Both the position numbers and the translations under genes were made by a program. A model generated the notes under the pieces. The model did not search any database and had not been told where the DNA came from. It saw nothing but the letters and a program-made list of their open reading frames with translations. A DNA stretch of 54,109 nucleotides, from the NCBI GenBank assembly GCA_903901225.1, contig CAIUQE010000005.1:1-54109 (forward strand), in the 5' to 3' direction. Below are positions 1 to 54,109 of the stretch, piece by piece. Within the stretch, counting starts at the first letter, position 1. Every line of letters begins with the position of its first letter. The DNA comes from Candidatus Omnitrophota bacterium. GTDB taxonomy: Bacteria; Omnitrophota; Gorgyraeia; Zapsychrales; Fredricksoniimonadaceae.

Positions 1-56
1 CAGTTTTGAATAAGTTCTGACTTGAGGTCCATTTTGTTTATCACTTTCCATGGCAT
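1..56 (-). CDS. IS481-family-like transposase, N-terminal fragment (runs off the left edge)
   Basis: Minus strand reads MPWKVINKMDLKSELIQN from ATG at 56, preceded by the SD AAGGAGG (64-70). An MPW(K)...MD start is typical of IS481-family transposases. Not in the ORF track because it is truncated. Confidence 0.65.
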   Translation of the reverse strand, partial: MPWKVINKMDLKSELIQN

Positions 57-79
57 AGGCGTTCCTCCTTGCCATAAAG

Positions 80-130
80 TGTAAACTATGTACCCGGTCT
101 GTTTTGTAAACTATGTTACCAGTTTGTACC
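80..130 (-). mobile_element. Left end of IS481-like element with repeated transposase-binding sites
   Basis: TGTAAACTATGT occurs twice (80-91, 105-116) and is followed by ...AGTTTGTACC. Multiple subterminal repeats are typical of IS481-family ends. The terminus reads GGT rather than the canonical TGT. Confidence 0.55.
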
Positions 131-139
131 TTAATTGAC

Positions 140-175
140 ACCCGCCCCCTGCCTGCCGGCAGGCAGGGGGCGGGT
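140..175. repeat. Perfect 36-bp GC-rich palindrome (core CCTGCCTGCCGGCAGGCAGG)
   Basis: ACCCGCCCCCTGCCTGCC followed by GGCAGGCAGGGGGCGGGT, its exact reverse complement, with no loop. Confidence 0.85.
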
Positions 176-193
176 ATGGGTGGGAAGATCCGT

Positions 194-234
194 GGACACG
201 TACCAAATTCAAAGGACGAATTTGGTACATGTCC
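194..234. repeat. 17-bp inverted repeat downstream of phoU (REP-like or terminator-like hairpin)
   Basis: GGACACGTACCAAATTC, 7-nt loop, GAATTTGGTACATGTCC (one mismatch), 16 nt past the phoU stop. Confidence 0.6.
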
Positions 235-250
235 CCGTTCTATATAATAG

Positions 251-916
251 TTAAAGGCGCTCGGGATGGTGCTTGACGACTTCGGCGTTCACCATGTAGA
301 TCACGTCTTCCGCGATATAAGTGGCGTGGTCGCACACGCGCTCAAGGTAACGCGCGATCAGGAGCATCTGGACCGCCCGCGCGATCACCTGCGGGTCTTT
401 CTCCATATATTCTTCAATAAGTTCTTTCTGGACAGAATCGCGCAACGCGTCCGCCTCGGGGTCCAGGAAAAGGACTTCCTTGGCGAGTTCGCTATCCCTG
501 GAAATGAACGCCTCAATGGACATCCAGACCATTTTCTGCGACAACGCCATCAGCCGGGGAATATCCACCAAAGGCTTCACCAGCGGCTGTTCCACAATGG
601 GGATGACACGCTCGGCGATATCCACCGCGATATCGGCGATCCGCTCCAGTTCCCCGTTGAGGCGCATGCCCGTCGTGATGAACCGCACATCGACCGCCAT
701 GGGCTGGAACCGCGCAATAAGATCAAGGCAACGCTCGTCGATCACAAGCTCCAGTTCATCGACCTGGGTGTCGCCGTCAATGACCGCCTGGGCCGCCTTG
801 ATATCGCGGTTCTTGAGCGCCGCGATCGACTTGGCGACGGCTTCCTCGGCGAGAGTGCCCATCTTCCTGATCTCGTTGTTAAGTTCCGTCAGTTCTTCCT
901 GGAAAGGCTTGCTCAT
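251..916 (-). CDS. phoU: Phosphate signalling complex protein PhoU
   Basis: Two PhoU repeats (ELERIADIAVDIAE, YLERVCDHATYIAE); last gene of the pst operon. Confidence 0.96.
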   Translation of the reverse strand: MSKPFQEELTELNNEIRKMGTLAEEAVAKSIAALKNRDIKAAQAVIDGDTQVDELELVIDERCLDLIARFQPMAVDVRFITTGMRLNGELERIADIAVDIAERVIPIVEQPLVKPLVDIPRLMALSQKMVWMSIEAFISRDSELAKEVLFLDPEADALRDSVQKELIEEYMEKDPQVIARAVQMLLIARYLERVCDHATYIAEDVIYMVNAEVVKHHPERL

Positions 917-932
917 GGATCTTCTCCTAAGT

Positions 933-1694
933 TTATCCGAATCGACCGGTGATATAATCTTCCGTGCGCTTGTCCCTGGGGCGCGTGAACATGACCTCGG
1001 TGCGGCCGAACTCGACCATCTCCCCCATATAAAAGAAGCCCGTATAATCCGAAACGCGCGCGGCCTGCTGCATATTATGCGTCACAATAACGATCGTGTA
1101 ATCTTTTTTTAACTCAAGTATGAGCGCCTCGACCTTGTGCGTTGAAATAGGGTCGAGCGAGGCGCATGGCTCGTCGAACAGGATCACTTCCGGCTCAATC
1201 GCCAGGCAGCGCGCGATGCACAAGCGTTGCTGCTGACCGCCGGACATCCCCAGCGCGCTGTCATGCAAACGATGCTTGACCTCGTCCCACAGCGCCGCCT
1301 TCTTGAGCGATTCGATGACGCGCTCCTCGATCTTGCCCTTATCCTTCATGCCATTGATCTGAAGCCCGTAGGCGACATTCTCAAAAATGCTCTTGGGAAA
1401 AGGATTAGGCTTCTGGAACACCATCCCCACGCGCCGGCGCAAGTCAACCGCGTCCACATCCGGCGCGATGATATCTTTCCCGTCGAGCAGGATCCGCCCC
1501 GTCAATACCGCGTTGGGGACAAGCTCATGCATGCGATTCAAGAGGCGTATAAAAGTGGATTTCCCGCAGCCTGACGGCCCGATGATCGCGGTCACCGCGT
1601 TGCTGGCAATATCCAGGTGTATCCCTTTGAGCGCCTGCTGACGGCCATAAAAGAAATCCACGTTCTCGGCTTTCATCCTGATCTTATTGTCCAT
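933..1694 (-). CDS. pstB: Phosphate ABC transporter ATP-binding protein PstB
   Basis: Walker [25 protein letters not shown], signature [14 protein letters not shown]-terminal [10 protein letters not shown]. Confidence 0.97.
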
Positions 1695-2553
1695 GAGCGA
1701 TCCCTTTTTTTCTCAAATTATAGCGCATGATCACCGCCGCCAGGTTCAACGTGAAGACGAGAACGATAAGGACCAGCGCCGTGCCGTAAGCAATGGGCCG
1801 GACCAGCACGATGTTATGGTGCTGGGTGGACATGATATACAAATGGTACGGCAGCGCCATGAACTGGCTGAACACGGAATTCGGTATGTCCGGCAGGAAG
1901 AACGCCGCCCCGGTGAACAGGATCGGCGCCGTCTCGCCCGCAGCGCGGGATATCCCCAGGATCGCGCCCGTCAGCATGCCGGGGACCGCGTAGGGCAGGA
2001 CATTACCCCAGATCGACTGCCACTTGGTCGCGCCCAGCGCCAGGGCCCCTTCACGATAGGCGCGCGGCACGGTCTTCAGCGCTTCTTCGCTCGCCGTGAT
2101 CGTGACCGGCAGGGTCATCAGCCCCAGCGTGCATCCCGCGGCGAGAATGGATGTCCCGAAATGGGCCGCCTCGACGAACAACGCCACCCCGAAAAGCCCG
2201 TAGACGATCGACGGCACGCCGGAAAGGTTGCGGATGGACATGCGGATGAAGCGCGTCAGGCCGTTGTCCCGGGCATACTCATTCAGATGAATGGCGCAGC
2301 CCATGCCCAGCGGCACGGCCAGAAGGCCCGCAATGATCGTCACAAAAAGCGTCCCGATAAGCGCCGGGAAAATACCGCCCTTGGTCATGCCGTCCAGCGG
2401 CGGTTGCGTCAGGAACTGCCAGGAAATGATCCCGATCCCCTTGGTGATAATGTCGTAAAAAACAATGACCAGGATCAGCGCCACGAACCCCATGCAGGCC
2501 CGCAGGGCCCAGAACCCCAGCCATTCAATGATGCGCGACGATCCGGCTTTCAT
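1684..2553 (-). CDS. pstA: Phosphate ABC transporter permease PstA
   Basis: [22 protein letters not shown] and an EAA loop. True start is taken as ATG 2553 (MKAGSSR), overlapping the pstC stop; the ORF-track extension to 2871 is spurious. Confidence 0.93.
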
Positions 2554-3431
2554 CAGCGCGCCCTCGTGTGCTTGTGGAAAAATACGTCCGCGGCGAGATT
2601 GACGAAGAACGTGATGATGAACAGCATCAACCCGACCACGAACAGCATGTAATAATGGGTCGTGTGGTAGGCGACCTCGCCGAGTTCGATCGCGATGGTG
2701 GCGGTCATGGTCTTGACCGGCCCCAGGAAACTCCCCGGGAACTCGGCAGCATTTCCCGTCGCCATCAGGACGGTCATGGTCTCGCCGATAGCCCGCCCCA
2801 TGCCCAGCATGCACGCGGCCAGGATACCCGATGCCGCGGCCGGGATCTTGACCTGGATCACGGTCTGCCATTTGTTGGCGCCCAGGGCCATGGACGCTTC
2901 CTCATAGGAACGCGGGACACTGCCCAAAGCATCCTCGGACAAGCTGATGATCGTCGGCAGCGCCATTACGGCCAGGAGGATCGACCCGTTGACGGCATTA
3001 AGGCCATTGTATCTCCCGGTCAATTTACAGATCATGGGGCCCACCAGGACAATGCCCAGGAACCCCAGCACGACCGACGGGATGCCCGCCAGTATCTCGA
3101 CGATGGGCTTGGCGATCTCGCGCACGCGGGGATCGGCCACATCCGAAAGGTACGCGGCCGCGCCGATGCCAACAGGAACCGCCACCGCCAGCGACCCCAG
3201 TGTCACCATGAGCGTGCTCATGAGCATCGGCAGGATGCCGTAGGTCGGGGTGGTATAGGCGTCGGGATTCCAGCTGGGCCACTTGATCATGTCCCCGACG
3301 CTGACATCATGGAAGGCGGGCCAGGCATTCCTGACAAGGATCACAAAGATCCCCACCAGGATCCCGATAACAATGATCCCGTTCAAAAAAAAGAACCCTT
3401 CAATGATCTTTTCCTTGATCCTGCGATTCAT
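2553..3431 (-). CDS. pstC: Phosphate ABC transporter permease PstC
   Basis: EILAGIPSVVLG and GRAIGETM motifs, multiple TM segments, position between pstS and pstA. Confidence 0.95.
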   Translation of the reverse strand: MNRRIKEKIIEGFFFLNGIIVIGILVGIFVILVRNAWPAFHDVSVGDMIKWPSWNPDAYTTPTYGILPMLMSTLMVTLGSLAVAVPVGIGAAAYLSDVADPRVREIAKPIVEILAGIPSVVLGFLGIVLVGPMICKLTGRYNGLNAVNGSILLAVMALPTIISLSEDALGSVPRSYEEASMALGANKWQTVIQVKIPAAASGILAACMLGMGRAIGETMTVLMATGNAAEFPGSFLGPVKTMTATIAIELGEVAYHTTHYYMLFVVGLMLFIITFFVNLAADVFFHKHTRAR

Positions 3432-3518
3432 GAAGCCCCTTGTTTTGAAACTGTATTATTGCTGCCCGATTTTATCAGGATGTTCCGTTGTTTGAAACTA
3501 CATTAAACATAATAAAGC

Positions 3519-3576
3519 GTAGGGGCGGACCTCGTGTCCGCCCGGTTCTCCGGGCCGAGACAAGCTCGGCCCCTAC
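3519..3576. repeat. GTAG-type REP doublet (REPIN-like), copy 1
   Basis: GTAGGGGCGGACCTCGTGTCCGCCC-spacer-GGGCCGAGACAAGCTCGGCCCCTAC: two hairpins with GTAG/CTAC ends, located between pstS and pstC. Near-identical copy at 8737-8794. Confidence 0.85.
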
Positions 3577-3610
3577 GCACTATCTTAACAACCATGCTTA
3601 TCAACAACGC

Positions 3611-4483
3611 TCAAAGCCCGAACCTGGCATTCGCGTCTTTATACTCAGCGGGGATCTCGTAGAATCCTTCTTCTTCGACGATCTTCTGGCCTTCCGCGCT
3701 CAGCTCGAACTGGATGAACGCCTTGACCGTTCCAGCGGGACTGCCGTTGACATACTGGTACAACGGCCGCGCGATCGGGTATTTCCCGGACATTACCGCG
3801 GGCTTGTCGATCGGGCTGACAGCCGGCTGACCGTTGCTCAGGTTAATATCAAGAATGCTCACCCCTGCGGCCTGTTTGGCATAGCCAACACCGATGTAAC
3901 CGATGCCCGAAGGATCCGCTTTGACAGCTTCCGCGATCTGGGAATTGCCGTTCATGGTATTCATTTTGGACGAGTAATTGCCTTTCAGGACCATTTCCTG
4001 GAGAAAGCCATACGTCCCGGAATTAGACTGGCGGCCATACAGGTTGATCGGCATATCGCTCCCGCCAACTTCCGACCAATTCTTGATCTCGCCGCGATAA
4101 ATGGCGCCAACCTGATCCTTGGTCAATACTTTCACGGGATTACCGGTATTCACAATGATGCTCAGCGCGTCGAACGCGATCACGATACGGCTGGGCTTGA
4201 CGCCATTGGTCGTAGCCGCCTCGAGTTCCTTCGCGTTGATCGCGCGGGATGAATCGGCGATCGCGCACTGCTTGTTGATCATCGCCGCGATCCCCGTCCC
4301 CGACCCGCCGCCCGTGACCGAGATCTTCACGCCGGGATTCTGCTGCATGTACACCTCGGCCTCTTTTTGGACGAGATTGATGATCGTATCCGATCCCTTC
4401 ACCTGAACCATCTCGGCGGATGCCGCGCCAGCCATGACGGCCAACCCTGACAACGCTACCATGAACTTCGTAGAGTATTTCAT
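3611..4483 (-). CDS. pstS: Phosphate ABC transporter substrate-binding protein PstS
   Basis: Signal peptide ending ASA-E; KGSDT, GGGSGTG, IADSSR and RQSNSGTY motifs; SD AAGGAGG upstream. Confidence 0.95.
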   Translation of the reverse strand: MKYSTKFMVALSGLAVMAGAASAEMVQVKGSDTIINLVQKEAEVYMQQNPGVKISVTGGGSGTGIAAMINKQCAIADSSRAINAKELEAATTNGVKPSRIVIAFDALSIIVNTGNPVKVLTKDQVGAIYRGEIKNWSEVGGSDMPINLYGRQSNSGTYGFLQEMVLKGNYSSKMNTMNGNSQIAEAVKADPSGIGYIGVGYAKQAAGVSILDINLSNGQPAVSPIDKPAVMSGKYPIARPLYQYVNGSPAGTVKAFIQFELSAEGQKIVEEEGFYEIPAEYKDANARFGL

Positions 4484-4512
4484 ACTGCCTCCTTAAAATT
4501 TTATTTAAATAT

Positions 4513-4546
4513 ATGCCGGGGAGGCCTCACAGGACCGCCCCGGCAT
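4513..4546 (-). terminator. GC-rich hairpin between porin and pstS (attenuator or mRNA stabiliser)
   Basis: ATGCCGGGG...CCCCGGCAT stem followed on the minus strand by AT-rich ATATTTAAAT. Confidence 0.45.
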
Positions 4547-4554
4547 CAACCGCC

Positions 4555-5880
4555 TTAGAACTTCATGTTCCAGTCGACCTGATAAACACTGGCCGGCTTG
4601 GTCTGGTTCGATCCGGCAAGCTGGACACTGCCGGGCAACTGCCACCCGTAATAATAGTCCAACCCGAGCCAGGTGTTCTTCCCAAGGCCGAAATCCAGCA
4701 TGCCTTCATGGGACCTCATGCCTGTTTTGCCGGCATAACGATCCGAGTCAGGAAGAATATCCAGGACCGCGTCACGACCCAGCATGGCATAATTGTACCT
4801 GAGCTGCCAATCGCCGAACGCCGCGATCTTCTCAGCGCCGACCTTGAACCCGCCCATGTAACCCGTGTTACGGTTCTTCACGGCCACGTTCTGCACATAT
4901 TCACCAAAGATGCTCAAATACGGCAGGTTGATGCCAAGTGCCTTCAACGGTTCCTTGATGCTCAACTCAACCGCCGGACTAAGCTCTGTGTATTTATACA
5001 GCAACAGCCCTGTCGTGGTTCCCGTGGTATTGGAATTCGTTCCCGCGGTCCCATAAAGCTGTTTGTTGTTGGTTCCGGTGTGCATGTAGTAAGAAAGCGC
5101 ACTCTTGAGGCTGACCGTATCACTGATGCCATAAACCAAGCCAGGCTGAGCGACATACATCGTCGGGCTCGCCCATTTCTTGGCCGTGGCGGTTGTTGTT
5201 TCCGCGATGGTCAGGACTCCTGTATTAAGGAACGCATTCACATTCGGGCTCAGCTGATGCTCAAGCTTTAAGGCTCCGCCCGCCGGATTGATATCCGTAT
5301 CCCAGATCAGGTCGCCCGGTTCCCAGAGTGGATTTTTGAATTTACCCGCCGTCAATGTCGCCCACGAAACCGGCGCATATTGGGCAAACGCGTAATCCAG
5401 CGCCAATGAATACTTGGAAAACCCGTTCGTCAGCGTCTGGTTGGTCGAACGCGACTGGTCCGCGGACTCTGTGGCCACATCATCCTTACCGGTGGCCAGG
5501 CCGATACCAACGAGCAGCTTGTCATTGGGCTTGGACTCCACGCCAAGGCGCATGCGAATGCGCGTGCGGTCACCATCAGGCGTGACGGTCGTTCCCGCAA
5601 GCTGTTTGGCATGGTCATGCTGATACCTGAAACGGAAATCACCCTTCAGCTTCGTTGTCTGCACCCAGGCCGGGATCGCATCATTCGAACCTGTGGCATT
5701 CTGCTGAGCCACCTGCTGCTTCGTCTCATCGAGCAGGATCTGCCCCTCATTCGCTGACAGCACGCCTTTTTCGACGAGTTTCTGAACAAGGAGATCCACT
5801 TCTCCCGCGTGAGCCATCGGCGCGCACGTCACCAGAGCCGCCGCCCACACCACCATTGCGAACCACAATTCTTTTCTCAT
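4555..5880 (-). CDS. Putative outer-membrane porin heading the pst operon
   Basis: Signal peptide ending AHA-G, N-terminal LVQKLVEKGVLS helix, KLKGDFRFRYQ and amphipathic beta strands, C-terminal Phe (DWNMKF). Resembles the 'putative porin' (Porin_5-like) type. Confidence 0.8.
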   Translation of the reverse strand: MRKELWFAMVVWAAALVTCAPMAHAGEVDLLVQKLVEKGVLSANEGQILLDETKQQVAQQNATGSNDAIPAWVQTTKLKGDFRFRYQHDHAKQLAGTTVTPDGDRTRIRMRLGVESKPNDKLLVGIGLATGKDDVATESADQSRSTNQTLTNGFSKYSLALDYAFAQYAPVSWATLTAGKFKNPLWEPGDLIWDTDINPAGGALKLEHQLSPNVNAFLNTGVLTIAETTTATAKKWASPTMYVAQPGLVYGISDTVSLKSALSYYMHTGTNNKQLYGTAGTNSNTTGTTTGLLLYKYTELSPAVELSIKEPLKALGINLPYLSIFGEYVQNVAVKNRNTGYMGGFKVGAEKIAAFGDWQLRYNYAMLGRDAVLDILPDSDRYAGKTGMRSHEGMLDFGLGKNTWLGLDYYYGWQLPGSVQLAGSNQTKPASVYQVDWNMKF

Positions 5881-5933
5881 ACATCCCCTTTCTTTTGGGA
5901 TCTGCCACAGACATTCTGCTGGCTTTTGAGAAG

Positions 5934-5989
5934 AGAATACAATGGATGTGTTGCGAAAAAGTGGCGTTGGTGTGAACTTTGTGTGAACT
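5934..5989 (-). promoter_or_regulatory. Putative Pho-box promoter of the porin-pstSCAB-phoU operon
   Basis: Minus strand reads GTTCACACAAA GTTCACACCAA (11-bp period), then two degenerate units, then -10 TATTCT at 5939-5934. Confidence 0.7.
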
Positions 5990-6072
5990 TAACCCGGATT
6001 TTTCATTAGAAAAATCCGCCCCGTGAATTCACTTATACCAAATCATTTCGGAAAGGTGAATTCAGGGTCGCG

Positions 6073-6096
6073 TGGCAAATCCGAATGGATTTGCCA
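6073..6096. terminator. Perfect hairpin downstream of phoR
   Basis: TGGCAAATCC-GAAT-GGATTTGCCA, 10-bp stem. No clear U-tract, so function is uncertain. Confidence 0.35.
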
Positions 6097-6194
6097 GCTT
6101 TGCGAGGTAATCCCAGATTTTGCGCGCACTTATAATTACACAATATGCTTACACTATCTGTAACAGCGTGCAAAATGTGGGATCAAACAAGGAA

Positions 6195-7973
6195 TTACGC
6201 CGCGGGAAGGGTAAAACTGAAGGTCGTGCCCTGGCCCACCACGGAAGATACCCAGACTTCACCGCCATGGGCGTGGACGATGTGCTTGACGATCGAGAGG
6301 CCCAGGCCTGTACCGCCCTGGTCACGCGAACGCCCCTTGTCCACGCGATAAAACCGTTCAAAAATACGGCTGAGGTCTTCCGGAGGGATGCCAATGCCGG
6401 TATCCGTGATATCGAAGCGGATGAACCTGCCCTGCGCCACGGCCGCGACATTGACACGGCCGCCATCAGGGGTGTACTTCACGGCATTGTCCAGCAGGTT
6501 GAGGAACACCTGCGCGAGCCGGGCCTCATCGGCCATCACGCGGGACACCCCTTCTTTCAGGGCTACATTGACCGCCAACTTCTTTTCCGTGACCGCCTTC
6601 TCCAATATGGCAAGACTGCGTTGAAGGACAATGCAGGCATCGAGCCGCGCGGGCACAACCTTCATCCGGCCGGACTCGATCCTGGCCAGATCCAGCAGGT
6701 CATTGATAAGATTGACGAGCCGGTCGCTGTTCTCGTGGATTATCCCGAGGAATTCTTTCAGCGCCGCGGGATCTTCCATGGCCCCGCCCAGGAGGGTTTC
6801 CGCGTAGCCCTTGATGCTGGCCACGGGGGTCCGTAATTCGTGCGACACATTCGCCACAAAATCCTGGCGCACTTTTTCCAGCCGCCGCAACTCGGAAACA
6901 TCGTGGAACACCAGCACCGCGCCTTCCACTTTCTGCGACGGGCGGATAACGACACCGTTGACCTTGAGGTCTTTCTCTTCGGGCAGCAGGAAGGATATTT
7001 CCTGGCTGATGACGCGATCCTTGCCCTGCAACAGGCGCTCAAGGATGCCGGTGAGCGCCGTATTGCGGACCACATCAATGGCATGCCGCCCTTCGGGCGA
7101 CGCGTCAATCAAAAACATTTTACGCAAGGCCGGGTTCATCAGCATGACAAGCCCTTTGTCATTGACCAGCATGATGCCTTCAAACATGTGCGTGATGACG
7201 GCGTCGAGCCTGGCTTTTTCCTGCTCGATGTCCGTGATCTTGCTCCTGATCTCGTCGGACATGTGCGTGATCGCGCGCGCCAGGTCGCCCACCTCATCAT
7301 CAGAGCGCACCGAAGGCTTGCGGGAAAAATCTCCGGAGGCAATGGCCCTGGACACGGATGCCATTTCTTCCAGAGGCTTCGAAACGACCCGGGCGATCAA
7401 ATATGTGAAGCCAAGGCTCAGCAGGAATGCCAGCAGGAGCGCGAAACCTACGATCTTCTCCGGCCCCGCCTCCAGAAGTTCGACGTCGGAAAGCGGCATC
7501 GCCAGGCGAACGACCCCCTTGACGCCCCAGCTGTCGAAGGGGACCGCCATATAGAGAAGGTCCTTGCGGATGGTGGAACTGTAACGGCGACTGACGCCAA
7601 AACCCACCTTCACGGCATCGCGGATCTCGGGACGCCCCGCGTGATTCTCGACCGCGTGGATATTGGCATCGCTGACCTCGGAATCCCCAAGGACCACACC
7701 CCTGGTATCAACAAGGGTCACCCGCATGCCAACGGCCATGCTCATCCGGTGGGCCAGCGCTCCAGGCGCGGACATGCCGGCATGCGCCTGGATGTCGGTC
7801 TCCACAAGTTCCCGGGCAAGGGCAACTTCACGCCTGAGGTCGTTCTGAAGGTCCTGGTCAAGGAAAGTTTTTAGATGGCCGGTAAGGTAAAAATAACCCA
7901 GCGCAAGGCTGACGATGACCGCCGAACAGAGAAATGCCGTCAATTTCCAGTGAAGTTTAATCCTCATCATCAT
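6195..7973 (-). CDS. phoR: Phosphate regulon sensor histidine kinase PhoR (TM-periplasmic-HAMP-PAS-HisKA-HATPase)
   Basis: ENHAGRPE sensor motif, FVANVSHELRTP H-box, NAVKYT, IFERFYRVDK, GTGLGL. Overlaps the phoB stop. Exact start among three tandem ATGs is uncertain. Confidence 0.92.
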   Translation of the reverse strand: MMMRIKLHWKLTAFLCSAVIVSLALGYFYLTGHLKTFLDQDLQNDLRREVALARELVETDIQAHAGMSAPGALAHRMSMAVGMRVTLVDTRGVVLGDSEVSDANIHAVENHAGRPEIRDAVKVGFGVSRRYSSTIRKDLLYMAVPFDSWGVKGVVRLAMPLSDVELLEAGPEKIVGFALLLAFLLSLGFTYLIARVVSKPLEEMASVSRAIASGDFSRKPSVRSDDEVGDLARAITHMSDEIRSKITDIEQEKARLDAVITHMFEGIMLVNDKGLVMLMNPALRKMFLIDASPEGRHAIDVVRNTALTGILERLLQGKDRVISQEISFLLPEEKDLKVNGVVIRPSQKVEGAVLVFHDVSELRRLEKVRQDFVANVSHELRTPVASIKGYAETLLGGAMEDPAALKEFLGIIHENSDRLVNLINDLLDLARIESGRMKVVPARLDACIVLQRSLAILEKAVTEKKLAVNVALKEGVSRVMADEARLAQVFLNLLDNAVKYTPDGGRVNVAAVAQGRFIRFDITDTGIGIPPEDLSRIFERFYRVDKGRSRDQGGTGLGLSIVKHIVHAHGGEVWVSSVVGQGTTFSFTLPAA

Positions 7974-8655
7974 CCTGCCTGAAACGGTAGCCCGCGCCGA
8001 TCACGGTCTCAATGAGGCCCCCGGCGACGGACAATTTGGACCGCAGACGACGCACGTGCGTGTCAACGGTGCGGGTGTAGATCTCGGCGTCAATGCCCCA
8101 GACGTCGGTCAAAAGCTTTTCACGGTCCTGCACGCGGCCCCGGCGCTCCATCAGCAGGGTCAGGAGCTTGAACTCCATGGCCGTCAACTTCACCTCGCGC
8201 CCCTTGACCGTCACGCGGTGGCGCTCCTTGTCCAACAGCAGGTCTTTGGCCGCGAGGACATCCCCAGCCTCAGCGCCGGCGCTATGACGCCGCAGCACGG
8301 CTTTCACGCGCAGCACAAGCTCGCGCGGGCTGAACGGCTTGACGATATAATCATCCACGCCAAGTTCAAGGCCGACGATGCGGTCAACCTCTTCGCCTTT
8401 GGCCGTGAGCATCATCACCGGGATGCGCTTGAGATCGGGATCGCGCTTGATGGCGCGGCATACCTCAAGCCCGTCGATGCCCGGCAGCATCACATCAAGC
8501 ATGACCAGATCAACGGACGCAGCCGCCAGCGCGGTGAGCGCGGCCTCTCCGGTTACCGCGATGGCACAGGCATAACCCGCCTTGTCCATGTTGTACTGGA
8601 TCAGGCGCGCGATGTCCTTGTCATCCTCGACGATCAATATTTTTTTCTTGGCCAT
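7957..8655 (-). CDS. phoB: OmpR/PhoB-family response regulator
   Basis: REC domain (VEDD, LDVMLP, LTAKGEE, KPFSPREL) plus winged helix (RTVDTHVRRLRSKL, GAGYRF); adjacent to phoR and the pst operon. Confidence 0.9.
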   Translation of the reverse strand: MAKKKILIVEDDKDIARLIQYNMDKAGYACAIAVTGEAALTALAAASVDLVMLDVMLPGIDGLEVCRAIKRDPDLKRIPVMMLTAKGEEVDRIVGLELGVDDYIVKPFSPRELVLRVKAVLRRHSAGAEAGDVLAAKDLLLDKERHRVTVKGREVKLTAMEFKLLTLLMERRGRVQDREKLLTDVWGIDAEIYTRTVDTHVRRLRSKLSVAGGLIETVIGAGYRFRQDDDED

Positions 8656-8736
8656 AACTTATTATATTACCATACGCATATTTAATTTAAATGCCATGTT
8701 TTTATGGCAAGAAATCACATGTCAAATTTATTGTGT

Positions 8737-8794
8737 GTAGGGGCGGACCTTGTGTCCGCCCGACGTCACGGGCCGAGACAAGCTCGGCCCCTAC
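8737..8794. repeat. GTAG-type REP doublet (REPIN-like), copy 2
   Basis: GTAGGGGCGGACCTTGTGTCCGCCC-GACGTCAC-GGGCCGAGACAAGCTCGGCCCCTAC; arms differ from 3519-3576 at one base, spacer differs. Confidence 0.85.
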
Positions 8795-8872
8795 GCTCAT
8801 TTTCATCAACATTCATATTACCAGAAACCGCATTTTCACCCATCGTTTTTTCAACACCATGCCCCCGCATGT

Positions 8873-11800
8873 TTAGCGCACAAGGAACGCGCTCGGGTCT
8901 TCCAGTGGCCCGAATGCCGTGATCCTGAAATCAAATCCCCGAAAAAGCTGAAGGAATTGCAACGAACGCGCGACAGGCACGGTGGCCAAACCTGCGGACG
9001 ATGGCGCCGGAGTTGCCCTGAATTCAATATTATTCCGGGTCCCGCTGAGGTCCAATCCGCCGTTCTCAGGTGCCATCAGAACATTATCCCGCGCGGGGCT
9101 TTCCATGGAAGCATCCGCGCCATTTTCTTCCAGCAGCTTCACAGCCTCCTCCATACCCTCTTTCCCCTTGATATGCACCACCCTGGCCGCGCCGTAATGA
9201 GGCAGGACCGGATCATAGGTAAGGTCATCCCCCGCGTCCTTGCGGGCATTAACGAACATCTTGTAAAAAGTCTTAAAACGGTCACGGGCGTCATCGGGGT
9301 CACTGATCCCGTAATACTGCCCGATATCGGCGAAGCTGATCCGCTTGTTAAGATACCCTGTTAAGATCTCATCCTTGGCTTCCAGGAAATTATTAAGGAT
9401 ATCCGTAGTTATGTGCAAATATTTCAGCTGTGCCCACAATTCCGGGTCCTTCTGCAACCCATCCAATACGCTCTCCAGAACACTGACCGCTTTGGGACTA
9501 AAGACCATGACGCCGCTTAACGCGGGGAACTGCCTTAACGCAGGACGGTTCAGGTCGTACTGGTCTTCCAGGTACTTCAACACCTTGTTGCGATACGTCT
9601 TGCCGACGCCGTCTTTTTGAAGCGCCGGGATATCAAGTTTTTCAAGGATCTCGTTGAGCTCGACCCCCTCGGGAGAGAACTTCATCACGAGCAAACCCAA
9701 TGTCTGGAGTTCTTTCTGGTTGACCCAATCCCCCAGAAGATTCACATCATCGCCGGAAAATCTCGGCATGGGGCCGAAATACGCGTCACGGCTGTAAATG
9801 ATAATGTGCCCGCCCCGCGCGCGGCCATCTTCCGGCGCGCGCATGGACCCGGCGGCACGATACCCGTTCACAACTGTCCAATCAAGGATCCTGTCATTCT
9901 GATGGGCATTATTTCCGTGAAAAACAAACATCACGCGCACATCTTCAGGCGCGCGCCCCTTCAGTTCAGGATACTGTTCCAGGAACGCCCCGTCATTCAA
10001 TCTCTCCCGGACCCGCTGCATCGCTTCGAAATAAACATTCCCGCTGCCCTGACGCCGCGGCGCCACCACTTCAACCGGCACATCTTCCCTGAAGATATTT
10101 CCCCGGCGTCCGGGCACATACCGCTTTCCCAGATCATCGGCATACCCTCTATCTTCAGGGACGATCACGACCATATCCACCGAAGGCTTATCAGCAGTGA
10201 TCTCCCGCGTGAGCGCCTGGACGCCTTCCTGCAACGCCGAACGGACAGTTACCGCTTTGCCATCGCCCTGCGCGTCCATTGCGGCCGGTCCCAGCCGTGC
10301 CCCTAACCCGGCATCCAGCTTTTCGGTCACAGCCTTCATGGTCGAGCTCCACGACATCTGCATGATATCAATATGCGGCACCCAGTAGATCATCAGGCTG
10401 ATCATGACAGCGGCGACCCCCGCCAGCGTCAATCCGCTACTGGCCGAAATAATGCCCAGAAAACTCATGACAAGCGCCGCGCTCAACCCCAGGGGGCCTG
10501 AAATGGTGCGCACCCGGCTCCAAAAACTGCGCATCTTGAACTTGTGGCTGGGGGCTGACCTGATGGGCGACAGAAGACTTAAGGCTTTCTGTGTCACTTC
10601 CGACAATATCTTTTTACTTTCCTGCACAACATTCAACTGGGCATCCGACGGATACAATCCGGGCATCAAGGTATTGCCCTGGGCTAAAAGATCCGGCAAT
10701 TCTCCGAAAAGCCTTTTTTCAGAAAGACGCCACTGATATGTATAAAGAAGGACCCAGCGAAAGAACGGATAAACATTGAACCGTTCGGCCCAATGTGAGC
10801 CCGGGAGTTTATAGCTCATCACCTTGTCGATGATCCCCCGATGTTCCAGGACCCGTAAATACACGTGAACATAACTGATCATTTGCGCGAGGACGCGCGC
10901 GTCGCGCGCCAGCAGCTGCCGCTGATGCTCATCCATATCCGGGCTCTTTTTCACGGCATCATCAAGGACATTCAACGTATCAATGGCCAGCAAATTAAAA
11001 TAGCTGAAGGCCGTCTGGTAATGCTCGTTAAGGACAGTGCCTGATGAATTCACTTTTTCCATAAGATCAGGCGTATACGGCGTCATGCGCAGGACCTGGA
11101 ACGCGTTGTTGAGGATATTATTGAACCCGTCAACAATATCTTGCGACGGGACCGCCGCGCCAGCGCCCCGCCATCCATAAGCGATCTCCTGCCACCGGCG
11201 CAGAAAGTCCCCGATCCCGTCATATATGCCATCCCCGGGGATCGTCACAACGGCAGTCGTGCGTGCCGTTGCCGGCGGGACCGTGCCACGCCAGGCCGTC
11301 CATACGTCCTTCCAGCCGCGGGCATGCCCGTTCCCGTTCATGACCTCGACCGAAAATTCACGCCGGAGCGCCAGGATCAGGTCTTCGACGGAGGCCTTCT
11401 TCAGAAAAGACTTGTTGTTCCATCTCTTGAAAAAGAACACCGGCAAAAATATGACGCTGCCCCACAGGAGCAATTTGTTCATGAGGGGCATGGACGACAC
11501 ACTCTGGTCGTTATGGGCAATATCATCGGCAAACGCGTCCCTCCAATAAATGATGTCCTTCGCCAGCGCCCGTACTTCCCCGGCGCCGCGCTCTTGCACG
11601 CTGTCAAGATAACGCCCCACATCGCGGGGATCCGCGGCGGAGTTGATCCTCTGTTCCAGCGCGTCGATGAGCGCCAATTCGCCCTGCTTGTACGTATGCT
11701 GCAATCCCAGAAAATCGTTAAGAATGCCCTGGCGATACGGCTCGGTCTGCTTCAGGAGGGCCAAAGCCAGCCGCGTCGCCTCAACATTGATCTGGGCCTG

Positions 11801-14800
11801 GCGCATGTTACCCTGGCGGGGATCATCGGCCGTCCTCAACTCGGCGAAGGTGTACGTCTTCAGGCGGATATTCAGCGGCCAATCCTCTCCCAGATGCCGG
11901 GACATCTTTAAAAGGGCTTGACGCAAAATTCCGGTCGCGACCGGGTCTGGAACATCCCGCACATCTTTGGTCAAAAGATCGCTCCATTCGCCGCGGGCTT
12001 CAACAAGCGCGCATAATTCCGGGTCATCCGATGCCGCATAAACCTGCAGGGCCAGGATACGGCCTTGCGGCGTCGTCATCAGCCTGTCGAGGGCCATCCC
12101 TCTCAGGTCTGTCGGCAACGCGAATATCCGCCCCAGCTCCGGAATATCCTTCGTCTGAGAAATATAATTTTTCCGGGCATCAAGGCCAAGCCCGTTGAAA
12201 TAGGCCAGCAAAGGCGCATCATCAACGGAAGTCGCGGGAATATCGTACAATACCGGCGTCCTGGAAACCCCGGCAGCGAGGACGGCTCCCGCGCCTTCCC
12301 TGGCCCTGTCGGACAACCAGGCCGGGAGATGTTTTTCCACATCGCGCCACACGGGTGCTGACGCGAGGAACCGCGCATTGATGTTTTTCAAGCCTTCACC
12401 AAGCATGAAATACGCGTGAATATCTTTTTTTGTGAACAAGGGTGAAACTTTTTCATAGGAACCCCGGTTGATGTCTTCAATGCCGCGCAGGGCTTCCCGG
12501 CGGACGATCTCGTCGTAAACAAGTTGTCGTAAACTGACACTGCGGGCGTCCCGGGCTGTTTTCAGGGAGCTGTGGATCTCGCCCAGCTGGTCCGTGGTCC
12601 AGTAGTCGCTGCGCAACAACCGTATGCCGGCGATCGAGCCTTCCCCCGCCCAGGACAGGAACGTCACCATGACCCTTCGCGCCGCCTCCGGAGAAACGCG
12701 TGTGGCCGAGCCTCCCGCGGCGGATGAATAATTCAATTCGGATAGCCGTTTGATCCCGGCCGGATCCTGGGAAAAGATATCGCTCAAACCCTGAAACCCC
12801 CACGCGACAAGAGTAAATTTCTTTTGCCGGATGGCCTCGTCAATGACGCGCACAAAGAATCGGACATCGCCGCCATCCCTGCCGGCCATATACAAAAGAA
12901 GTCTCTGCTGGACATCGGGATACGCGGAATTCAGGACAGCCTGCTCGACAATACCGGTGAATTTCCGATCATGCCTTCCTTCCTGTAAAAGGAAGTCCAG
13001 CGTTTGCTGGCGCACGATCTCATTAGGTTCCTGCGTAAGGATCCTCAGCGTTTCATCGGACAACCCGTCCGATCCCGCGATGAATGCCAGCGCAGCACCA
13101 CCGGACTTGATGTCATTCTCATACGTGACAGATCCGGGTGTAAAGAACCCGTCGCTGGGTGGTGTAACGACCCGCGCCATATGGCCCTGGAGGGGCGCAA
13201 TGGCAGGTTCAACCGGTCTTTGTGCTTTCCTGGGACGATGATCAACCACCGCCTGCGGTGAACCCACCGCCTCTCTGACCGCGGTGACCGTGTCATTGAT
13301 GACCGGCATCTGTTTCTGGGGCGCCGGCACTGGTTCCTCCACTACTGGCTCGCGCTTGCCCCCCATGTTATTTTTTACGACCCAATCTTTAACCTGCACA
13401 GATGCCTTGAAATATTTCGCTTTAAGATCATCCAGCTTGAGGGCGAGCTCCGTAACTTTCGCGCGCTCATGGACCAGCTGATCCGGACGAAAAAGATCCG
13501 ACTGCCGCAGGCTGTTCTCCCAGGCCTGACGGGCAGAATAATAGGCCGCTGTCTGCACCCTGATCTGCCGGCTCAACGCATCCATCTCCGCAACCGCCCG
13601 CGCTTCCGCAATGGACATATCCTGCAATTCCCAGGAACGGGGATTAAAAGCGCCTCTCTTGTCGATATACACACGCGGGAAATTGCCTTCCCATGGGTAC
13701 TGAAAAACTTTCTTTTCGTTTAAAGGCCATCCCATACTATCCATGAGATAGTTCTTATTGCGCTGTGCATCAGCCAGCTTTTGGCGCGCGTCCTGGATCT
13801 GCTGGTCCAGCGTATTCTTTGCGGACGTAAGCGCAAAGCCTGCCGCCTCCCTCGCCGCAAGCCCGGTACCGGCACTCTCGAGATCAGCCACCAGCTTCGT
13901 CCATTGATCAATATCACGCCTGGCTTTTTCGATATCGACTTTCAGGGCCGTTGACGGCGTGAATTCTTCAGGCATGCCCTTAAAGAAGGCAACGCTTGAC
14001 GCCGACGGCGCCTGGGGCAATGCCACCGGCGGTGTGAGCGGGACGGCATTGACCGGTGATGCCGCAACATTTTGAGATTGCGTAACAGGCTGTGCAGGCA
14101 GCAACGGTGGAACAACCCTTCTCCTGGGTGGCTCTGACCCTGCCGCTGACATCTTCACAGCCCTGGTGCGTGGCACGGGCGATTTCAATGCCGGCCCGAA
14201 CTTCTTGAGGACAAACTGCTTTTCGGCATCGGTGAGCACAATGACCGTGACCGGCATATTGGTCCCCAAAAAATGATGGGGGTCATTAGCCGTAACCTCG
14301 ATCGCCTGGACCGCCCCCAGATTCCTGTCCCGGCTTATGGGGTTTTTATTGATGTTCGTGACGGTCCCCGTAACATTTTTCCCAAAAGCCCGCAGCAGGA
14401 CGGGATCGCCCATTCTGATATCAAGCGCGCGGGGCAGAAGGATCGCGGCGTTCATATTGGTCATATCCCCGACACGGACTGGGCCCTTCAGCGATAGGAT
14501 GGTGTCACCGGGGCCGAAGGAACGCTGGGTCGATATCCCCGTGACAATGCCCGCGCAAGGCGCGGTGATGTTGGAACGGCTGATCACGGCGCCAAGCCCG
14601 CCGAGGCGCGCCCCCAACGACGCTTTTTCTTTCTCCAGCGCCACCATTTGATCGGCGGAAATATAATGGACCCCGTCTCTCGGGGCAAAGCGCTGGAGCT
14701 GGGCACTCACGCGGTCATACTGGGCCCGTGTCGCGCCGTATTCCCCCTGGGCGCCCGGCTGGCTGGCGAGCAACTGGCCGGCTTTTACCAACTGGCCTTC

Positions 14801-17488
14801 CGTAACAAAGAATTTCACCGCGCCAAGGGCCGGCGCCACAACGGGTGACTCTTGCGCCACGCCGACAACAGCGCTCGTTTGCGCCACCCCGATCACCGTG
14901 CCCAGATCAACCTCCGATGCTGATGACGGGAACGCGACGCGCACATCATGGGCGGATCCGGCCTCGATGTTCAGCGATGTGGTGACAAGGAACGTGACAA
15001 CCGCCTCGGTCCGCTTCAAGGGATCCACGCGACAGGCCACGCTGACGATCCCGGTCACAGGCTTGCCATCGATCGTGACGCGAACGCGGCTAAAGTCTGT
15101 TTGCGTCACGGGCATCCTCACGCTGAAACCTGCCCTCTGCCCGGAAAGATAATTGACCAGAGGCATGCCTTTCGCGACCGTCTGCCCGTTAGCAACAATA
15201 AAATTCTTAACCGACAAGTTACAGGGCGCGTAAATGGCACCCGCCTGCTGCGCCTGCAGGAGCGGGGCCAATTGCCGGGAAATATTCGCGACGTCCGTAT
15301 TAACAGCGTCGATCTCGGCCATGGTCGCGGCTTGCTGGCCCTGCAAAGACTTCAACATGGCCAGCCGCTGCCGGGCCATGGCGAGCTGCTGCCTTAGCCC
15401 GCCCATTTGAGGATCGATCGCGGGATCCACCAGCCTGAACATGAACGCACCTTCCCGATATTCTTTCTTATTCGGGTTCAAACCCGTGACAATACCGCCC
15501 GTCGGGGACTTGAGCGGTATCTCGTTGAGCTCGAACGTTGTCCGGATCGACAGTTCATACCCCTTCTTATCCGTTGAAGGTGGCGTGGGTCTCGCCGGTG
15601 CTGGCGCAAGCGCCGGCAAGGACTTGGACGGCTCAGCCTTCACGGGCGCAGGCGCGGGGACTTTGGACGCTGCCTTTTGGCGCACAGCTTCTTGCACCTG
15701 CTTCTGAAATAATGGCGGGGCCTCTTGCTGTTTCATTGGAGCCGTGGCTTTGGTTTCAAGCACATTCCCGGCAGGTGATGCCTCCGTTATTGCCGCTGGA
15801 GGCGCGACCTTCTGTTGTGGCGCCATCCGTGCTTCGAGCGCGCGACGAGTTTCCGATCCCAGCTTCCCGTCTTCCCTGAGCCCCAGGGCTCTTTGCGCCA
15901 CCACGATCACCGCTTCCTGTTGCCAGCCCATGCTCGAAGGTGAAAAAACAGCGTCCCAATGCTGGTGGAGATTTTTCCAGTCAAAATCATACGCCCTCCC
16001 GCTCGACGGGTTTACCTTACCCTGGATATCCCTCACCGCATCCTGGCTCAGGAACCCTTTCATCAAAGAAAAATACTTCTGATCCTGCGCCGGGATCATA
16101 TCGCCCCGACTCACAATATTTCCGGATACCGCGACCGGCCTCTCCGGCCTGGTTAGTCCGGTTGGCCCGGCAACGCTGGTGACCGACGCCGGCTGGGCGT
16201 AAGCGGTATTCTGAACACCGGTAAAGGACGCGGGAGGCGCCAATAATCCAGCGGCAAGAACAAGACTGTACAGGGCTTTGCGGGACATCCCCCGCGATGC
16301 CAGGGAAATCGTAAAACTGTAAAATTTGCTACCCAGGCGCCCCATCAGCTCGCGCAAGTCCGTTAAAGACGGTATCGACCGGTACTCAACGCTCTGGGCC
16401 GCGTCCTTGAATGAAAACCCGCCTGAAAAATAACGGCGCGGGACCATCTGCCGTTCCGTCGGGTCATAATCCTCGCGGATAACATCGTAGACACCTTTTT
16501 TCAACGCCAGCATGTACTGCGCGTAGATCTTCCGGCTGACCTCGCGGTCTTCGTCCTGGATACCGGAAAGCTTTCTCTGGTCCGTATATATCCGGTTAAT
16601 GATATTGTCCTGAAGCTTGCGTTTGAACCAGATGGCCAGGACCAGGGAATTGAACATCTGCCGCAGGCTGGCAAAATACTGGCCCTCATTCACTTCCCGT
16701 TCAAGCTCCGGGATAATGATCTCACGCGCGATGGACAAATAAAGTTTATTGGCTGGCCCGACAGACTCCGGCGCGGCGGGGCCGTCCGTCATCCCCTTTT
16801 TCATGGTCATGTAATCCGCGTCGAGCATCACCTTGAGCCGGCTTTCCGATATGAAGGCCGCGCCTTTTTGTTCATAGACAACAGCTTTCTGGGGAACCAC
16901 CCAAACCTTGCTGATCGTGTCCAACGGCACATCGACACTGCCGTATTCTTTTCTGATCTTCGCGTAGACCCGCTCCCAGAACGTCTTGCCCGGCTCCCGG
17001 TCAGGGAACGTCATGGACGCGGCCAGCTGTTTGAGCAGATAATCTTCCCGGAGCATGTCCCCGCCCGCGGCGGTCCCGCTCAGGGACTTATTAACGATAC
17101 GGTCAGGTTCGGTGGGCGAAAGGTTGACCCAGAGGTCTTCTTCAGGGATGGTCAGGAATGTCAGGAAATAGCGGGTCAACCGGCTGGATCCTTCCTGGTC
17201 CACGCGCCCGTGATCACCGGCATCGACGAGAAAGTTGATCTTCAAAGGATCCGCGGGATCAAGGGCTATGCCTTTGAGGACCGGCAGGGAACCCACGGGC
17301 GAAGCGGTCAACACAACACCAGGGGGAGGTTCCACGATCACGCTTTGGGCCCGCGCCTCCCGCACCCGCAACAGATCAGGCCCGATCAGCTCACTGCCAA
17401 AGACAAGCACCAGCAACCAGCAGGCGCAGCGAAACCATGCCTGCCGCTGTAAACCGGATAAACTTCCTTTGAAGCTGGAACGCAACAT
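8873..17488 (-). CDS. Giant (2871 aa) multidomain envelope protein, Omnitrophota-giant-protein-like
   Basis: Uninterrupted 8.6-kb ORF with SD-like AAAGGAAAC upstream. By eye: signal peptide, conserved-looking N-terminal domain, internal signal-like segment, PG-binding motif, two HlyD-like units, coiled coils, HEAT-like region, 3 TM helices, nucleotidyltransferase-like domain, GGLDL C-terminal motif. Confidence 0.85.
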   Translation of the reverse strand: MLRSSFKGSLSGLQRQAWFRCACWLLVLVFGSELIGPDLLRVREARAQSVIVEPPPGVVLTASPVGSLPVLKGIALDPADPLKINFLVDAGDHGRVDQEGSSRLTRYFLTFLTIPEEDLWVNLSPTEPDRIVNKSLSGTAAGGDMLREDYLLKQLAASMTFPDREPGKTFWERVYAKIRKEYGSVDVPLDTISKVWVVPQKAVVYEQKGAAFISESRLKVMLDADYMTMKKGMTDGPAAPESVGPANKLYLSIAREIIIPELEREVNEGQYFASLRQMFNSLVLAIWFKRKLQDNIINRIYTDQRKLSGIQDEDREVSRKIYAQYMLALKKGVYDVIREDYDPTERQMVPRRYFSGGFSFKDAAQSVEYRSIPSLTDLRELMGRLGSKFYSFTISLASRGMSRKALYSLVLAAGLLAPPASFTGVQNTAYAQPASVTSVAGPTGLTRPERPVAVSGNIVSRGDMIPAQDQKYFSLMKGFLSQDAVRDIQGKVNPSSGRAYDFDWKNLHQHWDAVFSPSSMGWQQEAVIVVAQRALGLREDGKLGSETRRALEARMAPQQKVAPPAAITEASPAGNVLETKATAPMKQQEAPPLFQKQVQEAVRQKAASKVPAPAPVKAEPSKSLPALAPAPARPTPPSTDKKGYELSIRTTFELNEIPLKSPTGGIVTGLNPNKKEYREGAFMFRLVDPAIDPQMGGLRQQLAMARQRLAMLKSLQGQQAATMAEIDAVNTDVANISRQLAPLLQAQQAGAIYAPCNLSVKNFIVANGQTVAKGMPLVNYLSGQRAGFSVRMPVTQTDFSRVRVTIDGKPVTGIVSVACRVDPLKRTEAVVTFLVTTSLNIEAGSAHDVRVAFPSSASEVDLGTVIGVAQTSAVVGVAQESPVVAPALGAVKFFVTEGQLVKAGQLLASQPGAQGEYGATRAQYDRVSAQLQRFAPRDGVHYISADQMVALEKEKASLGARLGGLGAVISRSNITAPCAGIVTGISTQRSFGPGDTILSLKGPVRVGDMTNMNAAILLPRALDIRMGDPVLLRAFGKNVTGTVTNINKNPISRDRNLGAVQAIEVTANDPHHFLGTNMPVTVIVLTDAEKQFVLKKFGPALKSPVPRTRAVKMSAAGSEPPRRRVVPPLLPAQPVTQSQNVAASPVNAVPLTPPVALPQAPSASSVAFFKGMPEEFTPSTALKVDIEKARRDIDQWTKLVADLESAGTGLAAREAAGFALTSAKNTLDQQIQDARQKLADAQRNKNYLMDSMGWPLNEKKVFQYPWEGNFPRVYIDKRGAFNPRSWELQDMSIAEARAVAEMDALSRQIRVQTAAYYSARQAWENSLRQSDLFRPDQLVHERAKVTELALKLDDLKAKYFKASVQVKDWVVKNNMGGKREPVVEEPVPAPQKQMPVINDTVTAVREAVGSPQAVVDHRPRKAQRPVEPAIAPLQGHMARVVTPPSDGFFTPGSVTYENDIKSGGAALAFIAGSDGLSDETLRILTQEPNEIVRQQTLDFLLQEGRHDRKFTGIVEQAVLNSAYPDVQQRLLLYMAGRDGGDVRFFVRVIDEAIRQKKFTLVAWGFQGLSDIFSQDPAGIKRLSELNYSSAAGGSATRVSPEAARRVMVTFLSWAGEGSIAGIRLLRSDYWTTDQLGEIHSSLKTARDARSVSLRQLVYDEIVRREALRGIEDINRGSYEKVSPLFTKKDIHAYFMLGEGLKNINARFLASAPVWRDVEKHLPAWLSDRAREGAGAVLAAGVSRTPVLYDIPATSVDDAPLLAYFNGLGLDARKNYISQTKDIPELGRIFALPTDLRGMALDRLMTTPQGRILALQVYAASDDPELCALVEARGEWSDLLTKDVRDVPDPVATGILRQALLKMSRHLGEDWPLNIRLKTYTFAELRTADDPRQGNMRQAQINVEATRLALALLKQTEPYRQGILNDFLGLQHTYKQGELALIDALEQRINSAADPRDVGRYLDSVQERGAGEVRALAKDIIYWRDAFADDIAHNDQSVSSMPLMNKLLLWGSVIFLPVFFFKRWNNKSFLKKASVEDLILALRREFSVEVMNGNGHARGWKDVWTAWRGTVPPATARTTAVVTIPGDGIYDGIGDFLRRWQEIAYGWRGAGAAVPSQDIVDGFNNILNNAFQVLRMTPYTPDLMEKVNSSGTVLNEHYQTAFSYFNLLAIDTLNVLDDAVKKSPDMDEHQRQLLARDARVLAQMISYVHVYLRVLEHRGIIDKVMSYKLPGSHWAERFNVYPFFRWVLLYTYQWRLSEKRLFGELPDLLAQGNTLMPGLYPSDAQLNVVQESKKILSEVTQKALSLLSPIRSAPSHKFKMRSFWSRVRTISGPLGLSAALVMSFLGIISASSGLTLAGVAAVMISLMIYWVPHIDIMQMSWSSTMKAVTEKLDAGLGARLGPAAMDAQGDGKAVTVRSALQEGVQALTREITADKPSVDMVVIVPEDRGYADDLGKRYVPGRRGNIFREDVPVEVVAPRRQGSGNVYFEAMQRVRERLNDGAFLEQYPELKGRAPEDVRVMFVFHGNNAHQNDRILDWTVVNGYRAAGSMRAPEDGRARGGHIIIYSRDAYFGPMPRFSGDDVNLLGDWVNQKELQTLGLLVMKFSPEGVELNEILEKLDIPALQKDGVGKTYRNKVLKYLEDQYDLNRPALRQFPALSGVMVFSPKAVSVLESVLDGLQKDPELWAQLKYLHITTDILNNFLEAKDEILTGYLNKRISFADIGQYYGISDPDDARDRFKTFYKMFVNARKDAGDDLTYDPVLPHYGAARVVHIKGKEGMEEAVKLLEENGADASMESPARDNVLMAPENGGLDLSGTRNNIEFRATPAPSSAGLATVPVARSLQFLQLFRGFDFRITAFGPLEDPSAFLVR

Positions 17489-17543
17489 GTTTCCTTTCCG
17501 CAGGAACAGAACGCAGTCGAATCAAACATTTTCTGTTAAGCGA

Positions 17544-17599
17544 AATATAACATGGGCGTGGGGACGAAAAGTTACAGGGGTGTGAACTCTGTGTGAACT
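17544..17599 (-). promoter_or_regulatory. Putative Pho-box promoter of the giant gene
   Basis: Minus strand reads GTTCACACAGA GTTCACACCCC, then -10 TATATT at 17549-17544. Same repeat and same 30-nt repeat-to--10 spacing as 5934-5989. Confidence 0.7.
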
Positions 17600-17651
17600 A
17601 TTGTCAAGAATGTCAAATAATGACAGTTAATTCAAGTAATCGAGCTTTTGA

Positions 17652-17773
17652 ACATGTTTAACGCCCCATTGTTTTCGCCGCGCCAAGCGCCAGGTACCCT
17701 TCCGCCTGGAGCGAAGTGAAGCCGGAAGGGTGGCGCGTTAAGGCAGGCGAAAAGTTTCAGGCGCTAAACATGT
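17652..17773 (+). mobile_element. 122-bp MITE-like element, copy 1
   Basis: Terminal inverted repeats ACATGTTTAACGCC / GGCGCTAAACATGT and an internal CCCTTCCG...CCGGAAGGG hairpin. A homologous inverted copy lies at 27575-27696. Confidence 0.75.
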
Positions 17774-17776
17774 ATT

Positions 17777-20125
17777 TCATTTCTTCTCAATAACCACGCG
17801 CCAGTGGTCGCCCTGGCGCTCCTGCAGGATGATCTTGTGCCCTTCATCCCGAACCGAGCCAGGAACATTCTCTATAGGCGCGCCATCATCAAGCCATATT
17901 TCCAGAAGATCGCCGGCTTTCAACCTGGCCAGTTCGACCTTGGTCTTGACGAAATTGAACGGGCAAAGGACGCCGCGCAGGTCTTTGGTGGCTGCCGGCG
18001 CGAGGGCCGCGACCTGAACCGGTACCGGCGCTTCAACCGCGGCAACGGGCGGCTTCCTGAAATTGAAGCCGTTATCCATGTTCTCATACAGCACATTGAT
18101 CGCGCGGGCCAGGGCCTGGATATTTTCTTCCTGCGGCACGAGAGCATCGAACTCCTTGCGCTCGGCCAGGGCCACGAGGCCCTCGAACGCGGGATCCACA
18201 TGCCCCGCGGCAATGAAATGCTGGCGGAAGGCATCGTACAATTCCCTGTCGGTCTTCGGTTCAACACCGCGCGTGATCAACAGCGCCCGGCTCGCGAAAA
18301 AGACCAACTGGCCCAACAGCGGCCCTTTCTGGTCCGCCGCGGCGGTGGAAAGTTTTTCCCGCGTCCGACGGATATTGTTCAGGTCCAGTTCAATGAGGTC
18401 AAAAAGCCCGGTTGAACATTCGCCGGCACCCCGTTCGGCCAGCGAGAAGACCTTCGCGGCGCTCCAGTCAAAATAATAATTCTTGTCGTCGTCAAACGCG
18501 GGGATGTCCTTGTAACGCGCGATAATGGCAACCAGGTCGTCTTTGCCTTCACCGGCGATATACTCTTTGAACGTCGCGAAGCGGTCCGCCTTGCCCAGGA
18601 ACGCGGCGAGGAGGTTTTCCACCACAAGCGTGATCGCCCTGGCGGGGATATCTCCCACCAATGCCGCGAGCTTCGTCGTGCCATCGTGGATCACTGCCCC
18701 CGCGTAAACGCTATAAGCGGGATACATGTGCCCGTCCTTGCGCAGGGCCTTACCGGCAAAGCCCAGGTCCGCGGCCGGATGATGCCCGCAGGAGTTCGGG
18801 CATCCGGAAATATTCAACCGGATCTCCCCGACCTTGTCCAGGTCCAGGCCGCTTGAACCCAGCGACTGGATCAACGCCCGCGCCGCCTGGCGCGAAAGGC
18901 AAATGCCCAGCTGGCAGGTCGAGGCACCCGCGCACGAAAGGACCCGCCCCAGCAAAGCAGGCTTGGGCACAAGGGGCAGCACCCTCACCAGAAAAGCATG
19001 GACTTCCTCCAGCTTTCCCGCCGGGATATTCCGCAACAGGAAATTCTGGCCCCGCGTCACGCGCACGACATCATCGCCAAACCCACCCAGGAACCGCGCC
19101 AGCGCGCCGGCCCCATCGCAGGAAATGAACCCGAGTTCCACCGGCACAAGGACCGAAAAAAGCCCGGCCTGTTTCTGTTCCCTGACATAACGCGCGCGCC
19201 ACAGGACAAACTCCGGCTCACCCGGGCCAGGGTGGACCGCCGCCGTCACGGCGCGCCCGGCCTGGGGCTCGTCGAGCGTGAGCGGCGCGTGCCCCTCCTG
19301 CGTGACCTTATTGAACTCCTCATAAAAACGCCGCTTGAATTCTTCCGCGCCCAGGCCCTGCCACAGGAACCTCAGCCGCGCCGCGTGCTTGTTCTTGCGG
19401 TTGCCGTATTTCCAGAACAGGTTCTTGACGGCCTTGGCGATGGGATAAACCTGCGTGTCGTCGACGAAATCGAACAGGAGGTTCCCGACGGCTGACCGCA
19501 CCCCCAGCCCTCCGGCGACATGAACGCGAAATCCTTTTTTACCATCCACGATCCTCGCGATGAACCCCAGGTCGGCCAATGTCGCCTGCCCCTTGTCGTG
19601 CTCCGAGCCGGAAAAAGCGATCTTGTATTTGCGGGGAAGGTTCCAGGAATCGTTCTCCGCGATAAGGCGCGTGGTCAGCGCCGCCGCGTAAGGCGTCACA
19701 TCAAAAACTTCCAGAGGATCGATCCCGGCATCGTCCTGCGCCGCGATATTGCGCACCGTGTTCCCGCCGCCGCCGCGCGTGGAAAGCCCGGCCTCTTTCA
19801 ACTGGCGGATCACCGCGACAAGGTCGTCCAGCTTCACATAATGGATCTGCAATTCCTGCCGCGAGGTCAAATGCAGGTCACCGACGCCGTAGCGCGCGGC
19901 GATCGCGGCGACCTTCTCCAGCTGGCCCGGGGTCACGATACCGGCGACACAGCGGATGCGCACCATGTACGTGTCCGCCTCTCGCTGTTCATAAACACCG
20001 AACGGGACGCGATGGACCTTAAGCTCGATGGGGGCTATCGCGCCGGCGCGGAATTTTGCTATCAACGCTTCGAGCTGGCCGATCTCCTCATCAAGCTGCG
20101 GCGGGATCTTATAACCTGTCGTCAT
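17777..20125 (-). CDS. sir: Siroheme/4Fe-4S sulfite reductase with C-terminal TusA/SirA-like sulfur-transfer domain
   Basis: FGVYEQR, HLTSRQELQIH, NLPRKYKIAFSG, SCAGASTC...ISGCPNSCG cluster ligands, C-terminal DLRGVLCPFNFVK. Start taken at ATG 20125 after GGAGGT. Confidence 0.88.
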   Translation of the reverse strand: MTTGYKIPPQLDEEIGQLEALIAKFRAGAIAPIELKVHRVPFGVYEQREADTYMVRIRCVAGIVTPGQLEKVAAIAARYGVGDLHLTSRQELQIHYVKLDDLVAVIRQLKEAGLSTRGGGGNTVRNIAAQDDAGIDPLEVFDVTPYAAALTTRLIAENDSWNLPRKYKIAFSGSEHDKGQATLADLGFIARIVDGKKGFRVHVAGGLGVRSAVGNLLFDFVDDTQVYPIAKAVKNLFWKYGNRKNKHAARLRFLWQGLGAEEFKRRFYEEFNKVTQEGHAPLTLDEPQAGRAVTAAVHPGPGEPEFVLWRARYVREQKQAGLFSVLVPVELGFISCDGAGALARFLGGFGDDVVRVTRGQNFLLRNIPAGKLEEVHAFLVRVLPLVPKPALLGRVLSCAGASTCQLGICLSRQAARALIQSLGSSGLDLDKVGEIRLNISGCPNSCGHHPAADLGFAGKALRKDGHMYPAYSVYAGAVIHDGTTKLAALVGDIPARAITLVVENLLAAFLGKADRFATFKEYIAGEGKDDLVAIIARYKDIPAFDDDKNYYFDWSAAKVFSLAERGAGECSTGLFDLIELDLNNIRRTREKLSTAAADQKGPLLGQLVFFASRALLITRGVEPKTDRELYDAFRQHFIAAGHVDPAFEGLVALAERKEFDALVPQEENIQALARAINVLYENMDNGFNFRKPPVAAVEAPVPVQVAALAPAATKDLRGVLCPFNFVKTKVELARLKAGDLLEIWLDDGAPIENVPGSVRDEGHKIILQERQGDHWRVVIEKK

Positions 20126-20516
20126 GCACAACCTCCAGTGTTTCTTCCGTGACCTGCCCGTTCTTTATCCAGAATGCCCTGACGTCTTCGTGGCCGTCCG
20201 CGAGCGATACGATCACATAAAGCTTCCCGGCGTCGTACGCAAGGCGGATGTCCTCAGCCGAAGGCCGCGCCGGGCTGGCCGGATGGCTGTGGTAGACCGC
20301 CTCAAGCGACGTGCCTTTGGCCCGGGCCTCCCTGGTCGCCGCGAACTGCTCCCGGGGATCAAAGGAAAAATGTTCGGGGCTTTTGTCGCAATTCGTCAAT
20401 TCATGGATCCCCGCCAGGACCCCGTCCTTCACAGCGAGGTAGCCGCACGCTTCCAGCGGCGCTTCACGACGGGCATGGGCCAGCAGTCGCTCTTGGATAT
20501 CCCCGGTGATCCTCAT
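20109..20516 (-). CDS. JAB/MPN (M67) metalloprotease, sulfur-carrier processing (HcyD/Mec-like)
   Basis: EACGYL and YHSHPASPARPSAED JAMM motif. Start taken as MRITGD at 20516. Confidence 0.9.
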   Translation of the reverse strand: MRITGDIQERLLAHARREAPLEACGYLAVKDGVLAGIHELTNCDKSPEHFSFDPREQFAATREARAKGTSLEAVYHSHPASPARPSAEDIRLAYDAGKLYVIVSLADGHEDVRAFWIKNGQVTEETLEVVHDDRL

Positions 20517-20517
20517 C

Positions 20518-21333
20518 CTAACCCCGCCCCCGGCTCTTGAGATCGCACACCGCCGGCTCAGCGTCAACGAGCGTCGTTATCGAAGGCCTCTCGCCGCACA
20601 CGGGGCACGCCGGATTCCTGGCGAACTTCACGGTGCGGAAATTCATGTTCAGCGCGTCAAAGACCAGCAGGCGGTTGACCAGGAGCTCGCCCTTGCCGAT
20701 AAGAAAACGCAGGACCTCCGCCGCCTGGATCGTGCCCAGCATGCCTGCCACAGCACCCAGGATGCCGGCCTGTGAACAGGTCGGTACCGCGCCCTTGGGC
20801 GGCGGCGCCGTGAACACGCAACGATAGCAGGCCTGCCCCGGCACGTAGGTCAGCGTCTGGCCGTCGAAACGCAGGATGCCGCCGTGCGAAAAGGGCTTGC
20901 CGCCCAGAACACACGCGTCATTGATCAGGAACTTGGCCGCGAAATTATCCGTCCCGTCGACAATAAAATCGTAATCCTTGATGATGCCCGCGATGTTGGC
21001 CGCAGCGACCCGCGTTTCATACGTGATAACCCTGACATCCGGATTGATGGCCGCGATCTTGTCTTTGGCTGACAGCACCTTGGGCCGCCCGACATCGGGC
21101 GTAAAATGGATCACCTGCCGCTGCAGGTTGGAAAGGTCGACCACATCCCCATCGACGAGGCCTATTGTCCCCAGACCGGCCGCCGCCAGGTACAATGCCA
21201 CGGGCGCGCCCAGCCCGCCGGTGCCGATGATAAGCACCTTGCCGGCCAATATCTTTTCCTGGCCTTCAACACCGACATTGCCCAGGATGATGTGGCGGCT
21301 GTAACGCTCGATCTGCGCGTCGTTCAAATTCAT
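20518..21333 (-). CDS. ThiF/MoeB-family (E1-like) adenylyltransferase (HcyF-like)
   Basis: RYSRHI, GTGGLG, DLSNLQRQ, DGTDNF, CYRC and CPVC Zn motifs, catalytic-type PTCSQAG. Confidence 0.93.
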   Translation of the reverse strand: MNLNDAQIERYSRHIILGNVGVEGQEKILAGKVLIIGTGGLGAPVALYLAAAGLGTIGLVDGDVVDLSNLQRQVIHFTPDVGRPKVLSAKDKIAAINPDVRVITYETRVAAANIAGIIKDYDFIVDGTDNFAAKFLINDACVLGGKPFSHGGILRFDGQTLTYVPGQACYRCVFTAPPPKGAVPTCSQAGILGAVAGMLGTIQAAEVLRFLIGKGELLVNRLLVFDALNMNFRTVKFARNPACPVCGERPSITTLVDAEPAVCDLKSRGRG

Positions 21334-22571
21334 GCCGAAGCCTCCAGGCTTTGTTGGATATCAGCGATCAGGTCACGGCCCTCCTCGATCCCCACGGACA
21401 CCCGGACCATGGTGTCACGCACGCCCATAAGCTGCAGCTGGGCGGCGTCATATTCACCGAAGATCGTCGACGCCGGATGGATGACCAGCGAACGGTTATC
21501 GTGCAGGTTGGTCGCCCGGCGCAACAATTGCAGGGCGTTGATGAACTTGAAGCACTGTTCTTTTGATGTCAGGTCAAACGTCAGCACCGCTCCCGGTTTG
21601 TCGCCGAACTGCGCCCGCGCCGCGGCGTAATACGGCGATGATGCCAGGCCCGGATAATGGACCGAACGCGCAAGGCCGCTGGCCTGCAGGAACTCAGCGA
21701 TCTTCAACGTATTGGCACATGACTGATCGACCCTCAGCGCCAGCGTCTCGAGGCCAAGGCTCTGCAAATAAGCGTTATGGGCTGAAAGGCAGGCGCCGGT
21801 ATTACGATGAACTTCACGCCGTAAACGGCTGATGAAGGCGAAAGGGCCGAACTTTTTGGCGTCCGTCGCGAGCTTCGCGTTGCGTGCCCAGTCGTAACTG
21901 CCATGGTCGATGATGACACCGCCCAGGCTGGTCGCCCCACCCGAGATCCACTTGGTGCTGGAAATAACCTCCACATCCACGCCGAAAGCCTTGGCGCTGA
22001 AAAGATACGGCGGGGTCATGGTCGTGTCCGCGATGATCAGCACGCCCGCCGGCCGCGCCACCGCGGACAAAGCAAGGATATCCGCGACCTCCAGCTGGGG
22101 ATTGGTGATCGTTTCAAGAAAAATGGCCTTTGTCCGCCCGTCGAACAGGCGCGCCACCTCACCCGCCTGTGTCAGGTCGGCATAGCGCGTCTCCAGGCCC
22201 CATTCCTTGAGCGTCTGCTCCAACAAAGAGTACGTATTGCCGAACAAATGGCGGCTCGTGATGATATTGTCACCAGCCTTGGCGATCGTCAGCAGGGTGT
22301 TGGCAATGGCGGCCATGCCCGACGCCAGCGCGAGCACGCCCGCAGCCCCCGTCACGGCCTTGAGGCGTTGCTCAAAATGTTCCACCGTCGGGTTGCTGAT
22401 GCGCGAATACATGTGCGCCGGGCTTTTGCCCTTGAAGGCCAGCTCCAGCTCCTCCGCCGTCTTGAACTCAAAGGTGACATTGTCATAGACCGGCATGTGC
22501 AGAGAGCCGTGCGCGTCCGCCTTGAGGAACTTCGCGTGCAGTATCTTTGTCGAGAACGCCCGGTCGCTCAT
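21330..22571 (-). CDS. metY: O-acetylhomoserine sulfhydrylase-like PLP enzyme (Cys/Met metabolism family)
   Basis: YSRISNPT, ASGMAA, ETITNP, SSTKW (PLP Lys), IHPASTI, VRVSVGIE. Confidence 0.8.
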   Translation of the reverse strand: MSDRAFSTKILHAKFLKADAHGSLHMPVYDNVTFEFKTAEELELAFKGKSPAHMYSRISNPTVEHFEQRLKAVTGAAGVLALASGMAAIANTLLTIAKAGDNIITSRHLFGNTYSLLEQTLKEWGLETRYADLTQAGEVARLFDGRTKAIFLETITNPQLEVADILALSAVARPAGVLIIADTTMTPPYLFSAKAFGVDVEVISSTKWISGGATSLGGVIIDHGSYDWARNAKLATDAKKFGPFAFISRLRREVHRNTGACLSAHNAYLQSLGLETLALRVDQSCANTLKIAEFLQASGLARSVHYPGLASSPYYAAARAQFGDKPGAVLTFDLTSKEQCFKFINALQLLRRATNLHDNRSLVIHPASTIFGEYDAAQLQLMGVRDTMVRVSVGIEEGRDLIADIQQSLEASA

Positions 22572-22789
22572 ATGTCCCTTTTCGCCCCGCCGCCCATGAA
22601 ATAAATAAAATCCACCTCATCATCCTGGGCGACCGGCGTCTGGGCGAGTTTTTCTTTCGCGACAAATTCACCGTTAAGCTGCACCGCGACCATTTCGGGA
22701 TTCGCGACACTGGAACGTTGCAGCACCTCGGCCACCGTGAGCGCGGCTTCAGCGGCCGTAAAAACCTTGCCATTCACCTTCAGCGTCAT
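22568..22789 (-). CDS. ThiS-like sulfur carrier protein with C-terminal extension (HcyS-like)
   Basis: 73 aa, MTLKVNGK...VAVQLNGEFV...DEVDFIYFMGGGAKRDI, with SD AAAGGAG upstream. It is hidden in the 3' end of ORF 22568..23260. Confidence 0.9.
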   Translation of the reverse strand: MTLKVNGKVFTAAEAALTVAEVLQRSSVANPEMVAVQLNGEFVAKEKLAQTPVAQDDEVDFIYFMGGGAKRDI

Positions 22790-22815
22790 TGTCACGTCTC
22801 CTTTATTAAACATGT

Positions 22816-23634
22816 TCAGCGCCCGCGCTTGATGGCCATTTCCACGGTCGTTTTGGCGATCAGCGTGACAATGGCCAGGAGCGCCAGGACCGACGCCGCG
22901 GCGAACGCGGCCGTGAACTGATATTCGTTGTATAAAATTTCCACGTGCAGCGGCAATGTGTTCGTCAGCCCCCGGATGTGGCCGGAAACGACCGAGACGG
23001 CGCCGAACTCGCCCATCGCGCGGGCATTGCACAGGATGATCCCGTAAAGGATGCCCCAGCGGATATTCGGGATCGTCACCCGCCAGAACGTTTCCCAGCC
23101 GCTCGCGCCGAGCGTCAGCGCGGCTTCCTCTTCCTCGCTGCCCTGGGAGCGCATGATGGGGATCAGTTCCCGCGCCACCATCGGGAACGTCACAAAGATC
23201 GTGGCCAGGATGATGCCCGGCGGGGCGAACACGATCTGGATGTTGTGCGCCACCAGCCACGGCCCGAAATAACCCTGCGCCCCGAAGAGCAGGATGAACA
23301 CGAGCCCCGAGATCACCGGCGAGACCGACAATGGCAGATCGATGAGCGACAACAGGAGGTTCTTGCCCTTGAAATCGAATTTGACGATCGCCCAGGATGC
23401 CGCCACGCCGAACACAAGGTTCAACGGGACCGCCACCAGCGCCGTCGTCACGGTCATGCGCATGGCGGCAAGGGCGTCCGGATGCCGCAAGGTCTGCACG
23501 TAGTAAACCCAGCCTTTTGAAAAAGCATGAAAAAAAACACAGAACAGCGGCAGGAGCACAAAAACGCCGAAGAAGGCCAACGCGATGGTGATGAGCGCTA
23601 TCCTGACAAATCTGGGTTCCGTTTGCGCGTTCAT
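22816..23634 (-). CDS. cysW: Sulfate ABC transporter permease CysW
   Basis: DLPLSVSPVISG, EEEAALTLGA, ARAMGEFGAVSVVSG, TLPLHVEILYNEY. Confidence 0.95.
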   Translation of the reverse strand: MNAQTEPRFVRIALITIALAFFGVFVLLPLFCVFFHAFSKGWVYYVQTLRHPDALAAMRMTVTTALVAVPLNLVFGVAASWAIVKFDFKGKNLLLSLIDLPLSVSPVISGLVFILLFGAQGYFGPWLVAHNIQIVFAPPGIILATIFVTFPMVARELIPIMRSQGSEEEEAALTLGASGWETFWRVTIPNIRWGILYGIILCNARAMGEFGAVSVVSGHIRGLTNTLPLHVEILYNEYQFTAAFAAASVLALLAIVTLIAKTTVEMAIKRGR

Positions 23635-23642
23635 CGTTTACC

Positions 23643-24479
23643 TTAAGCCTTTCCCAGTTTTCGTGAACTCAGCCATTGAAGAAAATTGGCCGACGCCAGG
23701 AGAAAAAAGGATATCAGGAGCATCCCCACCGCGATGGCAGTCGCGCCCGCGTAATCGTACTGTTCCAGCTTGGTCATAATTAATAGCGGCGCGATCTCCG
23801 TCTTCATCGGCATGTTCCCGGCGATAAAAATGACCGAACCGTATTCGCCGATACCCCGGGCAAAGGCCAGGGTAAACCCGGCCAGCAGCGCCGGGAAGAT
23901 CACGGGGAATATAACTTTTCTGATGGTCTGCCAGCGGTTGGCGCCGAGCGATGCCGCGGCCTCTTCCAGCTGAGGGTCAAGGTCTTCGAGCACGGGCTCG
24001 ACGGTCCTGACCACGAACGGCAGGCCGATGAACGTCAGCGCGATCGTGATACCAACAGGGCTGAAAGCACCCTTGATCCCCGCGAGGGCAAGGTAGCGCC
24101 CCAGCCAGCCATTGGGCGCGTAGAGCTCGGTGAGCGCGATGCCCGCCACCGCCGTCGGAAGGGCCAGCGGGAAATCCACCAGCGCGTCCACGATCTTCTT
24201 GCCGGGGAACGAATACCGCACCAGCACCCACGCGATCAGAAGCCCGAACACCGCGTTGATCCCCGCGCTCACCAGCGCCGTCCCAAAGCTAAGGCGGTAA
24301 GCCGCCAGCGTGCGCGCCGATGTCACGACTTCCCAGAACCCTCCCCAGCTCATCGAAGCCGTCTTGAAAAACAACATGGACAAGGGGATCAGGACGATAA
24401 GGCTCAAATAAAAGACCGTGAACCCCAGCGAGAGGGAAAAACCAGGCAGGATGCTGCGTTCCACGAAACGTTTCGACAT
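23643..24479 (-). CDS. cysT: Sulfate ABC transporter permease CysT (CysU)
   Basis: ILPGF N-terminus, ALPTAVAGIAL, GEYGSVIFIAGNMP, LEQYDY. Confidence 0.95.
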   Translation of the reverse strand: MSKRFVERSILPGFSLSLGFTVFYLSLIVLIPLSMLFFKTASMSWGGFWEVVTSARTLAAYRLSFGTALVSAGINAVFGLLIAWVLVRYSFPGKKIVDALVDFPLALPTAVAGIALTELYAPNGWLGRYLALAGIKGAFSPVGITIALTFIGLPFVVRTVEPVLEDLDPQLEEAAASLGANRWQTIRKVIFPVIFPALLAGFTLAFARGIGEYGSVIFIAGNMPMKTEIAPLLIMTKLEQYDYAGATAIAVGMLLISFFLLASANFLQWLSSRKLGKA

Positions 24480-24506
24480 GCGTTCACCGGAGATTTATAA
24501 AATTAG

Positions 24507-24538
24507 AGGCGGAGCCGGCCCAATGCCCGGCCCCGCCT
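24507..24538 (-). terminator. Hairpin between sbp and cysT
   Basis: AGGCGGAGCCGG...CCGGCCCCGCCT stem followed on the minus strand by CTAATTTT. Confidence 0.45.
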
Positions 24539-24546
24539 GTGAACAA

Positions 24547-25569
24547 TTACGGATTGACCTGGTAGATCTGGTCGAACACGCCCTTGTCCGCGAAATGCTT
24601 CTTCTGGGCTTTCTGCCACCCGCCGAACAGCGGGTCATCGATGGTGACAAGGTCCAGTTTCGCGAACTGCCCGGCGTATTTAGCCGCCACGGCTTCCAGG
24701 CGCGGGCGGTAATAATTCTTCGCCGCGATCTCCTGGCCTTCCTCGGTATAAAGGTACTTCAGGTAGGCCTCGGCGACCGCGCGCGTGCCATGACGATCGG
24801 CATTGCGGTCCACCAGCGATACCGGAGGCTCCGCGAGGATGCTGAGCGATGGCGTGACGATCTCATAATCCCCCTTGCCCAGCTGGTTCACGACGAGATA
24901 CGCCTCGTTCTCCCACGCGAGGAGGACATCGCCGATCCCGCGCTCCACGAACGTCGTCGTCGACCCGCGGGCGCCGGTATCGAGGACCGGGACGTTCTTG
25001 AACAGCGCCGCCAGGAATTCCCGGCCTTTCGCCTCATCATTATTGTTATGCTTGAGCGCGTACGCCCAGGCCGCCAGATAATTCCAGCGCGCGCCGCCCG
25101 ATGTCTTGGGGTTCGGCGTGATCACGACCACGCCCGGCTTGACCAGGTCATCCCAGTCCTTGATGCCCTTGGGATTTCCCTTGCGTACCAGGAACACGAT
25201 CGTGGAGGTGTAGGGTGTGCTGTTAGAGGGAAGACGGGACTGCCAGTTGCGCGGCAGAAGATCCGTCTTCTCGGCAATAGCGTCAATATCATACGCGAGC
25301 GCGAGCGTCACCACATCCGCCTGCAGACCGTCAATAACGGCGCGGCCCTGTTTGCCGCTGCCGCCGTGCGACTGGTTGATCTCGACCTCGGCCCCCGCGG
25401 TTCCGAGCCAGTGCGCGGCAAAAGCCTTGTTGAACGCCTGGTACAATTCCCGCGTCGGATCATAGGAAACATTGAGCAGCGTAACTTTGGGCGCCGCCAA
25501 AACGGGCGTCACCAGCGTCAGAACGGCAAAGAGCGCCGTGATAAAGCCATATGATCTAACAGATCTCAT
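24547..25569 (-). CDS. sbp: Sulfate-binding periplasmic protein
   Basis: [40 protein letters not shown]. Confidence 0.95.
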
Positions 25570-25587
25570 GATCGGTTCCTTTCGTTA

Positions 25588-26970
25588 TTAAAAGCTCACC
25601 TGAAGGCGGCTTAAAAAGAGATTTTCCGTCGGGCGGTTCGTCGCGGAACCCGCGCCGCCGTCAAAATCGGTCCGTTCCCAGTTGAACACGAATTTGGTGT
25701 TGCGGTTCAGGTACCAGTTGAGCCCGGCCGTCCAGGCGCGCGCCGCCGTCGGCGATGTCGCGATAGTATTGGACGTCAGCGAGGTATCAAAGATGTTGTT
25801 GTCAAAATCGATCGCGCTGTAACGCCCGGCCAACTCAAAAGCGCCCCAGGCGCCGTCTTTTGGAGCGAACGGCCGCAGTGGCACAATGCCCGCGTAAGAG
25901 GCGTCCTCACCCGTCAGCACCCAGGATGCCGCGGCTTCCCAGCCCTGGTTGCGGATATCCTGGCGCTTGGTGCCCTTGGTCAGCTCCTCCTGCGAATTGA
26001 TGTACTCGCCGTAAACGCCCAGGGAATGATAATAGTAGGCGACCTGCGGCGCGTAGCGCAACTGGGGGCCGTCCTGCGACGTGCCGGACAATTTGAAATA
26101 TTCCGTCTGGCCGGCCGTCTTGTAAGAGGCCAGCGACGTGTCTTCCCTGTGGCCATAGGTGAACGCGCTGCCAAAGCCGAAGCCGCGCAAGGCCAGCGTG
26201 TTGGAATTCTTGAACGGCTGGGTAAACACGCGCGCGCCGAGTTCCTTGTCATTGTTCGTGTCCGATACGCTCGTGCTGCCGCCGGCGTCAACAACACCGT
26301 TGGTGAACGCGACAGCGTAATTCAGCCGGTTGCTGAAAAGATCGCCAAAAACCTGGACCCCGATATCGCGATTGGGCGCCAGGCTCTCCGCCAGGCCAGG
26401 CTCGGCAAAAGTCGCAACCGGCGATGACTGCAGCCTTTCATAAGCGAACGGCGCCTTGAACTTCCCGCCGCGGATCTTCAACGCGGGGTCAATGCGCCAG
26501 TCCAGATAGCCGTCCGGCAAAGCGACCGCCGTCGACCCGAATTCAGGCGATATATAATAATCAAAGTTGCTGGCCACCGTTCCGGAAAATACCACGCGGA
26601 CCGTCCTGTCGGTGAACGTGTCCTGGGGACTTGCCGTCGGCGCCGTTAACCCGTCTTTCTTGTTCGTCGAGAAAAAGCGCCCGTCAACCTGCGCGTAACC
26701 GGAGATCTTCAGCTTGTAACTGTCATCCGGGGCCTTGATGCTGAAACCATCCTTGGCCGATGCCGTCACGATCGGCGCGTCCTTGGCCTTTTGGGATGAC
26801 ACTTCCTTGTCAACTTCCAGCTGGCGCTTGAGGATATCGATCTGCCGCTGAAGGTCGGCGATCTTTTGTTCGACCGTAAGGTTTTCCTCGGCAAAACCTT
26901 TCGCGGGTAACAGCAAACTTCCGCCAAGGATCAACGCTGCGATAATAAAATACCACCGATGCTTGTTCAT
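25588..26970 (-). CDS. OprO/OprP-family anion porin in the sulfate operon
   Basis: Signal peptide ending GFA-E, N-terminal coiled coil, GKFKAPF, WVLTGE, WGAFELAGRYS, GLNWYLN, terminal Phe. Start taken at ATG 26970 after GGAG. Confidence 0.85.
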   Translation of the reverse strand: MNKHRWYFIIAALILGGSLLLPAKGFAEENLTVEQKIADLQRQIDILKRQLEVDKEVSSQKAKDAPIVTASAKDGFSIKAPDDSYKLKISGYAQVDGRFFSTNKKDGLTAPTASPQDTFTDRTVRVVFSGTVASNFDYYISPEFGSTAVALPDGYLDWRIDPALKIRGGKFKAPFAYERLQSSPVATFAEPGLAESLAPNRDIGVQVFGDLFSNRLNYAVAFTNGVVDAGGSTSVSDTNNDKELGARVFTQPFKNSNTLALRGFGFGSAFTYGHREDTSLASYKTAGQTEYFKLSGTSQDGPQLRYAPQVAYYYHSLGVYGEYINSQEELTKGTKRQDIRNQGWEAAASWVLTGEDASYAGIVPLRPFAPKDGAWGAFELAGRYSAIDFDNNIFDTSLTSNTIATSPTAARAWTAGLNWYLNRNTKFVFNWERTDFDGGAGSATNRPTENLFLSRLQVSF

Positions 26971-27055
26971 GCCACGACTCCTTTTTTCCAGTTTACCGTG
27001 TTTGTCACAACCTCCGGTGGTCCGGTCAGTCATTTTACTCTTGCAATATCATTAC

Positions 27056-27514
27056 TTATATTGAATAATTGCCATTGTGTTTCTCAAAAGCCGCATCCAC
27101 CCGCTCATTGGCATCGATCAAAGACGTATTATCCAGGATATTGGCCATGGCGTCACGGACATCTTTCATGATGAGCCTGATCCCGCAGGTCTGCTCATTG
27201 GAACATTCCTTGCAGGGACGGTACGCGCTCTGGCTGACGCACGTGACCGGCGCCAGCGGCCCTTCCAGCAAACGAACGACCTGCCCCACGGAAATATCAC
27301 CCGGAGCGCGGCTAAGGATGTAACCACCACCCCGGCCCTTTTTGCTCTCCAGAAGGCCGCCGTTCTTGAGGATCAGCAAAATATTCTCAAGGAACTTGTG
27401 CGGGATATTCTCTGCCGCGGCCAAATGGCTGATCAGGACAGGACCTTGCTCATAGGTCCTGGCCAAATAGAACATGGCCCGCAATCCATATTTCGTCTTC
27501 TTTGAAATTATCAT
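27056..27514 (-). CDS. Rrf2-family transcriptional regulator (CymR/IscR-like)
   Basis: KTKYGLRAM, FLENILLILK, SKKGRGGGYIL, LEGPLAPVTC and a Cys-rich C-terminal half. Confidence 0.92.
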   Translation of the reverse strand: MIISKKTKYGLRAMFYLARTYEQGPVLISHLAAAENIPHKFLENILLILKNGGLLESKKGRGGGYILSRAPGDISVGQVVRLLEGPLAPVTCVSQSAYRPCKECSNEQTCGIRLIMKDVRDAMANILDNTSLIDANERVDAAFEKHNGNYSI

Positions 27515-27527
27515 AAACCTCTTATTG

Positions 27528-27571
27528 TCTACTTACCCTATAGAGTGTATTTAATAAACGTTTTTTGTCAA
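27528..27571 (-). promoter_or_regulatory. Sigma70 promoter of the rrf2 operon with overlapping candidate Rrf2 operator
   Basis: Minus strand TTGACA (27571-27566), 16 nt, TACACT (27549-27544); imperfect palindrome TCTA-N9-TAGA at 27528-27544. Confidence 0.6.
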
Positions 27572-27574
27572 GAT

Positions 27575-27696
27575 ACATGTTTAGGGCCTAAAACCTTTTC
27601 ACCTGCCTTATCGCGCCACTCTTCCGGCTTCACTTCGTTCATGCGGAAGGGCACCTGGCGCTCGGCGCGGCGAAAACAAAGTGGCGCTAAACATGC
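27575..27696 (-). mobile_element. 122-bp MITE-like element, copy 2 (inverted relative to copy 1)
   Basis: Its reverse complement aligns end to end with 17652-17773 with scattered substitutions; termini ACATGTTTAGGGCC / GGCGCTAAACATG. Confidence 0.75.
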
Positions 27697-27724
27697 TATT
27701 GTCAGATTTCTTTAAATCCGATAC

Positions 27725-27779
27725 TTGACAAATAAAAAAATCTAACTAATATTTATGTAAACCCGATAGGATTGATAGA
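27725..27779 (+). promoter_or_regulatory. Sigma70 promoter of cysHDN with candidate Rrf2 operator
   Basis: TTGACA (27725-27730), 16 nt, TAATAT (27747-27752); CCGA-N9-TAGA at 27763-27779 resembles the site at 27528. Confidence 0.55.
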
Positions 27780-28508
27780 GTGTTAGGTCATACGCCAAAA
27801 TTTGACATAGAAAAACATCAAGACGCCTTCGAGCGTTATTCACCTGAAGAAGCCCTGACGCAGGCCATAAAACTTTTCGGCATCGGGAACATAGCCCTGG
27901 CATCAAGCCTTGCCGCCGAAGACCAGGCCCTGACCCACATGTTATTATCCATCGCCCCCGGCGCCCGGATCTTCACGTTGGATACCGGCCGCCTGCCGCA
28001 GGAAACCTACGATGTCATGGCCGCCACAATGGATAAATATCACGTCAACTACGAAGTCCTTTTCCCGGAATTCTCAAAGGTCGAAGAAATGACCTCCGCC
28101 CACGGCCCCAACCTCTTTCGTGAAAGCAGCGAAAAACGCGTCCTGTGCTGTCATATAAGGAAGGTGCTGCCCCTGCGGCGCAAGCTGACGACCCTCAACG
28201 CCTGGGTTTGCGGCCTGCGGCGCTCGCAGGCCCTCACGCGCGCGGACATCAAAAAACTGGAATGGGATGACGCCAACGGCCTGGTGAAGGTCAACCCTCT
28301 CGCGGACTGGACGCCCGAACAGCTTTGGGACTACATCCGCAAGAACAATATCCCTTACAACGCGCTGCACGATAAAGGTTACGCGAGCATCGGCTGCGCC
28401 CCCTGCACGCGCCCTGTGGTGGAAGGCGAAGACATCCGCGCGGGACGCTGGTGGTGGGAAAACCCTGAACACAAGGAATGCGGCCTGCACAACCGCCGCG
28501 CCTGCTGA
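27780..28508 (+). CDS. cysH: Adenosine 5'-phosphosulfate reductase (4Fe-4S type)
   Basis: [24 protein letters not shown] and ECGLH. GTG start is uncertain. Confidence 0.92.
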
Positions 28509-28521
28509 ACACGAGGCACCT

Positions 28522-29403
28522 ATGGACTCATTGAAAAAACTTGAATCACAGAGCGTCTACATCCTGCGCGAAGCCTACCGCAACTTCAAGAGCCTGTGCA
28601 TGCTCTGGTCCATCGGCAAGGACAGCACGGTCCTCCTGTGGCTGGCGCGCAAGGCGTTCTTCGGGCATGTCCCCGTCCCCCTGGTGCATATCGACACGCA
28701 CTACAAGATCCCGGAAATGATCGCCTACCGCGACCGCCTCGCGCGGGAATGGCGCCTGAACATGATCTACGGCGAGAACACGGCCGCCCTGGCCAAAAAG
28801 GCCACATTTCCCGACGGGGCCGTGGACCGGCTGCAATGCTGCAAGCACCTCAAGAGCGAGGCGCTGCGCCACACGCTTTCCGGCGAATGGCCCCGCTACC
28901 GCATGGACCACGCGAGCGGCCGCTATGAACCGGACACGGACCAGGCGCCCTATACCGGCGTCATCGTGGGCGTGCGCGCCGACGAAGAAGGCAGCCGCTC
29001 GAAAGAACGCTACTTCTCCCCGCGCGACAAGTACAGCGAATGGAACGTCAGCGACCAGCCGCCGGAATTCTGGAACCAGTTCAAGACGGATTTCGCGCCG
29101 GGCACGCACGTGCGCATCCACCCGCTGCTCGACTGGACGGAACTGAACATCTGGGAGTACATTGAACGGGAAAAGATCCCCATGTCGTCGTTGTATTTTG
29201 ACCAGGGCAGCGGCAAGCGCTACCGCTCGCTCGGCTGTTACCCCTGCACCGCGCCGGTGGATTCCACCGCGAAGACGCCGGCGGACATCATTGAAGAGCT
29301 GAAGACCGGCAAGTTCACCAACATTGCCGAACGCGCCGGGCGCGCCCAGGACAAGGAAGACGCCGGCGGCCTCGAAACGCTGCGCCAGGAAGGATACATG
29401 TGA
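28522..29403 (+). CDS. cysD: Sulfate adenylyltransferase subunit 2
   Basis: WSIGKDS PP-loop, [28 protein letters not shown]-terminal EGYM. Confidence 0.95.
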
Positions 29404-31190
29404 TGCACCGCGAACACATGACCGTTGTCATCGTCGGGCACGTGGACCACGGCAAAAGCACCGTGATCGGCCGGCTCCTGGCGGACACGGGGTCCCTGCC
29501 TGAAGGAAAGCTCGACCAGGTCAAGGCGACCTGCGCCCGCAACGCCAAGCCCTTCGAATACGCCTTCCTGCTCGACGCCCTCAAGGACGAACGCAGCCAG
29601 GGGATCACCATCGACGCGGCGCGCTGTTTCTTCAAGACCGCCCGGCGCGATTACATCATCCTCGACGCGCCCGGCCACATCGAATTCCTCAAGAACATGG
29701 TGACGGGCGCCTCGCGCGCGGAAGTCGCGATCCTCGTCATCGACGCCAAGCAGGGCGTGCAGGAAAACACCCGCCGCCACGGCATGGTCGTGTCCATGAT
29801 CGGCGTCAAGCGCATCCTTGTCCTCGTCAACAAGATGGACCTCGTGGGCTACGACCAGGCGGCCTTTGAACGGGTGAGCAACGCGTTCAGGGCTTTCCTC
29901 AAGGAGATCGACATTGAACCCATCGCCTTCATCCCGGTGAGCGCGTTCCAGGGCGATAACCTGATCAGCACCTCGCAGCGGATGCCGTGGTACCAGGGCC
30001 GCCCCTTCCTGGGGGAACTCGACCTCATCCCCGTCAAGGAACAACCCGCGAACCTGCCGCTGCGCTTTCCCGTCCAGGATATTTACAAGTTCACGGAGAA
30101 TGGCGACGAACGCCGCATCATCGCCGGTACGCTCGCCACGGGCACGGCCAGGGCCGGTGATCCCGTCGTTTTCTACCCTTCGGGAAAACGGTCGACCATT
30201 CGCTCGGTTGAAGAGTTCAACACCCCGCCCCGGCAGGACGCCGCCAGCGGCGAGGCCATCGGCTTCACGCTGACGGATGAGCTTTACCTTCGCCCGGGCG
30301 AGATCATGACCCGGCAGGACGCCCGCCCGCCGCGGACCGCCACACAATTCAAGGCCAATATTTTCTGGGTCGGGCGCACGCCTTTCGTGAAGGACAAAAC
30401 TTACAAGCTGAAGATCGGCACCGCCCAGTCCCCCGTAAAACTGGTCGATATCCTCAGGATCATCGACGCGCAGGACCTCAGCTCCGCCGTCCGCCAGGAC
30501 AGCATCAACCGCCACGACGTCGCCACCTGCGTGCTCGAAGTCACGCGGCCCATCGCCTATGACCTGGCGCAGGACATCGAGGCGTTGAGCCGTTTCGTCA
30601 TCGTTGATCATTTTGAGATCGCGGGCGGGGGGATCATCATCGATGAATTGAGGCCCGACGCCTCCACGCTCGAGCAGCACGTGACCAACCGGGAAAAACG
30701 CTGGGTCCACGGGCTGGTCCTTCCCGCCGAGCGCGCCGCCGCCTACAGGCACAAGGGCCAGTTCATCATCGTGACCGGTAATTCAGCGGAAAAGAACGGC
30801 GCGGTCGCGCGGCTCCTGGAACGGTCGCTCTTTGACAATGGCCGCAAAGCCTATTACCTGAACACCGCCAACCTGACCTGCGGGTTGACCGACGGTTCAA
30901 CGGATGTCGCTGACGCGAGGGAAGAAGAGATCCGCGTGCTGGGGGAACTCGGCAGGGTGCTGACCGACGCGGGACACATCGTGGTCACGGACCTGAACCA
31001 TTACGATGCCTATGACATCGCGCGGCTGAAAACCTTCGTCCATCCCTTCGAGGTCCTGGTCGTCGGCCTCGGCGCCAGCGCCCCTGAAACGACGCTCAGC
31101 CTCAACGACGCGATGTCGCCCGGCGACACCGCCGCGGTCATATGTCAGTGGCTCAGGGATATGGACATCCTGCCGGATTACAGCCTCTAG
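29400..31190 (+). CDS. cysN: Sulfate adenylyltransferase subunit 1 (GTPase) with degenerate C-terminal APS-kinase-like domain
   Basis: [31 protein letters not shown]; the CysC-like tail lacks the P-loop. Confidence 0.92.
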
Positions 31191-31219
31191 CACCGGCGCA
31201 ACGGACCGGCCGGACCCTG

Positions 31220-31450
31220 TCAAACGGCCTTCGCCAGCCGCTTGGCCCCGTTCTTGACAATATTGGTCTTGGCATTGTTATCCTTGGCATTCTTCAGCCA
31301 GGCCTCCGAAAAACGGTTCAACCAGTCCCCCGACGCTTTCTCAAACCCGATGTCCGAACCCGCCATCTCGCTCTCGATCCACCGGTGGCGATTGATCTCG
31401 TCAATAACGCGCGTATCGCTCAATAAACTTTCTTTCTTCGTTACTGCCAT
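31220..31450 (-). CDS. Small conserved hypothetical protein (DUF4032-like)
   Basis: EINRHRWIESEMAGSDIGFEKASGDW motif; SD AGGAGG upstream. Confidence 0.7.
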   Translation of the reverse strand: MAVTKKESLLSDTRVIDEINRHRWIESEMAGSDIGFEKASGDWLNRFSEAWLKNAKDNNAKTNIVKNGAKRLAKAV

Positions 31451-31581
31451 AAAGAACCTCCTGTTTTAATTTTGTCCCGCCGGATCAGGGACATTCCCCG
31501 ATCGCGTACACGGATATTCTAGCCGCGCACCGCAGCTCCGCAATTGTACCAAAGTACAACTCCTCAGCGCCATCCTCCACC

Positions 31582-32745
31582 TCAGACGGCAACGGGAAAA
31601 CAGATCTTGATGACGGTCCCCCAACCCTCACGGCTCTCTATCTCGCATTTCCCATTATGCCGCTCGATGATGCCGTTGCTGATCGCCAGCCCCAATCCCG
31701 TCCCTTTCCCGTCCGCTTTCGTCGTCACGAACGGTTCCAGGGCGTTCATTCTTTGCGCCGCGGTCATGCCGATGCCATTGTCGGAGAATGTCACCAGCAC
31801 CATGTCCCCACCCGCCGGGCGTGATACCATGATCTCCAGTTTTTTGCCATAACTTGGAAAAACCAGCTTGCCGTTCCTGAGCAGCTTCTCTTTCTCGTCC
31901 ATCGCGTCAAAAGCGTTGGCAACAAGGTTGCTCCAGACCTGTTCCAGCTGGTAGGGATTGCCCTTGATCATCGGCAAACCCGGCTCAACGGCCTTGACCA
32001 GCTCGACCTTGTGGGCCGTCCACTGCTCACCTTTAAAATTCAGGGTTGCTTCAATGTTGCCGGGAAGATCGATCAGGTCAAAGGCCAGTGATTGCTGGCG
32101 GGCATACGTCCGCACGTGGTAGATGGCCCGCGTCATGCGCTTGATCGCGGCATCAATATCTTTCATGCCATTCTCCAGCGCCTCTTCGGTAAGGATCTTT
32201 TTGGCCGTCATCTTCCTGAAAGTGGCGAGAACGAGCGCGATGGCGTCCAGCGGCTGGTTGATCTCGTGCGCCACGCCGATCGCCATTTCTCCCAGCGACG
32301 CCAGCTTTTCGGTCTCGATCAGCCGAAGCCTCATCTTGTCCAGCTCCTTCTCCGTTTGCTTGCGCGGCGTGATATCCGTCTGGATCCCGGTCATCACCAG
32401 CGGCTTGCCGTCACGCCATTCGACCACCCTGCCCCGGTCATACACCCACACCCAGGAACCGTTCTTGTGCCGCATGCGGTATTCGCAATCATAAAGGTCC
32501 AACGCCCCCAGAAAATGCTTGTGCAGCAGGTCTTCGGTATTTTTCATGTCCTGGGGATGCGCCAGGTCCAGCCAGGTCTGGACACTGACCGGCGCGAGCT
32601 CGGCCAGCGTGTAACCGAGGATCCCCGCCCAGTGCTCATTGAACGCGGCTTCCCCCGTCAGGACATTCCAGCGCCACGTCCCGGCGCCGGTAGCCTCAAT
32701 GGCAGCCGCCAGAAAATCATGCCGTGCCTGCAGGTCTTTTTCCAT
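31582..32745 (-). CDS. PAS-domain sensor histidine kinase (NtrB-like core)
   Basis: PAS_3/PAC, then GVAHEINQPL H-box, NLVANA, DNGIG, GTGLGL. Confidence 0.9.
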   Translation of the reverse strand: MEKDLQARHDFLAAAIEATGAGTWRWNVLTGEAAFNEHWAGILGYTLAELAPVSVQTWLDLAHPQDMKNTEDLLHKHFLGALDLYDCEYRMRHKNGSWVWVYDRGRVVEWRDGKPLVMTGIQTDITPRKQTEKELDKMRLRLIETEKLASLGEMAIGVAHEINQPLDAIALVLATFRKMTAKKILTEEALENGMKDIDAAIKRMTRAIYHVRTYARQQSLAFDLIDLPGNIEATLNFKGEQWTAHKVELVKAVEPGLPMIKGNPYQLEQVWSNLVANAFDAMDEKEKLLRNGKLVFPSYGKKLEIMVSRPAGGDMVLVTFSDNGIGMTAAQRMNALEPFVTTKADGKGTGLGLAISNGIIERHNGKCEIESREGWGTVIKICFPVAV

Positions 32746-32762
32746 AAGGGAACATCCGTTAT

Positions 32763-33146
32763 TCAGAACTTTTCCTGGAGCGCTTTGCGGATCACGGCCC
32801 GGAGCTCTCCCTGGCGGAATGGTTTGTACAAATTATAGGAACGCCCTCCCGCTTCCACGAACTGGCATTCCTTGGCGTAATTGTTCTGGTCAAAAAGCCC
32901 GGTCATAAAGACCAGTATCATGCCGGGGCACAGCTTCACTATCTCCCGGCACGTCTCGATCCCGTCCATGCCGGGCATGTCCTTGTCAATGAGCCCAAGA
33001 TCGTATTTCTTCAGCCGTACCGCCTTCAACGCCTCTTCCCCGCTCAAGACGCTGTCGACCTGGTAGCCTTCGGCGCCGAGTTCCCTTTGGAACGCGATGC
33101 CGATCAGCGGATCATCATCAACGATCAGAATGTTCTCTGCCGGCAT
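32763..33146 (-). CDS. Single-domain response regulator
   Basis: MPAENILIVDD...IDKDMPGMDG...MTG...YKPF. Start at ATG 33146 after AGGAGG; the ORF-track extension to 33428 is spurious. Confidence 0.88.
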   Translation of the reverse strand: MPAENILIVDDDPLIGIAFQRELGAEGYQVDSVLSGEEALKAVRLKKYDLGLIDKDMPGMDGIETCREIVKLCPGMILVFMTGLFDQNNYAKECQFVEAGGRSYNLYKPFRQGELRAVIRKALQEKF

Positions 33147-33147
33147 A

Positions 33148-34896
33148 TCAGCCTCCTGCCTGTTTTTTGTCCCCGCGCGCCTTGCCCGCCGCCGGGATCC
33201 TGACCTTGAAAGACGCCCCCGACGCCTGCCCCGCGGGCGGGCTCTCGACGGATATTTCACCGCCGCATTCCCGGATGATGGAATACGACACGGCCAGCCC
33301 GAGGCCCGTGCCTTTGCCCGGCCTCTTGGTCGTGAAAAAAGGATCAAATATCCTTGGAAGATCCTCCTTGCGGATCCCGCAGCCACTGTCGCTGAACTCC
33401 ATCTCGACAAAATCATTCCCGTCGGCAAGTATCCGCCGTGTCACGATCATTAACGTGCCTTTGTTCTGCATGGCATCGAAGGCATTATTGATGATATTGA
33501 AGATCACCTGCTCGAGCCGGTTCTCGTCCACCTCGACCAGGGGCAGGTTTTTCTCAAGATCTTTTTTCACGGCCACATCCCTGCCCTGCATGATCCTCTG
33601 GGCGAACCCCAGCACGGTCTCGATGAGCGCGCCGCAGTCCACCGACCTCTTTTCCCCTTTTGTCGGCATGGAAAAGATCAACAGCCCTTTGATGATCTGC
33701 GCCATCCGCTCGCCGGCATGCACCACCTGCTGCATGTCGCTGTATTCCCGTTCTTTGGGATCTTTGTACGTCATGTAAGACCGCGCGATGCCCAGTATCC
33801 CGGTCAAAGGGTTGTTGAGCTCATGCGCCACCCCGGCGCTCAATGTCCCCACGGCGGCCATCTTTCCCGCCTGGATCAACAGGCCCTGCGACCTTTGTAA
33901 TTCCTGGTATGACGCCGCGATCTCGATATTCTTCTGCCGCGCGGTCTCGGCCGCCGCCTTCTCGACCGCCAGTTCCCTTACGTATTGTTCCACCTGTTTC
34001 AGGTCAGTGATATCGGCGTTGGCCGAGACCATGACACTCCCGAACTCGGGATGGTCGAACACAGAAACATGGCTGTTGCACCAGAAGCGCGTCCCGTCCT
34101 TGCGGATATTCTCGACTTCCCCGCGCCACATGCCGGATCCGCGCAACGCCTCAACGATCAGGGGCCTCATTTCCGTTGATGACGCGGGCCTCGGGGCATT
34201 GACTTTATCAAGGCGCATCCCCTCCATTTCACGGGGGCCATACCCGAACAATTCTTCCTGCCGCCGGTTGGCCCACTTGATGATATGATCTTCCATGCCA
34301 ATGATAAAAACGCCCTCCGACACGGTCTTCATGACAGCCTGATGCAATTGCTGGATCGTCTCCGCCCGCTTGCGGTCCGCGATGTCCCTCACGAACACAA
34401 CGATCCGCCCGTGATTCGTGACAAGATGCTGCGCGCTCACCTCAACATCAAAGACGCTCCCGTTCTTGCGCCGGTGCCGGGCATCAAAACGATCCTCCCC
34501 CAGCGCCATGATCCCGGCAATATGGGCGCTTATGCCGCCGGCACCCGCGCTCACATCCAGTTTCGCGACCTGCATGCCCAAAAGCTCTTTCTGGCTGTAA
34601 CCGCTCATCCGGCAATACGTCGCGTTCACTTCCAGCACACGACCAAGACTGTCGATCAGCAGGAAGCCATCCATGGCTGTCTCAAGGATGATCCGCCGCC
34701 GCTCATCGCTCTTGTGGTGCGACCATAGCGCTTCAAAGGCAAGCACCGCGCCTAATACAAGGAATAGCAATGACGCGAACAACAGCGACCCGCTCGCCAT
34801 GCCGGCCAGGGCCACGGCGACAACAGCGATGCCCAGGCCGCACATGAAACGCACGAGCTTGCCGAACGGTCCTCTGGCCGGTAAGTATGTGTTCAT
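33148..34896 (-). CDS. Membrane-anchored PAS-PAS histidine kinase
   Basis: Two N-terminal TM helices, two PAS domains, GVAHELNNPL, NIINNA, FFTTK, GTGLGL. Start taken at MNTYL 34896 (ATGA overlap with the upstream stop). Confidence 0.88.
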   Translation of the reverse strand: MNTYLPARGPFGKLVRFMCGLGIAVVAVALAGMASGSLLFASLLFLVLGAVLAFEALWSHHKSDERRRIILETAMDGFLLIDSLGRVLEVNATYCRMSGYSQKELLGMQVAKLDVSAGAGGISAHIAGIMALGEDRFDARHRRKNGSVFDVEVSAQHLVTNHGRIVVFVRDIADRKRAETIQQLHQAVMKTVSEGVFIIGMEDHIIKWANRRQEELFGYGPREMEGMRLDKVNAPRPASSTEMRPLIVEALRGSGMWRGEVENIRKDGTRFWCNSHVSVFDHPEFGSVMVSANADITDLKQVEQYVRELAVEKAAAETARQKNIEIAASYQELQRSQGLLIQAGKMAAVGTLSAGVAHELNNPLTGILGIARSYMTYKDPKEREYSDMQQVVHAGERMAQIIKGLLIFSMPTKGEKRSVDCGALIETVLGFAQRIMQGRDVAVKKDLEKNLPLVEVDENRLEQVIFNIINNAFDAMQNKGTLMIVTRRILADGNDFVEMEFSDSGCGIRKEDLPRIFDPFFTTKRPGKGTGLGLAVSYSIIRECGGEISVESPPAGQASGASFKVRIPAAGKARGDKKQAGG

Positions 34897-35276
34897 TTTC
34901 CCTCGTTGAGCGCCTTGTGGACCACGGCCCGAAGCTCGCCCTGCGCGAAAGGTTTGTATAAATAGTACGTCCTGCCTCCGGCTTCCACGAATTGCTTTTC
35001 CTTGGACACGTTGTGCTTGTCGAAGAGCCCCGTCATGAAGACCAGCACCGACTCCGGCGCGATCTTCTTTATTTCCCGGCATGTCTCGATCCCGTCCATA
35101 CCGGGCATGTCCTTGTCAATGAGCGCGAGGTCATATTTTTTGAGCCTGACCGCCTTCAACGCCTCTTCCCCGTTCAGGACGCTGTCGACGGTATAGCCGT
35201 CAGCGATCAATTCCCTTTGGAACGCGAGACCGATCAACGGCTCGTCATCAACGACCAGAATATTCGCGATGGACAT
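34893..35276 (-). CDS. Single-domain response regulator (paralog of 32763..33146)
   Basis: ILVVDD, IDKDMPGMDG, MTG, YKPF. Confidence 0.9.
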   Translation of the reverse strand: MSIANILVVDDEPLIGLAFQRELIADGYTVDSVLNGEEALKAVRLKKYDLALIDKDMPGMDGIETCREIKKIAPESVLVFMTGLFDKHNVSKEKQFVEAGGRTYYLYKPFAQGELRAVVHKALNEGK

Positions 35277-35314
35277 ACGCGCCTCCTTTTTTATTCCAAA
35301 GAATTTTTATCCTC

Positions 35315-37063
35315 TTATCCCGTGCTCAGCGCCGGCAGCCTGACCTTGAACGACGCGCCGTTCGCCTGCCCCGCGGGCGGGCTCTCGACCAGGATCTCAC
35401 CACCGTATTCCCTGACGATCGAATACGACACGGCCAGTCCCAGCCCCGTGCCGTTCTCCGAGCTTTTCGTGGTAAAAAAAGGATCGAAGAGCCTGGGCAG
35501 GTCTTCTTTGGCCACACCGCAGCCGCTGTCCGTGAACTCCATCTCGACAAAATGCGCCTGGCCCTCGACCACGTGCCGGGCCGCTATCCGCAGGACGCCT
35601 TTGTTCTCCATGGCGTCAAAGGCGTTGTGGATGATATTGAAAACAACCTGCTGAAGCCGGTTGTGGGACACCTTGACCAGGGGCAGGTCTTTTTCAAATT
35701 CTTTTTTCACGACGATATTCCGGCCGCGCATGATCCTCTGGCTGAACGCCAGGACGGTCTCGATCACATTCTCGCACCGCAGCTCTTCGGCGCCCCCTGT
35801 CGACGGCCTTGAAAAGACCAGCAAACCCTTGATGATCGCCACCATCCGTTCCCCGGCATACGCGATCTGCTGCAGGTCGCCGTACTCCTTGTCATGGGGA
35901 TCTTTCTCTTTCAAATTATCCCTGACGATCTCCAGTATCCCGGTCAAAGGATTGTTAAGCTCATGCGCCATGCCGGCGCTGAGCATGCCCAGCGCGGACA
36001 TTTTCTCGGACTGGACCAGCATGTCCTGCGTGCGCTGCAACTCCAGGTACGCCGTTTCGATCTCGGCCATTTTCTGCCGCGCCATCTCAGCGGACGCCTT
36101 TTCAGCCGCCAACTCCGCGGTGTACAGCTCACCTTGTTTGCGCGACCTGGCATCGCGATAAATGCCAAGTATATGGTCCCGGCCCCGCAGGCTGATCCGC
36201 GCCTCGGTCAGGTCGGCGTAGAATACTGTCCCATCACGGCATTTCATGGGAAGATTGAGGATCGGGGCGACACCCCTGTCCGCGTAGTCTCCAGACGGCC
36301 CCAACCCTCCGGGAAGGTCAGACGCCGGATGAAGATCGATAACGGACATCTCCAGGAAATGCGCCTCGGCATACCCCAGCATGCCCAGCATCTGCCGGTT
36401 GACCAGGACGATCCGCCGCGTGCCCAATTCCCACAGCAGCATCCCGTCGCTGGCATTGTTGAACACGGCGCGGAACCTCTCTTCCGAACTTTTCACGACA
36501 TCTTCCAGTTGCCGCTGCTGTGAAATATCGATCACGGCCGCGTGGCCGGCTGCGATCCCCGCGGCATCAACAGAAACCGTTGCGTCGACCCGTACCCAGA
36601 AAGACCGGCCGTCCGAACGCAACAAGCGCAACTCGCACGATCGCGCCGCGCGCGCTCGAAAAAGCTCTTTGAAAAACAAATGGCAGACATCCGTATCTTC
36701 CGGGACCAGGAACGCGGCGAACACCCTCCCGGGCAGTGACACCTTGGTCACCCCCATCAGCCTCGCGAAGGTCAGGTTCCCCTCAAGGATCGTATTTTTT
36801 TCATCAAGGCTCAGATACCCGACGGGCGCCATGTCATAAAGATCAAAATATCGCGCGCGCGCTTTTTCAATTTCCTCCTGCGACCTTTGCAATTCCTCAT
36901 TCTGCAGGCCAAGCTCGATCTGGTGCACCTGCAGCTCGTGCAACAGGTCCCAGGCGGCCTCGACCGACAAAGCGCCCCTGTCCCTCGCCGGCACGTCCCC
37001 CGCGATCGCCTCGGCCCGCGCGCGCAAGGCTTCCGCGTTCTCTGGTCTTTTCTTTTGGCTCAT
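35315..37063 (-). CDS. Cytoplasmic PAS-PAS histidine kinase
   Basis: HELQVHQIELGLQNEEL leader, YFDLYDMAPVGY PAS, GMAHELNNPL H-box, HATPase motifs. Confidence 0.9.
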   Translation of the reverse strand: MSQKKRPENAEALRARAEAIAGDVPARDRGALSVEAAWDLLHELQVHQIELGLQNEELQRSQEEIEKARARYFDLYDMAPVGYLSLDEKNTILEGNLTFARLMGVTKVSLPGRVFAAFLVPEDTDVCHLFFKELFRARAARSCELRLLRSDGRSFWVRVDATVSVDAAGIAAGHAAVIDISQQRQLEDVVKSSEERFRAVFNNASDGMLLWELGTRRIVLVNRQMLGMLGYAEAHFLEMSVIDLHPASDLPGGLGPSGDYADRGVAPILNLPMKCRDGTVFYADLTEARISLRGRDHILGIYRDARSRKQGELYTAELAAEKASAEMARQKMAEIETAYLELQRTQDMLVQSEKMSALGMLSAGMAHELNNPLTGILEIVRDNLKEKDPHDKEYGDLQQIAYAGERMVAIIKGLLVFSRPSTGGAEELRCENVIETVLAFSQRIMRGRNIVVKKEFEKDLPLVKVSHNRLQQVVFNIIHNAFDAMENKGVLRIAARHVVEGQAHFVEMEFTDSGCGVAKEDLPRLFDPFFTTKSSENGTGLGLAVSYSIVREYGGEILVESPPAGQANGASFKVRLPALSTG

Positions 37064-38397
37064 GGCTGATCCCTTTGTTCCCCCAGCGCCTTCATGGCCA
37101 AAGACACGATCTCGCCACTGGCGAAAGGTTTATATAGATAATGGATCTTCTGCCGGCCAAGCTGTTCCCTTAAACCCGCGGGATGCGCTATCACGATATT
37201 ATCCTTGTCAAATATGCCTGTCATGAAGACGAGCGCCGTATCCGGGCTGATCGTGTTCAATTCCACGCAGGTTTTGATCCCGTCCATGCCGGGCATGACC
37301 TTGTCAATGAAAGCAAGGGCGTATTTCTTCTGCCCCACGGCTTTCAGGGCCTCCGGACCGCTCAACACGCTGTCAACATGATAGCCCACGGCGCACAGCT
37401 CCCGCTTGAATACGATGCCGATGAGCGGCTCATCATCCACGACCAGGATGTTGTCGCCCGTCACGGGCGCCAATTCAGGCGCAGAGACGACTTCTTTGCG
37501 GTCAAAGAACCGGATCCGGTCCCTGCCGGAACTCTTGGCCGCGTACATGGCCGCGTCCGCGTTCTTTAAAAGCTCCTGCAGGGCCTCCCCGTGATCGGGA
37601 TAGACCGCGATGCCGATGGACGCCGTGATACCGGGCGTGTCACTGACGATATAACGTGGTTCACCGACCTGCTTGCGGATGCGCTCCGCGGTTTCTTCCG
37701 CGTTCTGCCAGCTTTCCAGGTCACTCAGGAAAACAAGGAACTCGTCGCCGCCAAAGCGCGCGGCGATATCCGTTTCGCGGATGCTTTTGCCCAGGCGCGC
37801 GGCCTTGTCTTTCAAAACCTCATCCCCCGCCGCGTGCCCCAGCGCGTCATTCACTTTCTTGAAATGATCAAGATCAATGAAAAGCACCGCGCATTTCTTC
37901 CCGAGCCGTTTCATATGCGCGATCCCCCTGTTACCGATCTCGAAAAAAAGCGTGCGGTTCGCCAGCTGGGTGAGAGGATCGTAATGCGCCAGGGCCATGA
38001 TCTTGCGTTCCTGATGCATCCGCTCGACGGCATAGCATGCCGCGCGCGTGAGCATATCCCCGCGGATCTCGCCCTTGATCAGGTAATCCTGAGCCCCTTC
38101 CCGCACCGCGGCCAGCGCTACGTTCCGATCACTGAGGCAGGTCAGGACAATGATCGGCAGGCGCGGCGCGGCCTGCCGCAAGACACGGAACGTGTCAAGG
38201 CCCTGGCTGTCGGGCAATCCGAGATCGGTGATGACCAGGTCCGTCATGTTCTGCGCGAGCCGCTCAATGGCCAAAGCAAGCCGCGGCACGGAGCTAGCTT
38301 CAAATTGCACGGGCCCTGGCTCCGCCAACGCGGCGCGGATCAGGTCAATATCTCCCGGGTTATCTTCAACGATCAGAACACGGAGTTGCCCGTTCAT
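37060..38397 (-). CDS. REC-GGDEF-REC diguanylate cyclase
   Basis: N-terminal REC (DLGLPDSQG), DPLTQLANR, DLDHFK, I-site RETD, intact GGDEF, C-terminal REC. Start taken at MNGQ 38397. Confidence 0.9.
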   Translation of the reverse strand: MNGQLRVLIVEDNPGDIDLIRAALAEPGPVQFEASSVPRLALAIERLAQNMTDLVITDLGLPDSQGLDTFRVLRQAAPRLPIIVLTCLSDRNVALAAVREGAQDYLIKGEIRGDMLTRAACYAVERMHQERKIMALAHYDPLTQLANRTLFFEIGNRGIAHMKRLGKKCAVLFIDLDHFKKVNDALGHAAGDEVLKDKAARLGKSIRETDIAARFGGDEFLVFLSDLESWQNAEETAERIRKQVGEPRYIVSDTPGITASIGIAVYPDHGEALQELLKNADAAMYAAKSSGRDRIRFFDRKEVVSAPELAPVTGDNILVVDDEPLIGIVFKRELCAVGYHVDSVLSGPEALKAVGQKKYALAFIDKVMPGMDGIKTCVELNTISPDTALVFMTGIFDKDNIVIAHPAGLREQLGRQKIHYLYKPFASGEIVSLAMKALGEQRDQP

Positions 38398-38846
38398 GGT
38401 ATGGCTCCTTCCGGCGGCCTGCCGCACAACGCCGCCTCGATCGCCGCAATGACGCGCGGAAATTGGTCTGGGCCCGCCGGTTTCGTGACATACGAATAAG
38501 CGCTCGAAATATAACTTCTGATCATATCCTCGCCGGAGCGCGAGACCGTCAGGATGATCACCGGTATCTGCTTCAAGGCAACGTCGGCCTTGATCTCATC
38601 AAGGACATCACGACCGCTTTTTTTGGGCAAAGTCAGGTCCAGCAGGATCACGTCAGGGCGCGGCGCCCGGGCGAACTCACCCTCGCGGCGCAAAAACAGC
38701 ATCGCCGCCGTACCATCCCCGACGACATTCAACGAGTAACGCATCCCGCTCTGCTCCAAAGCTTCCCGGGTCAGGTCCACGTCGCCCGGATTATCTTCCA
38801 CCAGGAGGAGCCCGACAGGCTTGTCTGATCCTGTTTTGATAATCAT
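38394..38846 (-). CDS. Rcp1-like single-domain response regulator
   Basis: LLVEDNPGD, PRPDVILLDLTLPK, IPVIILT, YVTKP; SD AAGGAGG. Confidence 0.88.
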   Translation of the reverse strand: MIIKTGSDKPVGLLLVEDNPGDVDLTREALEQSGMRYSLNVVGDGTAAMLFLRREGEFARAPRPDVILLDLTLPKKSGRDVLDEIKADVALKQIPVIILTVSRSGEDMIRSYISSAYSYVTKPAGPDQFPRVIAAIEAALCGRPPEGAIP

Positions 38847-38871
38847 CATCGCCTCCTTTGCCATGTCCTGT

Positions 38872-39336
38872 TCATAGATCTTGCGCTCCTTTGGGCGGCA
38901 ATACGACAACACCCAGCCAGAAATCTTCGATCGCTTTTATCACGCGCCGGAACTGGTGCAGGTCAACGGGCTTGGTGATATAGCAGTTGGCGTGCAGGTT
39001 ATAACTGTTAAGGATATCTTCTTCGGCGCATGAGATCGTCAGCACCAGCACGGGGATACGCCGCAACACGGGGTCGGCCTTGATCTCGGCAAGCACTTCG
39101 CGGCCGTTCTTGCGCGGCAGGTTCAGATCCAGCATGATGAGGTCGGGCGCCGGCGCGCCCGCGTGTTTCCCGCGGCGGAAAAGAAAATCGGTCGCGTCCT
39201 CGCCGTCAACGGCCACGTGCAGCGCGCAGGGCATCTTGCTGTTCTCAAACGCGTCCCGCGCCAGGTCCGCGTCACCGGGATTGTCCTCCACCAACAGGAT
39301 ATCGACGGGTTTTCCTAATCTTGTAAGGCTCATCAT
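38872..39336 (-). CDS. Rcp1-like single-domain response regulator
   Basis: ILLVEDNPGD, LDLNLPRKNG, ANCYITKP, IEDFWL; start at 39336 after AGGAGG. Confidence 0.9.
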   Translation of the reverse strand: MMSLTRLGKPVDILLVEDNPGDADLARDAFENSKMPCALHVAVDGEDATDFLFRRGKHAGAPAPDLIMLDLNLPRKNGREVLAEIKADPVLRRIPVLVLTISCAEEDILNSYNLHANCYITKPVDLHQFRRVIKAIEDFWLGVVVLPPKGAQDL

Positions 39337-40856
39337 AACGCGCCTCCTTTGGCCTGTTTCGGGACTGTGAATATGAATGCCGTACCCTGGCCCGGTTCGG
39401 ACTCGAACCATATTTTGCCGCCATTATGTTCCACGATCCGCTTGCACACCGCCAACCCTATCCCGGTGCCGGGATATTCCTGGCGGGTATGCAGGCGCTG
39501 GAAGATCACAAAGATCCGCTCCGCGTACTGGCGCTCGATCCCGATGCCGTTATCCTTGACGGAAAAGACCCACTCGCCACCCCCGTCCCGGACGGACACG
39601 TGGACGCGCGGGGCCTCTTTACCCCTGAACTTAAGGGCATTGCCAACAAGATTCTGGAACAGCTGCACAAGCTGGGAAGCGTCAAAGAACACCGTCGGGA
39701 GCGCGTCATGCGTGACGGACGCCGCGTTCTTTTCGATCACCACGACAAGGTTGCGCAACGCCTCCCCAAGCGCGATATTGGCGTCCAACAATGCCACCGG
39801 CTTCGCGTTCGCGGTGACGCGCGAATAAGTCAAAAGGTCATTAACGTACTGCTGCATGCGCACCGCCCCGTCCACCGCGTAATCGATATACTTCTGGGCC
39901 TTCTCATCCAGCTGGCCCTTGTAGCGGTCCGCCAGAAGTTGTGTGTAACTGGCGATCATCCGCAGTGGCTCCTGAAGATCGTGCGACGTGACCGAAACGA
40001 ACACCTGCAGTTCCTTGTTCATCCGGTCAACCTCTCCCATGGCGTGGCGCAAATTATCCTCCGTCTGCTTGCGCGCGGTGATGTCCGTCTGGATGCCCGT
40101 CATCACCAGCGGCTTGCCGTCATGCCACTCGACCACCTTGCCGCGGTCGTGCACCCATACCCAGGTACCGTTCTTGTGGCGCATGCGATACTCGCAATCG
40201 TAATAATCCAGGGTCCCCTGAAAATGCTTATGCAGGAGCTCCTCGGTATTCTTCATGTCATCCGGGTGCGCGAAGTCCAGCCAGGTCTGCACGCTGACTG
40301 GCGCGAGTTCGGCCAGCGTGTGGCCAAGGATCCCGGCCCAGCGTTCATTGAAAACGGTCTCTCCCGTCAGCACATTCCACCGCCACGTCCCCACCTTTGT
40401 GGCCTCAATGATATTGACCAGGATCCTGTGATGTTCTATCAGCTGCCACACCATCTTCTTGCGTTCGGTGATATCAAAAATGATCGTGTGCAACACCTGA
40501 CGCCCTTTGAACGGGATGCGGCTGGCCGCCAGGTCCACATCCCGCAGGGAACCATCCGCCAGGCGGTGCTGGAACTGGAACTGCCGGCCTTTCTCCTGCG
40601 CCACCGAAAGCATGGCCTGGTGGATCTCACCCGGCGACAACACGCAAATGTCCGCGAAACGCATGGCCAGCAGCCGTTCGCGCGGGTAACCGTAAAACAC
40701 GATCGCGGCATCATTCGCTTCGATGATCATGCCGCTGTCGATCTCGACCAGCATCATCACCGCCGAACTCCCGGCAAATTGAGCGCGGTAAGATTCATCA
40801 TTGACGCGCCGATCCTGGCTCAACGCCCTCAACTCTTCCACTTTGACCTGCTCCAT
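39333..40856 (-). CDS. PAS-PAS histidine kinase with Cph1/bacteriophytochrome-type kinase core (no photosensory module)
   Basis: SHDLQEPLR H-box, QNLVGNALKF, IFVIFQRLH, YPGTGIGLAVC; start 40856 or 40862. Confidence 0.9.
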   Translation of the reverse strand: MEQVKVEELRALSQDRRVNDESYRAQFAGSSAVMMLVEIDSGMIIEANDAAIVFYGYPRERLLAMRFADICVLSPGEIHQAMLSVAQEKGRQFQFQHRLADGSLRDVDLAASRIPFKGRQVLHTIIFDITERKKMVWQLIEHHRILVNIIEATKVGTWRWNVLTGETVFNERWAGILGHTLAELAPVSVQTWLDFAHPDDMKNTEELLHKHFQGTLDYYDCEYRMRHKNGTWVWVHDRGKVVEWHDGKPLVMTGIQTDITARKQTEDNLRHAMGEVDRMNKELQVFVSVTSHDLQEPLRMIASYTQLLADRYKGQLDEKAQKYIDYAVDGAVRMQQYVNDLLTYSRVTANAKPVALLDANIALGEALRNLVVVIEKNAASVTHDALPTVFFDASQLVQLFQNLVGNALKFRGKEAPRVHVSVRDGGGEWVFSVKDNGIGIERQYAERIFVIFQRLHTRQEYPGTGIGLAVCKRIVEHNGGKIWFESEPGQGTAFIFTVPKQAKGGAL

Positions 40857-40900
40857 AAACACCCCTCCGCTCTCCAGCCATCCCGGGAAAATACCCCGTG

Positions 40901-41380
40901 TCAGGGTTGCAGTTTCAAAATGACCTGCCGGCCACCCCCAGCATCCGAAAGTTCAACTTCCCGCGCGGAAATGCTTCTGACGATCATATCCTCGACCGTT
41001 TCATTCAATTTTAATATCTTCCCGTTGATGACCGCCATGGACCCGGCCCCCGCGTTGACGATCCCCTCGAGCGTATACGTCCCCGGAGGATAGCGGACCG
41101 CCGCCGGGCGAGCCATATCCACGGCCTTGGCCTCCGGGACCGGGGATGCCGCGGCTGTTCGCCGCGCGGCCTCAGCCCTCGCCAGGGCCGCCTTCCTGTC
41201 CTCGGTCGCGATCTGAGCGCGAAAGATATTCCAGCCCACCAGCCCCAGAAAAATAATCCCGAGAACAATTACGGCGCCCCTTATCCAGGGTCCACCCGCA
41301 TCCCGGCTTCCACCGGCCGCGCGCGCCTCGGGCCTGCGCGCCGATTCCGCTCTCTTTAACGCGTCATACATGGTGCTCAT
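40901..41380 (-). CDS. GspB/ExeB-like single-TM protein
   Basis: MSTMYDALKRAE N-terminus, one TM helix, C-terminal LEGIV...AVING small beta domain; follows ExeA. Confidence 0.65.
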   Translation of the reverse strand: MSTMYDALKRAESARRPEARAAGGSRDAGGPWIRGAVIVLGIIFLGLVGWNIFRAQIATEDRKAALARAEAARRTAAASPVPEAKAVDMARPAAVRYPPGTYTLEGIVNAGAGSMAVINGKILKLNETVEDMIVRSISAREVELSDAGGGRQVILKLQP

Positions 41381-42174
41381 ATGATTTCCTTTATGGCTTC
41401 TTTCAGAAGGACTTCATCCCAACGGGACTGCCCCTTCACGTATCCGATCAAAAGCGCCCGGTCGCAGAGCATGTTGATGAGCCGCGGCACACCGCGCGAA
41501 AACCCGTAGATGATCTCACGGCAATCCCTTCTGACGTCAAAATCAGGCTTGCCCGCGTGGCCCAGGCGCGCACTCAAATAGCCATCCACCTCCTGCTCCG
41601 ATAACGGTGCCAGGTTGCATTTCACAAAGACCCTCTGGCGGATCTGGCGCAGTTCATGCCGGGCCAGCTTCTGTGTCAGCTCCGGCTGCCCCACCAGGAC
41701 CAGCTGTAAAAGTTTTTGCGAACCGGCTTCGAGGTTGGACAACAACCGCACCTGCTCAAGCTGGCGGACGCTCAGGTGCTGGGCCTCATCAATGATCAAA
41801 ACCCCGTTGCCCCCGGCGGCGTGCAGATCGATCAGAAACCTGTCAAGCGCCTTGACCAGGTCACGCCGGCTCTTTTTCTCCGTCGGTATCCCGAAATCAT
41901 CGAGAATAGCCTGCAGGAGCTGGCTGTCATTGAAATACGGGTTGAGGATGAGCGAGACTTTTACGGAAGGATCCAGGTATTCAATGACCTTCTGGCACAG
42001 CGTGGTCTTGCCCGTCCCCACTTCGCCGGTGAGCAGGATGACCCCCTTGCGCTGGGCAATGCCATACTTTATGGCCGCAAAAGCCTCCCGGTGCGAGGCG
42101 CTGTCAAAAAAGAAATGCGGCTCGCTGGTGGGACTGAAAGGCACCTTGTTGAATCCGTAAAACTGGCAATACAT
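41377..42174 (-). CDS. ExeA/GspA (MshM-like) AAA ATPase
   Basis: MY..FYG...PF, GEVGTGKTT, IIDEAQ, LVGQPEL, GVPRLIN. Confidence 0.9.
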   Translation of the reverse strand: MYCQFYGFNKVPFSPTSEPHFFFDSASHREAFAAIKYGIAQRKGVILLTGEVGTGKTTLCQKVIEYLDPSVKVSLILNPYFNDSQLLQAILDDFGIPTEKKSRRDLVKALDRFLIDLHAAGGNGVLIIDEAQHLSVRQLEQVRLLSNLEAGSQKLLQLVLVGQPELTQKLARHELRQIRQRVFVKCNLAPLSEQEVDGYLSARLGHAGKPDFDVRRDCREIIYGFSRGVPRLINMLCDRALLIGYVKGQSRWDEVLLKEAIKEII

Positions 42175-42182
42175 TCTTCCCC

Positions 42183-43646
42183 CTACGGCTTGGTGAAATT
42201 TCTCTCCACACTGACCGTGTCCATGATCCCCGGTGACACCTGCTCTTCCGGCGTCATGATATGCGCCGTAATGAAGATCACCAGCTCGATCTTTTCCGTG
42301 GTCTTGACATTGCGCCGGAACAAGGCGCCCAGCAGCGGTATCTTCGAGAGGACCGGCACGCCGATAACCTGCGCGCTCTCAACATCCTTTAATAACCCGC
42401 CCATCATGACCGTCCCGTTATCGGGAATGATCAACTGGGTCTGGGCTTCGCGCGTGGAAATGATCGGATACTGCACCAGCGTCGTCCCGCTCTGGTCGAT
42501 GACCTTGGCCGTCGTCGAATAGGAGGAGACCGCCGGATGGACGATCAGGTTGATGTAGTTCTCCTTTTCACCCCAGATCTGCGGGACCACGTTGAGCTGG
42601 ATGCCGATATCCTTGTACTCCTGCAACGATCCGCCCACGATATTGTTCGTCGTCGAGCTCACTTCCGTCTGGATGATCGGGTACTTGGTCCCGATGAGGA
42701 TCGTCGCCTCCTGGTTGTTCAAGGTCATCAGGATCGGCGCGGAAAGCATATTGGATTTTGAGTTCTCCTCCAGCGCGTGCAGGACGACCTCGAACTGGGC
42801 CCCGGTCAGGTGCTGGAACATGAACTGCATCCCGCCGTTGTTCGACGTGAGCGACGTTGTCTGCGACAGGAACATCGACGGCGTCGGCGCAAGGGAATGG
42901 ATGGCGAACTGGGTATTGCCGGAGCCTGAAACAGCCTGCAGGGGTGACGTTTCAGCACCCGTCTTGCCCGTGCCCCAATCCACGCCCAGGTCCTTGAGCA
43001 GGTTATGGCTCACTTCCAGGATCCTGGTCTTGATCATGATCTGTTTGGGCATCACATCCAGCTGGTCCAGAAGCGCGGCGATCTGCTCGATCCTGTCCGC
43101 GGTATCGGAGACCACCAGGATCTTGGTCCTCTTGAGCTTGTTCTCCTCCGCTATCGCCTTCTTTCCGGCCTCGGTGCCGAACCCCCAGCCGGACTGGCCC
43201 GTGGTCTCCAGCACCGCTGTTTTTCCGGCGGGCGAAAGGATGGGCATGATCGCCTTCTTCGCGTCATTCCCGTCGAGAAATTTAAGCGAGAAAACCCTGG
43301 TCCTGATCTCGGTACCGGCCGTGCTGCCGCCAGGGCCAATAGGCCGGATAAGGATCACGTTCTTCTGGCGCGACGACTCGAGGTTGTAGCTCTTGAGGAG
43401 CACATTGAGCGCCGTTTCCCAGTCAACCTGCGCCAGGTCGACCGTAACCGTCCCCTGCACGTCAGCGGAAGGAACAATATTTATATCCGCAACGTCCGCG
43501 GACGCCAGTTGCGCGATGGCCGCGAGCACGATCCTGATATCCGTGTCCTTGAACGCGAAACTCTGCACCGGCGCCGCACCAGCCGGCCCCGGCATTGCCG
43601 TCACGAGCAGGACGCCCCACATGAGGATCTTTAGCGTGGCTTTCAT
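42183..43646 (-). CDS. Secretin (PilQ/GspD family)
   Basis: FKDTDIRIVL N0 domain, LDVMPKQIMIKTRILEV, LNNQEATILIG, GVPVLSKIPLLGALF, ELVIFITAHI. Start taken at MKAT 43646. Confidence 0.92.
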   Translation of the reverse strand: MKATLKILMWGVLLVTAMPGPAGAAPVQSFAFKDTDIRIVLAAIAQLASADVADINIVPSADVQGTVTVDLAQVDWETALNVLLKSYNLESSRQKNVILIRPIGPGGSTAGTEIRTRVFSLKFLDGNDAKKAIMPILSPAGKTAVLETTGQSGWGFGTEAGKKAIAEENKLKRTKILVVSDTADRIEQIAALLDQLDVMPKQIMIKTRILEVSHNLLKDLGVDWGTGKTGAETSPLQAVSGSGNTQFAIHSLAPTPSMFLSQTTSLTSNNGGMQFMFQHLTGAQFEVVLHALEENSKSNMLSAPILMTLNNQEATILIGTKYPIIQTEVSSTTNNIVGGSLQEYKDIGIQLNVVPQIWGEKENYINLIVHPAVSSYSTTAKVIDQSGTTLVQYPIISTREAQTQLIIPDNGTVMMGGLLKDVESAQVIGVPVLSKIPLLGALFRRNVKTTEKIELVIFITAHIMTPEEQVSPGIMDTVSVERNFTKP

Positions 43647-43669
43647 GGCCCCGTCCTCCTTGTTAATGA

Positions 43670-44053
43670 TCATTTCTCCAACCGTAGCTGCACGCATTGC
43701 GCGAGTTCCGTTCTCAAGCATAGTGTGACAACCCGCCTCTCTATCTGAACGACAACCTTGTCCCCCACACCGTCCCCGGCCATCATCCTGCGGCCGTTGA
43801 TGACCGCGAAAGATCGGTTACCGTCAATAACGATCCCGCTCACGTGATCGCCGCGCACGGGAGCCTGGACGACAGGAATGTCCGATGACAGCATGGCGGC
43901 GGCCTGAGGCGGCAGGGCAGGCCTGACGGCCACCCGCGCGCCTTGCCCTTTGAAAAAAAGAAGGCCGCACGCGATCATGGCTCCCGCCAGGAGCATGACT
44001 TTCCGGCTTAATTCCCTGTCCTTGCTGATCGTGTATAAAAGTCTATGCCGCAT
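43670..44053 (-). CDS. Single-TM hypothetical pilus accessory protein (MshK/GspC-like)
   Basis: One TM helix, then VSGIVIDGNRSFAVING..GD.V; sits directly upstream of the secretin. Confidence 0.55.
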   Translation of the reverse strand: MRHRLLYTISKDRELSRKVMLLAGAMIACGLLFFKGQGARVAVRPALPPQAAAMLSSDIPVVQAPVRGDHVSGIVIDGNRSFAVINGRRMMAGDGVGDKVVVQIERRVVTLCLRTELAQCVQLRLEK

Positions 44054-44075
44054 AAATCCACCCGTCTGAAAACAC

Positions 44076-44936
44076 TTATTTAAGGCCGCTCACGGCTTCC
44101 CATAACGCCACCGCAAGCAACAGCACCAGCCCCCACGTGAGCCCGGCCGACAAAGCCGAACGCTCGGCCATGCTCAGGGCGTATTTCTTGAAATGGTTCG
44201 GCGCGACGAACACGCGCGCGGGTCCCTCGACGGCAGCCTCCGCGCTGTTGCCCGATGTTACGATCGCCGCTTTTAACCTCTTGACCAGGTCTTCTTTCCC
44301 TTCCATCTGACCCGTGCAAATGACATCCTCGACCTGTTTTCGCGCGCTGTGGCTGCAACAATACCGGATCGTGTCCATCAGCCATCGCTCGATCTCGGCA
44401 TCATCCGCGGCATCATGCATGCGGCGAAAAAATACCGGTTCGCCTCCCAGGAAAACCGCCGTAAGGACATCCCCCGGCCTCAGAAAATTCACCAGGCAAT
44501 AATCCTGACGCTTCGCGGTTACATTCTTGAGATGGTCCTCGACCATGCCCGCTTCCGCCGAGATCAACGCTACCGGCACCAGGGCGCTATCCTTGAAGGC
44601 CGCCAGATGATCCTCCAGTTCCACCCGCGGGATGGCGGAATAAATTCCCCGGACATGCCGCCCCCGCGCGCTCAGCAACTGCCAGGCGATCTCGATATCA
44701 TCCGGGTTCATGGACAAAGCCTGCGCCGCCTCCAACCGCAGCACCTCCAGCAATTCCGGCAAAGGCACGTTCAAATGCTCGAAATGCCGCGTGACCATCA
44801 TGGGCCCAAAGACCCGCACGACAGCGAAGCGCGCGCCCCCCGCTTTGGAAGCCGCGGCCATGCGTCCGCGCAATTCACCCGGCGAGAGGACGTCGAACGA
44901 CTGGACGATGCTTTTTCCCGCTTTATCCTGTCTCAT
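44076..44936 (-). CDS. Divergent PilM/GspL-like protein with C-terminal TM helix
   Basis: Actin-like PilM features (LEAAQALSMNPDDIEIAW, PVFFRRM, TIRY, ICTG) plus a hydrophobic C-terminus. Start at ATG 44936 overlapping the upstream stop. Confidence 0.55.
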   Translation of the reverse strand: MRQDKAGKSIVQSFDVLSPGELRGRMAAASKAGGARFAVVRVFGPMMVTRHFEHLNVPLPELLEVLRLEAAQALSMNPDDIEIAWQLLSARGRHVRGIYSAIPRVELEDHLAAFKDSALVPVALISAEAGMVEDHLKNVTAKRQDYCLVNFLRPGDVLTAVFLGGEPVFFRRMHDAADDAEIERWLMDTIRYCCSHSARKQVEDVICTGQMEGKEDLVKRLKAAIVTSGNSAEAAVEGPARVFVAPNHFKKYALSMAERSALSAGLTWGLVLLLAVALWEAVSGLK

Positions 44937-46039
44937 ATTTCCTGCCAATTACCCAATTTCACCGTGAAGGGCGAATTGGGGTCGCTGAACGCCCCCAAAG
45001 ACTCGTCGTAATGGACGACATTATCATTGGAAAGCGTGATGGTCTTGCCGACCATGGCCCCGAAAACAGTCGTGTTGTTGCTCATGGTCACATCCGTCAA
45101 TGGCGCATAGATCACGCCGTAGAACGTGCCGTTATTATTGATCGACACCCCGTTCGCTCCGGTGTAAGTGCTGTAAATCACAAATTTATCCGGTGCTTTC
45201 GCGAGATTGTTCAGCGCCACATTATTGCTGAACGACACAACCCCGTCCGCGTAAATGGTCAGGCTCGCTCCGGCATTGACCGTCACGGCGGCATTGTTGC
45301 CTCCTGAGAATGACGGATTTCCCGTGATGTACATAAGCACATCCCCGCTGATGACCAGCCCCACATTGTTGGCAAAGTTCACTTTCGAATACCTGTAATT
45401 TCCCGCCGGCAATGTCAGGGTATTGTTATTCGTCAGCGTCAGCGCCACGCCTGCCGGCAGCGCGGTCAACACTGCCGGGACTACCACCGGCGCCAGGGCG
45501 GCCCCCGCGTTCGTCGTCTGGGTGCCGTGCACCGTGACATTATTGCCGATCGCGATGGTCGCGCCATTGGTCCCAATATCGCCGTTATTGCCGACATTGC
45601 TCCCGCCATAATTCCCTTTGGTGGAATCATAGCTGTCAACGAACACATTGTTGGACAGCGTTATGGTCCCGTTGGAGAATGCCAGGAACTTAAATGGCGA
45701 TGTGACAAGGCAATCAGCCCGCAAATTTCTTGAAAAACCGTTCACTGCGCCCGTTGCTGTCAGGGTGACAACACCGCTGTTTGTTGTCACGGCCACAGCG
45801 TAGGAGCCCGGACCAAAACTTGTTGCCGCCAGGCCCGTGCCCGTGGAACACGCGCCCAGCGCATAGGCTTTTTGCAAACCCGCGTCGCCAACCCAGAACG
45901 CCTGGTTTGAGCTTGTTTCCCTGATATGCGACTGCCCCTGCGTGTCCGCGAGCTGGATGGCGCTCAACCCGAACAAAGCGCAAAATGCCATGAGCCCCAC
46001 AGCCAGCGGCAGGACCAGTCCTTTTTTGCCAGTATTCAT
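44933..46039 (-). CDS. PilX-like minor pilin with Asn-ladder beta-solenoid C-terminal domain
   Basis: KKG-LVLP pilin-like leader without Glu5, QAFWVGDAG PilX motif, about nine NN repeats, GVIYAP, VHYDE. Confidence 0.7.
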   Translation of the reverse strand: MNTGKKGLVLPLAVGLMAFCALFGLSAIQLADTQGQSHIRETSSNQAFWVGDAGLQKAYALGACSTGTGLAATSFGPGSYAVAVTTNSGVVTLTATGAVNGFSRNLRADCLVTSPFKFLAFSNGTITLSNNVFVDSYDSTKGNYGGSNVGNNGDIGTNGATIAIGNNVTVHGTQTTNAGAALAPVVVPAVLTALPAGVALTLTNNNTLTLPAGNYRYSKVNFANNVGLVISGDVLMYITGNPSFSGGNNAAVTVNAGASLTIYADGVVSFSNNVALNNLAKAPDKFVIYSTYTGANGVSINNNGTFYGVIYAPLTDVTMSNNTTVFGAMVGKTITLSNDNVVHYDESLGAFSDPNSPFTVKLGNWQEI

Positions 46040-46488
46040 GGCGCGTTCCTCCGTGTGGCCACGACAGATGCCGTGCGCGTCACGCCGGCCTGCGTGTAAG
46101 CCAATCCCACCGTGACAAGCCGGTCACCGGACACGGTGAACACCAGCGCCGAGATGCCGGACAATACCCGCAGCGTCCTGGCGGGGACAACCGCCGTGTT
46201 CTCGTAAAAGAGGCCGGAGCTGGACGGCTGGTAATAAAGCCTGTGCGCCGTGTCCAGTGTCAACTGGGTGCCCCCGCTTTGCACACCCGGAGTTGTCATC
46301 GCCCCCCGGACACCCGTACGGATCGTATCCACGACAAACTGTCTGTCGCTGTCGACCAGCGCCAGCGCGCGCAGGTCCCTGTAAGCCTTGGCCGCGATCG
46401 TGCCCATGGCCGCCAGCATCAGGACAACGATCGCCCCGACCACAAGCCCGACACAAAGTTCCGCTAAAGAAAATCCGTCATGTCGCAT
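46036..46488 (-). CDS. PilW-like minor pilin
   Basis: MRHDG-FSLAELCVGLVV class III signal; true start at 46488 inside ORF 46036..46812. Confidence 0.8.
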   Translation of the reverse strand: MRHDGFSLAELCVGLVVGAIVVLMLAAMGTIAAKAYRDLRALALVDSDRQFVVDTIRTGVRGAMTTPGVQSGGTQLTLDTAHRLYYQPSSSGLFYENTAVVPARTLRVLSGISALVFTVSGDRLVTVGLAYTQAGVTRTASVVATRRNAP

Positions 46489-46492
46489 GGCA

Positions 46493-46912
46493 TCAGGGCC
46501 CCGCAATGGTTTCCATGACCACGTAAGACCGGCTGCTGCCGTTGCACGCCGCCGCGTCGCACGCGCCACCCGGCTCACACCAGCAAATGTATACCGCCAC
46601 ATCCTTGCCCGTGCCATCAGCCGTGACCGTGACTGTCCGGCGCGTGGCGATCCCCTGGAGCGTGTCCCCGGTAGCGGCATTCGTCTCCAAAGGACAAGCG
46701 CCACCCGACGCCGTTGGCAGACCGCCGGCGCGCGCGCTCGCGCAGCGTTCCATCCTGTCTTCCGCCAGCGATGTCGCCAGGCGCGCATGCAGCCGCCGGG
46801 CGTACAGATCATTCGCGTAAAAATAGAAGGCGAGCCCGCCCGCGAGCGTGATCGCGAGGATCAGAATGGCGAACATGGCTTCAACAATCGAGAAGCCGCG
46901 CGCGCCTTTCAC
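46493..46912 (-). CDS. PilV-like minor pilin
   Basis: KGARG-FSIVEAMFAILIL class III signal with several Cys in the C-terminal part; GTG start at 46912 is tentative. Confidence 0.75.
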   Translation of the reverse strand: MKGARGFSIVEAMFAILILAITLAGGLAFYFYANDLYARRLHARLATSLAEDRMERCASARAGGLPTASGGACPLETNAATGDTLQGIATRRTVTVTADGTGKDVAVYICWCEPGGACDAAACNGSSRSYVVMETIAGP

Positions 46913-46937
46913 CGCGATAACGTCGCGGGCCGGAACC

Positions 46938-47489
46938 TCACCATTGCGTGTATGTTGACCCATTATCCAGTGAATAGACAACAACACCGCTGTTGTCCAT
47001 CTTTACGATGACCTGTTTCCCCGCGGTCTGAACCTCGGCAGCGCTGCGCGCCTTGCCGTCATTCGCGGCTGTTGAAGCTTCACTATTGGCCGCATTGGCC
47101 GTGATCACGAAATCCACCGGCGTTGTGACCGTCACGCCAGCACTTGTGAACGCCGCGTCGGCGCCCGCGGCAGCGGCAACCGTGTACGCCTTGGGTGAAA
47201 AGTACTTCGCGTTGCGCAGGTCAACACCCAAAGACGTGTTCGCACCGGCGCTGCCCTGGAAATAAATGCTCCCATCGGTAATGGGCAGGACAAAACCGCC
47301 ACCATGCTGCATCGCATAAATGCGCTCGGCCGAACGGATCGACCCGATACCCGCCACGGCTTCCGATGCCTTGGCCTTGTCCGCGCTGGACAGGAACATC
47401 GGCGCGGCGATCGCGGCCAGGATCCCGATGATCAGCAGGACCACCAGCAACTCGATCATGGAAAAACCTTTTTGCAGGAACTTTTTCAT
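46938..47489 (-). CDS. pilA: Type IV major pilin
   Basis: MKKFLQKG-FSMIELLVVLLIIGILAAIAAP, KAKASEA; strong SD AAGGAG. Confidence 0.88.
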   Translation of the reverse strand: MKKFLQKGFSMIELLVVLLIIGILAAIAAPMFLSSADKAKASEAVAGIGSIRSAERIYAMQHGGGFVLPITDGSIYFQGSAGANTSLGVDLRNAKYFSPKAYTVAAAAGADAAFTSAGVTVTTPVDFVITANAANSEASTAANDGKARSAAEVQTAGKQVIVKMDNSGVVVYSLDNGSTYTQW

Positions 47490-47545
47490 ACGGCTCTCCT
47501 TTTTTATTGTGCCCTTAAAGAATATCGCTCTCGCTTACAACGTTG

Positions 47546-48763
47546 TTACCGGACGGCGCCGGACAACGAGAATATCGGCAGGTACAAGGCGATCGCGACC
47601 ACCGCGACCACGCTGCCGATCAGAATGATGCACACAGGCTCCAGGAGCGAATTGAGCTCGCTGATGAACGCCTCCACTTCCCGGTCATAATAATCCGCCA
47701 TGCGCCGGAACATTTCGTCGAGCTTCCCGGCTTTTTCTCCGACCGCCACCATCTTGATCAGGATCCGCGGAAAATCCCGGTGCGGGCGCATCGCCTCACC
47801 CAGGGATGCCCCGTTCGAGACGCTGTGCCCGACCTCGCCCATGATCTGCTTGAGGAACAGGTTCACCGTGACCTCGGACGCCAGCGACAATGCCTTGATG
47901 ATGCCCACCCCTCCGGCCAGCAGCATGGCCGATGTGCGGCAAAACCGCGCCAGCATGGCCTTGTGGATGACCTTGCCGACGACCGGGAGTTTCAATAAAT
48001 AGTAGTCCACGATGAACCTGACTTTGAATAGCTTCAACAGGCGCCAGGACAGCGCTCCCAGCAATATCCCGGCGACCAGCGTTCCCGCGAAATTCCTCAG
48101 GAAAAACTCGCTCACGCCCACCACGATCCGCGTCAGAACGGGCAGTTTGACACCGGCTCCCTCAAAGATCGTCTTGAACTTCGGGATCAGGATCAGGACA
48201 ATGCACGCGACGATCACCCCGATAAAACTCAACAGGAATATCGGGTAACGGATCGCGCTGATCAGCTTCTGACGCATGCCTTCGTAATCCTCCATGAACG
48301 TCGCGAGGCTCGCCATGGTGCTGCTGAGGCTCCCTATCTCCTCACCCGAACGGACCACGGCCACGTAGTACGGTGAAAAAACGGATGGATGCCGGGCCAG
48401 CGCCGCGGACAATGTCTCGCCGGAACGTATATGGAAAAGGACGGCACGTAAAATACCGGCAAAATACTCGTTCTCAAGGTCGGTGCTGATCGTGTCGAGC
48501 GCTTCTGTCAGCAGGACCCCCGCCTCCAGGATCGTCCCCAGCTGACGCGTGAACACCGCCTTCTCGGCTGAGCTTACGCTCCTCGGCGTAAAAACAGCCG
48601 CGACAAGCCCCCCGGATCTTTTTTCGATCCTGACCGGCGTGGCTTCAACCGAGGTCGCCCCCGTGCTTTTGAGGCTACTGGCCAGGGAATCCGCGCTGTC
48701 CGCGGTCCTGACTCCCGTGATGGCCCGGCCATTCATGTCGAAGGCTTTATATTCGAATTCCAT
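47546..48763 (-). CDS. pilC: Type IV pilus/T2SS inner-membrane platform protein (PilC/GspF)
   Basis: FTRQLGTILEAGV, SGEEIG, AIRYP, VGEKAGKLDEM, LLEP, ALYLPIF. Confidence 0.92.
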   Translation of the reverse strand: MEFEYKAFDMNGRAITGVRTADSADSLASSLKSTGATSVEATPVRIEKRSGGLVAAVFTPRSVSSAEKAVFTRQLGTILEAGVLLTEALDTISTDLENEYFAGILRAVLFHIRSGETLSAALARHPSVFSPYYVAVVRSGEEIGSLSSTMASLATFMEDYEGMRQKLISAIRYPIFLLSFIGVIVACIVLILIPKFKTIFEGAGVKLPVLTRIVVGVSEFFLRNFAGTLVAGILLGALSWRLLKLFKVRFIVDYYLLKLPVVGKVIHKAMLARFCRTSAMLLAGGVGIIKALSLASEVTVNLFLKQIMGEVGHSVSNGASLGEAMRPHRDFPRILIKMVAVGEKAGKLDEMFRRMADYYDREVEAFISELNSLLEPVCIILIGSVVAVVAIALYLPIFSLSGAVR

Positions 48764-48765
48764 GG

Positions 48766-50448
48766 CTAAACTTCCTCAAATTCCCGCGTGACCCGCAGGA
48801 CATCATCGATGGTCGTGATCCCCTGCCTCATCTTGTCAATGCCCCGCTCGGAAAGCGTGCGCATCCCCTGGGCAACACCCTTGCGGGCGATCTCGTCGCT
48901 CGACGCGCGGGTGTTGATCAGGTTACGGACATCATCCGTGATCGCCAGCATCTCGAATATCGCCACGCGCCCCTTATAGCCTCTGTTCATGCACTTGGGA
49001 CAACCCTTGCCCTGATAAAAGACGATCTTCTCCTGCCCGAGGCCGAGGCGCTCGCGCAGGGTTACCGGCACAACCTGCTCCTGACGGCAGGCCAGGCAGA
49101 TGCAGCGCACCAGCCGCTGCGCCAGGACGCCAACGAGCGAAGACGAGAGCAGGAATGGCTCTACTCCCATATTTATCAACCGCACCGGAGCGCCGGCGGC
49201 ATCATTGGTATGAAGCGTCGCGAAAACCAGGTGCCCGGTGAGCGCCGCGTGGATCGCGATCTCCGCGGTCTCCTTGTCACGGATCTCACCGACCATGATG
49301 ATGTCCGGGTCCTGGCGGAGGATCGAGCGCAGGCCCCGGGCAAAATCAAAATCTATCGCGGGATTGACCTGCGTCTGCTGCAGGAATTCAAGGCGGTACT
49401 CGACCGGGTCCTCCAGGGTTACGATATTTCTTTCGGAAGAATGGATCTCGTTGAGCGTGGTGTACAACGTCGTCGTCTTGCCGCTGCCCGTAGGCCCCGT
49501 GACCAGGATGATCCCGTAAGGACGGCGGATGCTCCTGCGGTATTTCTCAAGATCGTCAGGCTCAAACCCCAGTTTCTCGAGGCCCGCCAGGGGGCTTGAG
49601 GTGTTGAGCAGGCGCATGACAATGCTTTCACCGTATATCGTCGGAAAGGATGACACGCGCACATCGATCTCCTGATTGCCGACCAGCATCTTGAAACGCC
49701 CGTCCTGCGGCAGGCGGCGTTCGGCAATGTCCAGTCCCGACAGGATCTTGACGCGCGTCACGATGGCGGGGAGCATGCTTTTGGGCGGTGCCGGGCAATC
49801 GGAAAGGATCGAGTCAATGCGCAGGCGCAGTTCCACGCGCTCCTGCTTGGGCTGGATATGGATGTCGCTGGCGTCATTATTGAAGGCCTGCACGACCAGG
49901 TCATGCACGTATTTGACAACGGGCGGGTCGCTCGCCTCCAGGTGCAGGCTGTCAACCGTCTCCACCTGCCACTGCGGCGCGTCCTGCCCAACGAAGTTCT
50001 CGACATGCTCCTGCAGCCGCCCGCCCTTGACGTAACATTCCTCGATGGCCCCCATGATATCGCCCTCGAAGGCGACCACCCGCCTGATCTTGAGCCCCGT
50101 CTTCAAATGAACGGCATCTTCCGCCACGATATCCGAGGGGTCCGACATGGCCAGCGTCAGCGCGTCCCCGGCCAGCGATACCGGGAACACCGTGAAGCGC
50201 CGCGCCAGCTCTTCAGGCACAAGCGCGATGACCTCAGGCGGGATCTGCCGGTACACGTCCTTGATATTCAAAAACGGCAACTGGAAGAACCGCGCCGCGA
50301 AGGGGGTCATCTGCCAGGAACGCACAAAGCCCATCTTGACAACAATATCCCCCAGGCGCTCATTGCTCTTATGCTGTTGTTCGAGCGCTTTTTCAAGCTG
50401 TTCCGGCTTGATCAGGCCTTCCGCGATAAGGGCTTCACCGATCTTCAT
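48766..50448 (-). CDS. pilB: Type IV pilus/T2SS extension ATPase (PilB/GspE) with MshEN-like N-terminus
   Basis: ASDIHI, LDIAERRLPQDGR, GPTGSGKTT, LRQDPD, TGHLV, CxxC...CxxC Zn motif. Confidence 0.93.
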   Translation of the reverse strand: MKIGEALIAEGLIKPEQLEKALEQQHKSNERLGDIVVKMGFVRSWQMTPFAARFFQLPFLNIKDVYRQIPPEVIALVPEELARRFTVFPVSLAGDALTLAMSDPSDIVAEDAVHLKTGLKIRRVVAFEGDIMGAIEECYVKGGRLQEHVENFVGQDAPQWQVETVDSLHLEASDPPVVKYVHDLVVQAFNNDASDIHIQPKQERVELRLRIDSILSDCPAPPKSMLPAIVTRVKILSGLDIAERRLPQDGRFKMLVGNQEIDVRVSSFPTIYGESIVMRLLNTSSPLAGLEKLGFEPDDLEKYRRSIRRPYGIILVTGPTGSGKTTTLYTTLNEIHSSERNIVTLEDPVEYRLEFLQQTQVNPAIDFDFARGLRSILRQDPDIIMVGEIRDKETAEIAIHAALTGHLVFATLHTNDAAGAPVRLINMGVEPFLLSSSLVGVLAQRLVRCICLACRQEQVVPVTLRERLGLGQEKIVFYQGKGCPKCMNRGYKGRVAIFEMLAITDDVRNLINTRASSDEIARKGVAQGMRTLSERGIDKMRQGITTIDDVLRVTREFEEV

Positions 50449-50861
50449 ACCGCGTCCTTCTTTTTAGACAAAGCGTTCGCCGCGAACACTTCGTCAATAA
50501 GGCCGATAAGTTCACCCACCTTGAACGGCTTGTACAACAATCCCGCGGCCCCCGCTTTCAACGCCCGCTCCTGCTGCCCGTCTATCCTGTGCGCCGTCAT
50601 CATGATGATGTTGCGACGCGGGCCAAGCCGGCGCTGGATCTCCCAGCCATCCATGCCGGGCAACTGGATATCGAGGATCAGGCAGCCGTTGTCAATGGCT
50701 TCTCCCGACGCGAAGAACGCGTCCCCGGAAAGGAACGTGGCCACCTCGAACCCGTAAGTCCTCAACAGGCATTTAAGGGCGCGGCAAACCGATTCATCAT
50801 CGTCAACAATGAAGATCCTGCGCGCAACCATGCCCGCTTTTTCGTTCGTATTCTTTGCCAT
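50445..50861 (-). CDS. Single-domain FixJ-like response regulator
   Basis: IFIVDDD, LILDIQLPGMDG, MTAH, YKPF; its stop overlaps the pilB start. Confidence 0.88.
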   Translation of the reverse strand: MAKNTNEKAGMVARRIFIVDDDESVCRALKCLLRTYGFEVATFLSGDAFFASGEAIDNGCLILDIQLPGMDGWEIQRRLGPRRNIIMMTAHRIDGQQERALKAGAAGLLYKPFKVGELIGLIDEVFAANALSKKKDAV

Positions 50862-50962
50862 GACGATACTTTAGGGAGAAATCAGGAAATGGACAATTGA
50901 ACCAAGGTATAATCCGGGAGACCTACAAGGAAGAAAAACGAGAGCGAAACAACTTTAAACGT

Positions 50963-51337
50963 TCACCGGGGCATGTGGATAAGGCAGTAATGGAAAAGTT
51001 TTACGTAAACATCCTCCGACGTCCGGTCTTCGGTCAGGAAGCGCACGCCGGTCTCAAAGATCCGGTTCTGGTAAACCGGCGCTGACCAGGCCACAACACC
51101 CTCAAGATAGCACGGCCCTTCATCCGGAAGATCGACCAGCATGGAAACGACCTTCCCGCGCTTGAAATGCAGCCCTCCCAGCAGGCGGCAACCCTGATGA
51201 TGGATATCCATCAGTTCGGTCCTGCGAAAAGGCGTAAAGACACTATCCTTGTCGCGCCATTTCACCTCGACCTCGGCAGGGATCCTCTGCCACTGACGCT
51301 GTTCACTGAAATCTGTTTGCTTCACCACTGTTTCCAT
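50963..51337 (-). CDS. PilZ-domain protein
   Basis: EQRQWQR (RxxxR), DIHHQG (variant of DxSxxG), GVVAW, GVRF. Confidence 0.8.
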   Translation of the reverse strand: METVVKQTDFSEQRQWQRIPAEVEVKWRDKDSVFTPFRRTELMDIHHQGCRLLGGLHFKRGKVVSMLVDLPDEGPCYLEGVVAWSAPVYQNRIFETGVRFLTEDRTSEDVYVKLFHYCLIHMPR

Positions 51338-51377
51338 AGATCCTGCCTTTAAACGGTTTTATTTCTGTCCCATTTAA

Positions 51378-51386
51378 AGTATAGCA
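51378..51386 (-). promoter_or_regulatory. Possible extended -10 promoter for the PilZ gene
   Basis: Minus strand TGCTATACT in AT-rich intergenic DNA, about 40 nt upstream of the ATG. Confidence 0.35.
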
Positions 51387-51460
51387 TTAAAGTATTTTCT
51401 ATTTAACATCTGTCATATAAAAATCTCATGCCACGCTGGTAAGCAGATCACCTTTTCAAA

Positions 51461-53074
51461 CTAAAAGCCGATATAGACCGACACATGTCCCCGGAGATCC
51501 CCGACCTGCTTGCTCCCGCCGGCGTCCACTACCCGTGCCAGGTCGAAGCGCGTGTTGAAGTTTCTTCCGATATTCCAGCGCAGGCCCGCGCCGATACTGG
51601 CGATCGATATCTGCTGCCTGTCTTCCCCGGCCAACGGAACATTAGCAGCCATGCCGGCATCATAGAACACCAGGCCGCGCAGGCTTCCCTTGCCGGAGAC
51701 CAGCTTGCCCAGCAGATTTGGCGTATAGAGTTCAAGATTGGCAAAACAGCCGATATCCCGAACGATCTCACGCTCCAAGAACCCGCGGACAGCGGTCGCG
51801 CCGGCAATGCTGAATTGCTCGCCGGACACAAGGGCATCCGGGGTGTACTGGGCGTCAAAAGCAGCACGGAGTTGCCAATTATTCTCAAAGGCGTTGACCA
51901 TGCTCGCGCCAAAACGAAGGATCGTATAATTAGAAGTTGCCCCATCACCACCCGTCGGACTTGGACGCGCCGCGTTAAAATCGCTTTCGTCCCCGTCCGC
52001 AGCCACGGGAACGTTACGCGATAAAGCAGCATAAAGATCAGCGATCCTCCCGGGATTGGCCCAATTACCACTGTAGGCCACGCTGACGGGGGTCACGGTG
52101 ACATCCGCCGCGGCCGGCCCGCAACCGGCGGAACCAAAATCACCGAGCGAGCAGTCATTCGTGTACGCGCGATAATCCATCCCGTAAACAAGCCTGTGCG
52201 CGTACGTGCCGACGCGCGACAACAGCTGATTGTAGCGCGCACCGTAAACAGTGCCTTTGCCGGAGAAATTGAGCGGCCCCGCAACGGTCGACGTGGTACC
52301 GGCGCTGACATCCGAATAAGCGGCGATGAGATCCACGGAATCACCCCGCGCATATAGCGGCAGGCGATAGCTCCCGCTATAAAGCCCAACCTTGTTCTCG
52401 CGCCCCGGGGCGGTCACATAACTGAACGTGCCCACGTCGTCACGGTTGAACAGGTTGGCGTGCTGCACACCGGCCCCGATCCGAAAATCACCGGTCTGGG
52501 GATTGCCGGTATTATCCAGGGTCAAAAACCCTTTTAGTGGCCGCACGTCAATGACGTCAATGACAGCGTCCACAACGCCCTGTTTCTCACCGGGGCGCAG
52601 CACGACATCCACCTGCTTGGCGGGACTTTCATTGGCAAGCTGCGCGTTCGCAGATATGTCCCTGGCCCTTGGCATCTCTCCCTCCCTTAAGGCTGGAAAG
52701 CTGGCACGGATGTTCGCGCCATCAAAAAATTTGTTGCCCTGGATCGTGATCTTGCCAATCTTGGCTTCAACTACCTGCAGCGTAACGACGCCTCCATCAA
52801 GGTCCTGTTCCGGCGTGGTCACCCACACCACGCTATACCCTCTGACAAGATAGCGTTTCCTGAGCGCCTCGATCGCGTGCTGCACATCGGCATAAACGCG
52901 GTGTTTTCCGGTAAATGGCTTAAGAATTTCTTCGACCTCTTGAGGCCCGAGCAACGTATTACCTTCGACCATGAAATGATCAATATCAAAATATTCGGGC
53001 TTCGCATGCGCAGGAGAAAGCATCAAGGTCAGCAATACCCCCACAGCTACCATAGAGCGGACCATTAACAGCAT
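51461..53074 (-). CDS. Two-partner secretion outer-membrane transporter (ShlB/FhaC/HecB, TpsB)
   Basis: POTRA motifs (VEGNTLL, PEQDL..GVV.LQVVE), LDNTG, VRGF loop motif, SIGAGLRW, terminal Phe. Start taken at 53074. Confidence 0.9.
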   Translation of the reverse strand: MLLMVRSMVAVGVLLTLMLSPAHAKPEYFDIDHFMVEGNTLLGPQEVEEILKPFTGKHRVYADVQHAIEALRKRYLVRGYSVVWVTTPEQDLDGGVVTLQVVEAKIGKITIQGNKFFDGANIRASFPALREGEMPRARDISANAQLANESPAKQVDVVLRPGEKQGVVDAVIDVIDVRPLKGFLTLDNTGNPQTGDFRIGAGVQHANLFNRDDVGTFSYVTAPGRENKVGLYSGSYRLPLYARGDSVDLIAAYSDVSAGTTSTVAGPLNFSGKGTVYGARYNQLLSRVGTYAHRLVYGMDYRAYTNDCSLGDFGSAGCGPAAADVTVTPVSVAYSGNWANPGRIADLYAALSRNVPVAADGDESDFNAARPSPTGGDGATSNYTILRFGASMVNAFENNWQLRAAFDAQYTPDALVSGEQFSIAGATAVRGFLEREIVRDIGCFANLELYTPNLLGKLVSGKGSLRGLVFYDAGMAANVPLAGEDRQQISIASIGAGLRWNIGRNFNTRFDLARVVDAGGSKQVGDLRGHVSVYIGF

Positions 53075-53116
53075 ATTGCCCCTTCCTCTGCAAATTAACA
53101 GATGTGGCACAAATAC

Positions 53117-54109
53117 TTATTTCCCATGAACTTTCTCAGATTCCTGCGGGAATGACCAGGTTTCATAATAAACTCCACCGGTAGAAGGATCGAGACGCTC
53201 CAACCCCCTGCTCAAATGTGTGTTCGCCTCATTTGTTCCTCTCAATACATCGAATCCGGGGTCTGCGTTGTTATAGTTCAACGCGATATGCCAGAAATTG
53301 CCCGGACGATAATAATAATCATTGTTAATGACGCCGTTATAAATGACCTGTCCTGCGTTAAACCCCAAAACCGACGACGACGCGGCGTCCGTGATGAGCA
53401 GATGATCATGCGTGTATCCAAGGGTATAATTAACCCCTGCCGCCAACGTACCCTGGGTGATATCGTAGGGCCCGCCCAAAACGCTCTCACCGGGCGCGCG
53501 CGTCAACAGGCCCGAAAGCACGGTCCCCGCGGTATCACTGAACTGAAAACCACTCGCCATATATGTCAAGGCCGGATCGATCGCTCCGAAGATCTTGCTT
53601 TGCGGATCGGCGACAACATGAAGGACAGCGGGTGTGATACCCAGATTGGCGCCGGTATAGGCAATGATGTAATTAGAATTCGCCAGCAGGGTGTTCTGCC
53701 CGATCGCGTAATTACCCACGCTCTCTCCGACAACCCGTGATAAGACGCCGGTCAGGACACTGCCGACCGTGTCACCCGACTGAAAACCGCTCGCCGCGTA
53801 GGTCAGAGCCGGATCAAGCGCACCATACACCTTGGCCAAGGCATCAGCCACAACTATCAGCGCTTTAGGCGTGATCGCGCCGATGTTTCCCGTTGCACTC
53901 ACGCCTATCACCGCACTCAGGTCATAGTTGCTAAGCAGGGTTCCACCATTGGCCGTGTAATCACCAAGCACCAGACTCGCGGACGTTACCGGACTCCCCG
54001 CCGGGTTATTCACCACATCCTTGCCGTTGTCATACGTCCCATTCGTCACTCCAACTGTGGCACCTTCAGCGCCAACGAATCCTGTGATGCTGTAATTGCC
54101 ACTCGTCAG
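53117..54109 (-). CDS. TpsA-type filamentous adhesin, C-terminal part with two MBG-like repeats (runs off the right edge)
   Basis: Frame is open to the window end (LTSGNYSITGF...). Repeats ITP..L.VVAD...K.YG..DPALTY..SGFQ..D.....L.G.L.R..GESVG; sits upstream of tpsB. Confidence 0.82.
   Translation of the reverse strand: MTSGNYSITGFVGAEGATVGVTNGTYDNGKDVVNNPAGSPVTSASLVLGDYTANGGTLLSNYDLSAVIGVSATGNIGAITPKALIVVADALAKVYGALDPALTYAASGFQSGDTVGSVLTGVLSRVVGESVGNYAIGQNTLLANSNYIIAYTGANLGITPAVLHVVADPQSKIFGAIDPALTYMASGFQFSDTAGTVLSGLLTRAPGESVLGGPYDITQGTLAAGVNYTLGYTHDHLLITDAASSSVLGFNAGQVIYNGVINNDYYYRPGNFWHIALNYNNADPGFDVLRGTNEANTHLSRGLERLDPSTGGVYYETWSFPQESEKVHGK

What the first reader, a model, noticed from the sequence alone, without database searches (positions are those of the whole stretch)
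8873..17599. Candidate new system: phosphate-regulated giant polyprotein-like envelope machine
Seen: one 2871-aa ORF next to phoBR-pst with a Pho-box-like promoter. Its modules, separated by Pro/Ala-rich linkers, are: signal peptide, N-terminal domain (about aa 55-390), second signal-like peptide (aa 401), PG-binding motif, two membrane-fusion-protein-like units, long amphipathic helices, HEAT-like region, 3 TM helices, sugar-nucleotidyltransferase-like domain, GGLDL tail. Such parts are normally separate genes of an export or glycan operon. Inference: a whole trans-envelope system encoded as a single chain between conserved N- and C-terminal caps, induced by phosphate starvation and possibly processed. 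I know of no described equivalent.
Basis: partly seen in the sequence, partly recalled or inferred. Interest (0 to 1): 0.92.

Follow-up and report, generated by a model that had tools for sequence, protein, structure and literature searches.

The report
Phosphate-linked giant envelope protein, capped family
A real 2871-residue gene of an uncultured Omnitrophota bacterium fuses efflux-pump-like envelope parts with unknown domains, stays beside the phosphate-starvation genes in related genomes, and belongs to a very large, apparently undescribed family of proteins that share the same head and tail.

Summary
The ORF (8873..17488, minus strand, 2871 aa) is real. Four separately assembled runs hold it whole and collinear orthologues exist.

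Supported modules:
- a Sec signal peptide;
- a conserved N-terminal domain ('cap', aa 48-400);
- an internal signal-peptide-like fossil;
- two periplasmic-adaptor (MFP) units;
- a shortened TolC-like segment;
- three conserved membrane helices;
- a C-terminal 'tail'.

The phosphate link is supported. In 6 of 6 related loci the gene lies beside porin-pstSCAB-phoU. A tandem GTTCACAC box occurs only twice in the 2.38-Mb genome: before this gene and before the porin-pst operon.

Cap and tail are generic. About 44 paralogues in this genome (~7% of its DNA) and 8281 representative clusters carry the cap, around unrelated enzyme cargo.

Best reading: a PhoB-induced, envelope-spanning, tripartite-pump-like single chain within a new cap/tail superfamily. 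Transport, topology and processing are inferred.

The parts
17580..17626 (-). Pho-box-like array: five direct half-sites (CTGTCA, TTGACA, TTGACA, TTCACA, TTCACA) 9-11 bp apart, ending in the tandem GTTCACAC-N3-GTTCACAC
   Evidence: The tandem occurs only twice in the genome. Arrays of 4 or more half-sites occur at 2 places, against 0 in 5 shuffles.
17544..17549 (-). Possible -10 hexamer TATATT (inferred)
   Evidence: Read from the sequence. The porin promoter has a similar layout. The consensus scan did not report it.
17348..17488 (-). Sec-type signal peptide, aa 1-47 (positive n-region, 12-residue core, A-R-A then Q)
   Evidence: The same layout is seen in 147 of 150 family representatives analysed. 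An AxAQ-like motif is present in 136 of 150.
16289..17347 (-). 'Cap': conserved N-terminal domain, aa 48-400, mixed alpha/beta, no known family
16196..16288 (-). Internal signal-peptide-like segment, aa 401-431, ending in A-Y-A before Q; read as a fossil of a gene fusion
   Evidence: (M401, K404, L406 and L409 invariant in 8 of 8).
15809..15976 (-). Peptidoglycan-binding-like segment (weak)
   Evidence: PF01471 E 0.025, below cut-off. (PG_binding_3 in 2 of 17, PG_binding_1 in 1 of 17 orthologues).
14849..15514 (-). Adaptor (MFP)-like unit 1, aa 659-880: lipoyl halves at 659-686 and 752-780 around a short hairpin, then a barrel
   Evidence: EmrA, E 0.01, at profile positions 667-760 of the 3009-position A3 model; these are not P0001 residue numbers. 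(HlyD families in orthologues)..
14198..14836 (-). Adaptor (MFP)-like unit 2, aa 885-1097: lipoyl halves at 885-911 and 973-1000
   Evidence: TIGR01730, E 3.9e-7, aa 881-988, far below cut-off. (MacA/MexA, E 7e-11, profile positions 841-971)..
13289..13951 (-). TolC-like (OEP-like) helical segment, aa 1180-1400, about half the length of the orthologues' OEP region
   Evidence: (OEP in 7 of 17). Not detected in this protein by PF02321.
11486..13141 (-). Conserved region of unknown fold, aa 1450-2001, inferred periplasmic
11429..11485 (-). Membrane helix, aa 2002-2020, with 5 K/R just after it
10508..11428 (-). Conserved region of unknown fold, aa 2021-2327, inferred cytoplasmic
10361..10507 (-). 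Hydrophobic hairpin (two membrane helices), aa 2328-2376, with 4 K/R before it
   Evidence: (17 of 17 orthologues).
9107..10264 (-). C-terminal alpha/beta domain, aa 2409-2794. Invariant residues of alignment A6 include D59, G102 and S103 (the GSGN loop at a helix start), G163, Y164, E237 and D317 (numbering of the 492-residue first row)
   Evidence: pLDDT 77.6, pTM 0.77. No relatives outside the family.
8876..9076 (-). 'Tail': the family-wide C-terminal module (GG-L-D-L ... F-R-G-F-D-F), disordered when modelled alone
8737..8794 (-). GC-rich stem-loop after the stop codon, a likely terminator; phoB then has its own promoter-like site
   Evidence: z -3.03; 0 of 200 shuffles fold as well.
5970..5988 (-). 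Second copy of the tandem GTTCACAC-N3-GTTCACAC, upstream of the porin-pst operon

Best explanation
The gene encodes a single-chain protein that spans the cell envelope, belongs to the phosphate-starvation (Pho) regulon of an Omnitrophota bacterium, and is built on a lineage-wide 'cap...tail' chassis.

Shown:
- It is a real, conserved gene.
- Its middle part is homologous to two periplasmic adaptor (MFP) units followed by a TolC-like segment.
- It keeps company with phoBR-porin-pstSCAB-phoU across related genomes.
- It shares a Pho-box-like operator with the porin-pst promoter.
- Its head and tail are the signature of a huge paralogous family.

Inferred topology:
1. The signal peptide is cleaved.
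2. The cap, PG-binding-like piece, both adaptor units, the TolC-like helices and region 1450-2001 lie in the periplasm.
3. Helix 2002-2020 returns the chain to the cytoplasm.
4. Region 2021-2327, the hairpin, the alpha/beta domain and the tail are cytoplasmic.

Inferred mechanism. When phosphate is scarce, PhoB binds the direct repeats and switches the gene on. The chain carries two adaptor units per TolC-like unit, which is the ratio of tripartite pumps (6 adaptors to 3 outer-membrane protomers; recalled from the field). It would therefore assemble as a trimer, or a hexamer where the TolC-like part is halved. This would form a pump-like duct from the inner membrane towards the outer membrane. 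The three membrane helices and the cytoplasmic alpha/beta domain would act as its inner-membrane part. It would export a product or scavenging factor needed under phosphate limitation.
For: Reality of the gene.

Adaptor homology:
- The orthologue profile (A3, 17 sequences) hits MacA/MexA adaptors in the PDB at E 7e-11.
- TIGR01730 matches at E 3.9e-7.
- Among 17 orthologues, HlyD_D23 is found in 7, HlyD_3 in 4 and Biotin_lipoyl_2 in 5.
- Two sets of lipoyl half-motifs are present.

TolC-like part: OEP in 7 of 17 orthologues, mapping onto aa 1278-1369.

Pho link:
- In 6 of 6 related loci (35-47% identity) the gene is on the same strand beside porin-pstSCAB-phoU. phoBR is adjacent in 4 of 6. There are at least four different gene orders.
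- The tandem GTTCACAC-N3-GTTCACAC (at most 1 mismatch per half) occurs 2 times in 2.38 Mb on both strands: before this gene and before the porin-pst operon.
- Arrays of 4 or more half-sites occur at 2 places in the genome, against 0 in 5 shuffles.
- In the related loci, 10 of 24 half-site pairs fall in the 11 upstream windows (2750 of 144,815 bp), with at least one pair in 5 of 5 giant-gene windows and 4 of 6 porin windows.
- Passages of the review PMC4415409 describe PHO boxes as two 11-nt direct repeat units, with cores CTGTCAT (E. coli) and GTTCACC (S. coelicolor).

Topology: a canonical signal peptide, 5 K/R after helix 2002-2020 and 4 K/R before the hairpin. The helices recur in the orthologues at the same threshold, in 14 of 17 and 17 of 17.

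Age of the fusion: the caps of this protein and of 5 orthologues form one clade (support 100/100), apart from 37 paralogue caps.
Against: - Nothing shows transport.
- This protein's own TolC-like part is not detected by PF02321. It lacks about 200 residues that orthologues have, so an outer-membrane barrel may be absent.
- The TIGR01730 score (29.3 bits) is far below the family cut-off (94.9).
- No RND, ABC-exporter or MFS partner lies nearby, and the C-terminal half matches no transporter or any known family.
- Topology rests on hydropathy and charge counts only. The internal signal-like segment (score 1.46) could be a fourth membrane helix.
- Pho control is inferred from DNA only. No RNA data were found.
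- By the strict pattern, orthologous promoters have pairs of half-sites but no arrays of 3 or more.
- The genome has 5 ordinary TolC-like genes, so a fused one is not needed for ordinary efflux.
- Most cap/tail paralogues carry cytoplasm-type enzymes. The chassis may therefore serve a purpose unrelated to transport.
Confidence: 0.45

Rival explanations
1. It is one more cargo of a general cap/tail sorting or display system. The protein is exported and held at, or released from, the cell surface like its roughly 44 paralogues. The pump-like parts act as a spacer or attachment device towards a host or prey cell rather than as a duct. Phosphate starvation switches on a set of such surface proteins for scavenging.
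For: - The cap follows a canonical signal peptide.
- Cap and tail co-occur in 39 of 42 tail-bearing ORFs here and in 120 of 150 representatives.
- A second Pho-box-like array precedes a run of five cap/tail genes on contig C49. One of them carries methyltransferase, HD_3 and deaminase domains.
- A cap gene directly follows phoU in L042.
- Symbiotic or predatory lifestyles and surface roles for long proteins are proposed for this phylum (passages).
Against: - The three conserved membrane helices with positive-inside flanks argue for an integral inner-membrane protein.
- The giant-type cap is a separate old clade.
- The neighbourhood with pst is specific to this protein family.
Confidence: 0.25
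2. It is a structural brace. The protein ties the inner membrane, peptidoglycan and outer membrane together, or remodels the envelope when phosphate is scarce, with no substrate passing through it.
For: - Weak PG-binding motifs.
- Degenerate, shortened TolC-like part.
- Adaptor units scoring far below family cut-offs.
- No energising transporter domain found.
Against: - The 1570-residue C-terminal half is the best-conserved part and has invariant polar residues, such as the GSGN loop, that suggest ligand binding or catalysis.
- The PG-binding evidence is below every curated cut-off.
Confidence: 0.15
3. It is a polyprotein. The chain is cut at the Pro/Ala-rich linkers, or at the internal signal-peptide-like site, into separate cap, adaptor, TolC-like and inner-membrane proteins.
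For: - The internal segment 401-431 looks like a full signal peptide with an A-Y-A/Q site, and M401 is invariant.
- One orthologue (L045) has the first ~590 residues and the rest in different reading frames.
- Linkers at 563-658, 1098-1182 and 1415-1454.
- Peptidase domains that might cut long proteins are discussed for the phylum (passage).
Against: - No protease domain in the protein.
- The other four loci where two or more segments could be compared (L041, L043, L044, L046) keep one frame.
- No peptide-level data.
- The frame change in L045 may be a sequencing error.
Confidence: 0.1
4. It is an assembly or gene-calling artefact that joins separate genes.
For: - A fusion fossil at aa 401.
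- One split orthologue.
Against: - Four per-run assemblies hold the identical 8727-bp stretch in one contig at depth 23-58 (one study, possibly the source).
- Collinear full-length orthologues occur in other assemblies.
Confidence: 0.02

Closest known systems
Tripartite efflux / type I secretion assemblies (adaptors MacA, MexA/AcrA, HlyD, EmrA with outer-membrane factor TolC)
   Same: - Lipoyl-hairpin-barrel adaptor units.
- A TolC-like helical segment in the same protein family.
- Two adaptor units per TolC-like unit, the ratio of the assembled pumps (ratio recalled, not computed here).
   Different: - All parts lie in one chain.
- No RND, ABC or MFS component.
- Scores are below the curated cut-offs.
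- The TolC-like part is halved in this protein.
- It carries an extra cap, tail and 1400 residues of unknown domains.
- It sits beside a phosphate importer, not an exporter.
Long and giant multi-domain proteins of Omnitrophota (Seymour 2023, PMC10066038; West-Roberts 2023, 10.1101/2023.11.21.568195; Nielsen and Lui 2026, 10.64898/2026.06.07.730766; passages only)
   Same: - Same phylum.
- Signal peptide plus membrane helices.
- Mosaic of enzyme domains, including glycolytic ones, in relatives that share the cap.
   Different: - Those papers treat ORFs over 20 kb or proteins over 10,000 aa; this one has 2871 aa.
- The passages I saw state that N-terminal regions generally lack identifiable domains apart from C39 and S8 peptidase domains. 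They mention no shared cap or tail, no adaptor or TolC content (0 occurrences of HlyD, TolC, efflux) and no Pho link.
Pho regulon members with PHO boxes (review PMC4415409, passages)
   Same: - Direct repeats about 11 nt apart, with cores like CTGTCAT and GTTCACC, upstream of the gene and of pst.
- Adjacent phoBR.
   Different: The product is not a phosphatase, transporter or known Pho protein. Regulation is untested.
Giant RTX adhesins of type I secretion (LapA-like: N-terminal retention module, variable middle, C-terminal secretion signal; recalled, not tested)
   Same: Conserved head, variable middle and a conserved C-terminal module of about 60 residues.
   Different: - Cap proteins start with a Sec signal peptide.
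- No RTX or related Pfam hit.
- No transporter genes recur next to them.

Membership tests
Periplasmic adaptor / membrane fusion proteins (TIGR01730, HlyD Pfam families) | Score above the curated family cut-off | tested here: not met
   TIGR01730 scores 29.3 bits against a cut-off of 94.9. No HlyD Pfam hit in this protein at E<=1 apart from Biotin_lipoyl_2 at E 0.032.
Periplasmic adaptor / membrane fusion proteins (TIGR01730, HlyD Pfam families) | Lipoyl halves flanking a helical hairpin, followed by a barrel, recognisable by profile | tested here: met
   The orthologue profile hits MacA/MexA at E 7e-11. HlyD_D23 is found in 7 of 17 and HlyD_3 in 4 of 17 orthologues. Two pairs of lipoyl half-motifs are present.
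Periplasmic adaptor / membrane fusion proteins (TIGR01730, HlyD Pfam families) | Encoded with an inner-membrane exporter (RND, ABC, MFS) | tested here: not met
   The neighbours are phoBR, a porin, the pstSCAB importer, phoU and sulfate-assimilation genes.
Outer membrane factor (TolC; Pfam OEP PF02321) | Two OEP repeats per protomer detected by the family model | tested here: not met
   Not detected in this protein. Detected in 7 of 17 orthologues. Only about half of the OEP region of P0012 aligns to aa 1278-1369.
Pho regulon | PHO-box-type direct repeats upstream, shared with pst | tested here: met
   Definition taken from passages of PMC4415409.
Pho regulon | Induction by phosphate limitation through PhoB | not testable with these tools
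   No RNA holder was listed. The organism is uncultured.
Omnitrophota giant ORFs as defined in print (>20 kb, or >=10,000 aa) | Length threshold | tested here: not met
   8.6 kb, 2871 aa. Thresholds come from passages.
Cap/tail superfamily (defined here) | Signal peptide, then the ~320-residue cap at the N-terminus | tested here: met
   (the cap starts at residue 1-65 in all 150 best representatives).
Cap/tail superfamily (defined here) | C-terminal tail starting with GG-(I/L)-D-(L/F) | tested here: met
   The giant-type tail is a divergent variant (11-27% identity to paralogue tails).
Sugar nucleotidyltransferase / GT-A-like enzymes | Family model or fold match for aa 2380-2800 | tested here: inconclusive
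   - No Pfam hit in this protein.
- 1 of 13 orthologue domains hits CofC-like guanylyltransferase, at E 0.0037 only.
- No PDB sequence hit at E<=10.
Type I secretion substrates / RTX adhesins | No Sec signal peptide; RTX repeats before the C-terminal signal | tested here: not met
   Canonical signal peptides are present. No RTX family appears among the hits.

The most novel reading that the evidence does not exclude
Cap and tail together form a previously unrecognised protein sorting or assembly system of one Omnitrophota lineage. A Sec-exported, ~320-residue head and a ~60-residue C-terminal module recognise each other, within one chain or head-to-tail between chains. In this way dozens of enzyme-bearing proteins per cell, about 7% of the genome, would be displayed, chained or delivered. 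The phosphate-starvation regulon would control at least part of the set, including this pump-like giant.
Probability: 0.3. Interest if true: 0.9.

Novelty: new variant of a known kind. Interest (0 to 1): 0.72.

Why it matters
Three points, in rising order of reach.

1. It adds a large, conserved and unexplained member to the phosphate-starvation response of an uncultured, possibly host-dependent phylum. The promoter element can be tested directly.

2. It is a natural single-chain version of parts that pumps and type I secretion systems normally assemble from separate proteins, in the 2:1 ratio those machines use. That could inform how such ducts assemble.

3. It exposes a family of more than 8000 sequence clusters with a fixed head and tail around almost any enzyme. 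No family library names this family, and none of the passages I read describes it. Explaining that chassis would bear on an open question: why Omnitrophota put cytoplasm-type enzymes behind signal peptides, in long and giant proteins.

Tried and rejected
The stored orthologue P0009 gave no usable hit and no model.
- Fold search of both models: closed. No fold comparison could be made, so the cap and the C-terminal domain remain unnamed.
- PDB sequence and profile searches:
  - cap: none at E<=10;
  - C-terminal domain: none at E<=10;
  - tail: only a BadA head at E 0.022;
  - whole protein: only an endoglucanase at E 0.03.
- Stand-alone homologues of aa 2380-2800 (231-737 aa searched) and of aa 1450-2000 (303-965 aa searched): none. 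No paralogue of the C-terminal half in the genome.
- Weak Pfam tallies: the cap gave only noise (PSII_BNR in 6 of 38 at E>=0.013). PADLOC gave nothing.
- Rfam: no match in 8600-17900. Tandem repeats: none. Internal protein repeats by BLAST: none.
- Recurrent accessory gene within 6 kb of cap paralogues: none, largest cluster 2.
- Strict triple half-sites with exact 5-nt spacers: only 1 in the genome, and not at this promoter. Arrays of 3 or more are not found in the orthologous loci.
- The sigma-70 consensus scan did not report a promoter in the spacer.
- Expression: no RNA holder listed.
- The search for related loci with the 17-sequence alignment failed for lack of conserved stretches. It was repeated with 8 sequences.
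- Considered and set aside:
  - tail as a double-glycine or C39 cleavage site (only one C39 hit in the genome, on a 16,827-aa ORF);
  - T9SS-like or exosortase-like sorting (not tested);
  - a rule that cap and tail lie on opposite sides of the membrane (about half of the paralogues have no hydrophobic segment between them).

Full report
**The ORF is real**

The window holds one ATG-started ORF at 8873..17488 on the minus strand. It encodes 2871 residues with no internal stop.

Downstream on the same strand lie phoB, phoR, a Porin_5 porin, pstS, pstC, pstA, pstB and phoU. Upstream lies a sulfite-reductase-TusA fusion, followed by further sulfate-assimilation genes.

A GC-rich stem-loop follows the stop codon (z -3.03; 0 of 200 shuffles fold as well). 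phoB then has its own promoter-like site, so the giant gene looks monocistronic.

Four public runs each contain the whole 8727-bp stretch in a single contig with no differences, at depth 23-58. They come from one study of lake water and may be the source of this DNA.

Full-length collinear orthologues of 78, 70 and 44% identity come from other assemblies, some seen on several contigs. An assembly or fusion artefact is therefore very unlikely.

**What the chain contains**

Family libraries give nothing above cut-off for the protein itself. The only hits are weak ones: PG_binding_1 (E 0.025), Biotin_lipoyl_2 (E 0.032) and TIGR01730 adaptor (E 3.9e-7, 29 bits against a cut-off of 95).

A profile of 17 orthologues (A3) is more telling:
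- It hits the periplasmic adaptors MacA and MexA in the PDB at E 7e-11.
- Scanning the 17 members one by one finds OEP (TolC family) in 7, HlyD_D23 in 7, Biotin_lipoyl_2 in 5, HlyD_3 in 4, PG_binding_3 in 2 and PG_binding_1 in 1.

In this protein two sets of lipoyl half-motifs (659-686 with 752-780, and 885-911 with 973-1000) mark two adaptor-like units.

The OEP region of orthologue P0012 aligns to aa 1278-1369 for only about half its length. This protein lacks roughly 200 residues that orthologues have there. PF02321 does not detect it, although it detects five ordinary TolC-like genes elsewhere in the genome.

Hydropathy shows an N-terminal signal peptide, one helix at 2002-2020 and a hairpin at 2328-2376. 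At the same threshold these recur in 14 of 17 and 17 of 17 orthologues.

Charge counts fit a chain that is periplasmic from residue 48 to 2001 and cytoplasmic from 2021 onward. There are 5 K/R after the first helix and 4 K/R before the hairpin.

Residues 401-431 look like a complete second signal peptide, ending in the same A-Y-A/Q motif that precedes the cap in most paralogues. M401 is invariant in 8 of 8 orthologues. I read this as the fossil of a fusion between a cap gene and an exported adaptor gene. It could also be a fourth membrane helix or a processing site.

The C-terminal half (aa 1450-2871) is the best-conserved part. It has no relatives outside the family:
- no stand-alone homologues;
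- no paralogue in the genome;
- no PDB or Pfam match. One of 13 orthologue domains gives a weak CofC-like hit at E 0.0037.

An AlphaFold model of aa 2380-2871 (pLDDT 77.6, pTM 0.77) shows a confident alpha/beta domain over aa 2409-2794 and a disordered tail. An invariant GSGN loop sits at a helix start.

**The phosphate link**

Six related loci from Omnitrophota genome bins (35-47% identity) all carry the giant gene on the same strand next to porin-pstSCAB-phoU. phoBR is adjacent in four of the six. The order of the blocks differs: the giant gene lies before phoBR, between phoBR and the porin, after phoU, or before a second pstS. Linkage that survives rearrangement argues for a functional tie.

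The upstream spacer holds five direct half-sites 9-11 bp apart, ending in the tandem GTTCACAC-N3-GTTCACAC. With at most one mismatch per half, that tandem occurs exactly twice in the 2.38-Mb genome: here and upstream of the porin-pst operon. The downstream promoter parts of the two sites also resemble each other.

Arrays of four or more half-sites occur at two places in the genome, against none in five shuffles.

In the related loci the strict pattern gives no arrays of three. Pairs, however, are concentrated upstream of the giant and porin genes. Ten of 24 pairs fall in 2750 of 144,815 bp, which is 3.6 per kb against 0.10 per kb outside. At least one pair is found in 5 of 5 giant-gene windows and 4 of 6 porin windows. 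AT-rich spacers may inflate this figure.

The layout matches what a review describes as PHO boxes: two 11-nt direct repeat units, with cores CTGTCAT in E. coli and GTTCACC in S. coelicolor (passages of PMC4415409). Control by PhoB is thus well motivated but not shown. No RNA data were available.

**Cap and tail are generic**

The first ~350 residues after the signal peptide are shared at 36-50% identity by about 44 other ORFs of this genome, always at the N-terminus. Together these ORFs sum to 54,846 residues, about 7% of the DNA.

Nearly all end with the same module: GG-(I/L)-D-(L/F), about 50 residues, then G-x-x-P-V-I.
- A tail model finds 42 ORFs, 39 of which carry the cap.
- The exceptions are contig-edge pieces or a frame-shifted neighbour. 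That model was built from these same tails.
- In independent sets the tail is present in 120 of 150 best cap representatives (119 at the very end) and in 19 of 21 long homologues.

A cap profile finds 8281 representative clusters among 1.84 billion proteins, 6782 of them at E<=1e-30. In all 150 listed the cap starts at residue 1-65.

Distribution of the cap:
- 41 of 41 genomes of the window's family (17 of 17 genera; 2-64 matches each);
- only 8 of 121 genomes sampled across the phylum.

By contrast, the giant's C-terminal domain is in 10 of 401 phylum genomes, mostly the same family.

The cargo between cap and tail is diverse and mostly of cytoplasmic type:
- In this genome each of these occurs in a single paralogue of 39: a PLP enzyme, phosphoglucomutase, HD, HAD, GT2, methyltransferase, histidine-kinase ATPase, deaminase, an AvrB_AvrC-like domain and others.
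- Among 40 representatives: radical SAM with B12-binding in 3, methyltransferases in 2, and EPSP synthase, cytidylate kinase and UDPGP in 1 each.
- In longer relatives, precomputed Pfam rows list glycolytic enzymes, NAD synthase and SNF2 helicases.

The pre-cap segment is a canonical Sec signal peptide: median 36 residues, 3 K/R, a short hydrophobic core, then x-Y-A-Q. About half of the paralogues have no hydrophobic segment between cap and tail. No accessory gene recurs near them.

The cap model (pLDDT 78.4, pTM 0.77) is a mixed alpha/beta domain with three hairpins and a long helical hairpin. It has many invariant polar residues and no sequence match in PDB or Pfam.

A modelled cap-tail pair gave weak support only:
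- score 0.47 (runs 0.47, 0.66, 0.38) against a best control of 0.02;
- the mark was reached by 58 of 80 solved complexes and 2 of 110 mismatched pairs;
- at 0.60 or under it was reached by only 7 of those 80 and by both mismatches;
- the runs agree in at least 42% of contacts, and the partner's pLDDT is at least 41.

In this protein the inferred topology puts cap and tail on opposite sides of the membrane. That does not fit a simple intramolecular clasp.

The caps of this protein and of five orthologues form one clade (100/100), apart from 37 paralogue caps. The fusion is therefore old and inherited with the rest of the gene.

**Further hints that Pho control reaches the chassis**

The only other array of four or more half-sites in the genome lies upstream of a run of five cap/tail genes on contig C49. 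Its sequence resembles the giant's promoter. One of those genes carries methyltransferase, HD_3 and cytidine-deaminase domains. In locus L042 a cap gene follows phoU directly.

**Reading**

I consider it most likely (0.45) that this is a PhoB-induced, inner-membrane-anchored chain. Its periplasmic part would work like the adaptor and outer-membrane parts of a tripartite pump. Its three helices and cytoplasmic domains would form a new kind of inner-membrane part.

The two-adaptors-per-TolC-unit ratio is that of assembled pumps. I recall this ratio from the field and did not compute it here. It suggests a trimer.

The rivals are:
- a displayed cargo of a general cap/tail system (0.25);
- a non-transporting envelope brace (0.15);
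- a processed polyprotein (0.1);
- an artefact (0.02).

**Comparison with print**

I ran full-text searches for Omnitrophota with 'giant', with 'effector' and 'N-terminal domain', and with 'type I secretion'. I also ran term searches inside three papers.

These papers describe giant ORFs, multi-enzyme long proteins, signal-peptide-plus-helix topologies, and glycolytic domains predicted outside the cell. The passages I saw mention no shared cap or tail, no adaptor or TolC content (0 occurrences) and no Pho linkage.

I saw passages only. Supplementary tables were closed and may list domains that bear on this.

**Verdict**

The protein is a new variant built from known envelope parts and unknown domains. 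The cap/tail superfamily it exposes is the more far-reaching result.

Noticed in passing
own genome contig C49, about 17633-35042 (outside the window): Five consecutive cap/tail genes follow the only other Pho-box-like array of 4 or more half-sites in the genome. One of them (L006) carries methyltransferase, HD_3 and cytidine-deaminase domains.
   Followed up: partly
L042:9898-10968: In a related genome bin, a gene starting with the cap follows phoU directly on the same strand.
   Followed up: partly
L045:8190-17617: In this orthologous locus the first ~590 residues and the rest of the giant gene are in different reading frames. This is either a split gene or a sequencing error. The database protein P0014 starts after the break.
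   Followed up: no
own genome contig C11, around 93966-94148: An open frame of 16,827 aa with a weak C39 peptidase match. This is a true giant gene in the same genome.
   Followed up: no
own genome, one cap/tail paralogue (member of alignment A2, not identified): One paralogue has an AvrB_AvrC-family domain (E 1.2e-22), a family known from plant-pathogen effectors. This is a hint that some cargo may act on other cells.
   Followed up: no
window 17777-31190: A sulfate-assimilation cluster lies upstream: NIR_SIR-TusA fusion, ThiF, a Cys/Met PLP enzyme, permease-like genes, a Porin_O_P porin (25588-27033) and a CysN/APS-kinase fusion (29400-31190).
   Followed up: partly
window 31582-50448: Three PAS histidine kinases, a receiver-GGDEF protein, a secretin (42183-43721) and a T2SSE ATPase (48766-50448). 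The genome has 6-7 secretin genes in all.
   Followed up: no
window 17114-17148: In each of the four runs a 440-nt contig matches only these 35 bases (1 difference) and runs on unlike sequence. It probably comes from a paralogue's conserved cap motif.
   Followed up: no

Follow-up and report, generated by a model that had tools for sequence, protein, structure and literature searches.

Two tandem adaptor modules and a stripped-down TolC-type unit in one giant envelope protein of an Omnitrophota bacterium

[quoted passage not shown] A gene of a Candidatus Omnitrophota bacterium raises the question whether adaptors and a TolC-type unit can be joined in a single polypeptide. The window, that is, the whole stretch of DNA that was analyzed, comprises 54,109 nt, and the gene occupies 8873..17488, including the stop codon, on the minus strand. 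It is a single ORF that encodes a giant envelope protein of 2,871 aa, the residues of which are numbered here as aa = (17488-nt)/3+1. According to the ORF list and the translation, the region 13380-15560, for which an earlier note had proposed tandem HlyD-like adaptor units and TolC-like helices, falls entirely within this ORF, and all peptides quoted for it were found in the translation. Orthologues spanning the full length are 78, 62 and 46% identical to the 2,871-aa protein, and its C-terminal 871 aa are present in 31 of 63 same-family genomes. An adaptor pair and a stripped-down TolC-type unit, which are normally spread over separate proteins, are indeed contained in this one chain.

The tandem adaptor (MFP/PAP) units were borne out by an orthologue profile, an AF2 model and a structure search. 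Unit 1 comprises aa 645-852 (14933..15556, minus strand; profile, AF2 model, Foldseek and VIA-align), and unit 2 comprises aa 869-1084 (14237..14884, minus strand; TIGR01730 scan, profile, AF2 model, VIA-align and hhalign). The borders given earlier, 14925-15560 (aa 643-855) and 14230-14890 (aa 867-1087), are correct to within a few codons. The AF2 model covers aa 630-1110 and was built from a 9-row alignment; it has a mean pLDDT of 79.5 and a pTM of 0.39, the mutual orientation of the two units being modelled without confidence. In both units, the predicted fold has the arrangement of lipoyl domain, hairpin and barrel, in the order strands, two-helix hairpin, strands, and barrel. The hairpin helices lie between the strand blocks, at aa 691-716 and 723-749 in unit 1 (model 62-87/94-120) and at aa 914-933 and 945-972 in unit 2 (model 285-304/316-343), so the modelled hairpins are short, with 20-28 residues per helix. 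The split lipoyl halves (model 26-154 and 250-372) align with biotinyl/lipoyl domains with Z scores of 10-11 and an rmsd of ~2 Å, and alignment to 4l8j, MexA and Spr0693 places a beta-barrel after the lipoyl domain in both units. The membrane-proximal domain is absent from both, and there is no space for one between them.

The Foldseek search that the earlier note had proposed retrieved 68 matches at E<=1e-3 for the AF2 model, and the top matches were exclusively MFPs (4l8j, 7.8e-11; MexA, 1.6e-10 with a TMt of 0.59). With VIA-align, unit 1 (model 5-229) matched residues 34-271 of 4l8j with a Z score of 13.7 (224 aligned) and MexA (22-265), MacA and EmrA with Z scores of 12.1-12.5. Unit 2 (model 237-459) matched residues 59-323 of Spr0693 with a Z score of 11.7 (203 aligned) and BesA with a Z score of 10.2. 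Against the PDB sequences, a profile of nine orthologues matched 4l8j at E 5.5e-12, with distinct stretches on units 1 and 2, as well as MacA (4dk1, 1.4e-11), MexA (4e-4) and EmrA (1e-3). Among 1.84 billion representatives, the adaptor profile had 10,101 matches at E<=1e-3, and all 20 sampled matches of 333-370 aa belong to Pfam HlyD families. When compared by hhalign, the profiles of the two units agree in register (95.6%, E 1.1e-8, 129 columns).

The window sequence alone gave weak results: phmmer against the PDB gave an E of 0.34, BLASTP between the two units a non-significant E of 0.04, TIGR01730 scored 29.3 bits on the window protein, below its cut-off of 94.9, and no Pfam family, including HlyD_D23 and HlyD_3, reached its cut-off over the adaptor units. 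The HlyD_D23 threshold was passed by one orthologue (L011, 33.3 bits) and by the representatives P0014 and P0058. About 35 clusters of proteins of at least 1,600 aa align continuously with at least 390 of the profile's 502 positions and, because these large-protein clusters match across most of the profile, the tandem arrangement is conserved. The hairpin tip of adaptors carries the RLS motif, R-x3-L-x6-S. Read by eye, the tip of unit 1 has L-x6-T/S in seven of nine aligned sequences, and M in the window where L012, L010 and L009 have R. The RLS motif is named in a figure legend of PMC8277102.

The adaptor pair is followed by a Pro/Ala-rich linker (aa 1100-1170; 13979..14191, minus strand; translation and long-form alignment) and by helices at aa 1181-1370 (13379..13948, minus strand), which were assigned to the OEP (TolC) family from the alignment, the OEP matches of orthologues and hhalign. 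The earlier suggestion that the helices at 13380-13945 (aa 1182-1370) are OMF-like thus proved right by descent. The window's aa 1150-1400 gave no OEP match on their own. When aa 1170-1400 of the window were aligned with those of seven orthologues, five of the eight members matched Pfam OEP, with a best E of 1.7e-12. The OEP cut-off was exceeded by six of eight full-length orthologues and reached by seven of 15 sampled giant representatives. A profile of the OEP region also matched the five TolC-like proteins of the genome itself (hhalign 94.8%, E 5e-8), at OMF profile columns 162-344, which comprise helices, linker and strand region; a second hhalign comparison with the genome's own OMFs gave 94.3% at OMF columns 160-344. 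The profile of the short-form clade (see below) found the same place in these OMFs with a probability of 0.5% and an E of 0.11, and the OEP-region profile yielded coiled-coil noise only against the PDB sequences.

Alignment with orthologues revealed that ~215 residues have been deleted in the window's lineage, strand-bearing parts among them. In comparison with the long forms, the strand-bearing middle of the OEP region (~100 aa) is missing from the window, and the window and L009 are gapped at the columns that match the strand region in the OMFs of the genome itself. Therefore, the window protein cannot build its own outer-membrane barrel. The long form is found in other genera as well as in three genomes of the same genus (G001, G003 and G004), and the short form was seen only in G000, G007, P0003 and P0004; this distribution indicates that the difference arose by deletion. 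A further genome of the genus, G005, encodes a complete orthologue of 2,020 aa that lacks the whole cassette of linker, two PAP modules and OEP unit (window aa 557-1477), and the cassette is therefore dispensable for the function of the core. Only ~1.5 OEP repeats are supported in the long forms, although L016 carries two OEP stretches. That the long forms hold a complete two-repeat TolC protomer was considered but is not supported for the first half: the Gly-rich segment upstream, which is ~115 aa longer than the Pro/Ala-rich linker of the window, had no significant similarity to the OMF N-terminal half (hhalign probability 0.3%). The five TolC-like proteins of the genome are encoded by ordinary two-repeat OMF genes.

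The adaptor and OEP units are flanked by parts of quite different character. The conserved region at aa 1440-2000 (11489..13171, minus strand; alignment) has no assigned fold: a profile of aa 1400-2330 gave just one noise match in the PDB sequences and no meaningful Pfam family. It is followed by a TM helix (aa 2002-2022), a helical domain (aa 2023-2325) and a TM hairpin (aa 2326-2377), which were delineated by hydropathy and the AF2 model (together 10358..11485, minus strand); structure searches with aa 2001-2400 returned only generic helical-repeat matches for the helical domain, with Z scores of 9.9 or less. The C-terminal alpha/beta domain (aa 2422-2800; 9089..10225, minus strand; AF2 model and structure search) is predicted to adopt a Rossmann-like nucleotidyltransferase fold of the sugar-nucleotide pyrophosphorylase type. 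The model matched the FKP GDP-fucose pyrophosphorylase (9iis) with a Z score of 17.2 (266 aligned, rmsd 3.6) and more than 30 further pyrophosphorylases with Z scores of 10-12, and a Foldseek search gave 1.7e-5. The Atlas leads for the C-terminus, all below 0.9, were UDP-glucose pyrophosphorylase and NTP_transferase. The window's aa 2422-2800 had no Pfam match, CofC matched one of six orthologues at E 0.0037, and the C-terminal profile had no matches in the PDB sequences. Kinship with a UDPGP-bearing paralogue (L132) was considered and rejected, as the profile comparison revealed no relation. Within 16 aligned sequences, G2481 and N2484 are invariant, R2467 is nearly so, and a GSGN loop is nearly unchanged; the usual glycine-rich signature past the first strand was not evident by eye. 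If aa 430-2000 are periplasmic, the single TM helix at aa 2002-2022 and the TM hairpin would place this domain in the cytoplasm.

At the other end, the protein starts with a hydrophobic helix (aa 17-40; 17369..17440, minus strand; hydropathy peak), followed by an N-terminal 'leader' domain (aa 40-400; 16289..17371, minus strand; alignment), which is the most conserved part of the protein, with a mean column identity of 64%. A second hydrophobic, signal-peptide-like segment (aa 401-432; 16193..16288, minus strand; hydropathy) is preceded by basic residues and was present in all 12 sequences that cover the region. Because two hydrophobic segments flank the leader domain, the topology of the protein is ambiguous. 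A possible peptidoglycan-binding motif was found at aa 522-560 (15809..15925, minus strand), where PG_binding_1 matched the N-terminal piece at E 0.0055 and the orthologue L009 at E 0.0032, both below the cut-off.

The surroundings of the gene offer a candidate for its regulation. PhoB-type boxes consist of two direct repeats with a period of 11 bp. A Pho-box-like direct repeat, GTTCACA-N4-GTTCACA (17581..17598, minus strand), starts 110 nt before the start codon of the giant gene. A second copy (5971..5988, minus strand) starts 108 nt upstream of a Porin_5 gene, which leads the operon porin-pstS-pstC-pstA-pstB-phoU. These were the only two copies of the 18-nt repeat with at most one mismatch on both strands of the 2.38-Mb genome, for which 0.014 exact copies and 0.63 copies with at most one mismatch would be expected. 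In L009, L010 and L014, copies with at most two mismatches precede the orthologue by ~90-100 nt, and pho/pst genes adjoin the giant gene in five of the seven genomes examined. A PhoB-type response regulator is encoded next to the giant gene, at 7957-8655. Thus, the giant gene carries a candidate Pho-regulon signature, made up of the Pho-box-like repeat and the linkage to pho/pst genes. As the repeat is common only to the giant gene and the porin-pst operon, the giant gene is probably induced by phosphate limitation. A sigma-70 consensus promoter was not found in 17440-17800, a terminator scan of the surroundings of the gene yielded one weak terminator-like site only (8692-8709), and the stretch was found in four sequencing runs of lake-water DNA, from which it may originate, and in no RNA run. 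The absence of an adjacent ABC or RND pump, which had also been noted earlier, was confirmed for exporters; for importers it does not hold, as pstSCAB lies 4-8 kb downstream. No exporter (ABC, RND or MFS) was detected among the scanned ORFs within ~18 kb of the gene (251-37063), and among 40 flanking ORFs at six orthologous loci there was likewise no exporter, only pst importer genes.

How does this protein compare with known systems? Its adaptor units share the arrangement of lipoyl domain, hairpin and beta-barrel with EmrA/HlyD, MacA, MexA and 4l8j (Z 11.7-13.7). They differ from these in that the window sequence stays under the curated thresholds and the hairpins are short, that neither unit is anchored by an N-terminal TM helix or a lipid of its own, and that there is no cognate transporter gene. 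According to the accessible part of PMC4446572, EmrA also lacks the membrane-proximal domain. Two different MFP modules in one polypeptide are likewise found in DSY0927 of Desulfitobacterium hafniense, and TriABC-OpmH and engineered tandem fusions of AcrA also use two MFP modules as one unit. However, as far as the accessible texts go, all of these are of ordinary size and are components of ordinary ABC or RND pumps, unlike the giant protein, and none is described there with an OMF unit or a 360-aa leader, with additional TM helices or with a nucleotidyltransferase-fold domain. As with TolC and OprM (PF02321, OEP), an above-cut-off OEP repeat is carried by orthologues of the giant protein; in contrast to these proteins, its OEP unit lies inside a chain that is anchored in the inner membrane, only ~1.5 repeats are supported, and the strand-bearing parts are deleted in the window protein. 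The domain at aa 2422-2800 has the same fold as the FKP enzyme and, with Z scores of about 12, as GMPPA, RmlA, AGPase and GlmU, but its identity to sugar-1-phosphate nucleotidyltransferases is ~12%, and the GSGN loop is seen instead of the glycine-rich signature, which was not evident by eye. Giant ORFs of the same phylum, which are also long, membrane-anchored and mostly unannotated, have been described (PMC10066038; 10.1101/2023.11.21.568195; 10.64898/2026.06.07.730766). In the accessible portions of these studies (Seymour 2023, West-Roberts 2023, Nielsen and Lui 2026), they are ORFs of more than 20 kb or proteins with 10,000 aa or more, compared with 2,871 aa here, and the terms 'HlyD', 'TolC', 'membrane fusion', 'efflux' and 'adaptor' are absent from the available main texts.

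From the observed domain identities, deletions, family distribution and shared cis-element, we arrive at the following account, which we give an even chance: a membrane-anchored envelope protein with tandem PAP modules and an OEP remnant would be linked to the Pho response and form an oligomeric tube or scaffold. The large middle section, most likely periplasmic, holds two diverged PAP modules head to tail and, after the Pro-rich linker, a reduced TolC-type (OEP) unit, of which coiled-coil helices are left. In orthologues, three of them from the same genus, the OEP unit has retained its beta-hairpin, so that the PAP pair and an OMF-like unit are parts of a single chain. The chain would then go back to the inner membrane via the three TM helices and end in the putatively cytoplasmic nucleotidyltransferase-fold domain. 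Natural and engineered fused PAP dimers, as well as the two-PAP pump TriABC, support a trimer of PAP dimers, according to the accessible parts of PMC4446572 and PMC4338810. We infer that the giant protein forms oligomers, probably trimers, that make up a periplasmic tube or scaffold of the adaptor type. Three chains would provide six PAP modules, the same number as a canonical tripartite pump has, provided that the OMF-like part corresponds to a whole protomer. The tube or scaffold would connect the protein's own inner-membrane and cytoplasmic module with the outer envelope; in the window strain, it may dock on one of the five TolC-like proteins that are encoded separately, or there may be no outer-membrane passage.

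A bolder version of this account, possible though rather unlikely in our view, is that the family represents a single-chain tripartite machine, a trimer that would covalently link both membranes as a pump-less conduit induced by phosphate starvation. Each chain would comprise an inner-membrane anchor, a PAP heterodimer and an internal TolC-like unit inserted in the outer membrane, then re-enter the inner membrane and end as a cytoplasmic nucleotidyltransferase. The conduit would operate without an ABC, RND or MFS pump, and the window strain would be a natural barrel-shedding variant.

The same observations may also be read without any passage of substrate, a tentative interpretation that we doubt. 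The adaptor and OEP modules could be rigid, oligomerizing struts through which nothing passes, the protein being a tether or spacer of the envelope, and the struts together with the peptidoglycan-binding motif could position the region at aa 1440-2000 and couple it to the cytoplasmic nucleotidyltransferase-fold domain. The missing partner pump, both in the window and at the orthologous loci, the loss of the OEP strands in the window's lineage, the weak PG_binding_1 signal in two orthologous sequences and the short hairpins, with their 20 to 28 residues per helix, would all suit such a strut. However, all three domains are kept in both adaptor units, which are conserved in at least 35 protein clusters, and the long forms retain an above-cut-off OEP repeat that includes the strand-region segment, which is hard to explain for a strut. 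Alternatively, the cassette of two PAP modules and OEP unit could be a decaying relic, the real work being done by the N-domain, aa 1440-2000 and the membrane and nucleotidyltransferase module. Three states within one genus, intact, strand-less (the window) and absent (G005), and an OEP part of the window that is unrecognizable alone point in this direction. Nevertheless, we consider it unlikely, because the adaptor units of the short forms are still well conserved, the window and L009 sharing 44% identity across aa 630-1110 with no frame breaks, and fold confidently in AF2, which argues for continued selection.

The leader domain suggests yet another role. It had no match to Pfam or to PDB sequences in sequence and profile searches, and the Atlas contained only Omnitrophota hypotheticals. 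In its own 2.38-Mb genome, it heads 47 ORFs, with sizes from about 230 to 3,955 aa, and at least 584 stretches in genome contigs were confirmed; the best 80 carry the titles Omnitrophota or 'uncultured Planctomycetales', bar one that is titled just 'bacterium'. The N-terminal hydrophobic helix stands at the start of most of the paralogues. In eight of the 20 longest paralogues, the cargo includes AvrB_AvrC, HD, methyltransferase, deaminase, PLP enzyme, HAD and UDPGP domains. The 360-aa leader could thus target variable cargo outward, and the adaptor and OEP part could act in or on the envelope of another cell. A leader common to 47 ORFs, the enzyme- or effector-type domains behind it and the predatory or parasitic lifestyle proposed for the phylum, as given in the accessible part of PMC10066038, are in line with this idea, but three further TM helices and a nucleotidyltransferase-fold domain of cytoplasmic type fit a resident membrane protein, and the paralogues with enzyme domains have no hydrophobic segment behind the leader, so that a cytoplasmic leader fits equally well; it is very improbable that the protein is exported cargo. 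That the ORF is an assembly chimera or a mis-called fusion of unrelated genes, as the signal-peptide-like segment inside it (aa 401-432) might suggest, can practically be dismissed, as the same continuous architecture is present in independent genomes and in metagenome proteins and all sampled words of the stretch occur in four lake-water DNA sequencing runs.

A natural chain that fuses two different adaptors and an OMF-type unit would genetically fix the ratio of adaptor to channel. One would also have to ask how a barrel-forming segment in the interior of a protein anchored in the inner membrane gets to the outer membrane. The long, strand-less and cassette-less forms within one genus represent a ready-made natural deletion experiment, and the Pho-box-like element gives a testable expression condition in an uncultured phylum. 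Beyond the giant protein itself, the 47-ORF leader family lacks annotation and is probably of importance in the genomes of Omnitrophota.

The region singled out in the earlier note (13380–15560) lies within a single minus-strand ORF (8873–17488) that encodes a giant envelope protein of 2,871 residues. The peptides quoted there were all found in its translation and, with residues numbered as aa = (17488 − nt)/3 + 1, the proposed parts correspond to aa 643–855 (unit 1), aa 867–1087 (unit 2) and aa 1182–1370 (the helices). Searched by itself, the window sequence hardly registers in curated collections: Pfam gave only sub-threshold matches, to PG_binding_1 and Biotin_lipoyl_2, the NCBIfam model RND_mfp (TIGR01730) reached E 3.9e-7 and, with 29.3 bits, stayed below its cut-off of 94.9, and phmmer against the PDB returned one match, at E 0.34.

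A profile built from aa 630–1110 and eight orthologues from genomes placed adaptors in the top ranks of the PDB sequences. The matches were 4l8j (E 5.5e-12, with separate stretches on units 1 and 2), the MacA-MexA chimera 4dk1 (1.4e-11, on unit 2) and, further down, MacA, LipC, MexA (4e-4) and EmrA (1e-3, on unit 1). Among 1.84 billion representatives, the same profile found 10,101 matches at E ≤ 1e-3; the best were mostly proteins of about 1,600–4,000 aa, with short fragments among them, followed by ordinary proteins of about 350 aa, and all 20 ordinary-sized matches sampled carried Pfam HlyD_D23, HlyD_3 or HlyD_2. In the AF2 model of this alignment (mean pLDDT 79.5), the order strands, helix-turn-helix, strands, barrel occurs twice, although the relative orientation of the two units is not reliable (pTM 0.39). 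Foldseek of the model against the PDB yielded 68 matches at E ≤ 1e-3, the highest-ranked of which were adaptors. In VIA-align, unit 1 (model residues 5–229) matched 4l8j (Z 13.7, 224 aligned) and MexA, MacA and EmrA (Z 12.1–12.5), unit 2 (237–459) matched Spr0693 (Z 11.7, 203 aligned) and BesA (Z 10.2), and the split lipoyl halves of both units matched biotinyl domains at about 2 Å. Thus, the tandem HlyD-like adaptor units proposed from the sequence are borne out by profile, model and structure comparisons. The profiles of the two units matched each other in register over 129 columns (95.6%, E 1.1e-8), as compared with a BLASTP E of 0.04 for the window sequences alone; the units are homologous, but of old divergence. 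They leave no space for a membrane-proximal domain, which is also missing in EmrA, as described in PMC4446572.

The earlier note had also likened the helices that follow to those of TolC, and this holds for the orthologues but not for the window's copy alone. In an alignment of aa 1170–1400 with seven orthologues, five of the eight members scanned singly matched Pfam OEP (best E 1.7e-12), with no match in the window's own copy. Among eight full-length orthologues, OEP exceeded its 22-bit cut-off in six (L010, L011, L012, L014, L015 and L016, the last with 50.4 bits in two stretches) and was absent from L009 and L013; it also passed in 7 of 15 giant representatives taken from the adaptor-profile matches. 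The window's genome (G000) contains five ordinary outer membrane factor genes, each with two OEP repeats. These sit on contigs C34, C48, C47, C31 and C21 (L098–L105), and some neighboring ORFs have, by eye, RND-like or adaptor-like N-termini. The alignment of the five factors matched that of the OEP-derived region with a probability of 94.8% (E 5e-8), columns 12–205 of the latter falling on columns 162–344 of the factors, that is, on helices, linker, next helix and strand region. The long forms alone, which retain the strand region, gave 94.3%, and the short-form clade alone gave the same placement (aa 1169–1257), albeit insignificantly (probability 0.5%, E 0.11). About 100 residues common to the other six members of the alignment are missing from the window and L009. 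Because three genomes of the window's genus (G001, G003, G004) have the long form, as do other genera, the deletion in the short form is a derived one, and the window's lineage has lost the OEP strands. Judging from Pfam profile coordinates, the surviving part may be, approximately, what is left of two repeats in their coiled-coil, C-terminal halves. The long forms have about 115 extra, Gly-rich residues before the OEP-derived region; since this segment showed no significant match to the outer membrane factors' N-terminal half (probability 0.3%), only about 1.5 OEP repeats are supported.

Hydropathy analysis identified an N-terminal helix (aa 17–40), a transmembrane segment (aa 2002–2022) and a transmembrane hairpin (approximately aa 2326–2377). 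A second hydrophobic segment, which resembles a signal peptide (aa 401–432; 16193–16288, minus strand), lies right after the N-terminal domain; it consists of basic residues, about 18 hydrophobic residues and an AxA-like end, and is kept in every sequence covering the region; a hydrophobic peak occupies the equivalent position in some paralogues. The single crossing predicted to place the adaptors outside must be either the N-terminal helix or this segment. For aa 1440–2000, neither a profile search of PDB sequences nor Pfam gave a match. AF2 modeling of aa 2001–2871 from a 16-row alignment (pLDDT 78.3, pTM 0.77) yielded a helical domain between the transmembrane segments, with generic structural matches only, and an alpha/beta domain (aa 2422–2800). 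The latter gave its best match (Z 17.2, 266 aligned, rmsd 3.6) to FKP, on the GDP-fucose pyrophosphorylase part, followed by many sugar-1-phosphate nucleotidyltransferases at Z 10–12, and weak Atlas and CofC leads agree with a pyrophosphorylase-type fold. A nucleotidyltransferase-fold domain is expected to be cytoplasmic, which fits a periplasmic location of aa 430–2000.

The best conserved portion of the protein is the N-terminal leader domain (aa 40–400; 16289–17371, minus strand; 64% mean column identity), which has no relative in Pfam or the PDB and no named one in Atlas. The 2.38-Mb genome contains 53 matches to it, and a local hmmsearch found it in 47 ORFs of 232–3,955 aa (for example, C39:35017–46881 and C34:66665–74089), N-terminal in every case. 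Across Omnitrophota MAGs, at least 584 stretches were confirmed, and the best 80 loci were nearly all from Candidatus Omnitrophota/Omnitrophica or 'uncultured Planctomycetales' MAGs. Pfam gave no match in 12 of the 20 longest paralogues; cargo in the other eight included AvrB_AvrC, HD with methyltransferase and cytidine deaminase, a Cys/Met PLP enzyme, TPR, HATPase_c, HAD, a weak radical SAM match and UDPGP. These proteins are a family with a common leader and variable cargo, of which the giant protein is the only member in this genome with the adaptor region. AvrB_AvrC, a family known from plant-pathogen effectors, was unexpected in a lake-water Omnitrophota genome; it matched the 1,696-aa paralogue L118 (C34:31989–37076, minus strand; E 1.2e-22, 81 bits) in two stretches, the best at aa 1137–1197.

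Adaptor pair, OMF-derived unit, membrane anchors and nucleotidyltransferase-fold domain are thus combined in one chain, and this architecture is conserved. Three further full-length clusters (78, 62 and 46% identity) came from a search of 5.8 billion proteins matched for length. In whole-genome searches of 41 related genomes, the aa 640–1400 region turned up in 11. All of these belong to the window's own family, where 10 of 24 genomes have it when its own genome is set aside, and it was found in none of the 16 genomes representing the order's other families. Within the family, the C-terminal 871 aa were found in 31 of 63 genomes; among genomes of high quality the figure is 14 of 25, and among genera it is 12 of 17.

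In the same genus, a complete orthologue of 2,020 aa (L164; G005:C9 2643–8702, plus strand) has the equivalents of aa 1–556 fused directly to those of aa 1478–2869, with the whole linker-adaptor-OEP cassette missing. No exporter gene was found near the giant gene in the window or near its orthologues at six loci, and these two observations argue against a classical pump. A purely structural tether is a possible but doubtful alternative; a decaying cassette is still less likely, and exported cargo is improbable. We favor an adaptor-like assembly. Periplasmic adaptors are described as hexamers in PMC8277102, PMC4446572 and PMC4338810, and the latter two support a trimer of dimers with the example of DSY0927, a natural fused adaptor, and with those of the two-adaptor pump TriABC and of fused AcrA dimers. 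The giant protein would oligomerise in the same manner, with six adaptor modules from three chains. In the long forms, the OMF-like unit could extend to the outer membrane, and the tube of the window's protein would either stop within the periplasm or dock onto a separate outer membrane factor. Fused adaptors are already known from DSY0927, but the window's protein adds an OMF-derived unit to the pair. Our literature searches gave general reviews only, with no description of such a combination or of this family; the main texts of the Omnitrophota giant-protein papers (PMC10066038; 10.1101/2023.11.21.568195; 10.64898/2026.06.07.730766) lack the terms HlyD, TolC, membrane fusion, efflux and adaptor, although their supplements could list such domains.

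Upstream of the giant gene are sulfur-assimilation genes. The cluster at 17777–23260 (minus strand) comprises genes for a 784-aa sulfite/nitrite reductase with a TusA domain fused at its C-terminus, as well as for a JAB peptidase, a ThiF-type E1, a Cys/Met PLP enzyme and a ThiS-like carrier. It resembles a route to thiolated amino acids by way of a sulfur-carrier protein; PAPS reductase and CysN/C-like genes are at 27780–31190. The 230-aa ThiS ORF (22568–23260, minus strand), with ThiS at its C-terminus only, overlaps a BPD_transp_1 permease ORF (22816–23634, minus strand) by about 445 nt in a different frame, and its true start is probably much later than annotated.

Downstream, on the same strand, are genes for a PhoB-type regulator, a PhoR-type kinase and a Porin_5 porin, followed by pstS, pstC, pstA, pstB and phoU. 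Thus, the statement that no ABC or RND pump gene is adjacent stands for exporters but has to be qualified for the pst genes. Pho/pst genes also adjoin the orthologue in G007, G001, G015 and G005, where Porin_5 and then pstS still follow the cassette-less gene, but not in G021 and G020 within reach of those contigs. A direct repeat, GTTCACA-N4-GTTCACA (minus strand), begins 110 nt before the start codon of the giant gene (17581–17598) and 108 nt before that of the porin gene (5971–5988). At ≤1 mismatch these are the only copies genome-wide on both strands (expected, 0.014 for exact copies and 0.63 when one mismatch is allowed). Copies with ≤2 mismatches lie about 90–100 nt upstream of the orthologues L009, L010 and L014; L009 and L164 have one upstream of the porin gene. 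No sigma-70 consensus promoter was found upstream of the giant gene. This layout, a pair of 7-nt direct repeats at a period of 11 bp, is that of PhoB boxes. The repeat is a candidate PhoB box for the window's lineage, and from its placement we infer that the giant gene and the pst operon may be co-regulated under phosphate limitation.

What the first reader, a model, noticed from the sequence alone, without database searches (positions are those of the whole stretch)
16320..17330. Conserved-looking N-terminal cap domain of the giant protein
Seen: a compact globular region with LKGIALDPADPLKINFLVD, YFLTFLTIPEEDLWVNLSP.EPDRI, DYLLKQL, KVWVVP, IPELEREVNEG..FA.LRQ and PRRYFSGG. From memory these motifs open many Ca. 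Omnitrophota giant proteins whose interiors differ, and the DYLLKQ segment recalls DUF1598. Inference: a reusable export, assembly or processing module and a taxonomic marker for this contig.
Basis: inference. Interest (0 to 1): 0.7.

Follow-up and report, generated by a model that had tools for sequence, protein, structure and literature searches.

The report
Unnamed Omnitrophota N-terminal export cap
The flagged stretch is a real, unnamed protein domain of about 310 residues that follows an export signal at the start of thousands of large Omnitrophota proteins with otherwise unrelated bodies, and about 45 genes in this one small genome carry it.

Summary
All six motifs lie at aa 55-390 of a 2871-aa ORF (window 8873-17488).

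The domain ("N-cap", aa 48-357) matches no Pfam, NCBIfam or PDB sequence. Its model (pLDDT 75.7) matches no solved or viral fold. DUF1598 does not match.

The family is very large: 7721 50%-identity clusters, with the domain always at the N-terminus. Relatives that carry an organism name are almost all Omnitrophota. It was found in 69 of 301 sampled genomes of the phylum, all in the window's class, and in 26 of 28 genomes of its order.

This 2.38-Mb genome has about 45 copies, 7% of its coding capacity. Paralogues share only the N-cap and, new here, a ~65-aa C-terminal cap. The bodies between them differ and include extra copies of cytoplasmic-type enzymes. A Sec-type leader with a cleavage-like site precedes the N-cap in 167 of 188 proteins.

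The window's gene belongs to an early-branching subfamily that is collinear over its full length with its orthologue. It has MFP-like and membrane segments, lies next to the Pho/Pst locus, and has no detectable C-cap.

Best reading (inferred): an exported docking or anchoring handle for modular cargo proteins. The mechanism is unproven.

The parts
8873..17488 (-). Whole gene: 2871-aa protein (P0001) that carries the N-cap
   Evidence: ORF list and translation. It is collinear with the same-genus orthologue P0007 at 44% identity over 2897 alignment columns.
17348..17488 (-). Leader, aa 1-47: basic n-region, hydrophobic core WFRCACWLLVLVFGSELIG, then ...EARA|QS
   Evidence: Hydrophobic segment directly before the domain. 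Family-wide heuristic: 167 of 188 complete N-termini have a K/R n-region, a hydrophobic core and small-x-small before Q/E. In the window's subfamily the c-region is charged (DLLRVREARA), so cleavage is less certain here. This reading is my own and comes from no predictor.
16418..17347 (-). N-cap domain, aa 48-357, ending in PRRYFSGG. This is the finding.
   Evidence: Searches; alignment A1; boundary motif [RK][KR][YF]F[SA]GG in 233 of 252 family proteins; paralogue similarity stops at aa 364.
16196..16417 (-). Subfamily-specific extension, aa 358-431, with a second signal-peptide-like segment (MSRK-ALYSLVLAAGLLA...AYA|Q)
   Evidence: Conserved only in the ~3000-aa orthologue group P0003-P0029, and absent from the other family members printed. 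The signal-peptide resemblance is read from the sequence.
15809..15925 (-). Weak peptidoglycan-binding-like stretch, aa 522-560
   Evidence: PG_binding_1 E 0.025 and PG_binding_3 E 0.058, both below the Pfam cut-offs. A lead only.
14525..14848 (-). Membrane-fusion-protein (HlyD/RND adaptor)-like stretch, aa 881-988
   Evidence: TIGR01730 RND_mfp E 3.9e-7, 29 bits, below the cut-off of 94.9. Orthologues carry precomputed PF25919, PF25984, PF25917 or PF00364 hits, which I take from memory to be HlyD/biotin-lipoyl-type families.
10379..11485 (-). Three strongly hydrophobic segments, about aa 2002-2020, 2329-2347 and 2352-2370
   Evidence: Kyte-Doolittle scan, 19-residue window at 1.6 or more (ORF numbering minus 11).
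8876..9130 (-). C-terminal 85 aa, with only a motif-level likeness (GGLDL...GFDFRI..PL..FL) to the family's C-cap
   Evidence: Aligned by MAFFT in A2. NOT detected by a C-cap HMM built without this protein. Orthologues give only sub-threshold hits at the same terminal position; 1 of 31 reaches E<=1e-3.

Best explanation
SHOWN. It sits directly behind a Sec-type leader at the start of a very large, lineage-restricted family of modular Omnitrophota proteins. In the multiplied paralogues the layout is: leader, N-cap, a variable body of 300-3600 aa, then a conserved C-terminal cap of about 65 aa. The variable bodies include extra copies of cytoplasmic-type enzymes. The window's own protein belongs to an early-branching subfamily with a fixed body (PG-binding-like and MFP-like stretches, membrane segments) and no detectable C-cap. 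Its gene lies next to the Pho/Pst phosphate-uptake locus. INFERRED MECHANISM. The leader takes the chain through the Sec pathway. The N-cap then acts as a common docking or anchoring handle in the cell envelope, not as a catalyst, and brings many different bodies to one shared place or partner. In the paralogues the small C-cap is the more likely signal for crossing the outer membrane. This follows the logic of T1SS adhesins, which pair an N-terminal retention module with a C-terminal signal, and of T9SS cargo. What the handle binds is unknown.
For: Modularity. An in-genome paralogue shares only aa 39-364 (40% identity) with the window protein, while the orthologue is collinear throughout. N-caps up to 92% identical sit on bodies that share only a ~75-aa terminal piece. 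Of 780 paralogue pairs, 20 share a body HSP of 100 aa or more.
Position. The domain starts at aa 1-111 (median 40) in 206 of 206 retrieved proteins.
Leader. 167 of 188 complete N-termini have a K/R n-region, a hydrophobic core and small-x-small before Q/E, with Ala at -1 in 152 and Gln at +1 in 156, a median of 5 residues before the LPxPG motif.
C-cap. A C-cap HMM hits 41 own-genome genes, 38 of them N-cap genes. The other 3 are one piece lying directly after an N-cap gene, one gene at a contig start, and one 254-aa gene. The C-cap lies within 67 aa of the C-terminus in 155 of 206 proteins.
Genome level. The C-cap occurs in 31 of 301 genomes. The within-order tallies are identical to those of the N-cap, and all 31 are N-cap positive.
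Bodies. 10 of 40 own paralogues have Pfam hits: HATPase_c, UDPGP, TPR, HD + methyltransferase + deaminase, AvrB_AvrC, GT2, 2'-5' RNA ligase, HAD, and a Cys/Met PLP enzyme. Relatives elsewhere carry PGK, TIM, GAPDH, enolase, PPDK, receiver domains, kinases and helicases.
Extra copies. Housekeeping PGK and TIM are stand-alone genes in 5 of 5 family-f1 genomes. The extra TIM of G232 is the N-cap-fused one.
Envelope context of the founder. It has MFP-like and PG-binding-like stretches. It lies beside a PhoB-like regulator, a porin and PstSCAB here and in G221 and G232, and a distant low-copy homologue lies inside the Pst locus in G127 and G283. In the tree the window's subfamily separates from the clade that holds all 29 other own paralogues.
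Against: No localisation, cleavage, binding or partner was shown. The signal-peptide call is my own heuristic, not SignalP or DeepTMHMM. In the window's subfamily the c-region is charged, and a second signal-like hydrophobic segment follows the domain, so its topology is unresolved.
Many bodies are ATP- or NAD-dependent, cytoplasmic-type enzymes with no obvious role in a periplasm or on a surface.
The 35 invariant columns include many polar residues (N78, E83, D105, K109, Q110, E221, N223, R232, Q233, R307). This pattern would also suit a ligand-binding or catalytic site.
No conserved neighbour gene points to a partner: among 174 neighbour genes the largest similarity cluster has 2 members.
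The window protein itself has no detectable C-cap, so the two-cap scheme is not shown for this gene.
The tree is a quick search with a midpoint root.
Confidence: 0.45

Rival explanations
1. Delivery domain of an effector arsenal. The N-cap, alone or with the C-cap, carries the bodies out of the cell and into or onto a host or prey cell. There the cytoplasmic-type enzymes (glycolytic enzymes, kinases, nucleotide-modifying enzymes) would act.
For: The bodies are typical of cytoplasmic biochemistry and are extra copies beside the housekeeping genes. One paralogue has an AvrB_AvrC effector-family match, E 1.2e-22. There is massive paralogue expansion with near-identical N-caps on unrelated bodies. 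Passages read in PMC10066038 and in bioRxiv 10.1101/2023.11.21.568195 infer predatory or host-dependent lifestyles for Omnitrophota. The latter also notes cytoplasmic-type enzyme domains in predicted extracellular parts of large Omnitrophota proteins.
Against: The early-branching, fixed-body member (this window) looks like an envelope-resident protein, not a cargo carrier. No translocon gene co-varies or co-locates: ShlB/TpsB-type transporters occur in 141 of 301 genomes without following the N-cap pattern (f1 5/7, f4 3/8, f6 1/6, f7 14/15), and there are no recurrent neighbours. No fold likeness to any known translocation domain was found.
Confidence: 0.25
2. The N-cap is itself an enzyme or an intramolecular processing or folding domain. 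For example, it could mature, cleave or modify the downstream body or an envelope polymer.
For: There are many invariant polar and charged residues in conserved motifs (WVNLSPxExDRI, GRDLLxQDYxLKQ, EKEVNEGxNFAxLRQ, PRKYFSGG). The domain boundary is a sharply conserved motif, present in 233 of 252 proteins, which could be a processing site.
Against: There is no match to any enzyme family by sequence or by fold. No classical catalytic signature is evident. A purely catalytic role would not require a fixed position at the mature N-terminus.
Confidence: 0.15
3. Cytoplasmic-face membrane tether. The hydrophobic N-terminus is an uncleaved anchor, and the N-cap and bodies stay in the cytoplasm as membrane-bound enzyme arrays.
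For: This would make sense of ATP-dependent bodies. bioRxiv 10.64898/2026.06.07.730766 (passages read) reports that 46% of long Omnitrophota proteins are predicted as TM-only, with the bulk cytoplasmic.
Against: The n-regions are basic, and the site after the hydrophobic core follows the -3/-1 rule in 167 of 188 proteins. This predicts N-in/C-out and cleavage. Most paralogues have no second hydrophobic segment to bring the chain back: 58 of 233 have one scoring 1.5 or more within 120 aa after the domain.
Confidence: 0.1

Closest known systems
LapA-type T1SS adhesins (N-terminal retention module, variable middle, C-terminal secretion signal). Recalled from general knowledge; not fetched here.
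   Same: A conserved globular module at the N-terminus, a long variable middle and a small conserved module at the extreme C-terminus. The window's own protein also carries an MFP-like stretch.
   Different: The family here has Sec-type leaders, which T1SS substrates lack. No RTX (HemolysinCabind) repeats appear among the Pfam hits of the window protein or of the 40 paralogues. There is no sequence or fold likeness.
T9SS cargo proteins (Sec leader plus C-terminal sorting domain)
   Same: A leader at one end, a small conserved domain at the very C-terminus and many paralogous cargo proteins per genome.
   Different: NCBIfam and Pfam scans of 33 C-caps give no consistent family; each family matches 2 or fewer members at weak E-values. 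T9SS cargo has no common N-terminal domain. T9SS is known from Bacteroidota (recalled).
SLH-anchored S-layer-associated proteins (leader, anchoring domain, variable enzyme)
   Same: A leader followed by a shared N-terminal module on tens of paralogues with different bodies. This matches the anchoring-handle logic proposed here.
   Different: No SLH or other known anchoring domain matches. The bodies here are largely cytoplasmic-type enzymes, not exoenzymes.
Two-partner-secretion and polymorphic toxin proteins (TPS domain / CdiA, Rhs, LXG)
   Same: A conserved N-terminal module with swapped C-terminal parts, and near-identical N-parts on unrelated bodies.
   Different: No TPS-domain Pfam match. 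The model is alpha/beta, not a beta-helix. TpsB-type genes do not follow the N-cap distribution. Tandem paralogues abut with almost no room for immunity genes, and no recurrent neighbour was found.
Omnitrophota giant proteins / 'Archaeovorins' (bioRxiv 10.1101/2023.11.21.568195; PMC10066038; bioRxiv 10.64898/2026.06.07.730766; passages read)
   Same: The same phylum, with large multi-domain proteins that have leaders or TM segments and cytoplasmic-type enzyme domains in predicted extracellular parts.
   Different: Those papers deal with ORFs above 20 kb or 10,000 aa. In the passages read they state that N-terminal regions 'generally lack identifiable domains'. The N-cap/C-cap family (mostly 700-3500 aa) is not described in the passages I saw.

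Membership tests
DUF1598 (PF07643) | Match to the Pfam model (84 positions, cut-off 25 bits) | tested here: not met
   No match in the whole own genome at E<=10. No Pfam family falls on aa 1-500 of the protein at E<=1.
Any curated family (Pfam-A 2025, NCBIfam r20) | HMM match over the N-cap | tested here: not met
   The window protein was scanned at E<=1 and 40 paralogues at E<=1e-5. No hit falls on the N-cap. The precomputed Pfam lists of 120 relatives name no family common to them.
Two-partner secretion (TPS) exoprotein | TPS domain (Pfam Haemagg_act) after the leader | tested here: not met
   No such Pfam hit. The predicted secondary structure is mixed helix and hairpin, not a beta-helix.
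Two-partner secretion (TPS) exoprotein | A TpsB (ShlB-type) transporter that co-occurs | tested here: not met
   PF03865 is present in 141 of 301 genomes without following the N-cap pattern. It is absent from 16 of the 28 sampled genomes of the window's order and present in 14 of 15 genomes of N-cap-negative family f7.
T9SS cargo | C-terminal domain matching the T9SS sorting-domain models | tested here: not met
   33 C-caps were scanned against NCBIfam and Pfam at E<=1. There are no T9SS models among the hits, and no family is hit by more than 2 members.
T1SS retained adhesin (LapA-like) | No Sec leader; RTX repeats before a C-terminal signal | tested here: not met
   A leader with a cleavage-like site is present in 167 of 188 proteins. 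No RTX repeat family appears among the Pfam hits.
Polymorphic toxin-immunity system | A cognate small immunity gene directly downstream of each variable end | tested here: not met
   Among 174 neighbour genes the largest similarity cluster has 2 members. Eight adjacent pairs of family genes lie close together, with stop-to-stop ORFs overlapping or separated by 3 to 615 bases.
Known protein fold (PDB, BFVD) | Structural match covering the domain | tested here: inconclusive
   Foldseek against PDB: 0 hits at E<=1e-3, best E 0.029 with TM 0.11. VIA-align against 48,161 chains: 0 with Z>=5, best Z 4.3 over 49 residues. BFVD: best E 0.11. The model has pLDDT 75.7, and sub-domains were not searched separately.

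The most novel reading that the evidence does not exclude
The N-cap and C-cap are the two ends of a previously unrecognised, lineage-specific protein export and display pathway. One clade of ultra-small Omnitrophota would use it to send dozens of whole enzymes per genome, including complete glycolytic and signalling enzymes, across its envelope to a host or prey cell or into a surface coat. The window's Pst-linked, MFP-like 2871-aa protein would be the ancestral envelope component from which the cargo carriers radiated.
Probability: 0.25. Interest if true: 0.9.

Novelty: new variant of a known kind. Interest (0 to 1): 0.75.

Why it matters
About 7% of this 2.4-Mb genome's coding capacity, and up to about 80 first-look candidate loci per genome in relatives, goes to proteins built on one unnamed frame. 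No database names this frame, and none of the papers I could search describes it.

If the frame is an export or anchoring system, it would explain where the many 'cytoplasmic' enzyme domains of large Omnitrophota proteins end up. That puzzle is already noted in the giant-gene literature.

The frame would also give a concrete handle for studying how these uncultured, host-dependent nanobacteria interact with other cells: two short HMMs, a predicted cleavage site and a founder gene.

Practically, an N-cap HMM and a C-cap HMM would annotate thousands of 'hypothetical' proteins and flag a defined Omnitrophota subclade in metagenomes.

Tried and rejected
- DUF1598: no match.
- Single-sequence AlphaFold model: too poor to use (pLDDT 46).
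- PDB sequence-profile search: the N-cap gives 0 hits at E<=10. The C-cap's best hit is E 0.019 to an adhesin fragment, not pursued.
- Fold searches in PDB and BFVD: nothing significant. Weak rows for V-ATPase subunit a, ClyA-type toxins and phage baseplate hairpins have TM 0.1-0.17 or cover only one helical hairpin, and were rejected.
- ESM Atlas: only unnamed Omnitrophota clusters.
- Homodimer test of the N-cap (complex prediction, 2 copies, residues 8-322 of A1): 'no answer', score 0.00. This is no evidence either way.
- Recurrent-neighbour search for a partner, chaperone or immunity gene: none.
- TpsB co-occurrence: none.
Whether the N-cap also heads proteins above 10,000 aa is therefore untested.
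- C-cap in the window protein: not supported by a leave-one-out HMM, so I do not claim it.
- Literature searches with the terms listed: no description of this module. 'DUF1598' occurs in 0 papers. Supplementary domain tables of the three Omnitrophota papers were not opened and could list it.


Full report
**1. The observation**

The flagged coordinates lie inside one ORF, 8873..17488 on the minus strand (2871 aa). Its translation contains all six quoted motifs between aa 55 and 390. The plus-strand ORF 16868..17452 (194 aa) lies entirely inside this gene. I did not search it and take it to be a by-product.

**2. No database names the domain**

Pfam-A and NCBIfam scans of the whole protein at E<=1 place nothing on aa 1-500. 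They give only weak PG_binding hits (aa 522-560, E 0.025 and 0.058), a biotin-lipoyl-like hit, and an RND/HlyD-adaptor hit (TIGR01730, aa 881-988, E 3.9e-7, below its cut-off).

PF07643 finds nothing in the whole genome at E<=10.

A profile of the domain finds no PDB sequence at E<=10. The ESM Atlas returns only unnamed clusters whose few recorded taxa are Omnitrophota.

**3. Size and shape of the family**

With aa 45-400 as query, an exhaustive HMMER search of 1.84 billion cluster representatives gives 7721 hits at E<=1e-3 and 5981 at E<=1e-30. In the 150 best hits the match always begins between residues 1 and 106 of the target, and the targets are 372-5358 aa long.

A second search, restricted to proteins of 1579-5025 aa, gives 1081 hits. 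Their precomputed Pfam domains downstream are extremely varied. They include PGK, TIM, GAPDH, enolase, PGI, PPDK, UDPGP, hexokinase, receiver domains, HATPase, Ser/Thr kinases, PP2C, helicases, radical SAM and HEAT repeats. No family is common to them.

In the 206 retrieved proteins the domain starts at a median of aa 40 (range 1-111). It occurs once in 205 of them and as two matched stretches in 1.

**4. Taxonomy**

Of the 12 listed relatives that carry an organism name, 11 are Candidatus Omnitrophota or Omnitrophica and 1 is labelled Desulfobulbaceae.

A scan of one genome per species found 610 relatives. Of the 80 best loci, 57 are titled Omnitrophota, Omnitrophica or Ca. Aceula, and 23 are titled 'uncultured Planctomycetales' in third-party assemblies.

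In an even sample of 301 genomes of the window's phylum, 69 have the domain. All 69 are in the window's class. That includes 26 of the 28 other sampled genomes of its order (families f1 7/7, f2 4/4, f3 1/1, f4 8/8, f5 1/2, f6 5/6) and 29 of 41 of family f18. The sample also held genomes of other classes (rows marked 'same phylum'), and none of these is among the positives.

The domain therefore marks a subclade, not the whole phylum.

**5. Expansion in this genome**

The window's 2.38-Mb assembly (94.8% complete) gives 54 matches in 48 ORFs. With a simple gene caller these are 46 genes or gene pieces. Their median length is about 1000 aa, against 290 aa genome-wide. They make up 7.3% of all coding residues and 23 of the 66 genes of 1000 aa or more.

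Some copies are tandem: there are eight adjacent pairs, and five copies within 18 kb on contig C49. Relatives in family f1 show 16-81 first-look candidates per genome.

**6. Modularity**

The same-genus orthologue P0007 is collinear with the window protein at 44% identity over 2897 alignment columns. The in-genome paralogue L064 shares only aa 39-364 (40% identity), and nothing after ...YFSGG.

The boundary motif [RK][KR][YF]F[SA]GG is present in 233 of 252 family proteins. N-caps up to 92% identical sit on bodies that share only a terminal piece of about 75 aa. Of 780 paralogue pairs, only 20 share a body HSP of 100 aa or more.

Pfam hits in the bodies of 40 own paralogues occur in 10: HATPase_c, UDPGP, TPR, HD + methyltransferase + dCMP deaminase, AvrB_AvrC, GT2, 2'-5' RNA ligase, HAD and a Cys/Met PLP enzyme. 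The other 30 have none at E<=1e-5.

**7. A second, C-terminal cap (new here)**

The short shared terminal piece is a conserved module of about 65 aa at the extreme C-terminus. Its motif is GGIDL...DPAM...G.TPVI..I.P....F.G.

- By motif, it is present in 35 of the 40 own genes that have a full N-cap.
- An HMM of it hits 41 own genes, and 38 of these are N-cap genes. The other 3 are a piece lying directly behind an N-cap gene that lacks the cap, a gene at a contig start, and one 254-aa gene.
- In the retrieved set it is found in 155 of 206 proteins, always within 67 aa of the C-terminus. With a model built without the window protein the count is 138 of 206.
- It has no consistent Pfam or NCBIfam match.
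- Across the 301 sampled genomes it occurs in 31. The within-order tallies are identical to those of the N-cap, and all 31 are N-cap positive.

The window protein itself is not detected by the leave-one-out model. Its orthologues give only sub-threshold hits at the same terminal position, and 1 of 31 reaches E<=1e-3. I therefore do not claim a C-cap for this gene.

**8. Leader**

In nearly all own-genome copies one hydrophobic segment lies directly before the domain.

Of 188 family proteins with a complete N-terminus, 167 have a K/R-bearing n-region, a hydrophobic core and a small-x-small site before Q/E. Ala is at -1 in 152 and Gln at +1 in 156. The site lies a median of 5 residues before the conserved LPxPG. 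This is my own heuristic, not a trained predictor.

It predicts Sec export and cleavage, which would put the N-cap at the mature N-terminus.

In the window's subfamily the c-region is charged (DLLRVREARA|Q). A second signal-like segment (aa 401-431) follows a subfamily-specific extension. Its topology is therefore open.

**9. Structure**

With the 43-row alignment, AlphaFold gives pLDDT 75.7 and pTM 0.76. The model is alpha/beta: an N-terminal hairpin, several helices, a long central beta-hairpin, two long helices and a small C-terminal sheet.

- Foldseek against PDB: no hit at E<=1e-3 (best E 0.029, TM 0.11).
- VIA-align against 48,161 chains: none with Z>=5 (best Z 4.3 over 49 residues).
- BFVD: best E 0.11.

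Sub-domains were not searched separately, so 'new fold' remains unproven.

**10. The fused enzymes are extra copies**

In 5 of 5 family-f1 genomes PGK and TIM are ordinary stand-alone genes (open frames of 400-465 and 252-274 aa). They lie side by side on one contig in all five. G232 has a second TIM inside a 1666-aa ORF, and this ORF starts with the N-cap (E 2e-151). This argues against the idea that the cell's own glycolysis is what is being tethered.

**11. The window gene as founder type**

Downstream of the window gene lie an OmpR/PhoB-type regulator, a histidine kinase, a porin, and PstS, PstC, PstA and PstB homologues.

The same neighbourhood follows the orthologues in G221 and G232. 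In the distant family f18, a low-copy N-cap protein of about 1450 aa lies inside the Pst/PhoU locus in G127 and G283. It does not do so in G097.

The G127 protein shares the N-cap with the window protein (32% identity, E 1e-32). It also gives one weak extra HSP to the window protein's C-terminal region (E 0.003).

In a quick maximum-likelihood tree with a midpoint root, the f18/f27 forms are the outgroup. The window's subfamily separates from the clade that holds all 29 other own paralogues (supports 86-92). This suggests, but does not prove, that an envelope protein linked to phosphate uptake was the ancestor of the cargo-bearing radiation.

**12. Partner search**

Among 174 genes flanking the paralogues, no similarity cluster has more than 2 members. 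ShlB/TpsB-type transporters occur in 141 of 301 genomes and do not follow the N-cap pattern. A homodimer prediction gave no verdict; it is listed only under attempts.

**13. Reading**

Shown: a new, sharply bounded, leader-preceded N-terminal module on a huge modular family, paired in the paralogues with a C-terminal module.

Inferred, at about 0.45: the N-cap is a shared extracytoplasmic docking or anchoring handle, and the C-cap is the more likely outer-membrane export signal.

Rivals: a delivery domain for effectors (0.25), an enzymatic or processing domain (0.15), and a cytoplasmic-face tether (0.1).

**14. Literature**

I read only matched passages of three papers:

- PMC10066038.
- bioRxiv 10.1101/2023.11.21.568195.
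- bioRxiv 10.64898/2026.06.07.730766.

They discuss giant ORFs, leaders or TM helices, and cytoplasmic-type enzyme domains in predicted extracellular regions. The second states that the N-terminal regions of giant genes 'generally lack identifiable domains'.

None of the passages describes this module. Seven full-text searches found no description either. The supplements were not opened.

Noticed in passing
own genome, e.g. G000:C49:17738-35042 (five tandem copies); loci L031-L070: The paralogues carry a conserved C-terminal cap of about 65 aa (GGIDL...DPAM...G.TPVI..I.P....F.G) at the extreme C-terminus. It co-occurs with the N-cap at protein level and at genome level, and has no Pfam or NCBIfam name.
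   Followed up: yes
window 933-8655 (-): Directly downstream of the giant gene lie a PhoB-like response regulator (7957-8655), a histidine kinase (6195-7973), a Porin_5 porin (4555-5880), and PstS-, PstC-, PstA- and PstB-like genes. The same linkage to an N-cap gene recurs in G221 and G232 and, in a different gene order, in G127 and G283.
   Followed up: partly
window 16196-16288 (-), aa 401-431: A second, internal signal-peptide-like segment (MSRK + ALYSLVLAAGLLA ... AYA|Q) lies after the N-cap. It is conserved in the ~3000-aa orthologue group only, and looks like the leader of a once-separate gene.
   Followed up: partly
window 17777-20131 (-): A 784-aa protein that joins two nitrite/sulfite-reductase modules to a C-terminal TusA sulfurtransferase domain. 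It lies beside genes for ThiF-family, Cys/Met PLP enzyme, ABC permease, solute-binding and Porin_O_P proteins (window 20518-27033). This looks like a sulfur-assimilation cluster.
   Followed up: no
window 51461-53110 (-): A ShlB/TpsB-type outer-membrane transporter gene (PF03865, E 2.9e-26), found while testing co-occurrence. A second copy lies at G000:C46:44431-45225.
   Followed up: no
L050 (G000:C34:31989-37091, minus strand), aa 1142-1202: One paralogue's body matches Pfam AvrB_AvrC (avirulence/effector family), E 1.2e-22, over only 61 residues of the profile.
   Followed up: no
G000:C7:34774-38491; G000:C27:9-3635; G000:C37:196012-201429: Several family genes appear split into two adjacent frames: an N-cap piece followed by the rest or by a C-cap piece. 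These could be frameshifts, assembly errors or pseudogenes.
   Followed up: no
G232:C67 (locus L091), ORF of 1666 aa: A complete second triose-phosphate isomerase (Pfam TIM positions 3-242 of 245, E 1.6e-67) is fused behind an N-cap. The housekeeping pgk and tpi genes stand alone on another contig.
   Followed up: yes

Follow-up and report, generated by a model that had tools for sequence, protein, structure and literature searches.

A predicted Pho-box promoter, conserved in relatives, precedes the gene for a 2,871-residue protein in a Candidatus Omnitrophota bacterium

Positions 17544–17598 on the minus strand of a Candidatus Omnitrophota contig most likely form a PhoB-dependent promoter of the Pho-box type, placed ahead of a gene for a giant protein of 2,871 residues; judged from DNA sequence, this gene is very probably induced at low phosphate. 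The window, the whole stretch of DNA analysed here, is 54,109 nucleotides long, and its own genome assembly (G000) comprises 2,378,232 bases in 49 contigs, with 54.6% G+C and 94.8% completeness. A sequence-only reading of the window had assigned the giant gene to the Pho regulon, and this assignment is supported by the rarity of the site, its conservation before nine of nine orthologues and in one further genome (G002), the synteny of the giant gene with pho/pst genes, and a regulon census. The regulatory device is classical; the phylum is new, and the member gene is both new and unusual. No link between Omnitrophota and a Pho regulon was found in the literature searched, and the words ‘promoter’, ‘PhoB’ and ‘Pho regulon’ do not occur in the main text of those papers on giant genes in Omnitrophota that were searched for them. 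Public names of homologues also put the organism in Candidatus Omnitrophota.

The order of features on the minus strand is Pho-box promoter, giant gene, phoB-phoR, a second Pho-box promoter, and porin-pstSCAB-phoU (Table 1). The 217-nt gap between the giant gene and phoB (8656–8872) contains a REP-like double hairpin without a T-run and weak promoter-like hexamers. Positions 8600–17900 of the window were found in four runs, all of DNA and from one lake-water study, which may be the source. The gene upstream of the giant gene encodes nitrite/sulfite reductase domains fused with a C-terminal TusA sulfurtransferase domain. The REP-like element, about 60 nt long and built as a double GC hairpin, has 36 blastn-short matches in G000 (e.g. 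C16:11768, C23:27618); a second copy in the window lies between pstS and pstC (3522–3578), and the element is found in about a dozen further places. In at least three paralogues of the giant-protein N-terminal domain, the second hairpin of this element (23 nt, 100% identical) falls in frame within the variable loop and encodes RADTRSAPT, so that a palindromic repeat has become part of coding sequence.

Table 1. Features of the window and related sites elsewhere in the analysed genomes
Feature	Position	Strand	Remark
NIR_SIR/TusA gene	20131..17777	(-)	upstream of giant gene
288-nt gap with first site	17776..17489	(-)	
Giant-gene promoter, 11-nt units GTTCACACAGA GTTCACACCCC TGTAACTTTTC GTCCCCACGCC CATGTTATATT	17598..17544	(-)	
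Pho-box unit 1 GTTCACACAGA	17588..17598	(-)	strong half-site; core (nearly) invariant across 18 aligned promoters
Pho-box unit 2 GTTCACACCCC	17577..17587	(-)	strong half-site, unit 1 + 11 nt
Pho-box unit 3 TGTAACTTTTC	17566..17576	(-)	weaker half-site, spans expected -35 hexamer position
Pho-box unit 4 GTCCCCACGCC	17555..17565	(-)	weak half-site; core end to -10 is 9 nt
-10 hexamer TATATT, giant gene	17544..17549	(-)	TAnnnT at matching unit-5 position in 18/18 aligned promoters
Giant gene, 2,871 aa	8873..17488	(-)	no Pfam family at E <= 0.01
N-terminal family domain, residues 40-420	16229..17371	(-)	follows signal/anchor helix
C-terminal domain, residues 2380-2871	8876..10351	(-)	predicted sugar-nucleotide pyrophosphorylase-like fold
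REP-like double hairpin	8740..8800	(-)	giant gene/phoB gap
phoB-like response regulator, OmpR family	7957..8655	(-)	best NCBIfam TIGR02154, 255.5 bits, cut-off 296.2
phoR/PnpS-type histidine kinase, overlaps phoB	6195..7973	(-)	PnpS NF046044, 442.2 bits > 400
Porin promoter, 11-nt units GTTCACACAAA GTTCACACCAA CGCCACTTTTT CGCAACACATC CATTGTATTCT	5988..5934	(-)	
Four Pho-box units, porin-pst promoter	5945..5988	(-)	phased-site reading
-10 hexamer TATTCT, porin-pst promoter	5934..5939	(-)	
Porin_5-family porin	4555..5880	(-)	PF16930, 157.3 bits; first gene after second Pho box
pstS 3611-4483, pstC 2553-3431, pstA 1684-2571, pstB 933-1694, phoU 251-916	251..4483	(-)	all above NCBIfam cut-offs
Small gene	G000 C19:2416-2821 (L024); L013:13926, L014:8720, L018:9666		
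C49-type paralogue promoter	G000 C49:17661 (L025:2662); G006:C55:201		
Second REP hairpin inside N-domain paralogues	G000 C31:28222-28244, C26:16749-16771, C19:32194-32216		

The double site AGTTCACAC-NN-AGTTCACAC occurs twice in the window, both times on the minus strand (17580–17599 and 5970–5989), and in both promoters 30 nt separate the end of the second 9-mer from a -10-like hexamer. Re-reading both minus-strand stretches confirmed this arrangement of two 9-mers 11 bp apart at a fixed distance from the -10, as originally noticed. Where a -35 hexamer would be expected, both G000 promoters have ACTTTT, which agrees with TTGACA at none of the six positions. The giant-gene promoter matches the core at 22 of 28 positions and the porin promoter at 20 of 28, units 3 and 4 being weak in G000; TGTAAC, found in unit 3 of the giant-gene promoter, is seen again in the giant-gene promoters of G003 and G002. 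Transcription would start near 17537, about 7 nt downstream of the -10, giving a predicted leader of ~50 nt. Beyond the binding units, the two promoters have little in common, and the layout is the conserved part. The giant-gene promoter had been described as a phased copy of the pst promoter: units and layout do match and the pst operon does lie downstream, but the flanks share little, so ‘copy’ is not to be taken as duplication, and the first gene behind the second promoter encodes a Porin_5-family porin ahead of pstSCAB-phoU, so that this promoter does not stand directly before pstS.

The phased pair of repeats is rare. Allowing up to three mismatches, the 20-nt double site is present at two places in the window against 0.00 expected, and none of 100 dinucleotide shuffles reaches two. 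Across the whole of G000, two 8-mers in 11-nt phase occur without mismatch at these two places only; one or two mismatches add no site, three give eight and four give 73. The single 8-mer is found four times in the window against 1.17 expected (5 of 100 shuffles reach four) and 43 times in the genome; the bare 8-mer is weak evidence, and the rarity lies in the phased pair. A position weight matrix (PWM) trained on ten promoters from relatives only, with no G000 site, singled out four places in G000: the porin promoter (42.2), a small gene at C19:2416 (34.4), the giant gene (33.8), and a paralogue at C49:17661 (30.9). The sequence-only reading had held that a motif common across the genome at unrelated genes would count against it; the motif is not common, since these four outliers (30.9–42.2) are followed by a next score of 19.6, and the maxima in three shuffled genomes were 19.1, 14.8 and 14.9.

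Conservation of the promoter was scored by a phased-site rule that adds up matches to a 7-nt core in four units at 11-nt spacing and to three positions of unit 5 (T6, A7 and T11), over the 260 nt preceding each start codon. As a null, 3,000 random 260-nt windows of G000 gave a mean of 15.7 (sd 1.3) and a maximum of 22; at most one in 3,000 reached 21 or 22, and none reached 23. In all nine giant-gene upstream regions, four TTnACA units in 11-nt phase precede a -10 at a fixed distance, with scores of 21–28 (G000 28; G007 and G003 27; G001 26; G023 24; G005 23; G020 and G015 22; G019 21). The layout is also present in six of six porin upstream regions (23–26) and four of four small-gene upstream regions (24–29). 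Before phoB, a box is found for the first G004 copy (24) and in G015 (22), and no box lies within 260 nt upstream in G000 (18), in G023 (16) or before the second G004 copy (17). Unit 1 lies 90–110 nt from the giant-gene start codon in the seven closer genomes, and 71 nt (G020) and 245 nt (G015) from the estimated start in the other two. In an unguided scan of 12–20-kb loci, which made no use of gene starts, the giant-gene site ranked first in four loci and second in one; the remaining top sites preceded the small gene, the porin gene and the first copy of phoB in G004.

Eighteen promoters align without gaps, with the consensus GTTnACAnGAA GTTCACATnnn CGTCACnnnTT nTTCACATnnn nAnnnTATACT. Positions T3, A5, C6, A7, T14, A16 and C17 are invariant, and the spacing to the -10 is equal in 18 of 18. 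An alignment of seven giant-gene upstream regions has its identity mainly in the units and the -10, between divergent flanks. In G001, a second full Pho-box promoter (L015:18319–18373) lies ~340 nt upstream of the giant-gene one, with no recognisable gene between them.

Full-length or near full-length relatives of the whole giant protein are confined to the same genome family. Searching the loci around these relatives by tblastn with the proteins of the window showed that the giant gene has pho/pst genes close by in all nine genomes with enough contig (G000, G001, G002, G003, G004, G005, G007, G015 and G023); this count leaves out G019 (contigs of 3.7 and 9.3 kb, too short), G012 and G017. In G020, no pho gene lies in the 15 kb examined. 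The order of the block varies among genomes and the neighbourhood is kept: the giant gene is followed by a small gene, porin and pstSCAB in G007 (with phoR on the other side), by a small gene, porin and pstSCAB-phoU in G005 and, with a paralogue at the end, in G002, by two phoBR pairs, porin and pstSCAB-phoU in G004, by phoB, porin and pst in G015 (again after phoR), and by phoB and phoR in G023. It comes after phoU in G001 and after porin-pstSCAB-phoU in G003.

The census of the predicted regulon used a sequence-only profile (R1) of 18 promoters, a training set partly picked by eye first and later re-derived by a fixed rule, run over 26 whole genomes. It gave 34 matches at E <= 0.1, of which 17 are training sites (the 18th, from G023, belongs to a genome outside the searched set) and 17 are new; these counts are not independent because the genomes are kin. 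The earlier expectation that matches should be phosphate genes was borne out for 11 of the 17 new ones, which lie before porin-pst (five: G001, G003, G009, G013, G032), phoB (four: G003, G009, G015, G032) or extra pstS-like genes (two, both in G004). The remainder comprise the 5' end of the giant gene in G002, the tenth genome with a site before this gene, the small gene in G013, C49-type paralogues in G000 and G006, and two matches with no gene assigned (G003:C196:8243, at a contig end; G027:C145:1365, E 0.09). Thirteen of the 26 genomes have no R1 match, and because these include G008, G010, G011, G012 and G014 of the same family, the profile can be taken as fitted to the genus and its close relatives. 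In G000, ppk1 and pit have no site (best scores 19 and 15, inside the null), and PhoA and PhoX were searched for and not found, so that, of the four strong G000 sites, a single one precedes a textbook phosphate operon.

Two groups of genes outside the classical set deserve description. The small gene encodes ~110 residues with a YKWIESEK motif and a weak DUF4032 signal (19 bits, below 23.8), and no other gene has better Pho-box promoters; in G007, G005 and G002 its place is between the giant and porin genes, and in G000 it is located elsewhere and split over two reading frames. The C49 pair encodes 704-residue and 1,263-residue paralogues of the N-terminal domain of the giant protein behind a Pho-box-like promoter (PWM 30.9) that is conserved in G006, and the predicted regulon therefore extends to a second member of this domain family.

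The candidate regulator is encoded just downstream of the giant gene. G000, at 94.8% completeness, has two Trans_reg_C regulators only; the other, on contig C20, is CusR/CopR-like, of the copper/heavy-metal type, and comes with its own heavy-metal-type kinase. The best family of the phoB-like regulator is PhoB, at a score below the equivalog cut-off (Table 1), and its kinase partner passes the threshold for PnpS and falls below that for PhoR (TIGR02966, 308.7 against 334.2). The setting beside pst and phoU favours a PhoBR identity. Among solved structures, the DNA-binding domain of the regulator is similar to PhoB (1gxp, E 8.5e-17) and slightly more so to ArlR (E 1.1e-18), so it does not by itself decide the binder. 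In one case, G015, the PhoB recognition helix differs and the half-site is CTTAAC-like, a hint of possible co-variation between helix and half-site.

The binder, the direction of control and the signal are predicted, and can be assembled into the following mechanism. When phosphate is scarce, the PhoR/PnpS-type kinase would phosphorylate the PhoB-like regulator. PhoB~P would bind the two perfect 11-nt units head-to-tail, then spread cooperatively to the two weaker, promoter-proximal units at the -35 position, and finally recruit sigma-70 RNA polymerase to a promoter with a good -10 (TATATT) and no -35. As the promoter layout is the same, the giant gene would be co-induced with the porin-pstSCAB-phoU operon. 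In G000, where phoB has no Pho box of its own, read-through over the REP-like hairpin may also feed phoBR.

Several other readings of the same repeats can be weighed against this one. It is very improbable that another regulator, whether the CusR/CopR-like protein on C20 or an unrecognised factor, binds the repeats in response to a signal other than phosphate. The sub-cut-off score of the PhoB-like regulator leaves room for such a factor, as do the two strong sites heading genes without a known phosphate link (the C19 small gene and the C49 paralogues), but the layout precedes porin-pstSCAB-phoU in six of six loci and in five further genomes found blind, stands also before phoB and extra pstS genes, and the sole other OmpR-type regulator of G000 accompanies a heavy-metal-type kinase. 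A different possibility, which we consider equally improbable, is that the site serves mainly phoBR autoregulation; the giant gene would then simply lead a giant-phoB-phoR transcript as its first cistron, with no phosphate role itself. The giant gene is boxed in G001, G002, G003, G005 and G007 even though phoB is not next to it, and in G004 and G015 the phoB directly after the giant gene has its own box. What speaks for the idea comes from G000 and G023, where phoB follows the giant gene without a box of its own (18 and 16), and from the 217-nt gap, whose hairpin without a T-run is no clear terminator and whose REP-like element is also found inside the pst operon. Read-through may well occur in G000, yet it cannot explain why the box is conserved, because the box is kept where phoB does not follow.

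The direction of control can be questioned on the grounds that the units overlap the -35 region, so that a bound protein could block polymerase, and that PhoP-type regulators do act as repressors at some genes. Repression of the giant gene by PhoB at low phosphate is nonetheless very improbable: the porin-pst promoter, without whose induction Pst could not serve its purpose, has its units in exactly the same phase and orientation and at the same distance from the -10, and the giant-gene promoter lacks a -35 hexamer, in keeping with an activator-dependent promoter. Finally, the resemblance might be due to chance or be the functionless relic of a local duplication. The single 8-mer, which is not rare (5 of 100 shuffles; 43 genome copies), is compatible with this, whereas the phased pair, seen in none of 100 shuffles and at two places in the genome, is not easily so; moreover, units and -10 are conserved and flanks diverged in seven aligned orthologous regions, and nine of nine orthologue upstream regions, at 21–28, score above almost every random window, making a chance or relic origin extremely improbable.

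In E. coli, Pho boxes replace the -35 element and stand about 10 bp before the -10 hexamer. The arrangement in the window is similar, with units in place of the -35 and the core of unit 4 ending 9 nt before TATATT; two boxes (four units) lie ahead of the pst operon, and the window encodes the regulator and the kinase as well as pstSCAB and phoU. It differs in several respects: the half-site core here is (G/T)TT(C/A)ACA, the strong units are the two promoter-distal ones, the PnpS-like kinase combines HAMP and PAS with an N-terminal part that is weakly sCache-like, the operon opens with a Porin_5 gene, and the regulon includes a 2,871-residue protein. Passages of PMC3978041 describe E. coli PhoB sites as two 11-bp direct repeats; the repeats here share the 11-bp period of an E. 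coli Pho box such as that of pstS, where a regulator of the OmpR/PhoB family is bound head-to-tail, and such binding is predicted for the giant-gene promoter. Streptomyces PhoP, as covered in parts of PMC2275107, recognises 11-nt units with the consensus G(G/T)TCAYYYR(G/C)G, which begins like the GTTCAC found here. In Streptomyces coelicolor, at least two units are needed, operators contain two to six, and well-conserved core units nucleate binding that spreads cooperatively to poor ones (same passages of PMC2275107), a scheme that the two perfect and two degenerate units of the window fit. Unlike the Streptomyces sites, those in the window belong to a different phylum, conserve unit positions 7–11 differently, and have predicted binding.

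The giant protein itself yields few matches to known families. A hydropathy scan placed an anchor or signal helix at residues 17–40 and further helices at 2002–2020 and 2329–2376. At E <= 0.01 the whole protein matches 0 Pfam families; seven segments searched at E <= 1 returned only sub-threshold PG_binding_1 (19.3 against 23) and Biotin_lipoyl_2 (21.2 against 29.8). An RND/HlyD-type periplasmic adaptor was considered for the middle of the protein, where TIGR01730 scores 29.3 bits against a cut-off of 94.9; together with the two sub-threshold Pfam signals, this offers hints only.

The N-terminal domain (~320 residues) has 48 tblastn matches in G000, about 41 of them near full length, at 35–47% identity. 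Copies on C31, C49, C19, C34 and other contigs each open a long ORF, and mean column identity over 29 copies is 47%. Among the 48 matches, a PWM score above 19 is found upstream of the giant gene and one C49 copy only. The domain has no Pfam match, its relatives in the Atlas are Omnitrophota hypothetical clusters only, Foldseek returned no PDB entry at E <= 0.001 (best 0.035), and the best of 48,161 chains compared with VIA-align reached a Z of 3.1; the model has a pLDDT of 70.5, so a new fold is not proven.

The C-terminal domain, which matches no Pfam family even at E <= 1, gave a better model (pLDDT 76.3, pTM 0.74). This model aligns with the GDP-fucose pyrophosphorylase part of FKP (9iis) at Z 17.9, with an rmsd of 3.5 Å over 261 residues and a Foldseek E of 1.2e-7, and with other sugar-nucleotide pyrophosphorylases at Z of about 12, which supports a predicted nucleotidyltransferase fold that is FKP-like. 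Across 17 homologues, 24 columns are invariant, including G102, S103, N105, S187 and D189 (domain numbering). These C-terminal 492 residues are present in a single copy in G000, and 18 proteins in this length range share them among 5.8 billion clusters. The likeness to FKP, a bifunctional fucokinase/GDP-fucose pyrophosphorylase (PDB 9iis, 9iit), is confined to the pyrophosphorylase part: identity is 12%, there is no kinase part, and the domain comes after three membrane helices, in one chain with ~2,000 other residues. Given three helices, we infer that the domain would be cytoplasmic if the N-terminus is exported.

These features permit a speculative and, in our judgement, unlikely proposal, namely that the giant protein is a phosphate-starvation-induced, envelope-spanning machine, in which the FKP-like domain, on the cytoplasmic side, would synthesise or degrade a sugar nucleotide, and a periplasmic part of ~1,960 residues, whose weak signals point to peptidoglycan binding and an adaptor-like role, would carry the product to the outside or make contact with a host or prey cell. 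In B. subtilis, PhoP controls the tua/tag cell-wall operons, envelope-polymer genes that use sugar nucleotides. This switch offers an analogy only, in that envelope-type parts and a sugar-nucleotide pyrophosphorylase-like domain are joined in the giant protein; the two systems are unrelated in sequence, the giant protein consists of one fused chain, and a polymer is hypothetical. If the proposal were true, small and possibly host-dependent Omnitrophota would meet low phosphate by rebuilding the envelope with a phosphate-free polymer or by more attachment to a phosphate source, and the Pho regulon would extend, through the C49 pair, into the 48-copy N-domain family, whose members would then be condition-specific surface modules.

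The predicted Pho regulon is compact, consisting of porin-pstSCAB-phoU, phoBR, extra pstS, the small YKWIESEK protein, the giant gene and one paralogue pair, and its half-site consensus can be applied to other Omnitrophota genomes and to metatranscriptomes. To our knowledge, very long Omnitrophota proteins have almost no functional annotation, and the phylum is hardly cultured. A conserved link to the Pho regulon would provide a testable condition, low phosphate, under which the giant protein should appear.
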